Of a stretch of DNA of 64,000 nucleotides, positions 1-64,000 are shown one piece after another. Origin of the DNA: Candidatus Cloacimonadales bacterium (GTDB lineage Bacteria; Cloacimonadota; Cloacimonadia; Cloacimonadales; JAIOQZ01); the NCBI GenBank assembly GCA_963665815.1, contig OY762463.1:2944001-3008000 (forward strand), in the 5' to 3' direction. The notes below the pieces were generated by a model, which was not told where the DNA came from, did no database searches, and was given only the letters and a program-made list of their open reading frames with translations. Positions within the stretch are counted from its first letter, which is position 1. The number at the start of each line of letters is the position of its first letter. Position numbers and translations under genes: made by a program.

Positions 1-1
1 T

Positions 2-643
2 GTTGCTTTACCGCATGCCCGAAGTATCCATGTTGAAAGACTTTTCATGCAGATTGTTGTGTTTAATGATGGCTTTGATTATGGGAATCCTGACCTTGGA
101 GATATACGAGTAGTTTTCTTTTTCGGATCTCCGGATAATAGTAATAAAGAGTATCTCCAGCTTATCGCAAAATCTTCAAGATTACTGAGGAATCAGGAAT
201 TCAGAGATGGCATTATTAATGCCCGGAAACCTGAAGATATCATGTCGATACTAAACAAACATGATGTCGATGAAGCAAAGGACAGAAAACTAGAATTCTA
301 TACTATGAAAGTAATTGTTCATGATGAAGATGTGTCAGATGATGTATTATCTGCTCTGGCAGAACTTGGTATTACAAACGGAACAATTTCCGAGTGTACA
401 TCTGTTGCTCGAAAGATTGCGTACGAAATCCCTGTATTTGCAGGTTTTAGTTATCTGAATGATGAAAAATCAACTAAGACATTTTGTATAGAATCAATCA
501 TAAATAACAAAGATATTGGGAAAAAACTGTATAATATACTTAAAGAAAATGATATTGATCTCAATAACCCGAATACAGGATATATTAAATTAACTCCTGT
601 AGAAGCAATAATTGGTAATATTGACGAGAATATTGATTTATGA
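2..643 (+). CDS. PTS EIIA (Ntr/Fru-type) domain protein with C-terminal P-II-like domain; 5' end lies outside the window
   Basis: The frame is open from base 2 and reads VALPHARS, the EIIA phospho-His motif, then an EIIA-like tail (YLQLIAKSSRLL). The C-terminal ~110 aa (MKVIVHDED..DVLSALAELGITNGT..GYIKLTPVEAIIG) resemble the P-II fold pattern. Confidence 0.7.
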   Translation, partial: VALPHARSIHVERLFMQIVVFNDGFDYGNPDLGDIRVVFFFGSPDNSNKEYLQLIAKSSRLLRNQEFRDGIINARKPEDIMSILNKHDVDEAKDRKLEFYTMKVIVHDEDVSDDVLSALAELGITNGTISECTSVARKIAYEIPVFAGFSYLNDEKSTKTFCIESIINNKDIGKKLYNILKENDIDLNNPNTGYIKLTPVEAIIGNIDENIDL

Positions 644-1206
644 GAAAAAAGATACATATCATGAGACACGCACATTCGTCTCATCTTGTGAGTGGTTTTA
701 AAGGTATAATGAATGTCAGAGATTATTTTATAAGGCAGAATTCCTGGCAATATGCCGAGTTTACCGAGAAAGGTAAGAGACAAATGGATGAGGTTGTTAA
801 AAAGGTGAAAATCAACTTCAATACCGTTTTTTCCAGCCCTGTTAAAAGATGTATAGAAACTGCAAAATACTTCAAGGAAGAAAGCGAGATAATTATTGAT
901 AAAAGACTTATTGAGGTACAAGCTGATCAGATGACAGCTCCCGGTTTTTTTAAGATGTCCCCAAGAGCATGGATCATTTATTTCTCTTTTGTGACGTTAT
1001 TCAGAAAAAGAGTAATTGATATCCTGAGAGAAACAAAAGAAATGATGTTTCAACTGGCAGGATGTAATGGACCAGTACTGGCAGTAAGTCATGAATTCAG
1101 AATGATAATTTTTTATCTTATCGCAAAAATCCACCCCAGATGGAAAGTTATTAAAAAAGATTTTTCCACAACAGGATTTCTCATTCTGGAATACAAAAAC
1201 AAATAA
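640..1206 (+). CDS. Histidine phosphatase (phosphoglycerate mutase-like) family protein
   Basis: IMRHAHS (RHG-like motif), FSSPVKRCIETA, RLIE and VLAVSH motifs. ATGA overlap with the upstream gene. Confidence 0.75.
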   Translation: MRKKIHIMRHAHSSHLVSGFKGIMNVRDYFIRQNSWQYAEFTEKGKRQMDEVVKKVKINFNTVFSSPVKRCIETAKYFKEESEIIIDKRLIEVQADQMTAPGFFKMSPRAWIIYFSFVTLFRKRVIDILRETKEMMFQLAGCNGPVLAVSHEFRMIIFYLIAKIHPRWKVIKKDFSTTGFLILEYKNK

Positions 1207-1262
1207 TGATTGACAAGTACAGATAAAATTTGCTTCTTCATGTATTTAGAAAGGAGTGTAAC

Positions 1263-1553
1263 ATGAAAGCCAAAAAAGAAAATGTGAAAAGTAATCCGAT
1301 CTTATCAAATTTAATTGGCATGTCTTTTGATCTGGTCAAACATGTGATTAAAGACTTTGAGCAGGCTCGCAGTGTAAAGAAAATTGATAAGTTCAATGAA
1401 CAGTTTTCTACTATAGAGCACCTGCTGGTTAAGCTTGAATCTAAAGTTGATAAAAACCGCAAAGAAATTCATGATCTGAAAACAAAACTTCTTGTTTCGT
1501 CAGTGATTTCAATTGCACTTTCAATAACAATTCTGCTTCAGATTATTTTTTAA
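1263..1553 (+). CDS. Hypothetical coiled-coil protein with C-terminal transmembrane helix
   Basis: AAGGAG RBS before the ATG at 1263, heptad-like charged region, hydrophobic C-terminus. Confidence 0.6.
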   Translation: MKAKKENVKSNPILSNLIGMSFDLVKHVIKDFEQARSVKKIDKFNEQFSTIEHLLVKLESKVDKNRKEIHDLKTKLLVSSVISIALSITILLQIIF

Positions 1554-1562
1554 GAGCATTGT

Positions 1563-4271
1563 ATGAACAGACTGATTCTGATCGATGGAACGGCAATAAT
1601 CTACAGATCCTATTACGCATTTATAAAACGCCCTCTGATTAACAGCAAAGGAATGAATACAAGTGCCGTTTATGGAACTATAAACACTTTTATTAAGCTT
1701 GTTTCAGACTTTTCGGCAGATAATGTTGTAATATCCTTCGATCGGAAAGAGCCTACATTCAGGCATAAAATGTACAAAGAGTACAAGGCTAACAGACCTC
1801 CCATGCCGGATGATCTTGTAAGTCAGCTTAAACCTGTATCTGATTTCTTCAGGGAAATTGATGTTCTGGAAATATCTATTCCCGGTTTCGAAGCCGATGA
1901 CATTATTGCTTCTCTTGCAGAGAAATATAAGAATGACTTCGAAATCCTGATGGTAACAGGTGATAAGGATTATTTACAGCTTCTTGATGATAATGTTTCA
2001 ATTTTCGATCCGTTTAAAAGTAATATTAAGGATTTGGAATATCTTCAGGAAAAATATGAGATTAAAAGCGACCAGTTTATAGATTTTCTGGCAATTACAG
2101 GTGATACAGCCGATAACGTGCCCGGGATTAAGGGAATAGGTGAGAAGGGCGCATTAAAACTCCTTCATGAATATGGAACTCTCGAAAACATCTATGAGAA
2201 TATAGATAACATCAAATCCAAGTCTATTGTCAAGAAACTTGAGGAATCCAGAGAAAATGCTTTTCTGTCCAAAGACCTTGTCAGAATAGACAGACATGTT
2301 CCATTAAACATTAAGGATGATAAACAAGTTGAGTTTGACAGAAAGAAGCTGATGAATGCTGTTCCGTTTTTGGAAGAGTACGAAATATCCTCGCTTGTTA
2401 AAAGAATAAGAAGTGTTGTTCCTGAAGAATCTTTGTTTGAAATGATGGGAGTTCAGGAAGAAAATGGATCTGACACAATTAAGCTTGAATATGAACTTAT
2501 TGAAAACAACTCCGAGTTTGATGAACTTGTTCAGATTCTGAGGAAACACGATAAGGTTGCAATTGACACGGAAACAACCTCTGTGCATCCTGTTGAAGCT
2601 GAGATTGTAGGTATATCGGTATCAACAGACTCATGTGGATATTACATACCGTTGAGTCATAAAATGTATGTGAATCTTGATAAGGGTTATGTAATTGAGT
2701 CTTTGAGAAAAAACCTGAAAGGCAAAATGCTTATTGGTCATAACATCAAGTATGATATGCAGATTTTTGAGAAATATGGATGGGTAATAGATAACAAAAT
2801 TTTTGATACGATGATAGCATCTTATCTTATTGATCCACAACTGATGCAGCATAACATGGATAAGTGTGCTGAACGTGAACTGAATTATGAAACTGTTCCG
2901 ATCAGTAATCTTATAGGTAAAGGAAAAAAGCAGATTACATTTGATCTTGTTGATGTTCCAACTGCTGCAAAGTATGCTGCAGAAGATGCCTTTGTAACAT
3001 ATAAACTGTATGAAGTCTATAACAGACGTCTTAAAGAACTTGAACTGGTTGAACTTTTTGAAAATATTGAGATACCACTTGTAGAAGTTCTTAAATCCAT
3101 GGAAAATACAGGGGTATTCGTATCAGAAGAAATTCTTGGAAATCTTTCTAAAGAAGCCGGAGCAAGATTGTCCGAATTGACAAAGTGGATATATGATAAA
3201 GCAGGTTATCCATTCAACATCAATTCTACTCAGCAATTAGCAAAACTTCTCTTTGATGAAATGAAGATTCCTCCTGTCAAGAAAACGAAAACAGGTTATT
3301 CTACAGATAACTCTGTATTGGAAAAACTTGCTGAAAACTACGAAATTGCTGAAAAACTCATTGAATACAGAATGCTCAATAAACTGGAATCAACATACAT
3401 AAAAGCATTACCAAAGTTGATCTCAGGCAGAACTGGCAGAGTCCACAGCTCATTTAATCAAACTGTTGCTTCAACAGGTAGACTGAGCAGCTCAAATCCT
3501 AATTTGCAGAATATCCCTATTCGCTCAGAGTTCGGAAGACGTATCAGAAATGCTTTTACTGTATCTGATTCTGATTATGTAATTCTGGCAGCAGATTATT
3601 CTCAGGTAGAACTTCGTGTAATGGCTTTACTCTCCGGTGATGAAAATCTCATTTCTGCTTTCCGTAATAACGAAGATATTCACACTCAAACAGCTTCTCT
3701 GGTATTCAATGTGACTAAAGAAGAAGTTACTTCCGGTCAGAGAGCTCAGGCAAAGGCAGTCAATTTTGGTATTATCTATGGAATGGGATACGTAAGACTT
3801 TCTCAGGAGCTGGGAATCAGCAGAAATGATGCAAAGGCATTTATCGAAAATTATTTTGCGAAATTTTCGGCAATCAAAGAATATATGGATAGGCAGACAG
3901 AATTTGTGAAGTCTAACGGTTATACATCAACACTATTCGGAAGAAAGTTGTATCTACCCGGTATAAACAGCACTGATAACAGAACAGCCGGAGATGCAGC
4001 ACGAGTGGCTATAAATATGCCGATTCAAGGAACGGCTGCTGATATTATCAAACTTGCTATGATAAATATTCACGATCAAATTATAGATAATCCTTGTATT
4101 AAAATGATTCTTCAGGTTCACGATGAGTTAGTTTTTGAAGTTCATAAAGATAAGCTTGAAGAAGCAAAATCTCTAATTAAAACTGCCATGGAGAATGTTG
4201 AGATACCAAATTCTTCAGTACCCTTCAAAGTAGACATTGGGACAGGTGTAAACTGGTTTGATGCTCATTAG
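1563..4271 (+). CDS. polA: DNA polymerase I
   Basis: 5'-3' exonuclease (LIDG..YRSYYA, GFEADD, GDTADNVPGI), 3'-5' exonuclease (AIDTET, YAAEDA), polymerase motifs (TGRLSSSNPNLQNIP, ADYSQVELR, QVHDELVFE). Confidence 0.98.
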   Translation: MNRLILIDGTAIIYRSYYAFIKRPLINSKGMNTSAVYGTINTFIKLVSDFSADNVVISFDRKEPTFRHKMYKEYKANRPPMPDDLVSQLKPVSDFFREIDVLEISIPGFEADDIIASLAEKYKNDFEILMVTGDKDYLQLLDDNVSIFDPFKSNIKDLEYLQEKYEIKSDQFIDFLAITGDTADNVPGIKGIGEKGALKLLHEYGTLENIYENIDNIKSKSIVKKLEESRENAFLSKDLVRIDRHVPLNIKDDKQVEFDRKKLMNAVPFLEEYEISSLVKRIRSVVPEESLFEMMGVQEENGSDTIKLEYELIENNSEFDELVQILRKHDKVAIDTETTSVHPVEAEIVGISVSTDSCGYYIPLSHKMYVNLDKGYVIESLRKNLKGKMLIGHNIKYDMQIFEKYGWVIDNKIFDTMIASYLIDPQLMQHNMDKCAERELNYETVPISNLIGKGKKQITFDLVDVPTAAKYAAEDAFVTYKLYEVYNRRLKELELVELFENIEIPLVEVLKSMENTGVFVSEEILGNLSKEAGARLSELTKWIYDKAGYPFNINSTQQLAKLLFDEMKIPPVKKTKTGYSTDNSVLEKLAENYEIAEKLIEYRMLNKLESTYIKALPKLISGRTGRVHSSFNQTVASTGRLSSSNPNLQNIPIRSEFGRRIRNAFTVSDSDYVILAADYSQVELRVMALLSGDENLISAFRNNEDIHTQTASLVFNVTKEEVTSGQRAQAKAVNFGIIYGMGYVRLSQELGISRNDAKAFIENYFAKFSAIKEYMDRQTEFVKSNGYTSTLFGRKLYLPGINSTDNRTAGDAARVAINMPIQGTAADIIKLAMINIHDQIIDNPCIKMILQVHDELVFEVHKDKLEEAKSLIKTAMENVEIPNSSVPFKVDIGTGVNWFDAH

Positions 4272-4552
4272 TATTAAGAGAGTCAATAAATTACAAACTA
4301 TCAATGAAATACTTTCATTATCAAAAAAATATTATAAGGGTCTAATCATAAAGGACATTTGCTTTTGAATATACTTTCCTTTAAATACGTTACATACCCT
4401 AAACTATTAATAAACAAATACTTAACAAATAATTAACACAAAAAAAAATAACAAAAGAGTTTGACATTTTATAGTCTATTCTGCCAAATTAAATGCTGCT
4501 TAAAAAAGCATAGTTTACGAAAATATAAAAAAATCTTAAAAAGGAGTTACTG

Positions 4553-7500
4553 ATGAAAGGAAAAGTAAGTGTTTTTACTTTGTTTCTCATCTGCATGATG
4601 GTAAGCAGTTTATTTGCAACAGACCATTTTGTGGAAAGCTTTGAGAATCCTGATTCCTGGAGTAGTTATACTACAGGTACTGTTACGTTTGACAGTGGTC
4701 CATGGGAATTTGTTTCTGTTTATCCGGAAGCATCTTCAAACTCATATGATGGAGTCAAAGCATGTCGTATTAATGATGATACAGCCGGAGCTTCAATTAC
4801 TGCTCCAGCAGTAAACACAGCCGGAACAATATCATTTTACTATCACAGACCATTTACAGGAACAGGTAGTTTCATACTTCAGAAATCAACTGATGGCGGA
4901 ACAACATTCGTTGATCTTGATACAGTAAATTTTGATAATGTAACAACACCAACTTACTATAGTTACAACGTTAATGACATGAGCTCAAGTGTTATTCTTA
5001 AAATATTGAATGATGATAATACTGCTCATTTAGCAATTGATTATGTTACCGTTACCGATTTCAGTGGCGTAGCTGATCCAGTAGCAAATCTCAGTCTCAG
5101 TGCTAACACCGGTACTGAAGCTGACCAGACTGTAATAACTGTTACAGCTACTACAGACATGGCTGTTACCGGAGATAAAACTGTTGATGTAGTTGTTTCC
5201 GGAGCAGGTATTGACGGAGACGATTACGTACTTTCCAATACAGTTCTTACAATTGCTGATGGAACTACTTCAGGTAACGTCACTTTTACAGTAAGTGATG
5301 ATACAGTCTATGAAGGTGATGAAACTGCAACAATCTCAATCACAAATCCTTCTGCAGGTTTAAGTCTTGGTACAACAACCTCAGATGATGTTGCAATTGT
5401 TGATAATGACACTCCTTCTATTCCTTTGACAGAAGATTTCGAATCAAACTCACTTGGAGTATTCACAGCATACAGCTCTGCTTCCGATAGAGACTGGTAC
5501 ACCGATGTATACAATAGCAACTACTTTGCAAAAATTAGTGGTTTCGGTGGGAACGAAGACTCAGACGACTGGATGATTTCACCTGTTCTTGATCTTTCCG
5601 CTGCTACAGCTCCACAGATAACATTTGATAATACTTTTAATTATGATGGTCCGGATCTTGAACTTGTAGTTTCTACAGATTACGATGGTGTATCCGATCC
5701 TGCAACTCAGGGAACATGGACATCACTCACTTATACATTGTCAACTGGTGACTGGGTATGGGCATCTTCAGGAGCAGTAGATCTTACTCCTTATATCAGC
5801 AGTGCGACTTATGTGGCATTTCATTATACTTCAGATGCAACAGGTGCTAAAACCTGGGAAATTGATAACATTGTAATTGAAGAAGCTCCTGCACTTCCTG
5901 TTGTTACACTCAGCTTAGGTGATAATGCAGGTACAGAAGCAGACCAGACAGTTATTACTGTTACAGCGGTTGCAAATGCAGCTGTTTCCGGTGCACAAAC
6001 TGTTGACTTGGCAGTTTCCGGTACAGGAATTGATGGAAACGATTATGTCCTTTCTAATACAACAATTACAATTGCAGACGGTACAACTTCAGGTAGCGTT
6101 ACATTCACAATAAGTGATGATGCTGATTATGAAGGAACGGAAACAGCTACACTTACAATTTCAAATCCTTCAGCAGGAATCGTTCTTGGAACACCTGACT
6201 CAGATACAATTGCAATAACAGATAATGATGTGTTTGTTGCAACATTACCTTTTGTCGAAGATTTTGAATCTCAGACACTTGGTGTATTTACAGCATACAG
6301 TGCTGCAAGTAACAGAGACTGGGGTCCTGCATCATACAATAACAACTACTATGCATATGTAAATGGATATGGTGGAGATGCTCCTTCAAATGACTGGTTG
6401 ATTTCTCCTGTATTCGATCTTTCTACAACAGCTGCCCCATATGTAATGTTCGATAATGCTAAAAACTATAATGGTCCGGATTTAGAAATTAAGGTTTCTA
6501 CTGACTACGATGGTAGTTCTGATCCTACAACACAAGGTACCTGGACAACTCTTACCTACAATATGTCCGGTGGAAGCTGGGCTTGGGTATCATCAGGAGT
6601 AATAGATCTTTCTTCATATATCAGTACAACAACCTATGTTGCATTCCATTACACATCAGATGCTGGTGCGTCTGCCTGGGAAATTGATAATATTGTTGTG
6701 GAAGACATGGGTAACTTACCTGTTGTTGAATTATCAATAGATGTTGAAACCGGTTTTGAAAATGTTGGAACAGTTGTAACTTGTACAGCAACTGCCAGCG
6801 ATCCAGTATCCGGAGCACAGACAGTGACAATCGGATTCAGTGGAACAAACATTGATGCTAATGACGGTTCACTCTCAAATACAACAATTACTATTGCTGA
6901 TGGTGCTACTACAGGTAGTGTAACATATACAATACTTAATGACACAGATCTTGAAGGAACTGAATATGCTGTTCTCACAATTTCTAATGCTTCAGCAGGA
7001 ATTACAATAGGTAATGCAGATTCTCAAACTGTAACAATAGTAGATAATGAAAGTGCTACAATTCCATATACAGAAACATTTGAGAATGATGATTTCGGTT
7101 ATTGGAGACCATATAGTGTTATTGGAGACCAGTCCTGGTATATAACTGGATCCGGAGCAGAAGGATCTTCTTTCTCTGCAAAGATGAATGGATATTCCGG
7201 TGGAACTCAGCTTAATGAAGACTGGTTGATTTCTCCTCCAATCGATTTCAATAGCTCTTCAAACGAAGAATTGCAATTCTACACAAGCTGGAGCTATGGA
7301 AACAACGATGCAACAGATTATCTTAAAGTAATGTACTCAACTGATTTCTCAGTTGAAATGAATCCTTCAACCGCAACATGGACTGAACTCACATTTGACT
7401 TTGCTGCATCGTCTGATACATGGCAGCAGACAACAGCAATTGATATCAGTACAATCGGCGGAACAGGTTATATCGCATTCAAATACAGATCAGAAACAGC

Positions 7501-10006
7501 AGCAAGAGGTTGGTTGATTGATAATATCGAGCTCAGAGAGCAAGTTATTATTCCTACACCTAATCCTGTTAACAATCTGGCGTATGGCAGCGAAACACAG
7601 AGCGATGTTAATATTACCTGGAACCAGCCTACCGGTGTTCACAATACAGATTGGTCTGGTGTAGTTGTATTTGTTTCAGATAACCAGTTTGAAAACATTC
7701 TTACTAATAACTCAATAGATAACTCAGCTTATTCAAGCAATCTTGCATATGGTACTGTAACTTCACAAATGCAGGCTGATGATGCAGGAAATTACGGTTA
7801 TTGTGTATATAATGGTAATACTGACGATGCAGGTAACATAACAGTTACAGGACTCAATGGTAATACAACATATTACGTTGCTGCTTATGCATATTACGAA
7901 AATGGAACAACTGACTCATGGTCATCATTATCTAATATCGCATTCACAACAACAGGTGTTGCTGATATCGCAAACTTTGATGTTCAGTATATCACATACG
8001 ACCATGTAAGCTTTACCTGGGATGCAATGACATCAGAATCTGTTGTTATAATTGCCAGTGAAAGCGGAGCAATCACTTCAGTTCCTTCTGTAGATCCTGC
8101 AACATTATCAGCAGGTTCCAATGTATTTGGTAACGGAACAGAATTAAATACAGGTGAATTTGTTGTATACAAGGGTACAACAAATCAGGCAACAATTACT
8201 TTAACATCTCAAAACAACTATTATTTCAAAGCATACACATATATTGGAACAACATGGGGTAACGGATTCGAATCAAACCCTTCATCTATTACACCGGAAC
8301 CACAACCTGTAACAAACTTTTCATCAGTTCCCGGAGACGGAGAAGTCACACTCAACTGGAATAACTACTCCGGATCATCTTCAGGTTGGTGGGATGGTGG
8401 AGTCGTTGTAGTAATGAACGCTGCAATGGCTGTAGATATCACAAAATCAGATCTTAACGGTTCAGGTTTCGGAAGTTCAGACTTCTCAGTTAACGATGAT
8501 TTATATGCAAATCACGGAATAGGAACTCAAGCTGGTAACATAGTTGTATACAAAGGTACAGCTGAAACTGCTACAATCACAGGTTTAACAAACTGGACAA
8601 ACTATCACTTTGCAATATTCACAAATGATGGTACAGCTTTAAGTCCAAGTTACTGGTCAGATGTTGAAGTTGCAGAAGAGACTCCGGAAGTTCCTGGATC
8701 AGATCTTGCAGCCGGTGATATTGCTATCACAGGTTACAATGCTGATACATACGATGACTTCTCATTTGTACTCTTAGAAGATGTATTGCCGAATACTCAA
8801 ATTCATTTCACTGATCATGGTTGGACAACTGCTGAAGCATTCCGTGCTTCTGAAAATGTTGTAACATGGAATAGTGGAACTTCTTCACTTAGTGCAGGAA
8901 CTCATATCAGAGTTTATGAAGATACATCAAATAACCCTCTAACAGATGTTGGAACAGTTTCAGGGGATTTACCTGCACTTTCATCATCTGGTGACCAGTT
9001 ATTCGCATTCCAGGGTGATGAAGCTACTCCAGTTCTTCTTGCCGGTCTTCAAATGAACGGTGCATGGGATGCAGAAGCTTCAAGTTCTAATACTTCTATT
9101 CTTCCTGCAGCACTTACTGAAGGACTCCATGCAATGGCAATTGATCCTGAAGTTGATAATGCTGTATACAACATGTCTGTTGTTTCAGGAACAAAAGAAC
9201 AACTGCTTGCAGCTATCTATAACCCGGCTAACTGGTTGACAGATAACAGCACAGCGTTCACTCTTCCTCCAACCGGAGCATTTGTACTTGCAGGACTTAA
9301 CACATATGCAAAAGCAAAAGTATTCCTTGCAGGTCCTTATAATACAACTACATCAAGCATGGATGATGTTCTTGATGTGAACAACTATCTTCCTCTGCAA
9401 TCTCCATACATTGATTCATTAACAATCACAAGTATGCCGGACAGCATTGTAGACTGGGTTTATGTTGAACTCAGAGATCAGATTGATAACATTGTTGAAG
9501 GTAAATCAATGCTTCTCAAAACTGATGGTACAGTTGTTGATGGTGATTACTCAGGTGATGATGACATTGACTTCATGAAATTCAACGCTGATGAAGGTGA
9601 TTACTATCTTGTAATTCATCACAGAAATCACATTGGAATTATGTCTTCAACAACAATCACAACTGTTACTTCTTCTGCTTCAGCAACAGTTTATAACTTC
9701 ACAACCAGCTCAGCTTCAGCTTATACAAGTGGTCCTGTTGCTATGAGTGAAGTTGAAACAGGTGTCTGGGCAATGACTGCCGGTGATGTTAATCATGACG
9801 GATCTATTCTCGTAAGTGATGCAACCATGTGGCAGGAAGCATTCAGTGCCGGAACTGCTGATGGATATCATAACGCAGATGTAAACATGGATGGATCAGT
9901 AATCGCAAGTGATAACACTATGTGGGTTGCTACATTCCAGGGTGGTGCTGCTGACTGTCAAATTCCTGCTGCGGAAGGTGACCAGTGGATGCCTACAGAA
10001 GAATAA
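4553..10006 (+). CDS. Large secreted multidomain protein: Calx-beta-like and choice-of-anchor-J/DUF5017-like repeats, FN3-like domains, C-terminal dockerin-like module
   Basis: Signal peptide. Three alternating repeats (..DDTVYEGDETATISITNPS..AIVDND and ..EDFES..DWMISPVLDLS..YVAFHYTS..WEIDNI). C-terminal GDVNHDGSI and ADVNMDGSV EF-hand-like pair. AAGGAG RBS. Confidence 0.75.
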   Translation: MKGKVSVFTLFLICMMVSSLFATDHFVESFENPDSWSSYTTGTVTFDSGPWEFVSVYPEASSNSYDGVKACRINDDTAGASITAPAVNTAGTISFYYHRPFTGTGSFILQKSTDGGTTFVDLDTVNFDNVTTPTYYSYNVNDMSSSVILKILNDDNTAHLAIDYVTVTDFSGVADPVANLSLSANTGTEADQTVITVTATTDMAVTGDKTVDVVVSGAGIDGDDYVLSNTVLTIADGTTSGNVTFTVSDDTVYEGDETATISITNPSAGLSLGTTTSDDVAIVDNDTPSIPLTEDFESNSLGVFTAYSSASDRDWYTDVYNSNYFAKISGFGGNEDSDDWMISPVLDLSAATAPQITFDNTFNYDGPDLELVVSTDYDGVSDPATQGTWTSLTYTLSTGDWVWASSGAVDLTPYISSATYVAFHYTSDATGAKTWEIDNIVIEEAPALPVVTLSLGDNAGTEADQTVITVTAVANAAVSGAQTVDLAVSGTGIDGNDYVLSNTTITIADGTTSGSVTFTISDDADYEGTETATLTISNPSAGIVLGTPDSDTIAITDNDVFVATLPFVEDFESQTLGVFTAYSAASNRDWGPASYNNNYYAYVNGYGGDAPSNDWLISPVFDLSTTAAPYVMFDNAKNYNGPDLEIKVSTDYDGSSDPTTQGTWTTLTYNMSGGSWAWVSSGVIDLSSYISTTTYVAFHYTSDAGASAWEIDNIVVEDMGNLPVVELSIDVETGFENVGTVVTCTATASDPVSGAQTVTIGFSGTNIDANDGSLSNTTITIADGATTGSVTYTILNDTDLEGTEYAVLTISNASAGITIGNADSQTVTIVDNESATIPYTETFENDDFGYWRPYSVIGDQSWYITGSGAEGSSFSAKMNGYSGGTQLNEDWLISPPIDFNSSSNEELQFYTSWSYGNNDATDYLKVMYSTDFSVEMNPSTATWTELTFDFAASSDTWQQTTAIDISTIGGTGYIAFKYRSETAARGWLIDNIELREQVIIPTPNPVNNLAYGSETQSDVNITWNQPTGVHNTDWSGVVVFVSDNQFENILTNNSIDNSAYSSNLAYGTVTSQMQADDAGNYGYCVYNGNTDDAGNITVTGLNGNTTYYVAAYAYYENGTTDSWSSLSNIAFTTTGVADIANFDVQYITYDHVSFTWDAMTSESVVIIASESGAITSVPSVDPATLSAGSNVFGNGTELNTGEFVVYKGTTNQATITLTSQNNYYFKAYTYIGTTWGNGFESNPSSITPEPQPVTNFSSVPGDGEVTLNWNNYSGSSSGWWDGGVVVVMNAAMAVDITKSDLNGSGFGSSDFSVNDDLYANHGIGTQAGNIVVYKGTAETATITGLTNWTNYHFAIFTNDGTALSPSYWSDVEVAEETPEVPGSDLAAGDIAITGYNADTYDDFSFVLLEDVLPNTQIHFTDHGWTTAEAFRASENVVTWNSGTSSLSAGTHIRVYEDTSNNPLTDVGTVSGDLPALSSSGDQLFAFQGDEATPVLLAGLQMNGAWDAEASSSNTSILPAALTEGLHAMAIDPEVDNAVYNMSVVSGTKEQLLAAIYNPANWLTDNSTAFTLPPTGAFVLAGLNTYAKAKVFLAGPYNTTTSSMDDVLDVNNYLPLQSPYIDSLTITSMPDSIVDWVYVELRDQIDNIVEGKSMLLKTDGTVVDGDYSGDDDIDFMKFNADEGDYYLVIHHRNHIGIMSSTTITTVTSSASATVYNFTTSSASAYTSGPVAMSEVETGVWAMTAGDVNHDGSILVSDATMWQEAFSAGTADGYHNADVNMDGSVIASDNTMWVATFQGGAADCQIPAAEGDQWMPTEE

Positions 10007-10028
10007 TCAATTCTTAATCTGATATATT

Positions 10029-10057
10029 GGCTGTCGGTTTCCGACAGCCTTTTTTTT
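10029..10057 (+). terminator. Rho-independent terminator
   Basis: GGCTGTCGG-TTT-CCGACAGCC stem followed by a T-tract, just after the 4553-10006 gene. Confidence 0.85.
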
Positions 10058-10120
10058 GTTATGCTGATATTGATTTTCTTGACACAAATCGAATTACTCT
10101 TATACTTTATTTAACAAACT

Positions 10121-10197
10121 GAGATCTTTGCATAATTGGACAGTCCCTCTATTTTTTTAATCAAAGCTGTTTGATTCTGTTGTTATGCAAAGCTTTT
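10121..10197 (+). mobile_element. MITE family A, short copy
   Basis: Ends GAGATCTTTGCATAA ... TTATGCAAAGCTTTT, flanked by the 5-bp direct repeat AAACT (10116-10120 and 10198-10202). Confidence 0.7.
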
Positions 10198-10216
10198 AAA
10201 CTATACAGGAGAGATT

Positions 10217-10756
10217 ATGAGAAAAGACACATTTCCAATTTACGATAGAATTTCATTTATTCTTGAGAAGCTTAAACGAGGAATACTTCTGACAACGAAG
10301 CATGATGGAAAAGTTAACACAATGTCAATTGGCTGGGGGCAAATCGGAATTGAATGGAACAGACTTTTTTTTGTAGCCCTGGTAAGAAAAGGTCGGTATA
10401 CACATGAAATGCTGGAGAAAAATGGTGAGTTCACAATCAATGTACCACTGCATGATGATTGTAACGATATCATTGGATATTGTGGATCTCACAGTGGAAG
10501 AGATACAGACAAAATTAAAGACCTGAATCTTACATTGGAAGACAGTTTGATTGTGAGTGTCCCCGGAATCGTTGAACTTCCGCTTACTCTGGAGTGTACT
10601 GTGCTTTACAAACAGGATCAGGATTTAAGTCTGCTGCCGGAACACCTCAGAAATCAGTTTTATCCTCAGGATAAAGGCAGTGCAGAATCAGGATCAAACC
10701 AAAACCTGCATACAATGTTTTATGGTGAAATAGAGAAATACTATGTTCTGGAATAG
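10217..10756 (+). CDS. Flavin reductase (DIM6/NTAB) family protein
   Basis: VNTMSIGWG, VRKGRYTHEML, FTINVP, YCGSHSGRDTDKI, LEC and HTMFYGEI motifs. Confidence 0.85.
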   Translation: MRKDTFPIYDRISFILEKLKRGILLTTKHDGKVNTMSIGWGQIGIEWNRLFFVALVRKGRYTHEMLEKNGEFTINVPLHDDCNDIIGYCGSHSGRDTDKIKDLNLTLEDSLIVSVPGIVELPLTLECTVLYKQDQDLSLLPEHLRNQFYPQDKGSAESGSNQNLHTMFYGEIEKYYVLE

Positions 10757-10857
10757 TCTGAATGCAAAGAAAATATTATACATCTCCAGCCTGTAAAGCA
10801 CTGCTTAATGAGATAAGCTTTTCGACGCCAAGCGTCGCCAAAACGCTCTGCGTGTTG

Positions 10858-11460
10858 TGGAACACCTTCGCAATGGTACATAGACCTGTAGATGTTTTCG
10901 AAGAAATACATCCAGAATTGACGTAGATGTTTATGAAAGAACACATCCGGTGAAGTTCGCGAATGGTGGTCATAATATACTCTGAGAGCTATTTTGGAGT
11001 GCATTGACTGTTTCAATGCGAAATTATAAAAACCAAAACTATAAGGATTTAATTAACTTCAGGACTATGTAGAGACGTTGCATGCAACGTCGTTCTACAA
11101 ATCGAATAAATTCGATTTGACTCGATATTCCAAACGAGTGCATAGCAGAGACACAACATGAGGTTAATCATACGGAACAATGATTATTGTTCCCTACATA
11201 GCCGATGCATGCATCGGCTCTACAACAGTTGGATTGTTTCAGAGGAACACCTTCCAAATGGTACCTAGACTCGTAGATGTTTTCGAAGAAATACATCCAG
11301 TGAAGTTGGTAACGGTGTGACTTTTGATGGAAATGAAATGAGTGCTCCCTGAGTCCCGATTAAGCGGGGAATGGATTAGTTTTAAAATGAATGAAGCGAC
11401 AAAAATTACATGAAATTTTTGGGATTATGAAGACAACCGTCCGGTTGTCTCTACGCGGAA
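10858..11460. repeat. Mosaic cluster of REP-like palindromes
   Basis: GTAGAGACGTTGCATGCAACGTC (11069), AGCCGATGCATGCATCGGCTCTAC (11200), AGACAACCGTCCGGTTGTCTCTAC (11431), three variants of GTAGATGTTTTCGAAGAAATACATCCAG (10888, 10923, 11273). The same modules recur at 50175-50505. Confidence 0.75.
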
Positions 11461-11493
11461 CGAGGACTTTCTCTTTTCTGCAAAATTAAAAAA

Positions 11494-11524
11494 CAGTATT
11501 GAACAAATTTTTGAATTGACAGGA
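11494..11524 (+). promoter_or_regulatory. Shared promoter module, copy 1
   Basis: CAGTATTGAACAAATTTTTGAATTGACAGGA contains TTGACA. Near-identical copies at 12660-12690 and 13984-14014. Confidence 0.65.
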
Positions 11525-11592
11525 AATAACTTGAACATAAGTATGATGTATAATTATAGTTTTGCTTTTGGATTATTATCGGGAGACAGACC

Positions 11593-12600
11593 ATGAAAAA
11601 GATAATTGTATTATTTCTGAGTTCTCTTTTCTTGTTTTCTTGCACTATCAAATCTTTTGTTAAAGATGTCAATACAGAAATGATTGAAGAAGGTAATAAA
11701 ATAAAAGGGAAATTTGTTTATACTGTCAAACCTATGAGAACTCTTATTGGTTTGAAAAGTCCCAAAAATCCCATAACAAGAATAACTTTAGATGCAAAAC
11801 TTATTAGCAACATAGATTATCCTGTAAAAAGTAATTTCGACAACGTGAAACAATATTTCATTGGATCGAATGGAATTGAGCAAATTGAGTACTTCTGTGG
11901 TCCAATTTCTTTAGAAAAGAACATAGTAAATTTTGAAAGCGAATTACCTGATACTTACTGTTTCCCAGAAAGTATAAGTGTTTACTTAGATATAGAAAAA
12001 ATGAGTGATCTTGTTGGTAAAGCAACTGTAGACAGTCTAATTGGAAAGCACTCAAATAATTATTGTTTATACTTTAACATTGAATCTGAAAACTCTATTA
12101 TTGCTTCAGAATATAATCGTAATATGAGGTTGCTAAGAAAAAGAAAGAATACTATCAATGTTGTTAATTATAAATTTGTTTTAGTAGATTTTATTTCATT
12201 ATTTATCAAGAGAATTCACATAAACGTAAAAGATGCATATACGCATGAGAATATTCAGAATTATAGAACTAGTTATAGCTTTGACTTAGATGATAGATTC
12301 CTAAGTCATTTTATCATTAAAAACTTCACAAATAATGCTTTTAATAATGACAATTTACTACTAGGATATGAACCATATCTTTCAAAATACAAAAAAATGG
12401 ACATAGCTTATTACAATTTTGCTATTAATGATATAAAACTTTTTCTGAAAATCACACATCCTGAGTATCATTATTTCGAGAAAACAATTTCTCTCAAAGA
12501 TGGTCAAAATACAATTGATATATACATGCACAATATTAAGAATACTATAAATATTGATGATTCAAAAGGAAATAGAAACGAGCAATTCAAAGTACATTAG
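11593..12600 (+). CDS. Hypothetical lipoprotein, paralog of 14083-15246
   Basis: Lipobox-like LFLFSC, GGGAGA RBS, C-terminal 51 aa identical to the 14083-15246 product. Confidence 0.7.
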   Translation: MKKIIVLFLSSLFLFSCTIKSFVKDVNTEMIEEGNKIKGKFVYTVKPMRTLIGLKSPKNPITRITLDAKLISNIDYPVKSNFDNVKQYFIGSNGIEQIEYFCGPISLEKNIVNFESELPDTYCFPESISVYLDIEKMSDLVGKATVDSLIGKHSNNYCLYFNIESENSIIASEYNRNMRLLRKRKNTINVVNYKFVLVDFISLFIKRIHINVKDAYTHENIQNYRTSYSFDLDDRFLSHFIIKNFTNNAFNNDNLLLGYEPYLSKYKKMDIAYYNFAINDIKLFLKITHPEYHYFEKTISLKDGQNTIDIYMHNIKNTINIDDSKGNRNEQFKVH

Positions 12601-12659
12601 CAATACTGGATAATTTCATCTTCCTTATGTCGGGAAAGGGCAGATATACTCCCCAAAAA

Positions 12660-12690
12660 CAGTATTGAACAGATTATTGAATTGACAGGA
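12660..12690 (+). promoter_or_regulatory. Shared promoter module, copy 2
   Basis: CAGTATTGAACAGATTATTGAATTGACAGGA upstream of the RDD gene. Confidence 0.65.
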
Positions 12691-12758
12691 TAAAGTCATC
12701 ATCATTTTGTAATTCGTGTCTATTGTAAAATCGTATAGTTTTATAACTTGGGAGAATT

Positions 12759-13508
12759 ATGTTATTACTAAAAAGAATACTTGCAAAGTTAATTGATTTC
12801 TTCTTTTATTTAATCTTGATATTCATTGGAATGATGTTATTTGACGCTTATCTCCCATTAGACGGAGATAATTTCAGTTGGAAGCTAATAGTCATTCTTA
12901 CTTTAGTAATGAATTTCATACTCAATTTATTGAATCTTGGATTTCCATCTCAAACTATTGGTAAAATGGTTATGGGATTAAAACTGACAGAAAAAGATAA
13001 ATCAAAGCCCAAATATACTCGAAGAATAAAACATGCAATAGAAAGCTTTAAGAAATTCTCGAATTTTTGCACACAATTGGGTCCTTTAACCGGAGAGATA
13101 GAACTCAATCCAACATACTATAAAACAAAAGAAGTATTAATTCATACTCAGGAAAAGATCACTGTTAAACCAGTGATAGCAATTGTATTGCTTATTTCAA
13201 CAATATTTTTCATAAGTAACGGTCAAAAAATCCTTGTGCCTGTAATAATACACCAGATGGGTGTTGTTGATCAAGTAATGAGTTATGATAACTTAAAGAT
13301 TCTAAATGTATCATCTGTAGATATGGTGAATGATAATTGTACAATGGATGTGTTACTATATGACAATACAGCTCAACGGCTTCATTTGATGAAGGATAAT
13401 CATATCTGGAGGATAACAAAAAAAGATTCTTTGGATGTTGATTCGCTGAAAGTTTTTGTAAAATATGAGAAATCAGATGGTAGTGGTTATACGTCAATAT
13501 ATTACTAA
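12759..13508 (+). CDS. RDD family membrane protein with C-terminal soluble extension
   Basis: KRILAKLIDFF and QTIGKMVMGLKL are RDD signatures. Three hydrophobic segments. Confidence 0.7.
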   Translation: MLLLKRILAKLIDFFFYLILIFIGMMLFDAYLPLDGDNFSWKLIVILTLVMNFILNLLNLGFPSQTIGKMVMGLKLTEKDKSKPKYTRRIKHAIESFKKFSNFCTQLGPLTGEIELNPTYYKTKEVLIHTQEKITVKPVIAIVLLISTIFFISNGQKILVPVIIHQMGVVDQVMSYDNLKILNVSSVDMVNDNCTMDVLLYDNTAQRLHLMKDNHIWRITKKDSLDVDSLKVFVKYEKSDGSGYTSIYY

Positions 13509-13710
13509 ATGAATATTACTCGACCTAATTTATCTTTTTTTTAAATCGTAAGCTGTGACTTTTGATGGAAAATGAAATGAGCTCTACCTGACTGATTGTG
13601 CAAAAATGCAAGTAATCTTATAGTTAATACTTAATTATATCGCAGATTTTCCCGATTATTCGGGATTCAATCAGCTTAACTTATTGACATATTTAACCTT
13701 GCAAGCTCCA

Positions 13711-13894
13711 TGACAGACTGTGTAAAAACGTAATTTTTGTCGTTACTTTTGTACACGGCATAATCCCTTCGACTCCGCTCAGGAAACTTTCAACTATATC
13801 TTTTTCAGTATGTTAAGCTGATTGAGCGGAGTCGAAATCGCGACATAAATTACTTCAAATTTCAATAAAATCTTGCGTTTCACACAGTCTGTCA
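13711..13894. mobile_element. MITE family B, complete copy
   Basis: Perfect 13-bp terminal inverted repeat TGACAGACTGTGT / ACACAGTCTGTCA, with internal TTCGACTCCGCTCA / TGAGCGGAGTCGAA arms. An inverted homologous copy lies at ~15297-15487. Confidence 0.7.
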
Positions 13895-13983
13895 AAAAGC
13901 TTTACCTATTGATAAACTTTAAAATGCTCGCTCCCTGAGTCCCGATGAAGTCGGGAAAGGGTAGATATTCTGCAAAATAAATA

Positions 13984-14014
13984 CAGTATTGAACAAATTA
14001 TTGAATTGACAGGA
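13984..14014 (+). promoter_or_regulatory. Shared promoter module, copy 3
   Basis: CAGTATTGAACAAATTATTGAATTGACAGGA upstream of the second lipoprotein gene. Confidence 0.65.
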
Positions 14015-14082
14015 TTAATTTGTTAATTCAGTCATGATGTAACATTGTAATCTTAGCTTTGCATAATATTGGGAGATTTAAT

Positions 14083-15246
14083 ATGAAACAGATTGTTGCT
14101 TTACTTCTATGCATTCTATTTATTATTTCATGTACTACATCTTGGGTTATTGAGGATGTGGACATTTACAAAGTAAACTCATCAGATCCAGCAATTATTC
14201 GGGCAGATATTGATAAAGAAGATGATATCTCCAAAGTAGCTAGATTAAAGGGGGAAATAGATTTTAATTTTAAGAAGAAAAGATCTTTTTTTCATAAGGA
14301 GCAAACAAGCCTGTTTTCTATTGAATTCACCCCTAAGCTATTGACAAATCTAAATTATCCTTCTGATTACAATGAACTTGTTAACAAAACTAATTTTACA
14401 TTAAGAAACGTTGATAGTTCAAAACTTGTAAAAGCAGATTCTATTGTTGTAAATAAAAATACAAATCAATTTTCTCTTTTATGTATGTTACCTGATGATT
14501 ATTGTTTTTCTGAAGACATTTTAGACTATCTAAACATTAAGTTAATGAAAATACTATGTGATAGCACCTTAGTTGATAGTCTTCTAAGCAAACATACCTC
14601 TGAATTTGATGTAGAAGTAATTTTCAAGAAGTGTGGATATCGAGATGTAAATCCTTATTCTCCATATTTTTACAAAAAGAATAATTTGGGAAATTCACAT
14701 GATCCCTATGATAAAATTGCAAACACTAGCAAAAATTATTACTCCCAGAAACAATCCAACTTGAATATGGGACTGTACAGGAAAGATACTCTTTCTGTAA
14801 AATTAGTTAATTACCACTTTATGCTCATAGATTTCATCAATGAATTTACGAACAAAATTAATATAAATGTTTGGGATGCATATACGCATATTCCTATAAA
14901 TAATTGTAATTTTGACTTCAATTTCAATTATGATTTTTCCAAACTGAACAAACAAGTATTGAAACTGTTTACAAAAGAGAAATATCCCAGAGACTTCTTT
15001 ATTTGGGGAATAAGAAGGATAAGAAACTCTTATTTTTATATTCCCAAGGACTGCTATTATAGAGTTAGTAATGACGATGTTCTTCTGGATCTGAAAATCA
15101 CACATCCTGAGTATCATTATTTCGAGAAAACAATTTCTCTCAAAGATGGTCAAAATACAATTGATATATACATGCACAATATTAAGAATACTATAAATAT
15201 TGATGATTCAAAAGGAAATAGAAACGAGCAATTCAAAGTACATTAA
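14083..15246 (+). CDS. Hypothetical lipoprotein, paralog of 11593-12600
   Basis: GGGAGA RBS before the ATG at 14083, lipobox-like LFIISC. Shares LPDxYCF, VDSLxxKH, VNYxFxLxDFI and DAYTH motifs and an identical C-terminus with the paralog. Confidence 0.7.
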   Translation: MKQIVALLLCILFIISCTTSWVIEDVDIYKVNSSDPAIIRADIDKEDDISKVARLKGEIDFNFKKKRSFFHKEQTSLFSIEFTPKLLTNLNYPSDYNELVNKTNFTLRNVDSSKLVKADSIVVNKNTNQFSLLCMLPDDYCFSEDILDYLNIKLMKILCDSTLVDSLLSKHTSEFDVEVIFKKCGYRDVNPYSPYFYKKNNLGNSHDPYDKIANTSKNYYSQKQSNLNMGLYRKDTLSVKLVNYHFMLIDFINEFTNKININVWDAYTHIPINNCNFDFNFNYDFSKLNKQVLKLFTKEKYPRDFFIWGIRRIRNSYFYIPKDCYYRVSNDDVLLDLKITHPEYHYFEKTISLKDGQNTIDIYMHNIKNTINIDDSKGNRNEQFKVH

Positions 15247-15250
15247 TACA

Positions 15251-15284
15251 AAATCCCCCTAGCTCTCACAAGCCAGGGGGATTT
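15251..15284. terminator. Hairpin terminator after the lipoprotein gene, possibly bidirectional
   Basis: AAATCCCCCTAGCT..AGCCAGGGGGATTT stem between convergent transcription units. Confidence 0.65.
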
Positions 15285-15296
15285 AAATATTATATC

Positions 15297-15487
15297 ATAG
15301 ACTGTGTATAAACGCAAAATAATTAAAATTATTGGTGCTTCATTGTCGCGATTTCGACTCCGCTCAATCAGCTTACCTTATTGCTATCACTTATCTTAAA
15401 AGTTACCTGAGGCCCGATTAAATCGGGAAAGGGTAATATGCTTTTAACAACAGAAACGGCAATAAAAACGTTTTTACACATATCTCA
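15297..15487. mobile_element. MITE family B, degenerate inverted copy
   Basis: AGACTGTGTATAAACGCAA...TGTCGCGATTTCGACTCCGCTCAATCAGCTTA...CGTTTTTACACA matches the reverse complement of 13711-13894. Confidence 0.65.
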
Positions 15488-15493
15488 GTATAT

Positions 15494-17272
15494 CTACTGA
15501 TTCTTAATCCAGTTAACAAGTCCTTTTTTCTCAAGGATTTCCATTAATTTATCTGGCAGCGGAGCAAAAGTAAATTCTTTGTCTGCTACCGTAATCTTAC
15601 CATTCATGAAATCAACGTTTACATTGTCTCCCGGTTTGTATGCGTCTACAATCTCAGGATAAACTATAATAGGCAACCCCTGGTTGATTGATGAACGGTA
15701 GAAGATTCTGTTTACGGATTTACATATCACGGCTTTAACACCTGCATGAGCAAGTCCTACAGCAGGGTGCTCTCTCGAGCTTCCGCAACCGAAGTTGTCG
15801 CCTGTAACAATTACATCATCTTTCTGTACGTTATCTGTGAAGTTCACGTCAAAACCCTTGAACAGGTGCGGCATGATTGCTTCAGGATCAGAGCTCAGTA
15901 CGGTGTATGTCAGGTTTCCGGCAAACATCTGGTCTGTGTTCATGTTATCAATATCAGTGTAGTTCCATACGTTTCCGAGTCTTCTGTTATCATCTTCATT
16001 TACTTCGATTGTAGCAGCTTTCTCTTTTTTGTATGGGAATGCATCCTTAGTAGGGTTAGCACGTGGATCGGTAATCTCTCCCTTAAGAGCACTATGTGCT
16101 ACGCAGGCAGGAGAAGCGAGGTAGATTTGAGCTTCTTTATTACCCATTCTGCCAAAGAAGTTTCTGTTGGCAGTAGAGATAACTGTAACACCGTCTGCAG
16201 GGATTCCCTGTCCTGTTCCGAGGCATGGACCGCAGGATGAACCAAGGATACAAGCTCCGGCTTTAATGAAAGTCTGGATTATTCCTTCTTCCATAGCCTG
16301 AAGATAGATCTCCTGAGATGCAGGTGCAACGAGAAGCTGGAAGTCTTTGGCAATTTTTTTGCCTTCCAGAACTTTGGCAGCCTGTCTGAGATCGTCAAGA
16401 CGACCGTTTGTACAGGTTCCGATCAGTCCCTGCTGTACAGGTGTTCCTGCTACTTCAGCAACAGCTTTCACATTGTCTACCTGATGAGGTGCAGCCACAA
16501 GCGGATACAGCTCACTGAGGTTGATTTCTATTTCTTTGATGTATTCTGCATCAGGATCAGCCCAGACACCGTTCTCAATCTTATGACCGAGGAACTCTTC
16601 CAGAACTTCATCCGGTGGGAATACTGCGTTTTTAGCTCCCATTTCGGAAGCCAGGTTCGCCAGTGTCATTCTTTCTGATTGAGAAAGAGTTTTAACACCT
16701 TCACCATGATATTCTATTGAAAGATAGTTTGCACCTGCAGAACCAATCATTCCGATGATCCACAGGGATATATCTTTTGCGTATACGCCTTCGTTAAGCT
16801 TACCTGTAAGAGTTACCTTCATTGAGTCAGGCACTCTGAACCAGGTCTCACCGCGCTTCCAGATACCGGCGGATTCTGTTCTGTCGATTCCTGCAGCAAG
16901 AGCGTTGAATGATCCTGCTGTACAGGTGTGACTGTCAGATCCAACTACAATCATACCCGGTCTTGCATGGTAAGACATAATCTGGTGACAGATACCTTTT
17001 CCGGCATCGTAGAAGTTTTTAACTCCCTGATAGTTTACAATATCTCTGATAGTCTGATATTGTGTTGCCAGTTTAGCAGATGTAGGAGGAGCATTATGAT
17101 CAAGTACGATCAAAAGCTGATCAGGATCAGCAACTTTATCTCCACCCATTTTTTTGAATGTATTATGAATACTCGCTGTATTATCGTGAGTAAGTACAAT
17201 ATTCGGTTTTCTGAAAACAATTGCACCTTTCTCAGCACCGAGTACTTTTTCAACAAAAGTTTTTCCAGCCAT
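15494..17272 (-). CDS. Aconitase-family (homoaconitase/LeuC-LeuD-like) dehydratase, fused large and small subunits, canonical motifs
   Basis: LTHDNT, VLDHNAP, GICHQ, GSDSHTCT, IGTCTNGR, SSCGPCLG, STANRNF, then swivel domain NTDQM and NFGCGSSREHP. Confidence 0.9.
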   Translation of the reverse strand: MAGKTFVEKVLGAEKGAIVFRKPNIVLTHDNTASIHNTFKKMGGDKVADPDQLLIVLDHNAPPTSAKLATQYQTIRDIVNYQGVKNFYDAGKGICHQIMSYHARPGMIVVGSDSHTCTAGSFNALAAGIDRTESAGIWKRGETWFRVPDSMKVTLTGKLNEGVYAKDISLWIIGMIGSAGANYLSIEYHGEGVKTLSQSERMTLANLASEMGAKNAVFPPDEVLEEFLGHKIENGVWADPDAEYIKEIEINLSELYPLVAAPHQVDNVKAVAEVAGTPVQQGLIGTCTNGRLDDLRQAAKVLEGKKIAKDFQLLVAPASQEIYLQAMEEGIIQTFIKAGACILGSSCGPCLGTGQGIPADGVTVISTANRNFFGRMGNKEAQIYLASPACVAHSALKGEITDPRANPTKDAFPYKKEKAATIEVNEDDNRRLGNVWNYTDIDNMNTDQMFAGNLTYTVLSSDPEAIMPHLFKGFDVNFTDNVQKDDVIVTGDNFGCGSSREHPAVGLAHAGVKAVICKSVNRIFYRSSINQGLPIIVYPEIVDAYKPGDNVNVDFMNGKITVADKEFTFAPLPDKLMEILEKKGLVNWIKNQ

Positions 17273-17299
17273 GTTTTCTCCTTATAAAACCATTTCATT

Positions 17300-17545
17300 T
17301 GTGCTATCCTTCGACAAGCTCAGGATGACAAACTCAATCTTGTTCGGTCTGTAGAGCCGTAGCATGCTACGGCTATTATTACCCACACCATTCGCAAGGT
17401 TTTCAACCATTGCGAAGGGGTAAGTCATAGTTTGAGCGACCTTGCGAATGGTCTTAAGACCTTCGCAATGGTCAATCACTCAAAACTGTTTCATGTTTAC
17501 AATTCCACCATTCGCAAGGTTTTCAACCATTGCGAAGGTGCAGCA
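17300..17545. repeat. REP-like palindrome cluster inside the operon
   Basis: CCTTCGACAAGCTCAGGATGAC, GTAGAGCCGTAGCATGCTACGGCT (17351), two copies of CACCATTCGCAAGGTTTTCAACCATTGCGAAGG (~17387 and ~17506) and an inverted variant (~17440). Confidence 0.7.
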
Positions 17546-17554
17546 ATTAATTAT

Positions 17555-19360
17555 CTAACTGAATATACCACCACGGTGATAGATTTCCATCTGAACGTCT
17601 GAGAATTTATTTCCCTGAACTGTTTTACCCTTGGTTTTATTGGCTAATTCACCTGTTTCAAGGTTAACACTGATAATGTTACCGTCTTCAAGTTCCAGAG
17701 CATCAATAGAATCATAAGTAAGGATAGGGAATGCTGCATTGATTGCGTTTCTTTCGTAGATTGCACCGAAGGATTCAGCAACAACAGCCTGAACACCGAG
17801 AGCTTTGAAGCAATCCACAGCCTGTTGTCTGGAGCTACCGCTTCCGAAGTTCTTATGAACAACAACAATATCGCCTTTCTCCGCTCTTTTTGCGAAATCT
17901 TCGTATCCAGCCAGATTATCGAATGTATATTGTCCCATCTCGTTGATATCTGTGATAGCAAGGTATCTGTTGTGGTAAATCATGTCGGTATCAATATTAT
18001 CTTCTTTGATGTACCATACTTTTCCTTCCAGAACGAGTGGTTTTTCGGTAACTTCAGCTTTAGCTTTTGCAGCATGAGCTTCTTCTTTTACTTCTTTAGA
18101 AGTAAATACAGCAGGTTCAGCAGGAATTGCATCTGTTGTGGTTACATAACCGGCAACTGCAGAAGCTGCCACTGTAGCAGGAGATGCAAGATAAACGCTT
18201 CCTTTACCTTGTTTACCGGGGAAGTTTCTGTTACCGGTACTGATGGTGATTTCACCTTTACCATTCTGTCCAACCTGTCCTGCAGCACAACCGGCACAAC
18301 CGGCGTTAGAAACAAGAGCACCTGCTTTTTTGAATATCTCGATCAGTCCGTTTTCAAGACATTGATTCCATACTTCATCTGTAGATGGAACTATCTTGAG
18401 AACAACGCCCGGAGCTATTTTTCTGCCTTTAAGGATATCGGCAGCAGCTTTCATATCTTCATAACGTCCGTTTGTACATGATCCGATGAAAGCAGAGTCG
18501 ATTTTGATCTTGTCTTCAACAGGTACGGGAACAGAATCATGAGGAGCACCAGGTCTGGAAACCATAGGCTTAAATTCTGTAATATCAATAGTGAATTCTT
18601 CAGCGTACTCGGCATTTTCGTCAGCATAAACAGGCTCGATTTTCTTACCTGAACGTGCTTCACAGAAATCAATAACATCTTTATTTGGCGGGAACATTAC
18701 AATAATAGCACCCATTTCAGTACCCATGGAAGCAATGGTTATTCTTTCATCAAGAGTAAGCCCGTCGATTGCTTCACCGTACATTTCTACGGAGTAACCG
18801 AGAAGTGTATTAGCACCGAATTTATTCAGAAGGTTAAGCACGATATCCTTAGCGGAGATATTAGCAGCTTTTTTGCCTTCGAATGTGATTTTTGCTGATT
18901 TTGGAACTTTGAACCAGGTTTTACCGAAAGCCCAGGCAGCAGCAATGTCCTGATCTCCCATTCCCTGTCCGAATGCACCGACAGCACCGAGAATGTTAGC
19001 ATGAGAGTCAGTTGTTACAGTTGTTGATCCCGGAACAGCGAGACCTTCGTGGATTACTATATGAGTTCCGATTCCAACGTCGATATCAAATACCTTAATA
19101 GCATGATCTCTTGCGAAATCACGGCATATTTGCTGGTTTACAGCGTACTTCTGATCTGATCCGGTAGGATTACAGTCAAAAGTAAAGAAAGTCTTGGAAA
19201 CATCGTCTATCGGAAGGTTATTATCTTTGATGTTTTTTACAACATTAGCTCCGCCAAAGTCTCTGGCAGCTCTTACATCCATTCTTACATCAACGATATC
19301 ACCCGGTTTTACAACATCCTGATCTGAGTGATTAGCTAAAATTTTTTCAATAATTGTCAT
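17555..19360 (-). CDS. Second aconitase-family fused large+small protein with atypical active-site motifs
   Basis: Fe-S ligands intact (FIGSCTNGR, AGCAGC), but ARDFGG, TFDCNP, GIGTH, TDSHAN and GSSRQQA replace the canonical HD, DH, GICHQ, DSHT and GSSREH motifs. Confidence 0.85.
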   Translation of the reverse strand: MTIIEKILANHSDQDVVKPGDIVDVRMDVRAARDFGGANVVKNIKDNNLPIDDVSKTFFTFDCNPTGSDQKYAVNQQICRDFARDHAIKVFDIDVGIGTHIVIHEGLAVPGSTTVTTDSHANILGAVGAFGQGMGDQDIAAAWAFGKTWFKVPKSAKITFEGKKAANISAKDIVLNLLNKFGANTLLGYSVEMYGEAIDGLTLDERITIASMGTEMGAIIVMFPPNKDVIDFCEARSGKKIEPVYADENAEYAEEFTIDITEFKPMVSRPGAPHDSVPVPVEDKIKIDSAFIGSCTNGRYEDMKAAADILKGRKIAPGVVLKIVPSTDEVWNQCLENGLIEIFKKAGALVSNAGCAGCAAGQVGQNGKGEITISTGNRNFPGKQGKGSVYLASPATVAASAVAGYVTTTDAIPAEPAVFTSKEVKEEAHAAKAKAEVTEKPLVLEGKVWYIKEDNIDTDMIYHNRYLAITDINEMGQYTFDNLAGYEDFAKRAEKGDIVVVHKNFGSGSSRQQAVDCFKALGVQAVVAESFGAIYERNAINAAFPILTYDSIDALELEDGNIISVNLETGELANKTKGKTVQGNKFSDVQMEIYHRGGIFS

Positions 19361-19370
19361 ACACAGCCCC

Positions 19371-19937
19371 TTACTTAATCATAAGGCCTTTAGCCATCAT
19401 AACAAGCGGATTGAATGTCGCGAAGTCAGCTTGATGGATAAGAACAGTTTCAACTCTCTGAGGTCTGCCGTCACCTTCTTTAGCGTGGCAGGCGATTGTG
19501 TTAACAATCTCGTCACAGAGACCAACCTGAGCAGCAAGGATAGCACCAGAGAATGGGTGTCTTGCACATTTACCGTTATGTGATTTCTGGTATTTACCAT
19601 CTACACATTCGATTTCTTTGAGTTTACCGACATCATGAAGAAGTCCACCGGAGTAAAGGATGTCCATATCTATTTCATATGGCATAGCCTTGTATGTAGA
19701 TTTTTTAGCATCAGCCAGTGCTGCTGCACCGAGAGTTACAGCTATAGTGTGTTCAATAAGATTCACACCATGAGTTTCTGTAAGTAGAGTAAATGGTATT
19801 TTTTCAAGGTCTTCAGGTTTCCATCCACCTTCTTCTGCGCCTTTAACCCAGCATTCTACGGTTTTATTTTTGATATCTTCATCTTTGATTTTATTTAAAA
19901 TCGGAGCAAAAACTTTTTCAATATAATTCTTCATCAT
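19371..19937 (-). CDS. HD-domain (HDIG-like) metal-dependent phosphohydrolase
   Basis: LIEHTIAV, LLHDVGK, RHPFSG, IACH and HQADF motifs. Confidence 0.85.
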   Translation of the reverse strand: MMKNYIEKVFAPILNKIKDEDIKNKTVECWVKGAEEGGWKPEDLEKIPFTLLTETHGVNLIEHTIAVTLGAAALADAKKSTYKAMPYEIDMDILYSGGLLHDVGKLKEIECVDGKYQKSHNGKCARHPFSGAILAAQVGLCDEIVNTIACHAKEGDGRPQRVETVLIHQADFATFNPLVMMAKGLMIK

Positions 19938-19955
19938 TTCTCCTTTTTAGAAAAT

Positions 19956-19989
19956 AGACCCTTGTTGCTCCGAAGAGCAGCAAAGGTCT
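19956..19989 (-). other. Intra-operon stem-loop with cUUCGg tetraloop
   Basis: Minus strand reads AGACCTTTGCTGCTC-TTCG-GAGCAACAAGGGTCT followed by ATTTT. Confidence 0.6.
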
Positions 19990-20031
19990 GTAAATTAACA
20001 TCTATTACAGCTTATAAGAAAGCCGGTAATA

Positions 20032-21219
20032 TTATTTAAGTTTAGCAATAATTGCATCAGCCATTTCTGTAGTTGAAGCAGCTCCCTGATTAAGAACTTC
20101 TTGAGAACCGCGAAGTTTAAGCATATCGTAAGCTTGTACTTTACCTTCTTCAATTACTTCTGCAACAGCTTTTCTGATTTTTGCAGCCATTTCTTTTTCA
20201 TCGATATGATCAAGCATCATACATGCTGAAAGAACCATAGCGATAGGATTAACAATTGATGGGCTGAAGTTTTCGTATTTTGGAGCTGAACCGTGAGTAG
20301 GTTCGAAAATAGCTACTTCTTTACCAATGTTAGCACTACAAGCGAATCCGAGACCACCAACGAGTCCTGCGAAACCATCAGAAACGATATCACCGAACAT
20401 GTTTCCGGCTACGATTACACCGTAAGTTTCAGGATTTTTTGTAAGCCACATCATTTGTGCATCGATGTTTGTGTTCCAGAGATCGATTCCGGGATATTCT
20501 TTTGCTATTTCTTTTGCGAGTGCAAGCATCATACCGGATGTTTCTCTGATTACGTTTGGTTTTTCACAAAGTGTTACGCTTTTGTAACCGAACTTCTCAG
20601 CATATTCAAAAGCAGCTCTTACGATTCTTTCTGTGTACTTTTTTGTAAAAATACGAGTAGAAACTGAGAGTTCTTCTTTTGGACACCATGCAAAGTTTTT
20701 CATTTTTGGGTGTGTGTTAATTGCGTTGTAAACTTCATCACTTGGATTAGTCCACTCAACACCACCGTAAAGACCTTCTGTATTCTGACGGAATACTACA
20801 ACATCAACTTCTGGTTCTTCGATTGTGTTGTTTGGTCCTTTGCGGATGAAGTTAAGAGGGTTGTTTTTGAATGTACGACATGGACGTGTACAGATATCTA
20901 AGTCAAAGTGTTGACGTAATGCAACGATGGGACTGTAGTAAACATAGCCTTTGTCCTGAAGTTCAGGAGCAAGTTCTGCTGCAGCATCAGATTTTGGTTT
21001 TGATGTGATCGCTCCAAAAAGACTGATTTTGTGTTCTTCAAGTAAATCCAGTGTTCTTTGTGGTAAAGGATTACCTTCTTTACACCAGAATTCCCATCCG
21101 ATATCTGCATGTACGTAGTTTGCTTCGAAACCTGCTGCTTCGAGTACTCTTACAGCTTCAGGTAAAACAACTTTTCCAATACCATCTCCGGGCATTAAAA
21201 CTATTGTTCTTTTAGACAT
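20032..21219 (-). CDS. Beta-decarboxylating dehydrogenase, most like homoisocitrate dehydrogenase
   Basis: PGDGIG, LFGAITS, YYSPIVALRQ (compare fungal Lys12 YSSPIVALR), RQNTEGLY, KPNV, NMFGDIVSD, FEPTHGSAP. Confidence 0.8.
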   Translation of the reverse strand: MSKRTIVLMPGDGIGKVVLPEAVRVLEAAGFEANYVHADIGWEFWCKEGNPLPQRTLDLLEEHKISLFGAITSKPKSDAAAELAPELQDKGYVYYSPIVALRQHFDLDICTRPCRTFKNNPLNFIRKGPNNTIEEPEVDVVVFRQNTEGLYGGVEWTNPSDEVYNAINTHPKMKNFAWCPKEELSVSTRIFTKKYTERIVRAAFEYAEKFGYKSVTLCEKPNVIRETSGMMLALAKEIAKEYPGIDLWNTNIDAQMMWLTKNPETYGVIVAGNMFGDIVSDGFAGLVGGLGFACSANIGKEVAIFEPTHGSAPKYENFSPSIVNPIAMVLSACMMLDHIDEKEMAAKIRKAVAEVIEEGKVQAYDMLKLRGSQEVLNQGAASTTEMADAIIAKLK

Positions 21220-21267
21220 AGTTCCTCCTTAAATAATAACTATTTGTCTTATTTTATTTTTATTGTT

Positions 21268-22842
21268 CTAATCTAATACTTCTCTGACACTGTCGATGAT
21301 TGTTCCGTCTACCCATTTAATTGCAGCAACAACTTTGTCACCAAGTTTCGGATTATCCGGAACACCGCAGATTCTTTCTGCTTCATCTTTCAGTTCTTCG
21401 ATTGTTTTTATAGGAAGTCCTGAGCCTTTCACTTTATCAATAAGATCCTGACGTTTAGGATTAATTGCAATTCCGCGTTCTGTAACGATAACATCTACCA
21501 GTTCTCCCGGTCCACAGATTGTTGTGACAGCTTCACGTATGACAGGAAGCCTATCTCTGAACAGCGGAATAGGAAGGATAGTACACTTAGCGTGCAGACA
21601 GTTCTGCCATCCACCGATACCATGAAGAAGATAACCGTCTGAGTGTGTTGCAACATTACCGTTATAATTAACGTCAACTTCTGTTGCACCGAGTATCATA
21701 ACGTCCATCATGGTGGTGTAATTACCTTTACCGTGGAAATCATAGCAATGGAATATGGAAATATCCTGATGGTTTGTGTTATCTCTCATTGATCTTACTG
21801 CTTCAAGGTCAAATGTCTGAGCATCCATCATAATATCAAGGTAGCCTTCTTCCAGCATTTTTACGGAATACTGAGTAGATCCACCAACAGCAAAACGCGC
21901 TCTGATGTTACGTTTCTTCAGCATTTCGTGGAAGTAAATACCAATTGCAAGAGATGTTCCGCCTGCTCCTGCCTGGAAGCAGAAACCATCGTAGATGAGT
22001 CCTGCAGCATCACAGAATCTCGCTGTAAGATCAGCTATTCTGAGTCTGTCCGGGCTTTTGGTAATCTGAGTTGTACCGGAAACGATTTTTTCAGGGATAC
22101 CGATTTTATCGAATTTAACAACCTGATCAACATAGTTTCCTTCTACCTGCATTGGAAGGCATGGAAAATCTACGAGGTTATCTGTTACAATCATTACATG
22201 TTCAGCATAATGATAATCTGCCAGAGCGTAACCGAGTCCACCACATGCGGATGGTCCGTACATACCGTTTGCATTACCAAATTTATCTGCTGAAGGAGCA
22301 GCAATAACAGCGATGTCAATCACTACTTCACCATCCTGAATAGCCTGATATCTTCCACCGTGGGATCTGAGAATTGCCATTCCACGCATTTTACCTTTAG
22401 AGCAGTAGCGACCGAGAGGTCCGTTCATGGAACCTTCTATATGATGTATAGTACCATCTTCAAGGTAATCAATAATTTCTGCATGACATGGGAATGATGC
22501 TGATGGGAACCATACAAGGTCCTTTACTCCCAGTTCAGATGCTATTGAGAATACCTGATTAGCAACAAGGTCACCATTTCTGAGGTGGTGATGAGTGGAA
22601 ATAACCATTCCGTCTTTCAGACCTGCATTCTGAAGAGCTCTTTTAAGGTTTTCTCTTTCGCTGCCGACATCTATAACTTTGTTACCGTCTGCAGGATAAT
22701 CCAGAGAAGTAGAAATTTTTGGTCCGAATTTTCTTCCGGTAGGTCTGTGCTGACCAACACCTTTAAAAGCAACTTCTTCTTTTCCATTTATTTCCGTAGG
22801 AACTAAGCGTCCTACTGCATTTTTTACGAGATTTACTGACAT
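21268..22842 (-). CDS. citF: Citrate lyase alpha subunit-like CoA/ACP transferase
   Basis: STHHHLRNGD, LRSHGGR, ACGGLGYA, QAGAGG, ILGATEVD, DVIVTERGIAINP and DGTIID are CitF family motifs. Confidence 0.9.
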   Translation of the reverse strand: MSVNLVKNAVGRLVPTEINGKEEVAFKGVGQHRPTGRKFGPKISTSLDYPADGNKVIDVGSERENLKRALQNAGLKDGMVISTHHHLRNGDLVANQVFSIASELGVKDLVWFPSASFPCHAEIIDYLEDGTIHHIEGSMNGPLGRYCSKGKMRGMAILRSHGGRYQAIQDGEVVIDIAVIAAPSADKFGNANGMYGPSACGGLGYALADYHYAEHVMIVTDNLVDFPCLPMQVEGNYVDQVVKFDKIGIPEKIVSGTTQITKSPDRLRIADLTARFCDAAGLIYDGFCFQAGAGGTSLAIGIYFHEMLKKRNIRARFAVGGSTQYSVKMLEEGYLDIMMDAQTFDLEAVRSMRDNTNHQDISIFHCYDFHGKGNYTTMMDVMILGATEVDVNYNGNVATHSDGYLLHGIGGWQNCLHAKCTILPIPLFRDRLPVIREAVTTICGPGELVDVIVTERGIAINPKRQDLIDKVKGSGLPIKTIEELKDEAERICGVPDNPKLGDKVVAAIKWVDGTIIDSVREVLD

Positions 22843-24062
22843 AATTCTTCCCTCCAGTTTTCAGCGAGGATACCTGATTTGATAGCCATATCGATTGTTC
22901 TTTCTGCTCTTTTCACAACAGGCGGATCAATCATTTTTGACCCGAGAGATACAACTCCAAGTCCTTTTTCTGTTGCTTCTATGAAAGCATTCACGATTTT
23001 TTTAGCTTTATCGATTTCTTTTTCATTTGGAGCAAAGTATCTGTGAATTACATCAATCTGACGTGGGTGAATACAGCCCATTCCGTCAAATCCAAGTGAT
23101 TTTGATTCCAGAATAACATCTCTGAGAGCATCCATATCGGAAACATCTGAGAATACGGAGTCAATAGGCTGAATACCGGCTGCTCTGGCAGCGTTTACAA
23201 CCTGTGAACGTGCGAAGAATGTTTCTCTTCCTTCTTTAGTTCTCTGTGTTCCAAGGTCTGCTGTGTAGTCTTCAAGCCCTATTGCCAGAGATACAACATT
23301 ATCAGATGCTGTAGCAATTTCGTATGCTTTGAGTACGCCCATAGCACTTTCGATGATAGGCATGTAGTACACAGGATAATCCATGTTATTTTCTTTCTGG
23401 ATTCTTTTTACTTCATCTTCTACCTGTACAACATGATCTTTTGATTCACATTTTGGAATCAGGATTAGATTTACATTGTAAGGTACAATATATTTAAGAT
23501 CTTCAAGTCCCATCGGAACCTGATTAATTCTTACCATTCTTTCTGCTCCGTACAGTATGCAGGCGAGGAGGGTATTCCTTACGAGAATACGTGCTTCTCC
23601 TTTTTTTGCATGAGCAACAGAGTCTTCCAGATCAAGAATCAGTCCGTCAGGAGAATGAACTCCGGCATTAATAGCCAATTTAGGAGTATTACCCGGAAGA
23701 TAAAGTCTTGATCTTCTGTAACGGTCTTTTTCTGTGTGATATTTGTTTTCAGGAAGCATTTCCGGCAGATACATCTTGTCAGTATCTTTTATCTGCTTAA
23801 CGGCATATTCGATACGTGCCGCCATAACATATTCCAGTGCTCCAGAATCAACAATTTTGACATCAGCATTTTCGATATCAAAGAAACGGATTACTTTTTC
23901 TGCAAATTTTTCAATCTGTGCTCCAAAGAGTATCTTGACTTTACTTTGCAGATCAATCTTGATACCTCCGGATTCTGTCAGTTCTATTTCAACATAACAG
24001 TCGGAACGAACAGATTTACCTTGATTTCCGGCTTTACCTATCTTTGCCAATTCTTCCTCCAT
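22833..24062 (-). CDS. citE: Fusion of a CitD-like ACP domain and a CitE citryl-CoA lyase-like domain
   Basis: N-terminal ~90 aa are CitD-like (AGNQGKSVRSDCYVEI, FGAQI, DSGALEYVMAARIE). The rest is CitE-like (RRSRLYLPG, LDLEDSV, IIES, IGLEDY, CIHPRQI, KMIDPP). Confidence 0.85.
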   Translation of the reverse strand: MEEELAKIGKAGNQGKSVRSDCYVEIELTESGGIKIDLQSKVKILFGAQIEKFAEKVIRFFDIENADVKIVDSGALEYVMAARIEYAVKQIKDTDKMYLPEMLPENKYHTEKDRYRRSRLYLPGNTPKLAINAGVHSPDGLILDLEDSVAHAKKGEARILVRNTLLACILYGAERMVRINQVPMGLEDLKYIVPYNVNLILIPKCESKDHVVQVEDEVKRIQKENNMDYPVYYMPIIESAMGVLKAYEIATASDNVVSLAIGLEDYTADLGTQRTKEGRETFFARSQVVNAARAAGIQPIDSVFSDVSDMDALRDVILESKSLGFDGMGCIHPRQIDVIHRYFAPNEKEIDKAKKIVNAFIEATEKGLGVVSLGSKMIDPPVVKRAERTIDMAIKSGILAENWREELCQ

Positions 24063-24065
24063 GTT

Positions 24066-25358
24066 TTATAAGTATTTTTCTAAGAATTTATATTCGTCTT
24101 CAAGTTTACCGTTATGGGCAATACAAGCTTTTCTTATTTCGAAAGGCAGGTCTGAATCTTTTATTTGTTTGCTGTAATCATTCAGTAATGTTGCTTCCAT
24201 AAACGGCATTAACGCAGCTGAGAATGAATCTGAAGCTTCTCTGGAAAACTCACAAGGCAGATTATCAACTGCACAGTCTGCAAAGCCTTCACCTTCGAAA
24301 CCATCCTGAATCTCACTTGTTTCAGCATTGTAGACAAACACAGGTTTGTCCGGATATGTAGCCTTAACTGTAGGTTCGACTGATCCGTTAATGTCACAGG
24401 TTATATCTCCTATTATAATCATTTTCTGATCTTTGCCTTGTACTTTTTTTAATTCTTCACGAGGTAAAAATACAGGATAGTCAGGAGTCCAGTATATTGC
24501 GTTAACGTAAATTGAAGTATGTTTGATGTATGGTGCGAAAATTGATTTGTATTCTTTGCCGTTTTTAAAGTAGTGTTGTAGATCAAAATCTGAGCCGTCT
24601 TTTCTTGCAGCAAGATGATGCTCTTTAAATACAACAACATAAAGCTTCTTGTTAGAGTAATTACCTTTCAGTTTTTCCAGTTCTTCCGGCTGAATATACT
24701 CTATAGGTAATGTCTCGAGTACTTCACGGCAACCACGTGCAACATGTCCGTATCCAAGTAGCATTATGTTGAATGGTGCAAGCTCTTCAGGTAGTCCGTT
24801 TGTACTGATTTCTTCTCCGATTACTTTCAGTTCTTCCAGAGCATTCTCTAAAGAAGAATACTCATATGACTGTTTAACTTTAAGGAATGGTGTTTCAATA
24901 CCGTTTTGTTTGAGTAGACGCTGTCCTGCTCCCCATAAAGTATCAATCATTCCGGCGTTTCCTGCGAATTTGCCGAAGAATACAAGTCTTTTTCCATCTT
25001 TGTTAACAATTCGTTCGTAGTCGAGTAATGTAGTTTTGGTATCGAGAAACTTCTGAAGTAAAGGCATGTTATAATCCTGCCCTTTGATTGTATGTGAAAA
25101 GAATAAGTGAGGGATTCCGGGGATAATTTTATCAATTGGAATCTCTTTTACTCCTGAAATAAAATCACAATCAGATAAATCTTCTGAGAACACTGCACCT
25201 GCTTTTTCATATTCATCCTGCGTATAAATACGTATATCAGATGGTTGAATAACAACTTCAAATCCTTTTTCCACAAGAGTTTTCACCGCTTCAGGATTAA
25301 GTGCAACGCGTCTTTCCCATTTGTTCTTTGTTTCTTTCATGATACCAAGTTTCTTCAT
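24066..25358 (-). CDS. Lysine-ketoglutarate reductase / saccharopine dehydrogenase (lysine-forming) family, AASS LKR-domain-like
   Basis: WERRVAL, IQPS..R, GVKE, FFSHTIKGQ..NM, LLDYE, FGKFAGNAGMID, GQRLL..TPFL, GDITCD, VDNLPCE, EASDSFS. AAGGAG RBS before 25358. Confidence 0.85.
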   Translation of the reverse strand: MKKLGIMKETKNKWERRVALNPEAVKTLVEKGFEVVIQPSDIRIYTQDEYEKAGAVFSEDLSDCDFISGVKEIPIDKIIPGIPHLFFSHTIKGQDYNMPLLQKFLDTKTTLLDYERIVNKDGKRLVFFGKFAGNAGMIDTLWGAGQRLLKQNGIETPFLKVKQSYEYSSLENALEELKVIGEEISTNGLPEELAPFNIMLLGYGHVARGCREVLETLPIEYIQPEELEKLKGNYSNKKLYVVVFKEHHLAARKDGSDFDLQHYFKNGKEYKSIFAPYIKHTSIYVNAIYWTPDYPVFLPREELKKVQGKDQKMIIIGDITCDINGSVEPTVKATYPDKPVFVYNAETSEIQDGFEGEGFADCAVDNLPCEFSREASDSFSAALMPFMEATLLNDYSKQIKDSDLPFEIRKACIAHNGKLEDEYKFLEKYL

Positions 25359-25403
25359 TAGCAAGCTCCTTTCGAATTCAAAATTTTATTTATAACCAGA
25401 TTT

Positions 25404-26726
25404 CTAGTTATAGTATTTTTCTTTAATGTGAATACCAAGTTCTTCAAGTTCTTTAAGAACAGGTTCGTAAATATCAGCAGTTTTAGGCATGAGAACACCT
25501 TTTCTGGTAATTTTGCCACTGAGTATAAGATGTACACCGATTGCGAGAGGAAGTGCAACAGTTCTAGACATGGATGAGTCTCCATTTGGAATACCGTAAT
25601 CAATCATGGTTGATGTAATACGTTGTTCTTTACCATTAAACTCTGCAACAAACTCATGATGAAGCACAAGCAGGTCTCTTTCACCTTCTTCATAAGACAT
25701 TTTATCCAGCATCAATGCTGTAAGAACGTCAATCGCTCCACCTTTTTTAATAGGAATTGGTGTTTCATCAAAGAATCCAAGCCATCCCATCTTCTTGAGG
25801 ACAATGCCCTTAGGATTGAGATTAAGCTTTTCAGCAAGAATTTTCTCAAGATTATCTGAGTTATCAAGTTTCATGATTTTTTCAGCGATGAAATCACGAA
25901 CTGTTCCTGTGAGGTTGTCATGAATTACTTCTTCCGAGAAGAATCCAAGCTGACCGAATACGTACCATAAGTCACAATGACTGATATTTCTGAATGTTCC
26001 TCTGTACATTGTTTTAACGTGTTTAAGATCGTAAAGATCAATGTAACTGAGTGAATCTCTGTTAGGATAAGCTTCCAGTGTTCCGTATCCTGGAACATCT
26101 ACCAGCCAGTAGTGAGAGAACAGGTTTTTACCTTCGATCTCTACAACTTTTCCGTCACGGAGATATTTTGCATTATTTGATGCAGCAGAAAGTACACCTT
26201 TTGGTGCCCATGAGAATTTGTATCCAAGTGGATTGGTGTTAGCTTCAGGAGCAGGAAGTCCACCGCAATATGACATGAATGATACAATTTTTCCGCCCTT
26301 TTCTTCCACTTCGTGGAATATTTTCATGGCAGACATGTGATCTATACCAGGGTCAACCCCGATTTCGTTAAGTATTGTAATTCCGTTTTCAACAGCCTGA
26401 TCATGCATTGCACGCATTGCCGGGCTTATGTAGGAAGCAGTAGCCATGTTAACTTTATGCTTAATACATTTTTCAGCAACTACAGGATGCATGAATGCCG
26501 GCAGAATACTGACAACGATGTCTTTTCCGATAATATACTCGTCAAGCGAATCAGAGTTTGATCCGTCAATTTGAACTGCTGTCACGTTTGAGTATGGTTT
26601 TGCAAGCTTTTCAGCTTTTTCAAGTATGATGTCCGCAAGGACGATTTCGTAATTGTGTTCCGCTAAATAGTCTACGAGAGGTTTGGAAACCAAACCGGCA
26701 CCGAAAATTGTAACTTTTTTCGACAT
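25404..26726 (-). CDS. Saccharopine dehydrogenase/reductase (glutamate-forming; Lys9/AASS SDH-like)
   Basis: GAGLVS Rossmann motif, TASY, NEIGVDPGIDHMSA, SYCGGLPAPE, NPLGYKFSW, EAYPNRDS, RGTFR, MSRTV. Confidence 0.92.
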   Translation of the reverse strand: MSKKVTIFGAGLVSKPLVDYLAEHNYEIVLADIILEKAEKLAKPYSNVTAVQIDGSNSDSLDEYIIGKDIVVSILPAFMHPVVAEKCIKHKVNMATASYISPAMRAMHDQAVENGITILNEIGVDPGIDHMSAMKIFHEVEEKGGKIVSFMSYCGGLPAPEANTNPLGYKFSWAPKGVLSAASNNAKYLRDGKVVEIEGKNLFSHYWLVDVPGYGTLEAYPNRDSLSYIDLYDLKHVKTMYRGTFRNISHCDLWYVFGQLGFFSEEVIHDNLTGTVRDFIAEKIMKLDNSDNLEKILAEKLNLNPKGIVLKKMGWLGFFDETPIPIKKGGAIDVLTALMLDKMSYEEGERDLLVLHHEFVAEFNGKEQRITSTMIDYGIPNGDSSMSRTVALPLAIGVHLILSGKITRKGVLMPKTADIYEPVLKELEELGIHIKEKYYN

Positions 26727-27212
26727 GAATCCTCCAAATTTTTACAACTTGGAGAAAAAGTTTCACTTTCCAGAAAATGATGTCAATGATTTAAATGAAA
26801 ATATGGATCTTTTAATTTTAATCTCACATCTTAAATAAAATTGCGTTCGTTAATATTCAGGGAAATATTCAAGTTCAAATAATGATTCTCTCAAGAGCTG
26901 TTTAATCGCTTTATAATTCAAATTGAAAAATATCATGTAAAATACGAAAAACCCTATTTGTTAAATAACAAAACAAATAAGCAAACTGTAATACTATGAT
27001 ATTCAGAATGTTAATACTGCGAAATGTAAAATAAGTATTTTCCGGAATGCAAATAATATACATAAATTACTTTTTGAAAGTAACCTCCAAAGACATCATT
27101 ATATACTTCCTGTTTTTTCCTCGTATTTCTTACAAGATTTTTTTTGATTGACACTCAGAAAAATTTGTATCAGTTTATGTACAAATACTTTTAAACTTGC
27201 AAAGGAGAATGT

Positions 27213-29486
27213 ATGAAAAAAACTATTATACTATTATTGTTTGTGTCAATTTACATGTTTTTGTCATCTGTAGATGTACAGAATCAGGTTCAGAAATTAA
27301 TGGCAAGTGATGGAGAAAACAGCGATTATATGGGTTGTTCAGTTGATATTGACGGTAATTGGCTTGTTGTCGGAGCTAAAGGCGATAATGACTATGGTGA
27401 AAGCAGTTGATCAGCTTATGTGTTTCAGTATGACAATGGAACATGGTCTCAGCATTCAAAGCTTGTTGCGGGAAGCGGTAATATGCATGATGACTTTGGC
27501 TATTCTGTTGCAATCTCAGGAAGCTATATTGTAGTTGGTTGTCCGGGAGATGACAATGCAGTCAACGATGTAGGTTCTGTCTATATATATCACTATGATA
27601 ACAATAACTGGACATTCATGACTGTACTTTATGCTTATGATGCTGCTTACGCAGACTATTATGGAAACTGTGTAGATATTTCGGGTAATTATGCAGTTGT
27701 TGGAGCTTATGGTGATGATGATGGAGGATCAGAATCAGGATCAGCCTACGTTTACGAGCTCAGTAATGGGAATTGGATATTCGACACAAAACTAACTGCC
27801 TCAAATCCTTCTTCCGGTGATAATTTCGCCTACTCTGTTAGTATTGACGGTGACAGAATAATATGTGGATCAGACAGAGAAGACAGCCGAGGTTATAATT
27901 CCGGTCTGGCTTACATTTATCAGCTTCAGAATGGTAACTGGCTGGAAAGATGGACAGTTTATGGAGCAGATACCTGGAGTGAAGAGCATTTTGGTATTGC
28001 TGTTAATATCAATGGTGATTATGCAATTGCTGGTGCAACGGGACAGGATGATAATGGAGATGATTCAGGTTGTGCTTATATCTATCACTATAATAATGAT
28101 GCATGGTATCAGCAGACAAAACTTGTTCCATCCGATGGAGCAGAGAATACAAGATTCGGAAGTTCAGTATCAACTTACGGAAATTCTGCAGTGATAGGTG
28201 CAATAATGGATAATGCTCAAGGTAGTATGTCCGGTGCAGCATACATTTTTCAGTTGGACAGTGGAAACTGGGTAGAAAGAAAAAAGATGCTTCCATCTGA
28301 TGGGGCTGCCATGGACTTCTTTGGAGGCAACGTAGCAATGTATGGAGCTAAAGCAGTTGTAAGCTGCGAACGAGATGATACTAATGCATCTGATGCAGGT
28401 GCAGCTTATATGTATACTATTGCAAATTATTATGTTCCACCTTCAGCACAGCAGGAAGTTGTGTCAGCAGATGACACTTCGGAAATACCCTTTAACGATG
28501 TTGAAGTAAGCTTAAGATTTACAGGAAGCCATGTAGAAACAACAATAGATTTAACTAAGAATTTTCAGGAACCAAATGTAGTTGGAGGATTACCTGCAGG
28601 AGTTGTTAATCTGGCGAAAAACTACTGGCAAGTTGAATCTTCTGCGGGGAATGTCGGAACTTATGACATAACTTTCGATCTTAGTGGAGTTTCAGGAATT
28701 GAAAACTTTGCTACACTAAAGATTCTCAAGAGAGATGACGACAGCTCTCCATGGCAGGATGTAGTTGCTGATCTGGGAGCAACTCTTGTTTATAACAATC
28801 CTTATATCACTGTGCAGGGATTAAACGCCTTCTCAGAGTTTGTACCGGCAGGAGATAATGACAACTCACTTCCTGTTACTCTATCTTTCTTCAATGCAGT
28901 TCAGACTTCTGATAATAACGTTCTTATTGAATGGAGTACTGCTTCCGAAACTGAAATGAATGGATTTAACCTTTATAGAAACAACGAAAACAATAAAACT
29001 AATGTGGCTTTAGTAAATACTCAGATTATTAACTGCAATAATTCTTCAACAGGTGGAACATACAGCATAAGAGATTTCGATGTTGATTATAATAATACTT
29101 ATTACTACTGGTTGGAAAGTGTTTCTCTTGATGGCAATAGTGATTTCTACGGACCTGTCAGAGTTACAATTGAGAAGAAAAAAGATGATGATAATCCTGT
29201 AGAATTTATAAAACTTGGAATCCAGGGAATCTATCCCAATCCATTCAATCCTGAAACAAACATAGATTACTCTGTTAAGGAAGAAACAGCAGTTCAGGTT
29301 TCAGTATATAACATGAAAGGTCAGAGAGTTAAGACTCTGGTGGATAAATCTGTTTCAGCAGGTGATCATAAAGTGGTCTGGCAAGGTGACTCAGATTCAG
29401 GAAATTCTGTATCATCCGGTGTATACTTTGTGAAGATGATTACAGGGAACCACATAGAAACTCGTAAGATTGTGCTGATGAAATAA
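27213..29486 (+). pseudogene. Secreted FG-GAP-repeat beta-propeller protein with T9SS/FlgD-like CTD, interrupted by one in-frame TGA (27408-27410)
   Basis: ORFs 27213-27410 and 27420-29486 are in the same frame. ESS*SAYV aligns with sibling repeats such as ESGSAYV. Signal peptide at the start, YPNPFNPET CTD at the end. Confidence 0.8.
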
Positions 29487-29632
29487 TGCAATTGGATCTA
29501 AGTTTAACAAATAATAGTTAAACTTTGGTTTGTATTATTCAGCGTTACAGAAATGAAAATTTCTAAGTGGCAAACTATGTATATATTAGGACGATGCCTT
29601 ATATTGCGAATAGTATGAAAAATATTATATTT

Positions 29633-29660
29633 GAGAGACGCTTTAACCGGCGTCTCTTTT
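29633..29660 (+). terminator. Probable terminator hairpin
   Basis: AGAGACGC-TTTAACCG-GCGTCTCT followed by TTT, between convergent genes. Confidence 0.55.
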
Positions 29661-29849
29661 ATTGCTTCATATAGTATAGAAGATTAGGCAAGGATAAGGC
29701 ATGGCGCTACAGGACATAAATAGAGATACAGCATTTTGTGTCTCAAACGATATGCAAGTTTTCCACCTGTGTAACATGCTAAAACCTTAATTTCCCTTAT
29801 TTTCTGTGCTCTTTATAATATAATTTAGATTATAATAATTGAAATTATA

Positions 29850-30134
29850 TCAATCTGAGTCAGGGTGTAAAACTACCGCTGAATTATCTAATCTCTCAAA
29901 CTCTCGTTTCAGTTCTTCTTTAACTTCTTTCGGTAAGCTGTGCCAGCGGATTCCCCTGATCGCACCTTCCAATGCATACAGCATATTTATACAGCCGGAA
30001 TCCGATTCAAGTCTTATTTTCTGCAATGCATTCTGACTACCGGTTCCAATTAACTTTTCGGGAGTATCGATCCCTACTGATATCAGTTTGTCAGCTAGTG
30101 TTTTTCCAATATTTGGTAGATCAGTCAGTTGCAA
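29850..30134 (-). CDS. TfoX/Sxy C-terminal domain protein
   Basis: LTDLPNIGK..L..VGI.T..L, LYALEGAIRGIRW..L..EVKEEL. Confidence 0.85.
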   Translation of the reverse strand: MQLTDLPNIGKTLADKLISVGIDTPEKLIGTGSQNALQKIRLESDSGCINMLYALEGAIRGIRWHSLPKEVKEELKREFERLDNSAVVLHPDSD

Positions 30135-30462
30135 AATTCACCTCATCAAATGCTTTCAGGGCCGAAGGCAACGCCCGAGTTACTTTGTGTCCTACTGCAG
30201 GTAAACCCAGCATTATTGCACTGATTATCTCATCTCTGGTTATACCCTGTTCTTTAGCTTCCAAAACATGGAACGGTATTCCTGAATGATTGCCTGTCAC
30301 TGCCAGTACAGCAAGATAGGCTAGACTATAGGTCTTTGCATCCAGACTGCTTGCTCCGGAAATCTTTCCTATCATCTCTCTCCAGGCTTCTGCCTGCTTA
30401 GGGGCTTGTGTCATAAATGCTTTGAATGCATCACTTATGTAATCGTATTTGTTCATGTTCAC
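30121..30462 (-). CDS. Carboxymuconolactone decarboxylase (AhpD-like) family protein
   Basis: SLDAKTYSLAYLAVLAV..GIPFHV..AK..GITRDEIISAI pattern. No CxxC. Confidence 0.8.
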   Translation of the reverse strand: MNMNKYDYISDAFKAFMTQAPKQAEAWREMIGKISGASSLDAKTYSLAYLAVLAVTGNHSGIPFHVLEAKEQGITRDEIISAIMLGLPAVGHKVTRALPSALKAFDEVNFATD

Positions 30463-30713
30463 TCCTTATGCATTTTCTGCCAGTGAGGAAGCTTCATCAG
30501 ATTGAATTTTGCCGTTTCTCTTGCTTCTTTTTCTGTTACACCGGTTCTTTTCATTATGAAATCCGTCATATCTTCTACTTTCTGATCGAATGTTTTCATG
30601 TTTCCATTTTCATCGGTGCAGTATACACAGAAGTTTCTGGTTGCATCTCCGTTGCTGAACTGCTCAGCCGTTTCCATTGGCATTCCACAGCAAATACATA
30701 CTTTTTTATCCAT
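30459..30713 (-). CDS. Putative zinc-ribbon domain protein
   Basis: CICCGMPM ... FCVYC ... LPHW pattern. Confidence 0.75.
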   Translation of the reverse strand: MDKKVCICCGMPMETAEQFSNGDATRNFCVYCTDENGNMKTFDQKVEDMTDFIMKRTGVTEKEARETAKFNLMKLPHWQKMHKE

Positions 30714-30725
30714 AGTCCTGTCCTT

Positions 30726-31322
30726 TTAATGATTAGGCTGCCAAGGATATTCTCCAGCAACAGCCAGGGTTGTTTTTATAATTGTTTGACTCTTATGTTT
30801 TATAACACTTCCGGATTCAGCGAATTTCTTCTTATGTCTGAGATAATACTCCAGTTGCGAGAAAAACACATTGATTATCTCGGTAGGACTGAAATCAAAG
30901 GTCGTTGTTTTCAATCGGCTGAATACCCCGTCTCTCACAATTACTTCCACAGCAAGAATGATTCTCTGAATATCTTCAGAATACAACGGATACTCGACTG
31001 CTATCATTGAGTAAAAATCCTCGTTTTTTGCAACGAAATTCAGATATTCTCTCAAGTAAGCAGTCAGTTCTGAAGTTTCAATTGATTTAAGCTCTGTGAA
31101 GAACGAGCCTGTCATTTCCATGAGGATTTCTCGGATAAGATGATCGACATTTTCAAAATGAGCGAATAGCGTTCCGTTAGCAATTCCGCACTCACGGGCA
31201 ATCATTCTTGAGCTGGTATTCAGTATACCGTGATGAATAAACAGCTCTTTTGTCTTATAAAGAATAGTATTTCTAGTATTCTTTTTTGCGGTTTTTCTTT
31301 TGTTTTTCTTTTCGTTGAGCAT
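30726..31322 (-). CDS. TetR/AcrR family transcriptional regulator
   Basis: TRNTIL..KELFIHHG..TSSRMIARECGIANGTLFAHF HTH. Confidence 0.9.
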   Translation of the reverse strand: MLNEKKNKRKTAKKNTRNTILYKTKELFIHHGILNTSSRMIARECGIANGTLFAHFENVDHLIREILMEMTGSFFTELKSIETSELTAYLREYLNFVAKNEDFYSMIAVEYPLYSEDIQRIILAVEVIVRDGVFSRLKTTTFDFSPTEIINVFFSQLEYYLRHKKKFAESGSVIKHKSQTIIKTTLAVAGEYPWQPNH

Positions 31323-31358
31323 GTGCTCAAGGTATAGGGATATGCATTTTCATGTCAA
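31315..31358 (-). promoter_or_regulatory. Promoter and palindromic operator overlapping the TetR start codon
   Basis: Minus-strand TTGACA (31353-31358), a -10-like element (~31329-31336), and the palindrome TTGAGCA-TG-TGCTCAA (31315-31330). Confidence 0.6.
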
Positions 31359-31485
31359 CAAATTATTTCTGTTCATGTTTGAGTTAAAATCTTTTGACAA
31401 TAATAGCCACAAACATTTTCTTGTTTTCAGTAGAGTCTTAACATTCGAAGATAAAGTAGTAATCGGGGTAATCAGTTAACATTCA

Positions 31486-31541
31486 GAAAGCTTTGCATAA
31501 TTGCAAAATCGAGTCAACTACACCGATCAGGCAAAGATCTC
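31486..31541 (-). mobile_element. MITE family A, short copy in reverse orientation
   Basis: Reverse complement reads GAGATCTTTGCCTGATCGGTGTAGTTGACTCGATTTT...TTATGCAAAGCTTTC. 5-bp direct repeat ATTCA on both sides. Confidence 0.7.
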
Positions 31542-31573
31542 ATTCATTAAAAGTAAAAACAAAAGGGGTAATT

Positions 31574-31897
31574 ATGAAAAAGAGAATTCATCTTGATTCA
31601 TTCCATGTTGCCGGATTCCAGTACTACAATGGGGCATCTGTCTGGGCAGAGCTGGAGTTGGGGACAAAGCTGGACTTAGTTCCGGAACCTGAAAACAGAC
31701 ATGATGAACATGCTGTGGCAATCACGTACAAAAACAGTAAAATAGGATTTGTTCCATCTCAGAGGAATACTATGCTGGCAAAGCTTTTGAATGCAGGATA
31801 TCTGAGCAGAGCATTGGAATTGATCGTACAGAAAAAAGATTCAAGTGAACATACTGAAAGACAATTGTATGTAGGATTGTTTATCAAAGAAAAATAG
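31574..31897 (+). CDS. HIRAN domain protein
   Basis: FHVAGFQYY, L.PEPENRHDEHAVAI, KIGFVP. GGGG RBS before 31574. Confidence 0.88.
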   Translation: MKKRIHLDSFHVAGFQYYNGASVWAELELGTKLDLVPEPENRHDEHAVAITYKNSKIGFVPSQRNTMLAKLLNAGYLSRALELIVQKKDSSEHTERQLYVGLFIKEK

Positions 31898-31918
31898 CGT
31901 ATTTGAAATCAATAATAA

Positions 31919-31949
31919 AAAAGGACTTCCTTTTTGAGGGAAGTCCTTT
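31919..31949 (+). terminator. Terminator hairpin after the HIRAN gene
   Basis: AAAGGACTTCC ... GGAAGTCCTTT stem. Confidence 0.7.
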
Positions 31950-31959
31950 AATATTTATG

Positions 31960-33252
31960 GGCACCGCCCCCTAAAGTGTGTCTGATTTGACAAGAAATAG
32001 AAAAGAATCTCCAATAGTAAAAAAGAGCCAAAAGGAGGTTCTTATGAAATTGACAACAAGTCAATTGAGTATTGTGTTAGACACGGCAATTGTCGAACAC
32101 GGATTAAACAACGTATTGGAAACAATACTAAACTGTTTGATGAAATTAGAGTGGACAGAATTTTTACGTCAAACAATATCTTCAAAAAACAAAGGGAATG
32201 GTTATAGAATAGGTAAAGCTATCGGCTTGGGAGCAGAGATAAAGCTTCAAATTCCAAGAGATATACTCGGTCAATTCTATCCAATATTGCTCACATTGAT
32301 CAGAAACCAGGAAGAAGAACTTCATCAACTTGCATTCACTTTATATTCCAAGGGTCTTTCAGTACGAGATGTAAGTGATGTATTTGATAAACTGTATGGT
32401 TCGAAGTATTCCAAGTCAAATGTAAGTAGAATAAATCAAAGTTTTGTTAAAGAAATGGAATTATGGAGAAACAGACAATTAGATGTTAGTTATCCACTGT
32501 TTATGGTAGATGCAATACATACCAGAATACGCAGGTCACCTAAGGCAGAAGTAGAAGCAATTTGAACAGTTATGGGATTACGTAGTGATATGAGCAGAGA
32601 TATATTAGCCATAGAAAGCATCCCACAAGAGAGTGCTTCTGGCTGGGAATCATTATTCTCAAGTTTGTAAGATCGAGGATTAGAATCTGTCAATTTAGTA
32701 ATTGCTGATGGTTTAATGGGACTTGAACAAAGTATTGCAAACGTCTTTCCGGGTGCAGCGTTCCAGAAATGTGTAACTCATTTTAAACGTAATATATTAA
32801 ACAAAACAAGGTACTCGGACAGGGCTGAAATAGCTGCTGATTTGAAACTTATTTTGTTACTAATGACTCAGGATATAAAATATCAAATGCGATCGAGAAC
32901 TTTGAAAACTTCATTACAAAATGGATGAAAACATATCCCTTCATAAGAAGATATAGAAACAGATCAGGCTTAATTTACAATTTTACATATTTGAATTATG
33001 ACTACAGAATAAGAAGTATGATCTATACAACCAACTGGATAGAAAACCTTAATAAACAGTTCAGAAGAGTTCTGAAAATAAAAAACTCAATGCCTTCTAA
33101 TGAATCTGCTTTGCTTCTTATTAGTAAAATAGCAATGGATAAATAGAAAAATATTTACAATATCCTCTGTAGACTTTTAAATTTGACGATAATAATATGA
33201 TATAAATTAAAAATATAGATGAGGTTCTATACACACTTATTAGGACAGTCCC
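31960..33252 (+). mobile_element. IS256-family insertion sequence, degenerate
   Basis: Imperfect 22-bp terminal inverted repeats (GGCACCGCCCCCTAAAGTGTGT vs GGGACTGTCCTAATAAGTGTGT, 15/22) and 8-bp target duplication TATTTATG (31952-31959 and 33253-33260). Confidence 0.88.
32044..33146 (+). pseudogene. IS256-family transposase pseudogene
   Basis: NGYR, IPRD, LYSKGLSVRD, VDAI, ADGL.GL, QKCVTHFKRN, IYTTNWIENLN. In-frame stops at 32563 and 32668, plus a frameshift between ~32845 and 32925. Confidence 0.88.
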
Positions 33253-33310
33253 TATTTATGCGACAAGATTCTATCGTATTGTATTGATGTCAAATTATTT
33301 ATAATTAAGA

Positions 33311-33336
33311 AAGCCTGCAGAAAGTTCCACAGGCTT
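33311..33336 (-). terminator. Probable terminator of the PKD-domain gene
   Basis: AAGCCTG ... CAGGCTT stem downstream of 33375. Confidence 0.45.
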
Positions 33337-33374
33337 ATATATTAAAAGTTAAAAACTTTTCAAGAAAGCAAAAA

Positions 33375-35978
33375 CTACTTTAACAACACGCACTTACTTG
33401 TTTTAAGTGCTTTTCCGTTAAGTTTAAGCTGGTAGAAATACACACCGGAACTGACATTCTTGTTGTTGCTGTCTTTTCCCTCCCAGAGTATTCTATGATT
33501 CCCCTGCTCTATATAATCATTCACAAGTGATGTCACTTTCTGACCTTTAAGATTGTACACGGCAATTTCAACATCTCCGCTTTTCGGAATAGAATAAGCA
33601 AAAGTTGTACTTGGGTTGAACGGATTAGGGTAGTTTGATATCTGTGTAAATATTAGCGAATCCGGTTCTTCCGGATCATCATCAGGTACTAAAATATCAG
33701 TAGGAGGTTCAGCCTCAAATAGACTACTTTCATAAAGCAAAATTTCAAATCCTACTGACAATGCTAAAAAATCATTGTTCAACGCCATACCCCACACATC
33801 CATGCCATTATCAATGGTTTTAGGAAGCGATATACCATTATTAAATTTTTTGAAGATAACTGGGTTGCAAAATGGATATGACTCGGAGACAGCGATATGT
33901 GAAGAACTCTGAACAATTAAATCAGTTGCTAAATTAACTTCAAAAACTTGAGTATTGAACCATCCAGATTCAAATTCTTTATACACTTCTAAATTATAGT
34001 ATTCAAAAACAACATAATCTGTAACGTAGTTTACCGCATAAACAGAATTACTATCTGCTGCAATCTTAGTGAATTTGCCATATTCGTTGGGATTAACAAT
34101 TTCGTCGCTTAAAAGCCAGCTGTTATCTGTTTTTGTTATCTCAATCAATCTGTCATAGAAAGATACAAACATTTTATTGTCACAAACACTGATATCAGCA
34201 ATTTTCGTATCAGAACTGCCAATACTTATAGACTGAGTTTCGTAAAAATCATTGTCTACATCATAAATATGCAGCATCAATAAACTGTCATCAGTTGATT
34301 TTCCAACTGCAAAATTATCCTCGAAATAAATAATTTCACTGGAAACTGTTACTTCATTCTCTTCAAAGTCTTCAGAACGTGTATCTATTAGTACATTTGA
34401 GTCATCTACAATTAATATCTTGTTTTTGCCGAAGTAATATTTCTCATCATGGTTCCACAAATTTCGTATATTGTGAGCATATTCATACTCTCCATCAACA
34501 TTTCTATATAAGCTATATCCTTCCACCCAGCTATCAACATTATAATATTCATAATTAAAAACAAGGAATTGATCCATTAAGTGCAAATCCCATCCTAACT
34601 GATAATCATACAAAAGATATGGCCAATCAGAGAGATCCAGAACATCATACTCATAATGAACACTTTGCACCTTAATAAAATCGTATTTTGTTAAAGTATG
34701 TGTGTTAGAATCATTTGATATTGTTAAAGTAACACTGTAAGTTCCGGGTTGAGTATATGAAAAAACTGGATTTTCTTCATAAGAATCTATTGTTCCATCC
34801 CCATCCAGGTCCCACTCAAAATATTCAGCTTGTTTAGATAGATTATGAAATGAAACCTGTCTTCCTGTTCCTGTGATATTTGTATCGGCTTCAAAGTTTG
34901 CTGAAAAGTCAGGAAATTCCATTGTCCAGACTATACCGTCGTAATAATTATATATGACATTCGGAGATATCAATTCTTCTGATTGAGACAAACTAAACTG
35001 TCCATGTTCTTTAAACATATCATTTTCTATATAATACCAATATTTCCCTATAAATACATTGTCTCCAGATGAGTATGGTTGACTCCTAAAATTCAAATGT
35101 TCAATATCCATTTCAAGAGTATCTATAGCAAAAAGATTAAAATTATCATGTTCAAACAAGTAATAATTATCATTGTTATAAGCTACAAACTTATTATCAT
35201 CAACAAAGCTCAAATAAGTTGATCCCGATTCAAGTGGTATTTCATCATAATTAGCCCACGTACGATTTATCAGCGTTGAGTCTGTGACTTCAAATAGAAG
35301 CAGACCATTGTAATATTCTCGACAATACCATCTCACAGACAATAATAAACTATTTTCTAAAATCCATAAATCATAAACATTCATATCTAGTACTATAGAG
35401 GTGCAATATTCAAATTTCCCATTAGTTAATTGATAATATACCAAGTAGCTTTGTTCATAACCTGAATAACCTATTACTAAGTCATTACCATTGGTTTTTA
35501 TCAACTCACCAAAATTGCGGTATTGCCAACTCTCAGAAAATTCTTCAGGAATTTCTATTCTCTGTATTATTTTCCAGTTGTTTGAATTGTTCTCAAATAC
35601 ATATACAACATTCTGAGTATCTGCAGCCGCAGTAGCAAACAATCTATTGTTTTTATAACACATGGATGATCCAATTTCTGAGACAGTTATTGAATCTGAC
35701 ACTGTAATGAGTTGGTTATACTCCCAAATACTCTGACTGTTCTTAGCATAATAGAAAATGCCTTCATAGTCATTCATTTTTACGAATATTTTGTTTTCAT
35801 TCCCAGAGGAAATAATACAATCAGCATTAAACTTATCCCCCGTGTAGATATCAGGCAAAGGTAATGTTTGTGTGTTAAACAAGTTTACATCAATATCACT
35901 TGTGAATGCAGCAATATTGGCAATAAATAACACAATAAAAAGTAAAGCAAATGCATTTTTTTTAGACATAGTCATCAT
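33375..35978 (-). CDS. Secreted protein with PKD domain and T9SS/FlgD-like CTD
   Basis: Signal peptide, PKD motif (VSFHNLS..FEWDLDGDGTIDS..NPVFSYTQPGTYSVTLT), NYPNPFNPST..KGQKV..SSGVYFY CTD. Confidence 0.8.
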   Translation of the reverse strand: MMTMSKKNAFALLFIVLFIANIAAFTSDIDVNLFNTQTLPLPDIYTGDKFNADCIISSGNENKIFVKMNDYEGIFYYAKNSQSIWEYNQLITVSDSITVSEIGSSMCYKNNRLFATAAADTQNVVYVFENNSNNWKIIQRIEIPEEFSESWQYRNFGELIKTNGNDLVIGYSGYEQSYLVYYQLTNGKFEYCTSIVLDMNVYDLWILENSLLLSVRWYCREYYNGLLLFEVTDSTLINRTWANYDEIPLESGSTYLSFVDDNKFVAYNNDNYYLFEHDNFNLFAIDTLEMDIEHLNFRSQPYSSGDNVFIGKYWYYIENDMFKEHGQFSLSQSEELISPNVIYNYYDGIVWTMEFPDFSANFEADTNITGTGRQVSFHNLSKQAEYFEWDLDGDGTIDSYEENPVFSYTQPGTYSVTLTISNDSNTHTLTKYDFIKVQSVHYEYDVLDLSDWPYLLYDYQLGWDLHLMDQFLVFNYEYYNVDSWVEGYSLYRNVDGEYEYAHNIRNLWNHDEKYYFGKNKILIVDDSNVLIDTRSEDFEENEVTVSSEIIYFEDNFAVGKSTDDSLLMLHIYDVDNDFYETQSISIGSSDTKIADISVCDNKMFVSFYDRLIEITKTDNSWLLSDEIVNPNEYGKFTKIAADSNSVYAVNYVTDYVVFEYYNLEVYKEFESGWFNTQVFEVNLATDLIVQSSSHIAVSESYPFCNPVIFKKFNNGISLPKTIDNGMDVWGMALNNDFLALSVGFEILLYESSLFEAEPPTDILVPDDDPEEPDSLIFTQISNYPNPFNPSTTFAYSIPKSGDVEIAVYNLKGQKVTSLVNDYIEQGNHRILWEGKDSNNKNVSSGVYFYQLKLNGKALKTSKCVLLK

Positions 35979-36088
35979 TATCCCCCTTATCTGCTACTGA
36001 CATACCCCTATATCAGATACAGATATTTAATAATCATATATGCAAAATTAGTTTCAAAACTAAATTAATTAATTGACTTTTTTCTGTA

Positions 36089-36931
36089 CTAATTACTTCT
36101 CTTCATATTGATAAATTCATTACCGTAATTCAGAGACATTGTACTTTTCTTAAGAACACCGCTTCCATGTGACAGTTTAATTCTGTCTCTGTCAGTCTGT
36201 TCCCAGTTACCTCTGATATGCATTGATCCATCATCGTAAGAAAGTGTATAATAAGCATCATTCTGGATAACAAGGGTAATACCTCCAAGTTTTGACATTC
36301 CCTTCCAGATTCCAACAGGATTATACATGCTGTTACGTTCAATAATTATCTTTTCTGCTTTTTCTTTTTTAATTGCAAGTTTTCTCTGCTGCTCTTTAAT
36401 CACTACAAGTTTTCTGGCTTTCATTCGTTTTGTACTGTTTATAATCTGGTTCGCATGGAAATCATCTTCCTGAGATACATTCATAAGTGCTTCACTGAAA
36501 GACTGTTCAGATTCCAGAAACTGATTAAGTGAGTCGTGTGCAACAGCTTTATAGTAGTTAGCTCTCCAATCCATTTCGTTCAGCATTAGAGCTTTTCTGG
36601 TTGCTTCCAGAGCTTTTTCATATTTATTCTGTTTAATCAGCAGTTCTGCTTTGAGTACATAAGCTTGAATAAAGTCACTATTTTTTTTAATGAAATTGTC
36701 TATTTTTTCTAAAGCTTGATTAACTCCAAGTGTTCTAATATAAAGAAACTCAGCTTCTGGAGATTCAGGTTTTGCATCATATAGACTCTTGTATGTTTTT
36801 GTTAGTGAATCAGCTGCTTCAGGAAGAGCTTTGTCCTGAACTGTCATGTGATAATCCAGGTTTTTTACGCCTTTCATACATCCTGTAATCAATACAAGAA
36901 CAATGATTAGAAAAAATAAACTTTGCTTCAT
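36089..36931 (-). CDS. TPR-repeat lipoprotein
   Basis: Lipobox LITGC and TPR-like helices (AYVLKAELL..YEKALE..KAL; ANYYKAV..). Confidence 0.7.
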   Translation of the reverse strand: MKQSLFFLIIVLVLITGCMKGVKNLDYHMTVQDKALPEAADSLTKTYKSLYDAKPESPEAEFLYIRTLGVNQALEKIDNFIKKNSDFIQAYVLKAELLIKQNKYEKALEATRKALMLNEMDWRANYYKAVAHDSLNQFLESEQSFSEALMNVSQEDDFHANQIINSTKRMKARKLVVIKEQQRKLAIKKEKAEKIIIERNSMYNPVGIWKGMSKLGGITLVIQNDAYYTLSYDDGSMHIRGNWEQTDRDRIKLSHGSGVLKKSTMSLNYGNEFINMKRSN

Positions 36932-36941
36932 TAAACCTCCA

Positions 36942-37385
36942 TTATATATTCGGTGCCCATGTGGCTGTTGTTATATTTTTTAAGAAAAAAACGAGTATAT
37001 AGCATGCGAACATTCCTCCGTATACAAGCATAAATGTCAAGTCTTCAACTAAATAATTTACTTCTATCTCTGTTTTTTTCCAACTTATGTATACCAGAAA
37101 CAGTTTTGTGGTGAAAAGGAATATGAAAAGCATGAGCGGAGTATACTGCATGAAAAAATGGAAAATCATTATAGCAACAGCTGTTACCAGAAAAGATTCA
37201 ATAATATTGGTTGTGAAGCGAATGAATATAGAATCAAATGATTTACTGTCCATATTTCCTGTAGCAAATCGGATTGCAGCAGTAATCGGAAATCCGAATA
37301 CAAGTCCTATAAAATAGCTGACCCAGTGCAGAATAACTGCCATAACAATTGAAAGCCCGTAAGCAACGATTGGTAAAAGTATCAT
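36942..37385 (-). CDS. Hypothetical membrane protein
   Basis: Several hydrophobic segments, GAGG RBS, 10 nt upstream of the TPR gene. Confidence 0.55.
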   Translation of the reverse strand: MILLPIVAYGLSIVMAVILHWVSYFIGLVFGFPITAAIRFATGNMDSKSFDSIFIRFTTNIIESFLVTAVAIMIFHFFMQYTPLMLFIFLFTTKLFLVYISWKKTEIEVNYLVEDLTFMLVYGGMFACYILVFFLKNITTATWAPNI

Positions 37386-37686
37386 AGAACACCTCTTTAT
37401 AAAATACTTTGTTAATAATTATGCGTGATTTTTACAATCAAACATTGTTTCTATTACTGAAAAATTGATTGCTGAACACAATTTTGTAAAGATAAAAATT
37501 CAGAAATTTCCAGGTTTTGTGCTAATATTAAACAATATGAAAGGTTTTTTTGTAATTAGTTGACGAATTAACAGTATATACTATTTTATAGTTATAGAGA
37601 TGTTTGCATCAGTACAAAATATTAATGCATAACCGATGAAACTTATTAATCTTCATTTATGCAGGCAGCTCTTACAGAAGGTGAAT

Positions 37687-38604
37687 ATGGATGACAAAAA
37701 ATGGATTCAGGTCAGAAAATCAGCTATGACGAAGTATAAGTTAACTGCTTTATACTACAAAACAGACAGCAATGAATATCAACTTTACAAGCCTGAAGGC
37801 AAAATGCTGGATCAGGTCAGAATAAATACAGAGCTTCATCCGAAGTTGTACATCAAGGCAGAGGACAAAGAAAAAGCGATTATTGAAATGCAGAAAGTAT
37901 ACAATCAGGAGCTTAAGTCTAATATTGCTACCGGTAATATCAAAGAAGTAAAGGAAACTCTTGTGAATGTTGTAGAAGAAACTTTGTCTGAACCCAGAGC
38001 CGGAACTCTTCATGGTGTCCGTGATACTGTAGACATAATGATTGGAGGTTACTCTCAGGAACCGAAAGTCCTTAATTCCCTTGCCGCTATCTCTTATAAT
38101 GACTATACGACAGGTCTGCATTCCGTTAATGTGATGGCTCTGACAATTGCTTTTGCGGAATATTGCGGTTATGAGCCTGATCTTATAAAAAATCTTGGAT
38201 TATCGGCTTTACTTCATGATATAGGAAAAACAACCATACCAAATGAAATTCTCAATGCTAAAAGAAAACTGACTGACGACGAATTTGCTGTTATCAGAAA
38301 TCATCCTCTTGCCGGTTACAATATTTTAAAACGCTCAGGGTTTAATAACTCAATTGTTTTGTCAGGTGCTGTTCAGCATCATGAGAAGCTGGATGGATCC
38401 GGTTATCCGAACAGAATAAAAAGACTTGATCTGGCAGGTAAAATCATTTCGATTATAGACTGCTATGAGGCAATAACGAACGATGATAGACCATATAGAT
38501 CTGCCATGGATCCCTTGAAAGCACTTTACCTGCTGAAGAAGGATGTTGATAGCGGAAAATTCGACAGTGAAATATTCAGTAAATTTGCTTACAGTCTGGT
38601 ATAA
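37687..38604 (+). CDS. HD-GYP domain protein (cyclic dinucleotide phosphodiesterase family)
   Basis: YTTGLHSVNV, LLHDIGK, HPLAG, QHHEKLDGSGYP, IDCYEAIT..RPYR. Start chosen after a GAAGG RBS. Confidence 0.9.
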   Translation: MDDKKWIQVRKSAMTKYKLTALYYKTDSNEYQLYKPEGKMLDQVRINTELHPKLYIKAEDKEKAIIEMQKVYNQELKSNIATGNIKEVKETLVNVVEETLSEPRAGTLHGVRDTVDIMIGGYSQEPKVLNSLAAISYNDYTTGLHSVNVMALTIAFAEYCGYEPDLIKNLGLSALLHDIGKTTIPNEILNAKRKLTDDEFAVIRNHPLAGYNILKRSGFNNSIVLSGAVQHHEKLDGSGYPNRIKRLDLAGKIISIIDCYEAITNDDRPYRSAMDPLKALYLLKKDVDSGKFDSEIFSKFAYSLV

Positions 38605-38620
38605 TCTCAAACAACGATAA

Positions 38621-39241
38621 TCAGAACAGAATCTCTTCTATTGTCTTCATCAGCTTATCCATACCTTTTTTCTTCAGTGAAGAAACCGGAAAAATAGGAA
38701 CATCTACGCCAAATTCAGCTTTGAGATTTTTTGCTGCAGCAAGAGCTTTACTACCCTTTATCTTATCTGATTTCGTAGCAACCAGTATAAACTTTATCCC
38801 CGCTTCCTGCAGCATTTCCATCATTAGTTTGTCTTTGGGATCTGCCTTATGTCTGATATCCACAAGTAGTACAACCAGTCGTAACTGAATCCTCTGTGTA
38901 AGAAATGTCATTATCATCTTCTTCCAGGATTCCCTTTCGGATTTACTGACTTTTGCATAGCCGTATCCCGGTAAATCCACAATCTGAAAGAAAGCGTCCA
39001 GTTCTTCTCCGCTGGACTCCATTTTCTTCTTACAGCGAATCTCAAAGAAATTCAGCAGACGAGTTTTTCCCGGTTTACCACTTATTTTTGCGAGAAGCTT
39101 CCTGTTCAGCAGAGTGTTAATCAGAGATGATTTACCAACATTTGATTTTCCGGCAAATGCGACTTCCTGATACTGAGTTTCAGGATAATCTTTAGGTTTA
39201 ACAGCACTTTTAACGAAACTTGATTCTACAACTCTTATCAT
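38621..39241 (-). CDS. engB: Ribosome biogenesis GTP-binding protein YihA/YsxC
   Basis: AFAGKSNVGKSSLIN, PGKT, VDLPGYGYA, TKSDK. Confidence 0.95.
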   Translation of the reverse strand: MIRVVESSFVKSAVKPKDYPETQYQEVAFAGKSNVGKSSLINTLLNRKLLAKISGKPGKTRLLNFFEIRCKKKMESSGEELDAFFQIVDLPGYGYAKVSKSERESWKKMIMTFLTQRIQLRLVVLLVDIRHKADPKDKLMMEMLQEAGIKFILVATKSDKIKGSKALAAAKNLKAEFGVDVPIFPVSSLKKKGMDKLMKTIEEILF

Positions 39242-39243
39242 AA

Positions 39244-39612
39244 CTACTCGAAATATGTCATTGAAGTATTATCAGATTCGCAGACTTCTACTTCATGTAT
39301 TTGACAACAGTCATTTTTCAGTTCATTTTGAAATCTTTTATAGATAAAGCAGGCTATGTTTTCTGATGTAGGGTTTTTATCCTGAAAATACTCATGTTCA
39401 TTCAGATTTGTGTGGTCAAGTTCAGAAATCACTCTATCGAGAACGATTTTCACTTCTTTAAAGTCTATTGTGAGACCTATTTCATCTGTCTTTTCACAAA
39501 GTATGCAGATACGTACTTTCCAATTATGTCCATGCATGTTTTTACAGGGCCCATTGTACCCGTTCAGCTGGTGGGCTGCCGAAAAGTGGGACTTAACATT
39601 AAGTTTATACAT
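39244..39612 (-). CDS. queD: 6-carboxytetrahydropterin synthase
   Basis: FSAAHQL..Y.GPCKNMHGHNW, LDH..LN, NPTSENIA. Confidence 0.92.
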   Translation of the reverse strand: MYKLNVKSHFSAAHQLNGYNGPCKNMHGHNWKVRICILCEKTDEIGLTIDFKEVKIVLDRVISELDHTNLNEHEYFQDKNPTSENIACFIYKRFQNELKNDCCQIHEVEVCESDNTSMTYFE

Positions 39613-39937
39613 TCTTCACTCCATTTATTAATAATGTTAAATATTGAACTTTGCAACATGATAAATGCAGAATTTCAACAGGAAATACAGATAAGCAAAG
39701 TCCGAGTAAATATCTAATATTGAATGCTGTAATACTGTCAATAAAATCTTGGGATATTAATTTACGGGATAACTTACTCTAAATATAATTAATGATAGTT
39801 ATGGCTATACATTTCTACCAACGGATCAAAGTTTTCTGAGATATTTATAGTCTTGTTATTAAACATTATAAGGGGAATAGTAGCTTTTAAAAAGGATAAA
39901 ATAGGTTAACTTGTTTCACTAAATATTGAATCATTTA

Positions 39938-39990
39938 TTGACATTAATTACGCTATTATATATCTTTGCTATAGTTTTTTAATACTATAG
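39938..39990 (+). promoter_or_regulatory. Sigma70-type promoter with inverted-repeat operator upstream of padR
   Basis: TTGACA (39938), 17-nt spacer, TATCTT (39961), then CTATAGT-N8-ACTATAG (39969-39990). Confidence 0.6.
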
Positions 39991-39997
39991 AGGAAAT

Positions 39998-40387
39998 ATG
40001 AGTAAGAATGTTGAAAATCTGCTAAAATCATGGGAGAAGAAACATAGAAAAGGGTTCACTCCATATATGGTTTTAGTGTTACTGAGTGAAAAAGAGATGT
40101 ACGGATACGAGATTCGGCAACGGCTGGATGAGTTATCGGGAAATATGACGTTTCAGGAAAGCAGTATATATCAGATATTAAAAAAGTTTACAAAGAAAGG
40201 AATCGTGCAGGCGTTTAGTAAGAAGTCTCCTAAAGGACCTGATAGAAAGTATTACACACTTACTGAGTCTGGCGAAACTCTACTGGAAAAGTACTCTGAA
40301 CGATATATATTTCCTACATATTCTGCTGTAGCCTCTATAATTCAAAAAAAATATCCAGATATTCTGAAAGGAGACAATAATGCTTAA
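39998..40387 (+). CDS. PadR family transcriptional regulator
   Basis: EMYGYEI, SIYQIL, GPDRKYYTLTESG. Confidence 0.92.
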   Translation: MSKNVENLLKSWEKKHRKGFTPYMVLVLLSEKEMYGYEIRQRLDELSGNMTFQESSIYQILKKFTKKGIVQAFSKKSPKGPDRKYYTLTESGETLLEKYSERYIFPTYSAVASIIQKKYPDILKGDNNA

Positions 40388-41510
40388 CAAATTGTCATTT
40401 AAAATTGGGAATTTAAATATAAAAACTCCAATAGTACAAGGCGGAATGGGTGTCAGGGTGTCGTTATCAAGACTGGCTTCTGCAGTAGCAAACGAGGGTG
40501 GAATCGGTGTAATATCATCTGTAGGTATAGGCTACGATGAACCTGACTTTGTAACGAACTCCAAAGAGGCGAATCTGAGAGTTCTCAGACAGGAAATCAG
40601 AAAAGCTAAAGAGAACTCAGACGGCATTATCGGGGTCAACATTATGATGGCTCTAACAGACTTTGATGACCAGATCAGGGTTTCTGTAGAAGAAGAAGCT
40701 GACATCGTTTTTGTAGGTGCCGGACTGCTTCTTAAAGCTCCCGGTAACTTCACAATAGATGAACTTAAAAAATCTAAAACGAAGGTTGTACCAATAGTTT
40801 CGTCCGCAAGAGCCGCTAAGTTGATTTTCAACACATGGAAAAAGAAATACAATTATGTTCCGGACGCTGTTGTTGTGGAAGGTCCTCTGGCAGGCGGTCA
40901 TCTCGGATTCAAAGTAGAACAGATTGAAGATGAAGACTTCAAACTGGAAAAACTTATTCCGGAAGTAGTGGAGACAATAAAGTCATTCGAAGCAGATTTC
41001 AATAAGGAAATTCCGGTTATAGCCGGTGGCGGTGTATACACTGGAGCAGATATTCTGAAGTTCATCAACCTCGGAGCAAAAGCTGTTCAGATGGGAACGC
41101 GTTTCGCAGCTACCGTAGAATGCGATGCTTCCGATGAATTCAAAAATGCAATAATCAATTGCAGAGAAGAAGATGTCACAATCATTAAAAGCCCTGTCGG
41201 ATTACCGGGTAGAGCAATTTCCAACGAATTCCTGAAAGATGTTAAGTCGGGTAAAAACAAGCCGTTTGGCTGTCCATGGAAATGCCTGAAAACATGTAAC
41301 TTCATGAAAGCCCCATACTGCATTGCAGATGCTCTTACTAACGCCCAGAAAGGAATGCTCGACAAAGGATTTGTCTTTGCCGGAGCTAATGCCTTCAGGG
41401 TAGACAGTATTATGACTGTAAAAGAGCTGATTGATAAACTTAAAGAAGAACTGCAGGCAGCAATGGAAGCATTCTGTATTGCTCATCCTCAGGCGGCATT
41501 CTGCATATAA
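40380..41510 (+). CDS. Nitronate monooxygenase / FabK-like flavin oxidoreductase
   Basis: PIVQGGMG, LASAVANEGGIG, EGPLAGGHLG, VIAGGG, VQMGTRF, SPVGLPGRA, C-terminal Cys cluster. Confidence 0.88.
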   Translation: MLNKLSFKIGNLNIKTPIVQGGMGVRVSLSRLASAVANEGGIGVISSVGIGYDEPDFVTNSKEANLRVLRQEIRKAKENSDGIIGVNIMMALTDFDDQIRVSVEEEADIVFVGAGLLLKAPGNFTIDELKKSKTKVVPIVSSARAAKLIFNTWKKKYNYVPDAVVVEGPLAGGHLGFKVEQIEDEDFKLEKLIPEVVETIKSFEADFNKEIPVIAGGGVYTGADILKFINLGAKAVQMGTRFAATVECDASDEFKNAIINCREEDVTIIKSPVGLPGRAISNEFLKDVKSGKNKPFGCPWKCLKTCNFMKAPYCIADALTNAQKGMLDKGFVFAGANAFRVDSIMTVKELIDKLKEELQAAMEAFCIAHPQAAFCI

Positions 41511-41536
41511 TAATATAGCTGATAGATTTTTACTAC

Positions 41537-41561
41537 TGCCGGTTCTGCCGGCATTTTTTTT
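41537..41561 (+). terminator. Rho-independent terminator
   Basis: TGCCGG-TTCTG-CCGGCA followed by a T-tract. Confidence 0.75.
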
Positions 41562-41700
41562 GTTATACTCCTGAACGTGTTAATTTACATACTATCTGTT
41601 GACATTTTTACCACTCTGTACTTTTCTTAACATGGATAATTTTCAGTATTAGCAAATTAATATTTTGTTTAAAATTTGAGAACTATATCCGGGAGAAAAC

Positions 41701-42174
41701 ATGAAAAACATAGTTGTTTTCAAAGTACATAACAGTATACTCGCAGTGGAAACAGAGAAGATCCATCAGATTGTCTCAGGGACAACAATTACTCCAATCG
41801 CTGGGATAAAAGACTGCATCTCCGGTGTTTTTGCCTTCGATGGCAAGGCTATCACAGCAGTGAACCTGAAAAAGATGTTCTTCGATAATTCAGAAGAATC
41901 TCAGAAAATGATTATTCTCAAAACAGAAAAGAATAACAGAGAAATTCTCTTTGCTGTTTCTGCAGACAGGATTGTTTCAACCTGTGATGTTGATAAATCC
42001 AATCTTGCTAAAAAAGCGCTGATCAACAAACATATCCCGGATTCAGTAATAGAAGAAATATACTCGGTTAACACATATACAGCCGTACAAATCAATACGG
42101 ACAAACTTTACAGCTATATGCAGAGTCTGCTGGCAGATAATACAGATTTAACACTTGCCGGTAACAATTTCTGA
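41701..42174 (+). CDS. CheW-like domain protein
   Basis: IVVFKV..LAV..I..IV..ITPI....I.GV....G.AI..VNL pattern. Confidence 0.65.
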   Translation: MKNIVVFKVHNSILAVETEKIHQIVSGTTITPIAGIKDCISGVFAFDGKAITAVNLKKMFFDNSEESQKMIILKTEKNNREILFAVSADRIVSTCDVDKSNLAKKALINKHIPDSVIEEIYSVNTYTAVQINTDKLYSYMQSLLADNTDLTLAGNNF

Positions 42175-42197
42175 CATCCGGCAGATGGAATAGTGAA

Positions 42198-43208
42198 ATG
42201 ATAGAATCAATTATATATAAAGATAACAAGATTACATTGCTCGACCAGACATTGTTGCCAATCGAAGAAAAATATATCAGTATTCCCGATTACAGAACAA
42301 TGATTGAGGCGATCAAAAAACTCAGAATTCGAGGAGCTCCTGCAATTGGTATTGCAGCAGCCTGGGGAATTTACCTTGCTGCGGAAGAATTCAAAGACAG
42401 TCCTGACTGGAAAGAAAAACTGGAAGAAGCTATATCTGAGATAGAAGCAAGCAGACCGACTGCCGTTAATCTCTTTAAAGCATCAGGTGAAATAAAAGTC
42501 CTGCTGGCTATCAGTGATTATGCCGACTGCTTTACAGAGACAGTTCGGGACTATGCTCTGAAACTAATGGAATACGAGAAAAATGCTTCAGTAATGATGG
42601 GTGTAAACGGTCTGGAAGAGATTTCTGACAATGCAGTTAACATCATGACGATCTGTAATACCGGTTCTCTCGCTACCTATGGTGAAGGAACTGCCCTTGC
42701 GGTGATCAGAGCACTGGCAGAGAAAAGAGACATCACTGTTTATGCCTGCGAAACAAGGCCATTATTACAGGGATCACGTCTGACCATGTGGGAGCTGATG
42801 AGATCCGGAATTGAATCCAGATTGATAACAGATGGTATGACCGGATCAATCATCAGAGACAAGGCTATAGACTGTATTGTTACCGGTGCCGACAGGATTG
42901 CGGCTAACGGGGATTCAGCAAATAAAATCGGTACATTCAATCTGGCAGTTCTGGCTAATCACTTTAATATTCCCTTCTATATTGCGGCTCCGGAATCAAC
43001 ATTCGACAGATCAATCAAAACCGGCGCTGAAATAAATATTGAGCAGAGAGATGCGGAAGAAGTAAAATTTGTACGGGGAACTCAGATTGCACCAGCCGAC
43101 TGTAAGGTGGAAAATCCGGCATTTGATGTTACTCCGTTTGAGCTGATTACTGGTATTATCACCGAAAAGAAAGTGTATAAGAATCCAGATGAAATACATA
43201 AAGCTTGA
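42198..43208 (+). CDS. mtnA: S-methyl-5-thioribose-1-phosphate isomerase
   Basis: LLDQT.LP, IRGAPAIG, RPTAVNL, CNTGSLAT, ETRPLLQGSRLT, GADRI, NKIGT, NPAFDVTP. Confidence 0.93.
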   Translation: MIESIIYKDNKITLLDQTLLPIEEKYISIPDYRTMIEAIKKLRIRGAPAIGIAAAWGIYLAAEEFKDSPDWKEKLEEAISEIEASRPTAVNLFKASGEIKVLLAISDYADCFTETVRDYALKLMEYEKNASVMMGVNGLEEISDNAVNIMTICNTGSLATYGEGTALAVIRALAEKRDITVYACETRPLLQGSRLTMWELMRSGIESRLITDGMTGSIIRDKAIDCIVTGADRIAANGDSANKIGTFNLAVLANHFNIPFYIAAPESTFDRSIKTGAEINIEQRDAEEVKFVRGTQIAPADCKVENPAFDVTPFELITGIITEKKVYKNPDEIHKA

Positions 43209-43248
43209 CACTAATAAACATTATTAGTAACAAACAAACAGGAATATC

Positions 43249-44373
43249 ATGAATGTATTAATAGAAAGACAGAAAGGATACAATCCGGAAGAAGTATACG
43301 GGATTATCAAAAGGATGTTTGAGTCCTGTGATCTTGCAGGTAAGCTTTCTGGTAAAGAGAGGATTCTTGTTAAGCCGAATCTGCTGGGTCCTTTTTCTCC
43401 CGAGAAAGCAGTTACGACTCATCCTGTTATTGTTGAAGCAGTTGTAAGGATTTTACTTGAGATGGGTAAGAAGGTAACAGTGGGAGACAGTCCCGGAGGG
43501 ACTTCCCCGATAAACGGTATTTACAAAGCAACAGGTCTCGAATACATTAAAGAAAAGTATCCCATTGAATTCGTCTGTTTTACAAAATCCGGTTTCAGAG
43601 AAATAAGCCACAATGGTATTGATTTTTATATTACAAAACCATTCTTTGAAGCTGATGCCGTGATAAATCTTGCTAAATATAAAACACACGGACTTATGCT
43701 GTACACAGGCTGTGTTAAGAACTTATACGGATTAATCCCCGGTTTAAGTAAAGCAACATATCACAAGCAGTTTCCAAGACCGTTCCAGTTTACCGAGGTT
43801 CTTCACGCCTTGTATGATTATACTTCGGCAAAGATTGCTTTCAATGTTCTGGATGGAATCTGGGGAATGGAAGGAGAAGGGCCTTCTGCCGGAACAAGAA
43901 GAGATTTCGGAGTCATTTTCGGAGGAGAGAAAGCTTCAGCTATTGACTGTATTGCCTCCGGTATGATGGGATATTCTCTGAAACAGGTAGAATATTTACA
44001 AAAAGCTCTTGAAGTTGACAGGATTAATCCTGACTCAATTGTTGTATCGTCGGAATTCAAAGGATTCAAATTCAGGAATGTCGATATAAAAAAAGTCCTG
44101 AGAAAGAGTTTTCTGTTTAACAGGCTTCCTAAATCGTTGGAAAAGATTATCAGACTTCTGTTCAGGTATCATCCAGATTTCAATGATAAGTGCCGGATGT
44201 GCGGAGTCTGTGTTGAGAGTTGTCCTGTAGATGCTATGATTCTAAATAAAGAAGAAAAAAAACCTGTGATAGACTTCTCGAAATGTATAAATTGTTTATG
44301 TTGCCATGAAATGTGTCCTCATCATGCGGTTTATATAAGAAAAAGCATGGTTGCAAAATTATTTATTAGATAG
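43249..44373 (+). CDS. DUF362 domain protein with C-terminal 2x[4Fe-4S] ferredoxin
   Basis: VKPNLL, TTHP, GDSPG, KTH, KNLYG, MEGEGP, CRMCGVCVESCP, CINCLCCHEMCP. Confidence 0.88.
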   Translation: MNVLIERQKGYNPEEVYGIIKRMFESCDLAGKLSGKERILVKPNLLGPFSPEKAVTTHPVIVEAVVRILLEMGKKVTVGDSPGGTSPINGIYKATGLEYIKEKYPIEFVCFTKSGFREISHNGIDFYITKPFFEADAVINLAKYKTHGLMLYTGCVKNLYGLIPGLSKATYHKQFPRPFQFTEVLHALYDYTSAKIAFNVLDGIWGMEGEGPSAGTRRDFGVIFGGEKASAIDCIASGMMGYSLKQVEYLQKALEVDRINPDSIVVSSEFKGFKFRNVDIKKVLRKSFLFNRLPKSLEKIIRLLFRYHPDFNDKCRMCGVCVESCPVDAMILNKEEKKPVIDFSKCINCLCCHEMCPHHAVYIRKSMVAKLFIR

Positions 44374-44378
44374 GTTAT

Positions 44379-44669
44379 ATGAAAAAGAAAGGTTTGTTGC
44401 TTAAGATTATTATAATATGCAGTATTGTATATATTGCTTTTTTTGATAAAGCCAGTTTTGTGCAGGTTTTCAAATCTAAGATGAGATACAAAAAATTGAA
44501 AAATGAGTCTGAAAGAATTGCGAGGGAGAACGAAAATCTGCGTAACAAGAATGAGAAACTGAAGAATGACCCATTCGAGTGGGAACGTATAGCACGTGAA
44601 AAACTTGGTATGCAGAAAGAAGGAGAAAACGTTTACAGATTTTATAATGACAAGGATGAAAAAAAATAA
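44379..44669 (+). CDS. Septum formation initiator (FtsB/DivIC family)
   Basis: N-terminal TM helix, coiled coil, ERIAREKLGM..GE motif. Confidence 0.85.
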   Translation: MKKKGLLLKIIIICSIVYIAFFDKASFVQVFKSKMRYKKLKNESERIARENENLRNKNEKLKNDPFEWERIAREKLGMQKEGENVYRFYNDKDEKK

Positions 44670-44745
44670 TTTGAGAATTGACAATAAAAAGAATATGAAT
44701 AAATTTAATATGCAAAATTTCACAAAACATGAAAGGAGATTACTT

Positions 44746-47700
44746 ATGAGTAAAAAATTACTCTTATTAGCTCTTGTAGCTTTTTTATGCATGCCTTTTA
44801 CAATGGCTGCAGTTACGTTTTCAGAGCTGGAACCGATTGATATCGGGGCTATAGTCAACAGTGATGTAAATCACAACAACGAAAGATTAGACGTTACAAC
44901 ATTCCCTTGGACGGAAGACTTTGAAGGGGCTACATTCCCTCCAACAGACTGGACTGTACAAAATGATGCAGCTCCTAACACAATTTCTCAAGGTACAGAA
45001 AACCATACTGCAGGTGGTAGCCACTGTCTTGAATTCAATACAAGCCAGACTACTACATTGTACCAGCAAATCACTGTAACTCCATTAGTACATATGGATA
45101 ACCTTACTATTCCTTATATTACTTTCTGGGCTAAAAGATATGCAGATACATCAGAAACCTTTCTGTTCGGTATTGGAACTGACAATACTAATCTGGGTGG
45201 ATTTAGCTGGTATAACATGTCTCCATACATTTCATCAGATCTGAACTGGAATGAAGTAACCTTAAACCTTACAGGCTTAACAGGAAACTTATATTTCGGT
45301 ATTGGAGTTTCTAACGCTGCTGCAGGTGGAAGCGTTGGTATTGATGATGTTTCAATTTATGATGGTGGAGCTCTTTCCGGAACAGTTACACTCGACAATG
45401 GTGGAGATGTTACTTTAGTAGACATTACATTTAATGGTGTTACAACTAACCCTGATGCTAACGGTGTTTATGATTTCTTCTCTCCAGTTGATGTTACTTC
45501 TGATTTAACTGCTGTTTTCCCCGGGTACGCAGACTATTCCCAAACTGCTGTAACAATCACTGCTGGATCTACAAACACTGTAGACTTCACAATGAATGCT
45601 GTTACAGGTTATGTTGTTAGCGGATTTGTTGATGCAAATGATAATCCTAATGTAGGTGTTGATGGTGCAACAGTTACAATCAGCAATGCTGCATTATCTT
45701 ATAGTGGTACTACAGATGCAAGTGGTAACTATTCTATTGCCAATGTTGCTCCAAACACAGACTTAAATCTCATAGTGAGCCAAAATGGTTACATGCCTTA
45801 TTCTGTAACTATAAACATTTCTGCAGACCATACTGAAGATGTAACTATCAATGAAATTGTTGCAGTACCTGGAAATGTTGTTGCAACTGCTCAAGGCGAT
45901 GACATGAACGTAACATGGGATGCAGTTTTGGGTGATTTCGTTCTTGATAATGGTACTGTTGACGGACAATTAGGTTTCAGTACTGCTACTGCTAATTCAG
46001 TAATGGGTACACTGTTCATGAATAATGCTTTAATTGAGCAAGTATCATGGTATTTAACAGACGAATCCGGTCCACATGATAATGTAAATATTCTCATTCT
46101 CGGTGCAAATGCAAACGCTCCTGATATAAACAATATTCTTTACCATTCAGCTACAATTGCCAATACAGATGGTCAATGGAACACTCATACACTCCCACAA
46201 CCAATCAGTGCTCCAAACGGTTTCTTTGTTGGTGTTCAGTACAATGGATTCGTTGCACTGGCTCTTGATGATCATGATCAAACCAACAACACACCTGGTA
46301 CACAATGGGCTATTCATGACTATACTGATTTAACAGGAGCTCCATCAGATATTTCAGGATCAGGTTTCTATGGTCACTTTCTCATGAGAGCTCATGGTGC
46401 GGATTTAGGTCCTGTAACAAGATCTGTTACACGTTCATCTTTCAATGCAGATAACAACATTTCATACATTGAAAATAGAACTCCATATTTTGTTGGTTCA
46501 CCGGAAGTTCTGTCACCTTCAGAACGTCAGCTTATTGATTTCAGCGTTTACAGATTTGCTGAAGCTGATATGGACAACATGGCAAACTGGACTTTACTTA
46601 CAGATAACGAAACTAATACAAACTATCTTGATACTTCTTGGAATACATTAACTGCAGGTATCTATTATTATGCTGTAAGTGCTGAATATACAACAGGTAC
46701 ATCTGCTCCAACTATTTCAGACTGGGTTGCTGCCGATATGGATGCAATTGTTACTGTTGAAATAGGAACTGATTCAGGTGATCCTATAGTTGGCACTGAA
46801 GTAAGACTTTCCGAAGTTGATGGAGATCACTCATATACTGCAAACGTTACAACAGGTAACTCAGTTACATTCCCTTCAGTGTGGAGATCTCGTTATGATG
46901 TAGTAGTTAACATGGAAAATCACTCAATGGAAATGCCTATTGAAAACTACAACTGTACTTCCGACTCAGTTCATATTGTTGCTCTTATGGCTGAAGACAG
47001 AATGACTCTTGATTACATGACTGCTACAATTAACAATTCAGCAGTTGATCTGGAATGGTTTGCAGTTCAGTCAGGTTTCGAAAACGTACTTCTTGTAGAT
47101 GATGATGCAAGTGCATATAATACAAGTTATGTGGATGTTACTCCTGCATATCAGGCTCTTTTCAATACTCTTGGTATTCAGTTAACTGTTATAGATTTAA
47201 CAACTGAATATCAGGATGGTCCTGATGCAGCAACAATGCTTCCATACGATCTTGTAATCTGGGATACTGGCGCATGCTTCTCAGATGGAAGATCCCTTTC
47301 AGATAATGACCATACAAATCTCGCTGCATACCTTAATAATGGTGGTAAACTGATTCTTTCTGCTCCAGAATACCTTTATGACAGATTTACTGGTCTTGGT
47401 GCTTTCAGTGCCGGCGATTTCCCTTATGATTATCTTGGTGTAGCAAGTGCAACTCAAGACGCTATTACTCTAACAGCTTCAGCAACACTTAATGGTGCTG
47501 CAGGATCTTATGTAGATGGTTATTCTGTTAATCAGGGTGTTAATTTACACATTCAGGATATGGATACATTAGTTCCAAATAATAATGGTATGGTCTTTGC
47601 AACTGTTGTATCTGGTGGAAACTATGATATTGGTGTTCAAACAGCTAATACAATTTTCTTTGCCGGATCTCTTTCAGGTTTAGAAGATGGTACAAATACT

Positions 47701-48231
47701 GTTGTTGAATTTGTGACAGCAGCTATGGCAGGTCTTTCTACTGCAAGCAGAAATGATAGATCATTCACAGGTTATAAAATCATGAGAAACGGTGAAGAAC
47801 TTGTAACTGGTATTCAGGGAACAACATTTACAGATGATGCTCCTGTTGCCGGTACAAATGCTTATGAAGTATATGCAGAATATTCATCAGGAAACTCAAA
47901 TACTGTAACAGCAAGCGTACACATTGATAGTAACGGTGAAGAAGTAAATCAATTCAAAGATGAAGTTTATGGAAACTATCCTAACCCATTCAACCCTACA
48001 ACACAAATCAAATTCTCACTTGCAAAAGCAGGAAACGTAGAAATTGATATCTACAACATTAAAGGTCAGAAAGTAAAAACTCTCCTTAATGAGAAACGCG
48101 AAGCAGGACAGAATTCAGTTGTATGGAATGGTACTGATGATACAGAAAAATCAGTTGGTTCAGGTGTTTACTTCTATAAAGTAAAAGCTTCTACATTCAC
48201 AACTATCAATAAAATGATAATGCTTAAGTAA
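44746..48231 (+). CDS. Large secreted multidomain protein (adhesin-like, carboxypeptidase-regulatory-like, FN3-like) with T9SS/FlgD-like CTD
   Basis: AAGGAG RBS before the ATG at 44746, signal peptide, EDFEG..FPP..W domain start, GTTDASGNYSI motif, NYPNPFNPTT CTD. Confidence 0.8.
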   Translation: MSKKLLLLALVAFLCMPFTMAAVTFSELEPIDIGAIVNSDVNHNNERLDVTTFPWTEDFEGATFPPTDWTVQNDAAPNTISQGTENHTAGGSHCLEFNTSQTTTLYQQITVTPLVHMDNLTIPYITFWAKRYADTSETFLFGIGTDNTNLGGFSWYNMSPYISSDLNWNEVTLNLTGLTGNLYFGIGVSNAAAGGSVGIDDVSIYDGGALSGTVTLDNGGDVTLVDITFNGVTTNPDANGVYDFFSPVDVTSDLTAVFPGYADYSQTAVTITAGSTNTVDFTMNAVTGYVVSGFVDANDNPNVGVDGATVTISNAALSYSGTTDASGNYSIANVAPNTDLNLIVSQNGYMPYSVTINISADHTEDVTINEIVAVPGNVVATAQGDDMNVTWDAVLGDFVLDNGTVDGQLGFSTATANSVMGTLFMNNALIEQVSWYLTDESGPHDNVNILILGANANAPDINNILYHSATIANTDGQWNTHTLPQPISAPNGFFVGVQYNGFVALALDDHDQTNNTPGTQWAIHDYTDLTGAPSDISGSGFYGHFLMRAHGADLGPVTRSVTRSSFNADNNISYIENRTPYFVGSPEVLSPSERQLIDFSVYRFAEADMDNMANWTLLTDNETNTNYLDTSWNTLTAGIYYYAVSAEYTTGTSAPTISDWVAADMDAIVTVEIGTDSGDPIVGTEVRLSEVDGDHSYTANVTTGNSVTFPSVWRSRYDVVVNMENHSMEMPIENYNCTSDSVHIVALMAEDRMTLDYMTATINNSAVDLEWFAVQSGFENVLLVDDDASAYNTSYVDVTPAYQALFNTLGIQLTVIDLTTEYQDGPDAATMLPYDLVIWDTGACFSDGRSLSDNDHTNLAAYLNNGGKLILSAPEYLYDRFTGLGAFSAGDFPYDYLGVASATQDAITLTASATLNGAAGSYVDGYSVNQGVNLHIQDMDTLVPNNNGMVFATVVSGGNYDIGVQTANTIFFAGSLSGLEDGTNTVVEFVTAAMAGLSTASRNDRSFTGYKIMRNGEELVTGIQGTTFTDDAPVAGTNAYEVYAEYSSGNSNTVTASVHIDSNGEEVNQFKDEVYGNYPNPFNPTTQIKFSLAKAGNVEIDIYNIKGQKVKTLLNEKREAGQNSVVWNGTDDTEKSVGSGVYFYKVKASTFTTINKMIMLK

Positions 48232-48250
48232 TCTCTCAACTAACATATAC

Positions 48251-48279
48251 AAAAGGCTGCCGTCTGGCGGCCTTTTTTT
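48251..48279 (+). terminator. Rho-independent terminator
   Basis: AAAAGGCTGCC-GTCT-GGCGGCCTTTTTTT. Confidence 0.85.
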
Positions 48280-48473
48280 GTGCGGGGAAACCCCTGGTTG
48301 ATGTTATTAATGATACTTTCTCTTCTAAATACAGGAAGTTTTGCAGCACCACTAAATCCCCTCTATCAAGAGGGGTGGCCACCGAAGGTGGACGGGGTGG
48401 GTAGAATCAACCATTGATATTTCTTTTTAAAACAACGAAAAAATGCTCACATTGAAAACAAGTCAGGGAATAT

Positions 48474-48623
48474 GTTTTGCAGAGAATAAGGCTCGAATCT
48501 GATTCAGGCTGCATCAATATGCTGTATGTATTGGAAGGGACTATAAGAGGAGTCCGGTGGCACAGTCTGTCGAAAGAGGTTAAGGAAGAACTGAAGAGAG
48601 AGCTTAAGAAGCTTGATAGTTGA
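48474..48623 (+). pseudogene. 5'-truncated TfoX C-terminal domain fragment
   Basis: Translates to VLQRIRLESDSGCINMLYVLEGTIRGVRWHSLSKEVKEELKRELKKLDS*, very close to the C-terminal half of 29850-30134. An upstream in-frame TGA and no start for the N-terminal half. Confidence 0.8.
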
Positions 48624-48654
48624 GCTAGTTGCTTTAAGTCTTGATTACGATTAA

Positions 48655-50064
48655 TCAATCGGGACTTGTTATACCTGTACAGCTCAATTTAGTCAAGTCT
48701 TCAGGAGTAAATAGGTAAAGTGAAGTACTGTTAGCACTGTAATCTTCTAATTCTCTGGAGAATCCTGATTTTGAGAACAGGCAGTAGATTTTGCGTTTAC
48801 TGTTTTGCATATTAACAAGCATGCTTTTATTCTGCAAATCATGTAAGACTTTCATACCTGTTTCCCTATCTGTCCACTTGCATTCTCCGAATAGCATCTC
48901 ATTTTCCGAGCCGATAGCAACAACATCAATTTCTTCATTTTTGTTCCACCATCGACCTGATTTAAGCCAGATATATGGCATGTTAACCCGATAAATGAAT
49001 TCTCTGCATATATCTTCAAAAACTCCGGATACGTGATATACAATATCTTTTCTGATTTTCTCTATTACAAATTCGGTGTTTCCGCGTTCCAGATAGCTCT
49101 GATAAGGAAAAACAAATCTGAACCAGAAACGAAGGAAATTATCTTTTATAAAGTACAGCCCTGACTTACTTTTCTCAGGATTAGACTCAGTAATTGGAAC
49201 TTGTCTTTCAAGTATATCCAGATCAATCAGTTTTTTGATATAAGCTGTAAGTTTGCTAGCACTAACCCCCAATTTACTGGTTATAGTGCTCATCTTATGG
49301 TTTCCCAGAGAAATAGCTGCCAGAATAGAAAAGTAGGAGGATACATCGGATACTTCTTCCCTTAAAAGAAATCTAGGTTCATAGTACAGAAATTTATTTT
49401 TATTCAGCACTTCCTTCCGGATCGTATTAATAAAAGTTCTTCCCATATGAAATTGCTCTACATATTTGGGGATTCCTCCGGTTACGCTGTAATATTCTAT
49501 TAGTTTTTCATGATTTATACTATAGAATTCGGAATAATAAGGGAACTCAATAGGCTGAAGTTTTATCTGAGCTGTTCTTCTCCCGTATAACGGACTATCA
49601 TAGGCTAAAGTCTGATTATACATCATACTTATAAGAGATCCGCACAAAATTATCATGACATTATGATTTTTAAGAATAGTATCGTATAATCTCTGAAAAA
49701 TTGCCGGGAAATCTTTATTAGATCTGTGCAGATTCTGAAATTCATCAATTGCTATAACAAATTTTTCATCAGGATTTATTTTGGTTATAAGCATCCTGAA
49801 AAGAGAGTCCCACGATTTAATTTCAATATCGTCTAACAAATCATCATTAAATGTCTCTGAGATCTGCATCTGAAATCTTTTCATCTGGCTCAGCTCGTTC
49901 TGTGTGTCCGCAAAAAAATACAATGACGGTTTGTCTTCCAGAAACTTGTTTATCAGAGTTGTTTTACCCGTTCTTCTTCTTCCGTATATAACTACAAAAG
50001 AATTATCTACATACCGATATTCTTCACTCAGCATTTCCAGCTCATTTTTTCTGTTAATAAACAT
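48655..50064 (-). CDS. Archaeal-type AAA ATPase with winged helix and DUF234 / PD-(D/E)xK nuclease-like C-terminus
   Basis: FINRKNEL, YGRRRTGKT, IDEFQ, LCGS, TGGIPKY, DNFLRFWFRFV, GRWW..EEIDVV..FGECKW. Confidence 0.88.
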   Translation of the reverse strand: MFINRKNELEMLSEEYRYVDNSFVVIYGRRRTGKTTLINKFLEDKPSLYFFADTQNELSQMKRFQMQISETFNDDLLDDIEIKSWDSLFRMLITKINPDEKFVIAIDEFQNLHRSNKDFPAIFQRLYDTILKNHNVMIILCGSLISMMYNQTLAYDSPLYGRRTAQIKLQPIEFPYYSEFYSINHEKLIEYYSVTGGIPKYVEQFHMGRTFINTIRKEVLNKNKFLYYEPRFLLREEVSDVSSYFSILAAISLGNHKMSTITSKLGVSASKLTAYIKKLIDLDILERQVPITESNPEKSKSGLYFIKDNFLRFWFRFVFPYQSYLERGNTEFVIEKIRKDIVYHVSGVFEDICREFIYRVNMPYIWLKSGRWWNKNEEIDVVAIGSENEMLFGECKWTDRETGMKVLHDLQNKSMLVNMQNSKRKIYCLFSKSGFSRELEDYSANSTSLYLFTPEDLTKLSCTGITSPD

Positions 50065-50174
50065 TCTGACTCCAATTAATATAATCCATATTATTATAAT
50101 CTATATTATATTAATGTTTTATTCATGTCAAGATAGATTTTATCATAAGCGCTAAAAGGTTATAGTTCTTCTCA

Positions 50175-50505
50175 TCCGCGCAGAGGCAAGGGACGGTTGT
50201 CTTAGGTATCGGAGTATGTCGACTATGACGATTTCGCATTGACACAGTCAATGCACTCCAAAATAGTCTTTTAGAGGCTGTCTGCAACATCATTCGCAAA
50301 CACTAGTTTCCATTACGAAGGCGAAATGACAAATCTCTTTCTGCTTGAGCTTTGACTTGAAACTCCTTAGTATTTCTATAAAAGAAGAGACGTTGCATGC
50401 AACGTCTCTACAGTATTTAATATATTTTCATGTTTTCCCCTTGCGAATGTACTTGGACCCGTAGATGTTTTCGAAGAAACACATCCAGTGAAGTTCGCAA
50501 TGGTT
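50175..50505. repeat. Mosaic REP-like cluster sharing modules with 10858-11460
   Basis: AGAGACGTTGCATGCAACGTCTCTAC (~50386), GTAGATGTTTTCGAAGAAACACATCCAGTGAAGTTCGC (50461), CGCATTGACACAGTCAATGCACTCCAAAATAG (inverted relative to ~10988-11020), TCCGCGCAGAGGCAAGGGACGGTTGTCTT (inverted relative to ~11430-11459). Confidence 0.75.
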
Positions 50506-50533
50506 GGAAAACAAAGGTTTTGCATGTGAAAAA

Positions 50534-51748
50534 TTACTTCAGAATCTTTTGTACTCTCGGAGCTCTGATTCTGTGAGCAGCAGGTAAGCCTGAGCCGAGT
50601 AAAGGTCTTACATAGAACTTAAATGCATCTGTGATATGATTTCCTTCTGCATTAATGAATTCATCAGGCATTACTCTTGTTTTTCCGGCAACATCTGCCA
50701 GAGGAACAATCTGATAATCCACAGAATAATATCCTGTTCTCTTGATTGTGATTGATCCGTCAAGATCGTACCATATAGCGAATTGAGCGGCTTTTTCACC
50801 AACCTCTCTTGCTTCGTACTGGTCTACATCGGAAACACAGCCTATGAATGATCTCTGGAGATAACCGAATGTATCGGATCTTACACGTTTGATGTCTGTA
50901 TGTTTTTTGATGTGATCGGCAAGAAGGTCACCCAGCATACCGTTTCCGGAAAGCTGAACATTACCATGAGCATCTTTTTCCACATCGTTAACAAGTTTTG
51001 TGATAATAGGTTTACCATCTTTACCACAGATACCTTCGGAAACAGCTATAACACATCTACCATATTTTTTATAGGCATTTTTAACATCTACAATGAATTT
51101 ATCGAGATCAAATACTCTCTCAGGAAGATATATAAGATGAGGACCATCATCCGGATATTTCTGAGCAATACTTGCAGCGGCTGTGAGGAAACCGGCATGT
51201 CTACCCATAACAATACCAATGTATACGCCAGGGATAGCTCTGTTATCCAGATTTGCACCAATGAATGCCTGTGTCACAAATCTTGCAGCGGATCCGTAAC
51301 CGGGAGTGTGGTCATTAAGTACTAAATCATTATCTATGGTTTTGGGGATATGAATTGCTCTGAAATCATAGCCTGCTTTTTCAGCTTCGTTATTAACAAT
51401 CCTTACAGTGTCAGATGAATCATTTCCACCAATATAGAAGAAATAACGGACATGATGTGCTCTGAGTGCTCTGAATATTTCTTTGCAGTACTTTTCATCC
51501 GGTTTGTCACGTGTTGAAAGCATTCCTGAAGAAGGTGTGATTGCAATCTGTTCAAGATTGTTTGTTGTTTCCTGAGTCAGATCAAGAAAGTCTTCGTTAA
51601 TGATTCCTGATACACCGTGAACTGCACCGTAAACTCTTGTAATTTGCTGGAATTTTCTTGATTCAAGTACTACTCCAACGAGGGACTGATTAATAACAGC
51701 AGTTGGTCCACCACCTTGAGCGACAACCACTTTGCCTTGTAAAGCCAT
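50534..51748 (-). CDS. Phosphofructokinase family, probably pyrophosphate-dependent
   Basis: QGGGPTAVIN, IGGNDS (Asp typical of PPi use), PKTIDNDL, VMGRHAG, VSEG, FGYLQR. Confidence 0.85.
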   Translation of the reverse strand: MALQGKVVVAQGGGPTAVINQSLVGVVLESRKFQQITRVYGAVHGVSGIINEDFLDLTQETTNNLEQIAITPSSGMLSTRDKPDEKYCKEIFRALRAHHVRYFFYIGGNDSSDTVRIVNNEAEKAGYDFRAIHIPKTIDNDLVLNDHTPGYGSAARFVTQAFIGANLDNRAIPGVYIGIVMGRHAGFLTAAASIAQKYPDDGPHLIYLPERVFDLDKFIVDVKNAYKKYGRCVIAVSEGICGKDGKPIITKLVNDVEKDAHGNVQLSGNGMLGDLLADHIKKHTDIKRVRSDTFGYLQRSFIGCVSDVDQYEAREVGEKAAQFAIWYDLDGSITIKRTGYYSVDYQIVPLADVAGKTRVMPDEFINAEGNHITDAFKFYVRPLLGSGLPAAHRIRAPRVQKILK

Positions 51749-52941
51749 TACTTTACCTCCGATATTGTTTTACGTAAGACATTTGGGAATATACTGTAAA
51801 CTTGTACAGTTTTAATTAAGTCATCTATATAAATGTATTCTTTTGTGGAATGAGAAAGCTCTTCCAGCCCGGGAGCAAAACCTATTGACGGAATGTTAAA
51901 TCTTCCCATTGTAGCAACTCCGTTTGTGGAGAAATGCCATCTGCTGACTTTCCGATTTTCGTCCAGGAAAGTATCTGCAGCAGCCTTTCCTGCTCTAACA
52001 AGTTCATGATTCTCCGGAAGTACCCAGGTGGGGAAGACCTTCTCCTGTACTGCGTTCGCACCTTTCCAGCTTATTGCGTTGTATTCCGGAATTATGATCT
52101 CAGCATCAGTAATCTCCTTAAGCTCAGCGAGAACGCTTTCTTTTGTCTCTCCGGCTGTCATGCGTCTGTCAAGATAGATTTCGCAACTGTCTGCAACAGA
52201 GCAAAGGGATGGGCTTGTAGAACTGATTTTTGAGATCGTGATAGAACCTTTTCCAAGGAAATCATCGTGCTTCAAACGTTTATTGAGTTTTTCGATTTCC
52301 TGAATAATCGGTGCCATTTTATATACGGCGTTATCTCCGAGATGCTCATGTGCTCCGTGTGAAGATTCACCCTTTGTTCTGATGATAATCTCCATACGTC
52401 CACGGTGACCACGGTATACGTTAAGGTCTGTAGGTTCTCCGAGAACAACATAGTCCGGTCTGATTCCTTCGTTTTCAATCAGGTGAATAAGCGGATAGCC
52501 GTCACAATCTTCTTCCATTACGGAACCCACTACAACAAGTCTGAAGTCATTAAGCAGATCAAGTTCTCTCATGATTTTACCTGCGTAAACCATGCAGGCT
52601 ATGGCTGGCTTTTCATCAACAGAACCTCTGCCGTGGATTTTTCCGTCTTTTACATAAGGATCGAATGGCGGATGATCCCAGCTTTCAGGGTCACCAACAC
52701 CAACAACATCTATGTGAGCATCATAAAGTATTGTTTTATCGCCGGATCCTATTATACCGACGGCATTTCCAAGCTTATCCGAATAGACTTCATCAAAACC
52801 GCATATCTTCATTTCTTCAAGTATTCTTTTTACTACTGTCTCTTCCTGACAGCTTTCTGAAGGAATTGCTATTATATCTCTGAGAAACTTTACAATATCA
52901 TCTTTGTAGTTCTCAGACTGAACAAGTATTTCCTTTTTCAT
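51748..52941 (-). CDS. M20 metallohydrolase, YgeY/ArgE-DapE-like
   Basis: YDAHIDVV, GRGSVDEK, MEEDCDG, GEPT, RGHRGR, WHFSTNG, GFAPG.EE.SH. Confidence 0.85.
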   Translation of the reverse strand: MKKEILVQSENYKDDIVKFLRDIIAIPSESCQEETVVKRILEEMKICGFDEVYSDKLGNAVGIIGSGDKTILYDAHIDVVGVGDPESWDHPPFDPYVKDGKIHGRGSVDEKPAIACMVYAGKIMRELDLLNDFRLVVVGSVMEEDCDGYPLIHLIENEGIRPDYVVLGEPTDLNVYRGHRGRMEIIIRTKGESSHGAHEHLGDNAVYKMAPIIQEIEKLNKRLKHDDFLGKGSITISKISSTSPSLCSVADSCEIYLDRRMTAGETKESVLAELKEITDAEIIIPEYNAISWKGANAVQEKVFPTWVLPENHELVRAGKAAADTFLDENRKVSRWHFSTNGVATMGRFNIPSIGFAPGLEELSHSTKEYIYIDDLIKTVQVYSIFPNVLRKTISEVK

Positions 52942-53066
52942 GACCGATTTCCTCCATTTAATATTTTATTATTCATAATTTTATAATTATTGCTACAAGA
53001 AAATGGTTGTCAAGATTTTCACAAATAATATATTCAACATATAAACACAAGTATAAGGGAGAAAAG

Positions 53067-53585
53067 ATGTTCAAAAATTTAGTAGAAAAAAGATGTTCAA
53101 CAAGAAAATACAGTCAAAAACCAGTCACAAGGGAAACACTGGAAAAATTGTTTGAAACAGCCAGATTAGCACCATCTGCTAAAAATCTGCAGCCACTCAG
53201 CTTTTCAGTTTTCACAGATAAAGACAAAATTGCCAGAATAGCTGAGACAACTGTTCAGAGCTGGATTAAAGATTCACCTGTTCTTGTAACCATTTCCATT
53301 GATCATGTTAAAGCATGGAGACGTCCGGATGGTAAAGGGCATGGGGATATCGATGCCGCTGTTGCTGTAGATCACCTTTCTCTCGCTGCAACAGAGCTTG
53401 GACTGGGAACATGCTGGATATGCTGGTTTGACGCTTTTAAACTCCATGGAATACTCGGTCTGGAAAACCATCAGGAAGCCGTAATTCTTATGGCAATGGG
53501 TTATCCACAAAATGAATGTTCAGAACGTCATCTCAGAAGAAAACCAATTGATGAACTGGTCGAGTATAATCCTGAGATTAAGTAG
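53067..53585 (+). CDS. Nitroreductase family protein
   Basis: KRCSTRKY, ARLAPSAKNLQP, LAATELGLGTCWI, MGYP, RK. GGAG RBS before 53067. Confidence 0.9.
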   Translation: MFKNLVEKRCSTRKYSQKPVTRETLEKLFETARLAPSAKNLQPLSFSVFTDKDKIARIAETTVQSWIKDSPVLVTISIDHVKAWRRPDGKGHGDIDAAVAVDHLSLAATELGLGTCWICWFDAFKLHGILGLENHQEAVILMAMGYPQNECSERHLRRKPIDELVEYNPEIK

Positions 53586-53765
53586 AATTTCAGAAATACT
53601 TTTTTCATAAACCCAAAATTGGGAAGTGTTGATGTATCTCTAACAGGGAAATGTCGAGTATGCGAGACAAAGGGTCTGTTGATAGAATCTTCGTTTTCAA
53701 TTTTTTGTGGGAAAAATATTAATGTAGATAATTTTCTGAAAAATCAGTGATGTAAGATGATTTCA

Positions 53766-55091
53766 TCAAAACACACTCTCAATGATTCTTATAGCATTAT
53801 TAACAAAATCACTGCTGTTTTTCTCAAGCAGATAGTTTAAATATAAAGGCTTCAGGTATTTCAGACTGTTCAGAAACTTGAAGTCTTTTATTTTGTTTAC
53901 AATAAGGTGTTTTAATATCTGTAATTCTCTTTCAGTCGAAAATGCAAGATTTCTATAATTTTCTGTTGATTTGTCTATATTCAACTTATCGTTGATGATA
54001 CAGTTTAACAATTCAGCTTTAGCAATGTATCTGTATACTTCTCTCATGAGAGAAGTTTCATCCGGTTCTGCCTGCTTGTATGCTTTAAGGAGTTGTCCTG
54101 CAGAATCAGAGGTAGAATAATACCAGTTATCAGTTTCCGTATCCTGTATGAATTCAATGATCTTTATAGCAGAAGTGAAAGCTCTGCATTTTAGTTCAAA
54201 AGGACAGCCGTCCTGTTCCTTGCAAGGGTAGCAGTCATAAATATTGCTGTCAGGGAATGTGACAACAGCAGAATCGGAGAGTGTCTCGTGGGGGAAAGCC
54301 GGACCAAGAAACAGGGCAATTGTAGGTACTTCAAAAAATGCTCCTATATGCATTGTGCCGGTATCTCCGGAGATAAGCAGATCAGAATTCTCAATAAGGT
54401 TGAATAATGCTGGAACAGATGTTTTTCCGGTCATATCTATAATGTTAAACTTTACGGAACTGGTTTTAAGCAGTTCACAACTCATTTCCTTTTCTGCAGC
54501 AGTTCCGGTCAAAAATACTTTAGCTCCTTGTTTCACGAACCAGTCGGTCAAAACAGCGTACTCCGCAATGCTCCACTGACGTTTTATATTTCGTGTTCCC
54601 AACTGAATTACAACTTTTTCAGGGGAAGCAGGGATTTTGATCTCACCAAGTTTTACAGGATGATAATCCTTGTTAACCCAACCGTAGATGTCCATCAGAT
54701 TAAATCCTGACAGTTTTCGCGATTTCAGGAAACTCATGATAAATCGAAGCCAGTTCTCCGAATATTCATCACCGGAGTTAAATCCAATGCATGCTGAAGC
54801 ATTCAATTCAGGCAGTATATTGCTGATAAAATCATGACTGTTCAGGTTAACAACAAGGTCATACTTCTCTGCTCTTAATGTAGAAAGTATTTCAGCTCTT
54901 TCAGTGGAATTATCTGTTTGAAGTTGATCAAGGTTCACCGGGATCAGTCTGGTTAAGTCCATCTGCTCTGCAAATTCAGTGAAAATGCTGTTGTGCAACA
55001 AATGTACTTCATGTGACGCGTATGAGCTAATCAGCTTCCGAGACTGAAGAATATCTCCTATTTTTGCCAGTTGAATTATCAGAATTTTCAT
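53766..55091 (-). CDS. Glycosyltransferase family 9 (heptosyltransferase-like)
   Basis: ILIIQLAKIGDIL, KRQW, DMTGKTS, LISGDTGTMHIG, IALFLGP. Confidence 0.85.
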   Translation of the reverse strand: MKILIIQLAKIGDILQSRKLISSYASHEVHLLHNSIFTEFAEQMDLTRLIPVNLDQLQTDNSTERAEILSTLRAEKYDLVVNLNSHDFISNILPELNASACIGFNSGDEYSENWLRFIMSFLKSRKLSGFNLMDIYGWVNKDYHPVKLGEIKIPASPEKVVIQLGTRNIKRQWSIAEYAVLTDWFVKQGAKVFLTGTAAEKEMSCELLKTSSVKFNIIDMTGKTSVPALFNLIENSDLLISGDTGTMHIGAFFEVPTIALFLGPAFPHETLSDSAVVTFPDSNIYDCYPCKEQDGCPFELKCRAFTSAIKIIEFIQDTETDNWYYSTSDSAGQLLKAYKQAEPDETSLMREVYRYIAKAELLNCIINDKLNIDKSTENYRNLAFSTERELQILKHLIVNKIKDFKFLNSLKYLKPLYLNYLLEKNSSDFVNNAIRIIESVF

Positions 55092-55104
55092 TATCATCCT
55101 TCCT

Positions 55105-55289
55105 GAGACCTTTGCATAATTGGTGTAGTTGATTCGATTTTAGAATTCAAAAATCTCAATTAGGATAGTTGACTCAATTTTCGAAATCAAAAATATCAAT
55201 TAGGATAGTTGACTCAATTTTCGAAATCAAAAATCTCATCGAAATTCTTTTTCCAGAGCTACTTAATATTGCTATTATGCAAATATCTC
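55105..55289 (+). mobile_element. MITE family A, long copy with internal 40-bp tandem repeat, overlapping the comEC 3' end
   Basis: GAGACCTTTGCATAA ... TTATGCAAATATCTC, flanks TTCCT and TTCTT. Three ~40-bp units at 55121, 55161 and 55201. Confidence 0.72.
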
Positions 55290-57616
55290 TTCTTTTTATC
55301 AGATATGAATGTTTCAAAGCAGAGACTGTCTTCATGGACATTTATCTGCATGAAACCGTCTTGTGATCCACTGAAGTATTTAATTCCTTCCTGTTGCAGA
55401 TTGTACAGAACTTTTTTTGAGGGAAAGCCGAATCTGTTGCGGAAGCCATCAGGGATATAGGCAAACTCAGGATTAACTTTTTGCAAAAATTCAGGAGTAC
55501 TTGATGTACCTGATCCATGATGAGGTACTTTCAAAAAGTCAGATTGAATTGCATCTCCATATTTTGCTGAGAGAATGTCTTCTGCTTCTTTCTCAATATC
55601 GCCGGTAAAAAGGAAATTCCATCTTTTTAATGAAAGCAAGCAGGTAATAGACATGTTATTCTCGTTTTCATCGCAATATCCTGCTGATGGGTGCAAAATT
55701 TTTATGATAGCATCTCCATATCTAAAACTACAGGTATCCTTAACAATAATTGTTTGAGGTAACTCAGAATTCGGAAACTCTTCTTTTATTGTGTTAATAA
55801 CACTTTGGGTTGTAATAAGTGTATCAATGTTACAGTTCTCTGTCAGCTTTTCAAATCCACCATAATGATCGTCATGGGCATGAGTGATAATCAAATGGTT
55901 TATATGCTTAATTCCATAGTGCTTCATATATGGGAAAACATTATAAGCTATGTTACCGGAGAAGTCTTTTCGTCCGGTATCAATCATGATGTTACTGCCA
56001 TTCTCCAGCTCAATCAGGCAGGCATCACCTGAGCCTACATCAAAAAAAGATATTCTGTCAAAATCTGAGTTTACTGATTGCTCCTTGACGATGTACACGG
56101 AGAAAAACACTATAGGGATAAAACTGATAAGAAATGTCCGGACAGCTTTAATGTTATTTCTGTTTCTGAAGATAAACAGCAAAGTGAAGCATACAGCTGA
56201 TAATAAGAGAACTGTAAAAAGTATTGGTGAAAATCTGAGAAAATTCAGGTTGAATGGTAACTCAGAGAAAAGTTGAGTGAGTTTAGTGAAGATACTCATT
56301 AAGATGTCGAATCCCGGACTGAGGAATTCGCTGATAGAAGTGGGAGAGATTAGCATCAACATGGCATAAGGAAGGATAATTGCTGAAAACAGTGGTATGG
56401 AAACAAGGTTTGCCAGAAGCCCATTGAAATTAACCGAAGAAAAGTGATAATAAGTGATAGGGAAATGAAAGGCCATTATTACCATTGAAGAAAGTATCAG
56501 TGATATAATTACTGCAATGATTTTCTTGTGTTGTTTCTGCTTGTACAGCCTGGAAAGACCAATATTCTTAACAATTACCGGGAGGATGAATATTAAAGCA
56601 AAAACTGCTGTTATCGAAAACTGAAATCCAATCATGAACAGTTCATAAGGATTGATTATCAGAATCAGCAGTACTGCAGAATAGAATATGTCCTGCACAC
56701 TAACTTTTCTAACTAATACTTTGCTGACAAGAAACAGTGAAATCATGAGGAATGCTCTTGTTACAGACGGACTCCAACCGCAAATTGAAGCATAGACAAG
56801 AAGTAGAAATATTACAATTATGTTAATCTGCTTTCTGTTTCTTACAAAGAGAGCTAATAATGAAGAAAAGATCACTGCAATTAATCCAAGATGTAATCCA
56901 CTCATTGCCAGTAAATGATTTGTACCTGCTTCAGTATATTCGTCATAGTTTTCTATCCCCGATTTATCTCCGAGCAAAATAGCCATTACAAAGTTAGAGT
57001 GATCTCCAAAACTATTTCTGATTTTGCTTTGTATGGAAGTATGAATTTTGTGTATGAGGAAATTGTAATTGTATTTATGATATAGAATTCTATCCAGTTT
57101 TGCACTTCTTATCTGAAGGAGTATCCCCTTGTTTCTGTAGTGAAGTTTTCTATTGAAGGCATATGGATTTCGTGCTGAGGGTATTTCCGATAACTCACCC
57201 TGAATGCTTACAAATTGTCCCGGAATTAGTTTGTCCGTAAGATATACAATTGCGTTTATATTCGCTTTGGTATATTCAATGGATTTGACTTCGATGTCAT
57301 ATTTACTGTATCCTCCTGAATAATCTGTTCTTTTAACTATTTCAGCAGTTATCAGGTGTTTATCAGGAAAACTGCTGATAAATCTTTCTGCTTTAAGTTC
57401 ATCAGATTCCCGGAGCAGTAAACTTAGCACAGAAATGCAGATTACAGAAAGGATTATCAGTTTATCTTTGTACTGTAATTTTGCAAAAAGGATAAATCCT
57501 GTTATTATCGGAATACTGACAAAGTAATAATGTCTGAATATGAATAACAGAATACCTGCGATCCATAGGCAGCATAATAAGCTTGATTTACTGAGTTTGA
57601 TTTTTTCCTTCACCAT
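55259..57616 (-). CDS. comEC: DNA internalization competence protein ComEC/Rec2
   Basis: AILLGDK, HLLAMSGLHLG, SPSVTRA, GFQFS; metallo-beta-lactamase domain FDVGSGD, THAHDDHYGG, FTGDIE, KVPHHGS. Confidence 0.93.
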   Translation of the reverse strand: MVKEKIKLSKSSLLCCLWIAGILLFIFRHYYFVSIPIITGFILFAKLQYKDKLIILSVICISVLSLLLRESDELKAERFISSFPDKHLITAEIVKRTDYSGGYSKYDIEVKSIEYTKANINAIVYLTDKLIPGQFVSIQGELSEIPSARNPYAFNRKLHYRNKGILLQIRSAKLDRILYHKYNYNFLIHKIHTSIQSKIRNSFGDHSNFVMAILLGDKSGIENYDEYTEAGTNHLLAMSGLHLGLIAVIFSSLLALFVRNRKQINIIVIFLLLVYASICGWSPSVTRAFLMISLFLVSKVLVRKVSVQDIFYSAVLLILIINPYELFMIGFQFSITAVFALIFILPVIVKNIGLSRLYKQKQHKKIIAVIISLILSSMVIMAFHFPITYYHFSSVNFNGLLANLVSIPLFSAIILPYAMLMLISPTSISEFLSPGFDILMSIFTKLTQLFSELPFNLNFLRFSPILFTVLLLSAVCFTLLFIFRNRNNIKAVRTFLISFIPIVFFSVYIVKEQSVNSDFDRISFFDVGSGDACLIELENGSNIMIDTGRKDFSGNIAYNVFPYMKHYGIKHINHLIITHAHDDHYGGFEKLTENCNIDTLITTQSVINTIKEEFPNSELPQTIIVKDTCSFRYGDAIIKILHPSAGYCDENENNMSITCLLSLKRWNFLFTGDIEKEAEDILSAKYGDAIQSDFLKVPHHGSGTSSTPEFLQKVNPEFAYIPDGFRNRFGFPSKKVLYNLQQEGIKYFSGSQDGFMQINVHEDSLCFETFISDKKKRYLHNSNIK

Positions 57617-57651
57617 ACTAAACCCGAAGCAATTTGATTATGGTCATATCA

Positions 57652-57809
57652 GGGATCTTTGCATAAATGGGGTAGTTGACTGAATTTTAGAATTCAACAA
57701 ATTCTAACTCAAAATAAGTTTCTCCACTAAGTTTCCTTGATGAATCCAAAAAATATCATCGATATTTTTTACCCATTTCTGCTTGATTCTACTAATATGC
57801 AAATCTATC
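57652..57809 (+). mobile_element. MITE family A, long copy
   Basis: GGGATCTTTGCATAAATGGGGTAGTTGACT..TTTAGAATTCAACAAATTCT ... GCTTGATTCT..ATATGCAAATCTATC. Flanks TATCA and TATTA. Confidence 0.7.
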
Positions 57810-57851
57810 TATTATTTGTCAATAGTGATATTCATTCATGCAGAAGTCAGA

Positions 57852-57886
57852 TAAAAAAAGCAGACTGCCTTGATCGGCAATCTGCT
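57852..57886 (-). terminator. Terminator after the small secreted protein gene
   Basis: Minus strand AGCAGATTGCC-GATCAA-GGCAGTCTGCT followed by a T-tract. Confidence 0.7.
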
Positions 57887-57904
57887 GGAACTGTGATGAT
57901 AATG

Positions 57905-58123
57905 CTACTCTACTTCTTCTACAACATACAGCTCATCATCATACTCAAAGATTACGCAATCAATCCCATAGAATTCGATTTTTGCACCTTCCGGAATCGG
58001 TTCAGTCCACAGAGTGCATTCTTTGAGTGCTTCTTCAAATGTGATGCCATTGTAAAGTTCTGCTGCAAGATTGATTGTTGCAAGGATAATTAGTACAAAT
58101 GCCAGAATTGTTTTCGTCTTCAT
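57905..58123 (-). CDS. Small secreted acidic protein
   Basis: AAGGAG RBS, signal peptide ending NLAA, acidic ~50-aa mature part, own terminator. Confidence 0.7.
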   Translation of the reverse strand: MKTKTILAFVLIILATINLAAELYNGITFEEALKECTLWTEPIPEGAKIEFYGIDCVIFEYDDELYVVEEVE

Positions 58124-58212
58124 TGTTTACTCCTTAATCAGATTTACTAATAGGAGTCAGTGAATCAGAATTCCGTATCTAAAATGTATGTAACATTCTG
58201 AAAAACAGCTAA

Positions 58213-59148
58213 TTAAAACTCGTTACATGAAACTTGTAATCTTCCGTTTATGCAGGCAGCACTCCGTACTTTTTTCTTTGCTTTCTCATTTAGTTTTTTT
58301 ACATTATTGATGCCGTAGGATTGGATTTTTATGAAGTTTTTCTTGTCGATTCTGAATTGTATAAAGATTACCTTCAGATATTCCAAAGTTTTTACAAAAA
58401 CATATAACTGATATTTTTTCCCGGGTTTTAATACAATTGCCCAGTCCAGTATCCTATCAATCTTTAATTCTTCTATGATTCGCAAGTCAACATCAGCTCC
58501 ATAATGTTTCATTATGCTGAAGTCACCTGCTTGTAGATTCTTACAGAAAGTTTTCATCATATTTGTAATGTTAATGTATTGCCGATATTGCAGTATTGAC
58601 TTGCCGACATTCTGGTGCCTTAGTCTCTTAATGTTGGCCTTTAAATTGCGTTTCATAATATTTATTTTCTTATCTACAGTATGATAATTAATATTCATTT
58701 TACTGGCAATACTTTTAATGGAGTTGGGAGATTTCTGCCATGTTCTGAATAGTTTTTTCTCATTCTTTTTAAGCATGGATACAGCTTTTTTGTGCAGCTC
58801 AATATCCTTTTCTCTATTACTGATGTATCTCAGACTACTTCCTGAGGAATGGTATGAATACTTTTCTTCTTCGAACTCTTTGATAGATTTCTGATTCAGG
58901 ATAAATCTTCCTGATAATCCTGAGTCGATACTTACAAGTCTTCGCTTTTTCCTGATATAGGCAATTGACTCATTCTTAACAACGGTGAATAGCCAGCTTT
59001 CTATACATTCAACAGAATCTATTCTCTTAATAAGCTTTAACAAAGAATTATGTACAATATCTTCAGCAGTATTATGCTCTTTCACAATTGAAAGTGCTTT
59101 GTAGAAAGCTTGTTTTCGTAAGTAGTTAAATCTTTGTTCTTCAATCAT
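58213..59148 (-). CDS. ECF-like sigma factor with long basic C-terminal extension
   Basis: Region 2 motifs AEDIVHNSLLKL and SWLFTVVKN..I.YIRK, region 4-like SIKSIASKMNINYHTV, then ~130 extra aa. AGGGGG RBS before 59148. Confidence 0.75.
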   Translation of the reverse strand: MIEEQRFNYLRKQAFYKALSIVKEHNTAEDIVHNSLLKLIKRIDSVECIESWLFTVVKNESIAYIRKKRRLVSIDSGLSGRFILNQKSIKEFEEEKYSYHSSGSSLRYISNREKDIELHKKAVSMLKKNEKKLFRTWQKSPNSIKSIASKMNINYHTVDKKINIMKRNLKANIKRLRHQNVGKSILQYRQYINITNMMKTFCKNLQAGDFSIMKHYGADVDLRIIEELKIDRILDWAIVLKPGKKYQLYVFVKTLEYLKVIFIQFRIDKKNFIKIQSYGINNVKKLNEKAKKKVRSAACINGRLQVSCNEF

Positions 59149-59172
59149 TATATACCCCCTTATATTCATGAA

Positions 59173-59323
59173 GAGATCTTTTAATAATTGGAGTAGTTGA
59201 CTCGATTTTAGAATTCAACAAATTCTGACTCAATATAAGCATCTCTAAGTGAATCTCATTGAATCCTAAAATCTCACCGATTTTTACCAACTCTGCTTGA
59301 TTCTGCTATGATGCATAGCTCTC
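59173..59323 (+). mobile_element. MITE family A, long copy
   Basis: GAGATCTTTTAATAATTGGAGTAGTTGACTCGATTTTAGAATTCAACAAATTCT ... ATGCATAGCTCTC. Perfect 5-bp direct repeat ATGAA on both sides. Confidence 0.75.
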
Positions 59324-59594
59324 ATGAAGTTATGATTTAGTGTCCAAATTTCTTGAGTCAGCAAACTCTTATGGGTATAGGAAGCATTATGGTTACTCTT
59401 AAGACAAGTAAATAATTGAGATCTTTGCAAGTTGGATTAAGATGATTAGTTTTGGTGTCAAAACATCTTTTTGCTACGAAATTTTCCTGAAAATTTCTGT
59501 TAATATATTGTATTAGCTTGTGTAAAAAACTTGTATTCGAGGGTTACTATGTATCCGTATTTTTCAGCAACAGGAAATGCAAAACTGCATAGAC

Positions 59595-59626
59595 AAAAAA
59601 AAGGCTGTATCAACAGCCTGTTTTTA
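59595..59626 (-). terminator. Terminator of the 59646-61283 gene
   Basis: AAAAAAAAGGCTG-TATCAA-CAGCCTGTTTTT. Confidence 0.7.
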
Positions 59627-59645
59627 TAGTATCTGGTCGAATGAA

Positions 59646-61283
59646 TTATTTCATTAAGACCATTTTAGATGTTTTAGTGTATTCAGGAGTCACGAGTTTA
59701 TAGAAATAAACACCTGAACTTACATTATTACCACTCGCATCTTTTCCTTTCCAGATAACACTGTCATTTTCTATAACTTCTCTTTTGTCGAATAGTGTTA
59801 CAACTTTTTGACCCTTGATATTATAAATCACGAGTGAAGCATTAACCGTTTCACCGATCTGACCTTTAAGAGAAAATTCAATCTTAGTTTCGGGATTGAA
59901 TGGGTTTGGATAGTTAGTGGAAAGTTGGGTTGCTTCTACAAATTTTGGAGCTGCTTTGTCAATTGTAATGGATTGTGGTCCGTGGAACCCACCTGTGTTA
60001 TTATCAGCTTGAACTACTTCAATCCAGTAGTAATAAGTTTTATCCAAAGCAACTTCTTCATCGCAATATTGATATTCTTGAGTAACCGATGTGTTGGTTG
60101 CAGCTATAAGTTGATTACTATTTATTGGTGTAGCGTCCGTGATGTCAGTATTTAAGCTGCGGAATAACCTGAATCCAATAAGATCTGCTTCTGATTTAGT
60201 TGACCATGTAATGTTTACAAACTGATTTGCATCAACAGCTACGTTAAATCCTGCAAATTCAACGGGTAGTGATCCATCGCTGCCTGGAGTAGCTATATCC
60301 GGTGTTGTTGGAGAAGTCCATGTTGAAGGATTCAGGTGCAGATAACGTTCGTCGTTATTTACAACAGGTGTTGTATCAATTACTTCACGTGCATCAGGAA
60401 TGTTAAGAGAGTATGAGTAACCATCACCAATTCCTAATTGCAGATCCCCTTGTATGAATACGGTTGTGCTCATATCAAGTGTAATCCCCCATGCTGCTTC
60501 AAAAGTTGCCTGATCAGCTCCGTTAGAGATAATAATTGCACCGTCAGGTTCAACTGTTCCTGAAAGTGATACAGAAATAGCTGTTGTAACTTTTTCAACT
60601 GTTACGTTAGTAAGGTCTACTTCGTCATCTGTTACGTTTTTCACTTCAATAAATGCTGTTGTTCCTACTTGTCCAGCAAGATTATCAGAGATTTCACTGA
60701 AGAAGAGTGAACCGTATATGGGGGCTACTGGAGCTGATCCGCTAAGTACAACATCATGATCTCCATAGAATGTTCCATTAGTAACAGGAGATGCATCGTA
60801 TTGAGTAATAGCGTTTTGAACACCAGTGATGTCCCATCTTAAGTTTGTATTTTGAGCAGCATCTGCAACATCAAACACCAGAACGATACAATCTGTCCAT
60901 GTATTATCAAGGAAATAGCACATAACCGGACTGCTTGCACTGCCATCGTATACACCATTGAGACCACATTTGTAGGATGACATTTGTACAGGTATGAGAG
61001 AATAGACGTCAATTCCAAAAAATTCATGGTCATCAATTGGTCCCATACAATAGGATTCTGAAATGTTATAATTTAGACAAGCATTGTTATATAGTATACG
61101 TAAGTTAAATGAACCAACAGGAATATCTCCTGCATTTGATTTCACTTGTAGTTTTACTTTGTATTTTCCATTTGCTGCATCGTATCCCATGCCATCTGCA
61201 TCGTATACTATGCTATAGTCAATGGAAGCAAAAATTGTGCCTGTTAAAGTCAAAACAAAAACTATCACTAACATTTTTTTCAT
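59646..61283 (-). CDS. Secreted protein with cohesin-like N-terminal domain, lamin-tail-like domain and T9SS/FlgD-like CTD
   Basis: Signal peptide, VKLQV..VGSFNLRILYN..L pattern, LFFSEI..FIEVKN..VDL (lamin-tail-like), SLPVEFAGF, NYPNPFNPET CTD. Confidence 0.72.
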   Translation of the reverse strand: MKKMLVIVFVLTLTGTIFASIDYSIVYDADGMGYDAANGKYKVKLQVKSNAGDIPVGSFNLRILYNNACLNYNISESYCMGPIDDHEFFGIDVYSLIPVQMSSYKCGLNGVYDGSASSPVMCYFLDNTWTDCIVLVFDVADAAQNTNLRWDITGVQNAITQYDASPVTNGTFYGDHDVVLSGSAPVAPIYGSLFFSEISDNLAGQVGTTAFIEVKNVTDDEVDLTNVTVEKVTTAISVSLSGTVEPDGAIIISNGADQATFEAAWGITLDMSTTVFIQGDLQLGIGDGYSYSLNIPDAREVIDTTPVVNNDERYLHLNPSTWTSPTTPDIATPGSDGSLPVEFAGFNVAVDANQFVNITWSTKSEADLIGFRLFRSLNTDITDATPINSNQLIAATNTSVTQEYQYCDEEVALDKTYYYWIEVVQADNNTGGFHGPQSITIDKAAPKFVEATQLSTNYPNPFNPETKIEFSLKGQIGETVNASLVIYNIKGQKVVTLFDKREVIENDSVIWKGKDASGNNVSSGVYFYKLVTPEYTKTSKMVLMK

Positions 61284-61574
61284 ATAATATCCTCCAATAT
61301 AAAATATTTTACATCAAAATACTGTTAACGTTTGCTGTATGTCAAATCTTTTTTGACATAAGAAATATTTTATTAGATGTAAGTAAGAATCAGATAAATC
61401 AACTTAATCTATTAACAAATTGAGAATTAAATGTTACTTTAGTTTCGATGAAGTTGGGAAAGAGAATAAGCCTTTGGTGAATAAAACGAAAAAAACAGCT
61501 TTTCAACACTCTGAAATTAACAAAGAAATAATTGTGTTCCAACATGAAGTAAATAGTAAACGGAATTATTAGAT

Positions 61575-62714
61575 TTAAGATAGTAAAAGTATGTTTTTAT
61601 AATCCATGTTAATAAAATTCTGAACCATAATGTTAATATCAAGTATTTCATTTATGGATTTTGATGCTGCTCCTGAAAATTTGCTGCATGCATACTCTGT
61701 AAGAGTAAGGATATCTGAAAAGCCGATCTTACCATCAAGAAACAGTATGACAGCGGCTTCATTGGCAGCATTCAGTATACAGGGCATACTTCCACCTTTT
61801 TTTCCTGCCTGCAATGCCAGATAAAACAATGGATACCTTTCTATGGGAATATCTTCGAATGTCAGAGCAGGTAAAGAGAGCAGATCTGTATCTATAATTT
61901 CCGGTCCTGAATGGGCAGGATAATTTAATGCATATTGAATAGGAAGAGTCATGCTTGGATTACTCATTTGAGCAATCATCGAACCATCAGTAAATTTAAC
62001 GATAGAGTGGATTATTGATTGTGGGTGTATAACAGCAGTTATTTTATCATAATCTGTCCTGAAAAGCCAGTGAGCTTCTATTACTTCCAGTCCCTTGTTC
62101 ATCATTGTAGCAGAGTCTATAGTTATTTTCGCCCCCATACTCCAGGTTGGATGATTCAAAGCTTCAGAAATTGATATATTCTGAATATCTTCCAATGGTA
62201 CTTTTCTGAAGGGACCACCTGAAGCGGTGAGTATAAGCTGTTTAACTTCTTTATCATCAGCTTTACCGAGAGCTTGAAGTATAGCACTGTGTTCACTGTC
62301 AACCGGGATGATTTCCGCATTGGTATGTTGGAAGAATTGTCCTGCCATGACGAGTGATTCTTTATTTGCAAGTGCCAGAATACAATCTCTACCGGAAACT
62401 GCGTAAGAATATTCAAGACCTGCAGATCCTGAGATTGCATTAACCACAATATCGTAGTCAATGGTTTTCAGAGCATCAATCAGAGCTTCTTTACCGGATA
62501 TCACCTCAGCGTTTTTGATTTCTGCTGTATCTGTTTGAGAATTGGCGACTGCAAGATAATCTATTCCGAATTCATTAATAATACTATTGATTCCGCTGAT
62601 TGAACGATTTACAGATGCCAGTACAATTTTGAACTTATCTCTGTTTTTTCTGATAACCTCTAATGAGGATTTTCCTATTGATCCGGAAACACCGAGAATT
62701 ACAATTTTCTTCAT
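61575..62714 (-). CDS. dxr: 1-deoxy-D-xylulose-5-phosphate reductoisomerase
   Basis: LGVSGSIG, LALANKESLV, PVDSEHSA, LTASGGPF, HPTWSMGAKITIDSATMMNKGLEVIEA. Confidence 0.97.
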   Translation of the reverse strand: MKKIVILGVSGSIGKSSLEVIRKNRDKFKIVLASVNRSISGINSIINEFGIDYLAVANSQTDTAEIKNAEVISGKEALIDALKTIDYDIVVNAISGSAGLEYSYAVSGRDCILALANKESLVMAGQFFQHTNAEIIPVDSEHSAILQALGKADDKEVKQLILTASGGPFRKVPLEDIQNISISEALNHPTWSMGAKITIDSATMMNKGLEVIEAHWLFRTDYDKITAVIHPQSIIHSIVKFTDGSMIAQMSNPSMTLPIQYALNYPAHSGPEIIDTDLLSLPALTFEDIPIERYPLFYLALQAGKKGGSMPCILNAANEAAVILFLDGKIGFSDILTLTEYACSKFSGAASKSINEILDINIMVQNFINMDYKNILLLS

Positions 62715-62721
62715 GGGCTTC

Positions 62722-63687
62722 TCAATATTTCATTGCAAGAGATATTCTGTGTGAGTTTTCCAACTCCGAATCATTTTCATAACTGTAATTCAGATTAAAC
62801 TGCTTAATTGAAATGGAAAGTCCTGCTGTTATATTTTCCAGATCCTTACCTGTAAACAGTTCTACATTCTCTGTTACATGTGCTGAGAACCCAAGGTGAT
62901 AATCCCCACTGAAAGCTCCTGCGTCAAATTGAGAAGATTCTTCTCTTCCTTCGAAATATATGTCAGAAGAAATGTAAATATTACCTTTCCTATTCAATAT
63001 TGGGATAGGAAACTGATATCTTAATCCTATATCAAGGTTAGGTGTAACAGATTCCTGAGTCCCATTTTCCCAGAAGATTCTGGTTGTAACAGCATCTCTA
63101 AGGTTAATACCAAGAAGAACTCTTTCGTTTAACTGTTTGTGAGTAGAAATGTCAAAGCCAAATCCATAACCGGATTTTTCAGCAATTGAGCGATGTATGA
63201 TTTTTGTCGTAATACCTATAGGAATGTTACGCATTTCTCTTTTAATACCAAGATGAACAATGTAATCAACATCAGAAACAGATTTATACTTATACGGTCT
63301 GTTCGAAGAAGAAACTCCGGATGGATCATCAACTCGTGTCAGAGGAACATCATCTACTGCAATACGACTGATGTTATAGGACAGTTCTCCGAATCTGTAC
63401 AGTGTTCCTGATACCATATCGAATTTAACCGCTCCATTGAATTCTTCTGAGTGGAGAACTTCGACAATATCACTGTCTGTCTTTTTAATCAAAGACGGAT
63501 TCCAGTAAGCCAGGGCTATTGCATCGGTATCTGTGACACCGGTATTACCCATGGCATAGTTTCTGATACTTGCACCCATGCGGAAAATTTCTCCTGCATA
63601 TTTGTCACCGCACCAGATGTTTACTGCCACAGTTGTTAAAAGAGCAAGTAATATTATTTTACTTTTTTTTATCATAATTATCCTCAT
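62722..63687 (-). CDS. PorV/UPF0164-like outer-membrane beta-barrel protein
   Basis: Signal peptide, GASIRNYAMG..YWNPS N-terminal motif, alternating beta-strands, C-terminal HRISLAMKY. Confidence 0.65.
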   Translation of the reverse strand: MRIIMIKKSKIILLALLTTVAVNIWCGDKYAGEIFRMGASIRNYAMGNTGVTDTDAIALAYWNPSLIKKTDSDIVEVLHSEEFNGAVKFDMVSGTLYRFGELSYNISRIAVDDVPLTRVDDPSGVSSSNRPYKYKSVSDVDYIVHLGIKREMRNIPIGITTKIIHRSIAEKSGYGFGFDISTHKQLNERVLLGINLRDAVTTRIFWENGTQESVTPNLDIGLRYQFPIPILNRKGNIYISSDIYFEGREESSQFDAGAFSGDYHLGFSAHVTENVELFTGKDLENITAGLSISIKQFNLNYSYENDSELENSHRISLAMKY

Positions 63688-63998
63688 TTTACTAATTCAA
63701 CGTAGCTGCCAAGAATTCGTTTCAATTGACCTTTCTTAAAAGATATTGTCAATTTTGCATTCTTATCTTTTCCTTCTACGTTAAGGATTACACCATCGCC
63801 AAAATTTTTATGTCTGACTTTCATCCCAATCTTGAAAAATTTCTCAGATTCAAGTACAATATTCATGTTTGGGATTTTAGCTCTTGAAGTATAGCTATTA
63901 GTATTAGAGCCATTTTCATACCAATTCAGAAGATCTCTGTCAATTTCAAAAAGAAATCTGGACTGTCTTGATTGCTCAGTTTTTCCAAAGTTCCTTCT
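63684..63998 (-). CDS. pcrA: 3' end of a PcrA/UvrD helicase (C-terminal Tudor domain); 5' part lies outside the window
   Basis: The frame is open to the window edge and reads RRNFGKTEQSRQSRFLFEID (SRFLxEI motif), then FKIGMKVRHKNFGDGVILNVEG..LTISF..LKRI. Confidence 0.8.
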   Translation of the reverse strand, partial: RRNFGKTEQSRQSRFLFEIDRDLLNWYENGSNTNSYTSRAKIPNMNIVLESEKFFKIGMKVRHKNFGDGVILNVEGKDKNAKLTISFKKGQLKRILGSYVELVK

Positions 63999-64000
63999 GA

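Follow-up and report, generated by a model that had tools for sequence, protein, structure and literature searches.

The eight-gene operon examined here, located on the complete 3.96 Mb chromosome of a member of the Cloacimonadota, appears on a modest balance of probability to encode most of an anaerobic lysine breakdown route, in which the upper aminoadipate pathway would run in reverse and end with an ACP-type 'homocitrate lyase'. If true, an uncultured anaerobe would turn lysine into glutamate and acetate without oxygen, by a route not described before. The original prediction for this DNA had presented the combination of genes as a candidate undescribed pathway, and our literature searches agree, as no published description of the module was found.

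The eight genes are co-oriented, as had been predicted, and all lie on the minus strand of the window (the whole 64,000-nt stretch of DNA that was analysed). In order, they encode a glutamate-forming saccharopine dehydrogenase of the Lys9/AASS-SDH type (SDH; 25404..26726, 440 aa), a lysine-2-oxoglutarate reductase of the AASS-LKR type (LKR; 24066..25364, 432 aa), a protein in which a CitD-type acyl carrier domain is fused to a CitE-type lyase (CitDE; 22833..24062, 409 aa), a CitF-type acyl-ACP:carboxylate transferase (CitF; 21268..22842, 524 aa), an Iso_dh-family beta-decarboxylating dehydrogenase (ICDHl; 20032..21219, 395 aa), a small HD-fold protein (19371..19937, 188 aa) and two aconitase-family hydro-lyases, each a LeuC-LeuD fusion (Acn2, 17555..19360, 601 aa; Acn1, 15494..17272, 592 aa). 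The gene families originally assigned were confirmed by Pfam and NCBIfam profiles and by PDB matches. From SDH to Acn1, the intergenic gaps measure 39, 3, -10, 48, 94, 10 and 282 nt. The last is a spacer (17273..17554, minus strand) with short palindromic repeat units, whose 33-nt unit occurs at two places in the spacer and four elsewhere in the genome (up to 4 mismatches); in another genus the spacer is about 40 nt long, compared with 282 nt here. The AT-rich intergenic region 5' of SDH (26727..27240, minus strand), whose sequence was inspected, is the presumed promoter site. Promoter-like sites were no commoner there than in shuffled sequences, across the window no Rfam family, riboswitches included, reached its gathering score, and a search of 26600-27450 returned chance-level Rfam matches only (E 0.39-0.72).

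The linkage of SDH-LKR to the Cit, dehydrogenase and Acn genes, whose conservation had been suggested as a check, is found in related genomes. The eight-gene order is complete in 7 of 10 relatives' loci, while two of the remaining three end at a contig edge and one is without an adjacent SDH; the same order extends to other genera and a further family, where the proteins are 57-83% identical. CitDE lies directly 3' of LKR in 32 of the 37 Cloacimonadota-type loci having at least 1.5 kb after LKR, and an adjacent SDH is missing in four loci (L048, L050, L053 and L064). Within the Cloacimonadales, LKR, CitF, an aconitase-family protein (PF00330) and an Iso_dh-family protein (PF00180) show an identical distribution: 11 of the 41 genomes, always the same ones, have all four, and the remaining 30 have none of them. 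On this comparison of sequences, the gene arrangement is not due to chance.

SDH contains the Pfam domains Sacchrp_dh_NADP (3.8e-23) and Sacchrp_dh_C (6.6e-83), and is matched over its full length by yeast Lys9 (PDB 2axq, 2.3e-93), Magnaporthe saccharopine reductase (1e5l, 2.6e-90) and the SDH domain of human AASS (5l78, 8.7e-82). Residues 6-429 of LKR match the LKR domain of human AASS (8dda, E 2.1e-81), whereas the match to the fungal Lys1 type is confined to the N-terminal 130 residues (4e-18); the Pfam domain AlaDh_PNT_N was also recognized (6.6e-24). These matches place LKR with the AASS type, which is catabolic. A semialdehyde oxidoreductase, for which a search of the genome had been proposed, was found outside the operon: the aldehyde dehydrogenase at G000:C1:716836-718383 passes the L-piperidine-6-carboxylate (P6C) dehydrogenase equivalog (781 vs 730 bits) and is 62% identical to the aldehyde dehydrogenase adjoining LKR-SDH in two Ignavibacteriota loci. 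Of the 11 genomes with the cluster, only 5 have an orthologue of this enzyme (at least 63% identity). No aminoadipate aminotransferase was identified, and the sole class III aminotransferase of the genome is an ornithine aminotransferase. In 4 of the 37 loci, the Cit/Acn genes behind the same SDH-LKR pair are replaced by a KamA-like radical SAM protein, a PcaIJ-type CoA transferase, a class III aminotransferase and a 3-oxoadipyl-CoA thiolase that passes the PcaF equivalog (661 vs 597 bits). This is another adipate-skeleton catabolic module, whose thiolase and 3-oxoacid CoA-transferase were not found in the present genome by tblastn.

These findings bear on the direction of the pathway. The same enzymes could make 2-oxoadipate and aminoadipate, and ultimately lysine, from 2-oxoglutarate and acetate, with CitDEF replacing homocitrate synthase. 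The module steps are all reversible in principle, a LysA match at cut-off level occurs in just one of the 41 genomes of the order (not this one) as opposed to DapB in 37, and according to the I. album genome paper, lysC, asd and dapABD went unidentified there (PMC3362086). However, the PF07993 matches in five cluster genomes all score at most 55 bits, in frames of 283-420 aa, so that neither a Lys2/CAR-type enzyme nor another known aminoadipate reductase was found, and the semialdehyde enzyme that is present is the oxidizing P6C dehydrogenase. Citrate lyase thermodynamics establish that, at the concentrations prevailing in cells, joining free acetate to a 2-oxoacid is unfavourable unless a thioester is hydrolysed. 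In addition, the alternative SDH-LKR module ends in a thiolase, and LysA above cut-off is equally missing in 29 of the 30 cluster-less relatives, so that the cluster does not track the LysA gap. Together with the AASS type of LKR, these points make lysine synthesis, the second model of the original prediction, improbable.

CitDE comprises a CitD-type acyl carrier domain (about residues 8-97) and a CitE/HpcH-type lyase domain (about 114-398), with the family matches themselves covering residues 20-90 and 117-333. It passes TIGR01608 citD (64.8 bits, cut-off 63.5) and scores 277 bits against TIGR01588 citE (cut-off 443); relative to the E. coli subunits, the CitE part is 39% and the CitD part 24% identical. 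S20-D21-C22 is invariant in eight orthologues from two phyla. CitF (Pfam CitF, 1.5e-134) is 37% identical to its E. coli counterpart and 61-67% to Ignavibacteriota orthologues, and against the citrate-lyase equivalog TIGR01584 its score (498.5 bits, cut-off 501.45) is less than 3 bits short. By analogy with the ACP-type CitDEF scheme, the released product would be acetate, via acetyl-ACP. Searches of the genome gave neither CitG nor CitX, which the known ACP prosthetic group requires, a point against the favoured lysine breakdown route; CitC and a citrate transporter as in the E. coli operon were likewise not found. The absence of homocitrate synthase, noted originally for the window, extends to the whole genome, whose only two HMGL-like matches were rejected as candidates, both being biotin-carrying OadA/PYC-type carboxyltransferases.

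The scores of CitF and CitD would also suit a module composed of an ATP-independent citrate lyase, an aconitase and an isocitrate dehydrogenase (IDH), used for fermenting citrate, for an unconventional reductive TCA branch (2-oxoglutarate and CO2 to citrate, then to acetate and oxaloacetate) or for supplying LKR with 2-oxoglutarate. The present genome is without citrate synthase and without any further aconitase- or Iso_dh-family gene, and the I. album genome paper identifies the orthologous pair IALB_1146/1147 as an ATP-independent citrate lyase, with the fermentation of citrate or an unconventional reverse TCA cycle as its proposed role (PMC3362086). Yet this reading leaves the LKR-SDH linkage without a reason, and the missing accessory genes set the operon apart from that of E. 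coli. Aconitase and IDH are both absent from 30 of 41 relatives. Canonical enzymes coexist with the cluster in G040 (citrate synthase, aconitate hydratase equivalog and NADP-IDH equivalog, in a separate operon) and in G030 (a separate aconitate hydratase), and 4 of 13 Ignavibacteriota genomes have a homologue of about 420 aa, the size of canonical IDH, beside ICDHl. Moreover, a single aconitase would be enough for citrate, but both phyla conserve two distinct (de)hydratases. In view of this, we regard a citrate/isocitrate module as unlikely.

The Ignavibacteriota version of the cluster differs in its hydratases. Three genomes of that phylum contain ICDHl (70-74% identity), the HD protein, CitDE (55-61%) and CitF (61-64%), together with an aconitase-family protein that passes homoaconitase TIGR00139 (873-877 vs 530 bits) and not the aconitate hydratase equivalog (873 vs 362 bits). 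Beside this Lys4-type homoaconitase, all three have a divergent PrpD/MmgE protein (63-90 bits vs PrpD cut-offs of 458-950), a family found in none of the 11 cluster-bearing Cloacimonadales genomes. With Acn1 and Acn2 in Cloacimonadota and the Lys4-type and PrpD-like proteins in Ignavibacteriota, two different (de)hydratases are therefore always present, a pattern resembling both the fungal pair of Lys4 and aconitase and the methylcitrate cycle. Thus, the two predicted aconitases both belong to that family, but are not a (homo)aconitase plus a spare. Acn1 and Acn2, which are 33% identical, most likely form a functional pair, and we propose for Acn2 the role of the PrpD-like protein; the Lys4-type protein is slightly closer to Acn1 (311 bits) than to Acn2 (262 bits). 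Across 81 Ignavibacteriota-side genomes, 36 have both the CitF orthologue and LKR, 28 only CitF, 4 only LKR and 13 neither (Fisher p = 0.027, uncorrected for kinship); the frequent occurrence of CitF apart from LKR speaks against the favoured route.

Acn1, Acn2 and ICDHl all score below every equivalog cut-off. Acn1 passes hacA_fam (486.9 bits, cut-off 385.7) and scores 417 against HacA_Meth (cut-off 550), while Acn2 passes PRK00402 (406.7, cut-off 385) and scores 369.6 against hacA_fam; against aconitate hydratase PRK07229 (cut-off 612) they reach 399 and 313 bits, which further argues against citrate. Both have the Fe-S cysteines, with the motif GSSRE in Acn1 and GSSRQ in Acn2. ICDHl (Pfam Iso_dh, 1.9e-77; 69-83% identity across two phyla) has AksF homoisocitrate dehydrogenase as its best NCBIfam matches (278 and 266 bits), and an NAD-IDH (6lky) and Thermus homoisocitrate dehydrogenase (HICDH, 3asj) as its best PDB matches. 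The HD protein (Pfam HD, 5.9e-11), which had no PDB sequence match, gave a model with pLDDT 84 that by fold is closest to YhaM (TM 0.68) and apart from that is a generic HD fold. The His of the HD dyad is missing in 5 of 8 aligned orthologues and kept in this copy, and the position of the gene between dehydrogenase and hydratases is conserved in both phyla.

The specificity positions that could be read in Acn1, Acn2 and ICDHl are all hydrophobic. The specificity loop is YLAI in Acn2 and YTVL in Acn1, whereas the small subunit of M. jannaschii homoaconitase has YLRT. In ICDHl, Ile takes the place of E. coli IDH Asn115; Thermus HICDH likewise has Ile there, which favours a C7 substrate over citrate. 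Arg85 of the Thermus enzyme is replaced by Val in ICDHl. Judged from the residues alone, an alkyl side chain would be suited as well or better, so the module might shorten (or lengthen) another 2-oxoacid with an uncharged side chain, interconverting 2-oxobutyrate and pyruvate via (S)-citramalate, or 4-methyl-2-oxopentanoate and 2-oxoisovalerate. Clostridium tetanomorphum offers a precedent in its ACP-dependent citramalate lyase of the same alpha/beta/gamma design (PMC9196870). Nevertheless, IDH Ser113, which contacts the distal carboxylate, is retained in ICDHl, and this reading would account neither for the association with LKR-SDH in an operon (32 of 37 loci) nor for the Lys4-type equivalog match or the parallel 3-oxoadipyl-CoA module. 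We find this explanation quite improbable.

From gene families, linkage, co-occurrence and the presence or absence of accessory genes, we infer a C7 substrate rather than a C6 or alkyl one, as well as every individual substrate, direction, stereochemistry and hydratase half-reaction. In the favoured lysine breakdown route, LKR would condense lysine with 2-oxoglutarate to saccharopine, which SDH would split into 2-aminoadipate 6-semialdehyde and glutamate; the P6C dehydrogenase encoded elsewhere may then yield 2-aminoadipate, and a postulated aminotransferase 2-oxoadipate. ICDHl, as a homoisocitrate dehydrogenase, would carboxylate 2-oxoadipate reductively with CO2 to homoisocitrate, which Acn1 would dehydrate to cis-homoaconitate and Acn2 hydrate to homocitrate, probably the S enantiomer, as a presumably Si-type CitE requires. 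CitF would convert acetyl-S-ACP and homocitrate into homocitryl-S-ACP and acetate, and CitE would cleave homocitryl-S-ACP to acetyl-S-ACP and 2-oxoglutarate; acetate would leave, and the LKR co-substrate would be regenerated. The predicted net reaction is lysine + 2-oxoglutarate + CO2 giving 2 glutamate + acetate, with a gain of one NAD(P)H. Linkage, co-occurrence, the P6C dehydrogenase in the genome and the Ignavibacteriota Lys4-type homoaconitase favour the reversed, catabolic model of the original prediction, including 2-oxoglutarate regeneration, but nothing supports acetyl-CoA as its product.

With the upper alpha-aminoadipate pathway of fungi and Thermus, the proposed route shares enzyme families for isomerization and the beta-decarboxylating dehydrogenase (aconitase, Lys4/HacAB, Lys12/HICDH) and a separate enzyme for each half of the isomerization, at equivalog level for the Ignavibacteriota Lys4-type protein. 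It differs in the scores of Acn1, Acn2 and ICDHl, in having a CitDEF-type ACP lyase instead of homocitrate synthase, in its reversed direction and in the homocitrate enantiomer, predicted to be the opposite one if the lyase is of the Si type, as we assume. Saccharopine catabolism in animals and plants (AASS and ALDH7A1), reportedly also present in Ruegeria pomeroyi, uses LKR, SDH and P6C/AASA dehydrogenase of the same families; here, however, LKR and SDH are separate genes, and the lyase module would be the continuation instead of 2-oxoadipate dehydrogenase and glutaryl-CoA. The Ignavibacteriota version would resemble the methylcitrate cycle (PrpC, PrpD, aconitase, PrpB) in isomerizing a Si-type product by a PrpD-family dehydratase and an aconitase-family hydratase, but the end enzyme is a dehydrogenase and not a lyase, the PrpD-like protein is far below the PrpD cut-offs, and Cloacimonadota have a second aconitase-family protein where PrpD was not found. 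The alpha (CitF), beta (CitE) and gamma (CitD) subunits, and presumably the scheme of acyl exchange followed by cleavage, are those of citrate lyase (EC 4.1.3.6; E. coli, Klebsiella) and of the C. tetanomorphum citramalate lyase (PMC9196870); unlike in citrate lyase, CitD is fused to CitE, the HD protein is always present, the accessory genes and citrate carrier were not found, and identity to the E. coli subunits is only 24-39% as against 55-65% between the two phyla. Finally, the route resembles a reductive TCA branch, which is one carbon shorter, in that a 2-oxoacid and CO2 would give a hydroxy-tricarboxylate and then an acetyl unit and a shorter 2-oxoacid, but with an ATP-independent, ACP-bound cleavage, a substrate that is probably C7, and a catabolic rather than autotrophic purpose.

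The operon occupies positions 15494-26726 of the window on the minus strand, in a genome (G000) consisting of a single contig of 3.96 Mb that is 98.7% complete; the window itself corresponds to G000:C1:2944001-3008000. The eight co-oriented genes of the original prediction were confirmed by ORF calling, Pfam and NCBIfam, the two databases agreeing with its family calls for all of them. In the order of transcription, they encode the saccharopine enzymes SDH and LKR, a CitD(ACP)-CitE fusion (CitDE), CitF, an Iso_dh-family dehydrogenase (ICDHl), an HD protein, and two aconitase-family proteins with fused LeuC and LeuD parts (Acn2 and Acn1), with intergenic gaps of 39, 3, -10, 48, 94, 10 and 282 nt. 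Acn2 and Acn1 are separated by a spacer of 282 nt (17273-17554) that contains short palindromic repeats; one repeat unit of 33 nt is present there in two copies and in four more elsewhere in the genome (up to four mismatches), and the corresponding spacer in another genus is about 40 nt long. No lysine riboswitch or other RNA was matched at gathering score in the window, the matches in 26600-27450 being at chance level, and the counts from the promoter and terminator scan were not above those of shuffles.

As for the surroundings, an ORF with a HIRAN domain and, after it, a Mutator-family transposase fragment of 195 aa (31493-32565) lie about 5 kb upstream of the operon, an ORF of 1817 aa at 4553-10006 shows Calx-beta only, and a YgeY-family selenium-metabolism-linked hydrolase at equivalog level (51748-52941; 497 vs 321 bits) adjoins a PFK-family gene. 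Four large ORFs (27420-29486, 33375-35978, 44596-48231 and 59646-61283) end in type IX secretion C-terminal sorting domains, accompanied by FG-GAP, PKD or CarboxypepD_reg domains or by no further domain; because of these sorting domains, the organism is placed in the FCB group.

Orthologues of CitF were found in 11 of the 41 genomes of the order, i.e. in 8/8 of the window's family and 3/5 of a second family. The loci fetched from seven of the ten relatives contained all eight genes in the same order, with 57-83% identity outside the genus (one of them with a second CitF); the remaining three comprised one locus with seven genes and no adjacent SDH, and two cut by contig ends. The genomes with aconitase-family genes, those with Iso_dh-family genes and those with LKR were the same 11 that have CitF, and the other 30 had none of the three, a co-occurrence that is inflated by kinship, though the split also runs within one family (3/5). 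An LKR-alignment scan of species genomes yielded 80 loci, 43 of which were Cloacimonadota-type (57-95% identity, the cluster genomes of the order included). Where at least 1.5 kb followed LKR in these (37 loci), the next gene was CitDE in 32, another module was present in four and unrelated genes in one. The cluster is conserved as a unit; conservation of the gene neighbourhood was a check proposed in the original prediction. Among the 37 LKR loci that were not Cloacimonadota-type, CitF and CitDE were found within 10 kb in one.

Several of these loci differ in detail. An ORF of about 680-700 aa is present between CitF and the dehydrogenase in seven MAG loci (L032, L034, L058, L072, L036, L046 and L061), and all four inserts subjected to a domain scan (L032:9704-11815, L034:11692-13749, L058:16202-18256 and L072:5907-7952) encode secreted peptidases of the M23 family that carry a C-terminal sorting domain for type IX secretion. 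At L029:9011-12163 (genome G030) and in L058 and L059, two CitF paralogues lie in tandem, with 58-66% identity to the CitF of the window. In 13 Cloacimonadota loci (L031:4020-4694 and 12 others), the gene immediately preceding SDH, in the same orientation, encodes a membrane protein with SdpI/YfhL and DUF1648 domains, whichever module follows downstream (Cit/Acn or the alternative one described below); this protein is absent from the corresponding position in the window, and a 49%-identical homologue is located at about 2.214 Mb of the genome.

LKR aligned over its whole length (residues 6-429) with the LKR domain of human AASS (8dda, E 2e-81), whereas only some 130 N-terminal residues aligned with fungal Lys1, and SDH was homologous over its full length to the Lys9-type/AASS-SDH structures 2axq, 1e5l and 5l78 (E 2e-93 to 9e-82). 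Both proteins thus show the full-length homology to characterised domains expected of AASS-type LKR/SDH. An aldehyde dehydrogenase encoded at G000:C1:716836-718383, among genes that were not informative, passed the L-piperidine-6-carboxylate dehydrogenase equivalog NF050084 (781 bits, cut-off 730), and is 62% identical to the ALDH flanking LKR-SDH in two Ignavibacteriota loci. Orthologues of this ALDH (at least 63% identity) were detected in five cluster genomes out of 11, and the 30 cluster-less genomes had none.

Neither of the two enzymes that would mark the fungal alpha-aminoadipate biosynthesis of lysine, homocitrate synthase and a Lys2-type reductase, was found. The search for a Lys2-type aminoadipate reductase in five cluster genomes returned NAD_binding_4 matches of at most 55 bits in frames of 283-420 aa, and the lack of homocitrate synthase, first noticed in the window, extends to the whole of G000: its sole HMGL-like proteins are two biotin-carrying carboxyltransferases of the OadA/PYC type, and therefore the genome encodes no homocitrate, isopropylmalate, citramalate or Re-citrate synthase. 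Lysine synthesis, which had been put forward as one of two models for the operon, is unlikely. LysA was above cut-off in one of the 41 genomes (not G000) and DapB was present in 37, so that the usual enzyme for the last step from diaminopimelate to lysine seems to be missing from the order, cluster or not. Weaker LysA matches (140-230 bits) were present in 17 of the 30 cluster-less genomes and in one of the 11 cluster genomes, which gave in addition one 85-bit fragment; as they follow families, and the identity of these decarboxylases is uncertain, we claim no complementary distribution of LysA and cluster.

The other model, a reversed homocitrate route from lysine to acetyl-CoA and 2-oxoglutarate, is the best-supported reading as regards its reverse, catabolic direction; its product, however, would be acetate instead of acetyl-CoA. 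Lysine would be converted through saccharopine, the semialdehyde, aminoadipate, 2-oxoadipate and homoisocitrate to homocitrate, which would be cleaved to acetate and 2-oxoglutarate. The aminoadipate aminotransferase was not found among class III enzymes, the single one of the genome being ornithine aminotransferase.

A different operon follows the SdpI/YfhL-like membrane protein, SDH and LKR in four loci from Cloacimonadota MAGs (L043:5468-14672, L049, L051 and L055). It encodes a 535-aa KamA-family-like radical SAM protein (83 bits, below cut-off), a PcaI/J-type 3-oxoacid CoA transferase, a class III aminotransferase and a PcaF-equivalog 3-oxoadipyl-CoA thiolase (661 vs 597 bits), and suggests a second, possibly undescribed route, in which aminoadipate is converted through 3-aminoadipate and 3-oxoadipate to succinyl-CoA and acetyl-CoA. 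In our reading, this module is a catabolic route of its own for the aminoadipate skeleton, and its position after SDH-LKR supports the idea that SDH-LKR starts lysine breakdown in Cloacimonadota. A tblastn search of G000 gave no counterparts of the KamA-like, CoA-transferase and thiolase genes of this module.

The alpha, beta and gamma parts of citrate lyase are all present in the window (Pfam CitF, HpcH_HpaI and ACP), with NCBIfam scores against cut-offs of 64.8/63.5 for CitD, 498.5/501.45 for CitF and 277/443 for CitE. A common alpha/beta/gamma-ACP design of citrate and citramalate lyases is described in passages of a published study (PMC9196870). The ACP domain contains a Ser-Asp-Cys motif (residues 20-22 of the CitDE product, S20-C22) that is invariant across two phyla. 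In a gap-free alignment, residue 14 of E. coli CitD, which we take to be the serine of prosthetic-group attachment, falls one residue before S20. CitG (PF01874) was detected in none of five cluster genomes and none of 31 Ignavibacteriota-side genomes, and CitX (PF03802) in none of the five cluster genomes; CitC (PF08218) gave one 24-bit match, in a 175-aa frame of G000, and none in the other four. The HD protein, which is always present in the module, showed a generic HD fold in the structure atlas and fold search and no sequence match in the PDB, and the His of the HD dyad is missing in five of eight aligned orthologues.

The comparison that we consider decisive for the substrate question, as far as sequences can settle it, is that with Ignavibacteriota. 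Three of their genomes, reached via LKR loci, contain in one cluster the homologues of ICDHl (70-74% identity), HD protein (37-40%), CitDE (55-61%) and CitF (61-64%), together with an aconitase-family protein of 655-658 aa and an MmgE/PrpD-family protein of 477-479 aa. The former passed the homoaconitase equivalog TIGR00139 (873-877 vs 530 bits) and failed the aconitate hydratase model (362-376 vs 612 bits); the latter was far under PrpD cut-offs. No PrpD-family gene was found in the 11 Cloacimonadota cluster genomes, which carry Acn2 and Acn1 instead, and therefore two different (de)hydratases, either this pair or the Lys4-type and PrpD-like one, are always kept. Of 81 Ignavibacteriota-side genomes, 64 have a CitF orthologue and 40 have LKR (both in 36, CitF only in 28, LKR only in four, neither in 13; Fisher p = 0.027, uncorrected for kinship); the 28 genomes with CitF and no LKR imply that the module does not depend on LKR there. 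In genome G041, where about 4 kb separate the module from a convergent ALDH-SDH-LKR group, a CstA-family transporter gene (L133:3456-5090) is inserted between the dehydrogenase and HD genes. In the Ignavibacterium album genome paper, the CitF and CitE-CitD genes were named ATP-independent citrate lyase, and a role in the fermentation of citrate or in a reverse TCA cycle of an unconventional kind was proposed; the passages on citrate lyase, the TCA cycle and lysine make no mention of the neighbouring genes (PMC3362086).

Acn1 and Acn2 are 33% identical, and the three Fe-S cysteines as well as the GSSR(E/Q) motif are present in each. Acn1 passed the hacA_fam subfamily model (486.9/385.7) and missed the equivalogs HacA_Meth (417/550) and TIGR00139 (326/530), while Acn2 was under the hacA_fam cut-off (369.6/385.7); neither reached the aconitate hydratase model PRK07229 (399 and 313, respectively, vs 612 bits). 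Their small-subunit loops, YTVL in Acn1 and YLAI in Acn2, do not contain the Arg that is presumably the specificity determinant in the loop of the methanogen homoaconitase (YLRT in the M. jannaschii HACN small subunit), and resemble the isopropylmalate isomerase loop YLVY (the P. horikoshii protein has YNLT). ICDHl was below both the AksF homoisocitrate dehydrogenase equivalog (278 vs 500 bits) and the isocitrate dehydrogenase (IDH) models (122-242 bits, cut-offs 432-585), and has Val at the position of Arg85 of Thermus HICDH, which we assume to be a substrate determinant; the comparison with S. pombe homoisocitrate dehydrogenase, based on a 67-residue query, matched IDH chains only.

The score of CitF, only 3 bits short of the citrate-lyase equivalog cut-off, counts against C7 substrates, as may the residues just named and as do the 28 genomes with CitF but no LKR, the 1/37 linkage in non-Cloacimonadota-type loci and the failure to find an aminoadipate aminotransferase. 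The closeness of CitF to that cut-off would also favour a plain citrate role for the module, as citrate lyase, aconitase and isocitrate dehydrogenase, but for this role one of the two distinct (de)hydratases would suffice, and the context argues against citrate as the lyase substrate. Canonical citrate enzymes coexist with the module: genome G040 has a separate operon of citrate synthase, aconitate hydratase and NADP-IDH, all above cut-offs (L140:4394-9062), G030 has a separate equivalog-level aconitate hydratase (L141:5594-10823), and in 4/13 Ignavibacteriota-side genomes ICDHl-type genes (about 260-270 bits) are found beside an Iso_dh homologue of about 420 aa, the size of canonical IDH. In addition, ICDHl has Ile at the position of Asn115 of E. 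coli IDH. In favour of a citrate role, G000 itself encodes no citrate synthase, and no aconitase- or Iso_dh-family genes other than those of the operon. From the context as a whole we infer that the substrates are probably the C7 homologues. The aconitate hydratase gene of G030 is followed by ORFs of 432 aa (no family at E 1e-30) and 615 aa (a weak, below-cut-off match to succinate-CoA ligase alpha), sizes that, we presume, resemble those of ATP-citrate-lyase or citryl-CoA-synthetase subunits.

The boldest form of the catabolic reading, which we regard as possible rather than probable, is as follows: an oxygen- and CoA-independent fermentation of lysine, widespread in anaerobic FCB-group bacteria, would convert lysine and CO2 to glutamate, acetate and ammonia via (S)-homocitrate, by means of an ACP-type 'homocitrate lyase' activated without CitG or CitX (possibly with the help of the HD protein), with isomerase pairs that can replace one another (either two HacAB-like fusion proteins or a PrpD-like and a Lys4-like one) and a sister route via 3-aminoadipate and 3-oxoadipyl-CoA. 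Neither a homocitrate lyase nor an LKR/SDH-Cit-Acn operon was found to be described in the main texts of the literature, so the combination still appears to be undescribed. If the reading is true, CO2 is used and 2-oxoglutarate returned, so that lysine enters metabolism as glutamate and acetate; homocitrate lyase and the homocitrate dehydratase/hydratase pair would be new enzymes, the 'ATP-independent citrate lyase' of Ignavibacterium, considered a possible reverse-TCA enzyme, would acquire another role, and models of how Cloacimonadota turn over amino acids in sediments and anaerobic digesters would change.

Bacteria break down lysine by fermentation via 3,5-diaminohexanoate or by routes via glutaryl-CoA, and such a pathway would add a third kind to these. 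The E. coli cit operon includes citG, citX, citC and a citrate carrier, whereas, of these prosthetic-group and activation genes, citG and citX were not found in the cluster genomes searched and citC gave only the 24-bit match; the lack of the first two raises the separate question of how the ACP domain is activated and where its thiol comes from. As to the isomerases, a single aconitase is enough for citrate, whereas the module always keeps two (de)hydratases. CitE-family enzymes, citrate (pro-3S)-lyase and (S)-citramalyl-CoA lyase among them, act with Si-type geometry, and the acetyl-derived arm of their product occupies a position that is not attacked by one aconitase-type isomerase alone. 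The same problem is solved in the methylcitrate cycle by PrpD together with aconitase, and in fungi aconitase and Lys4 are both needed for homocitrate.
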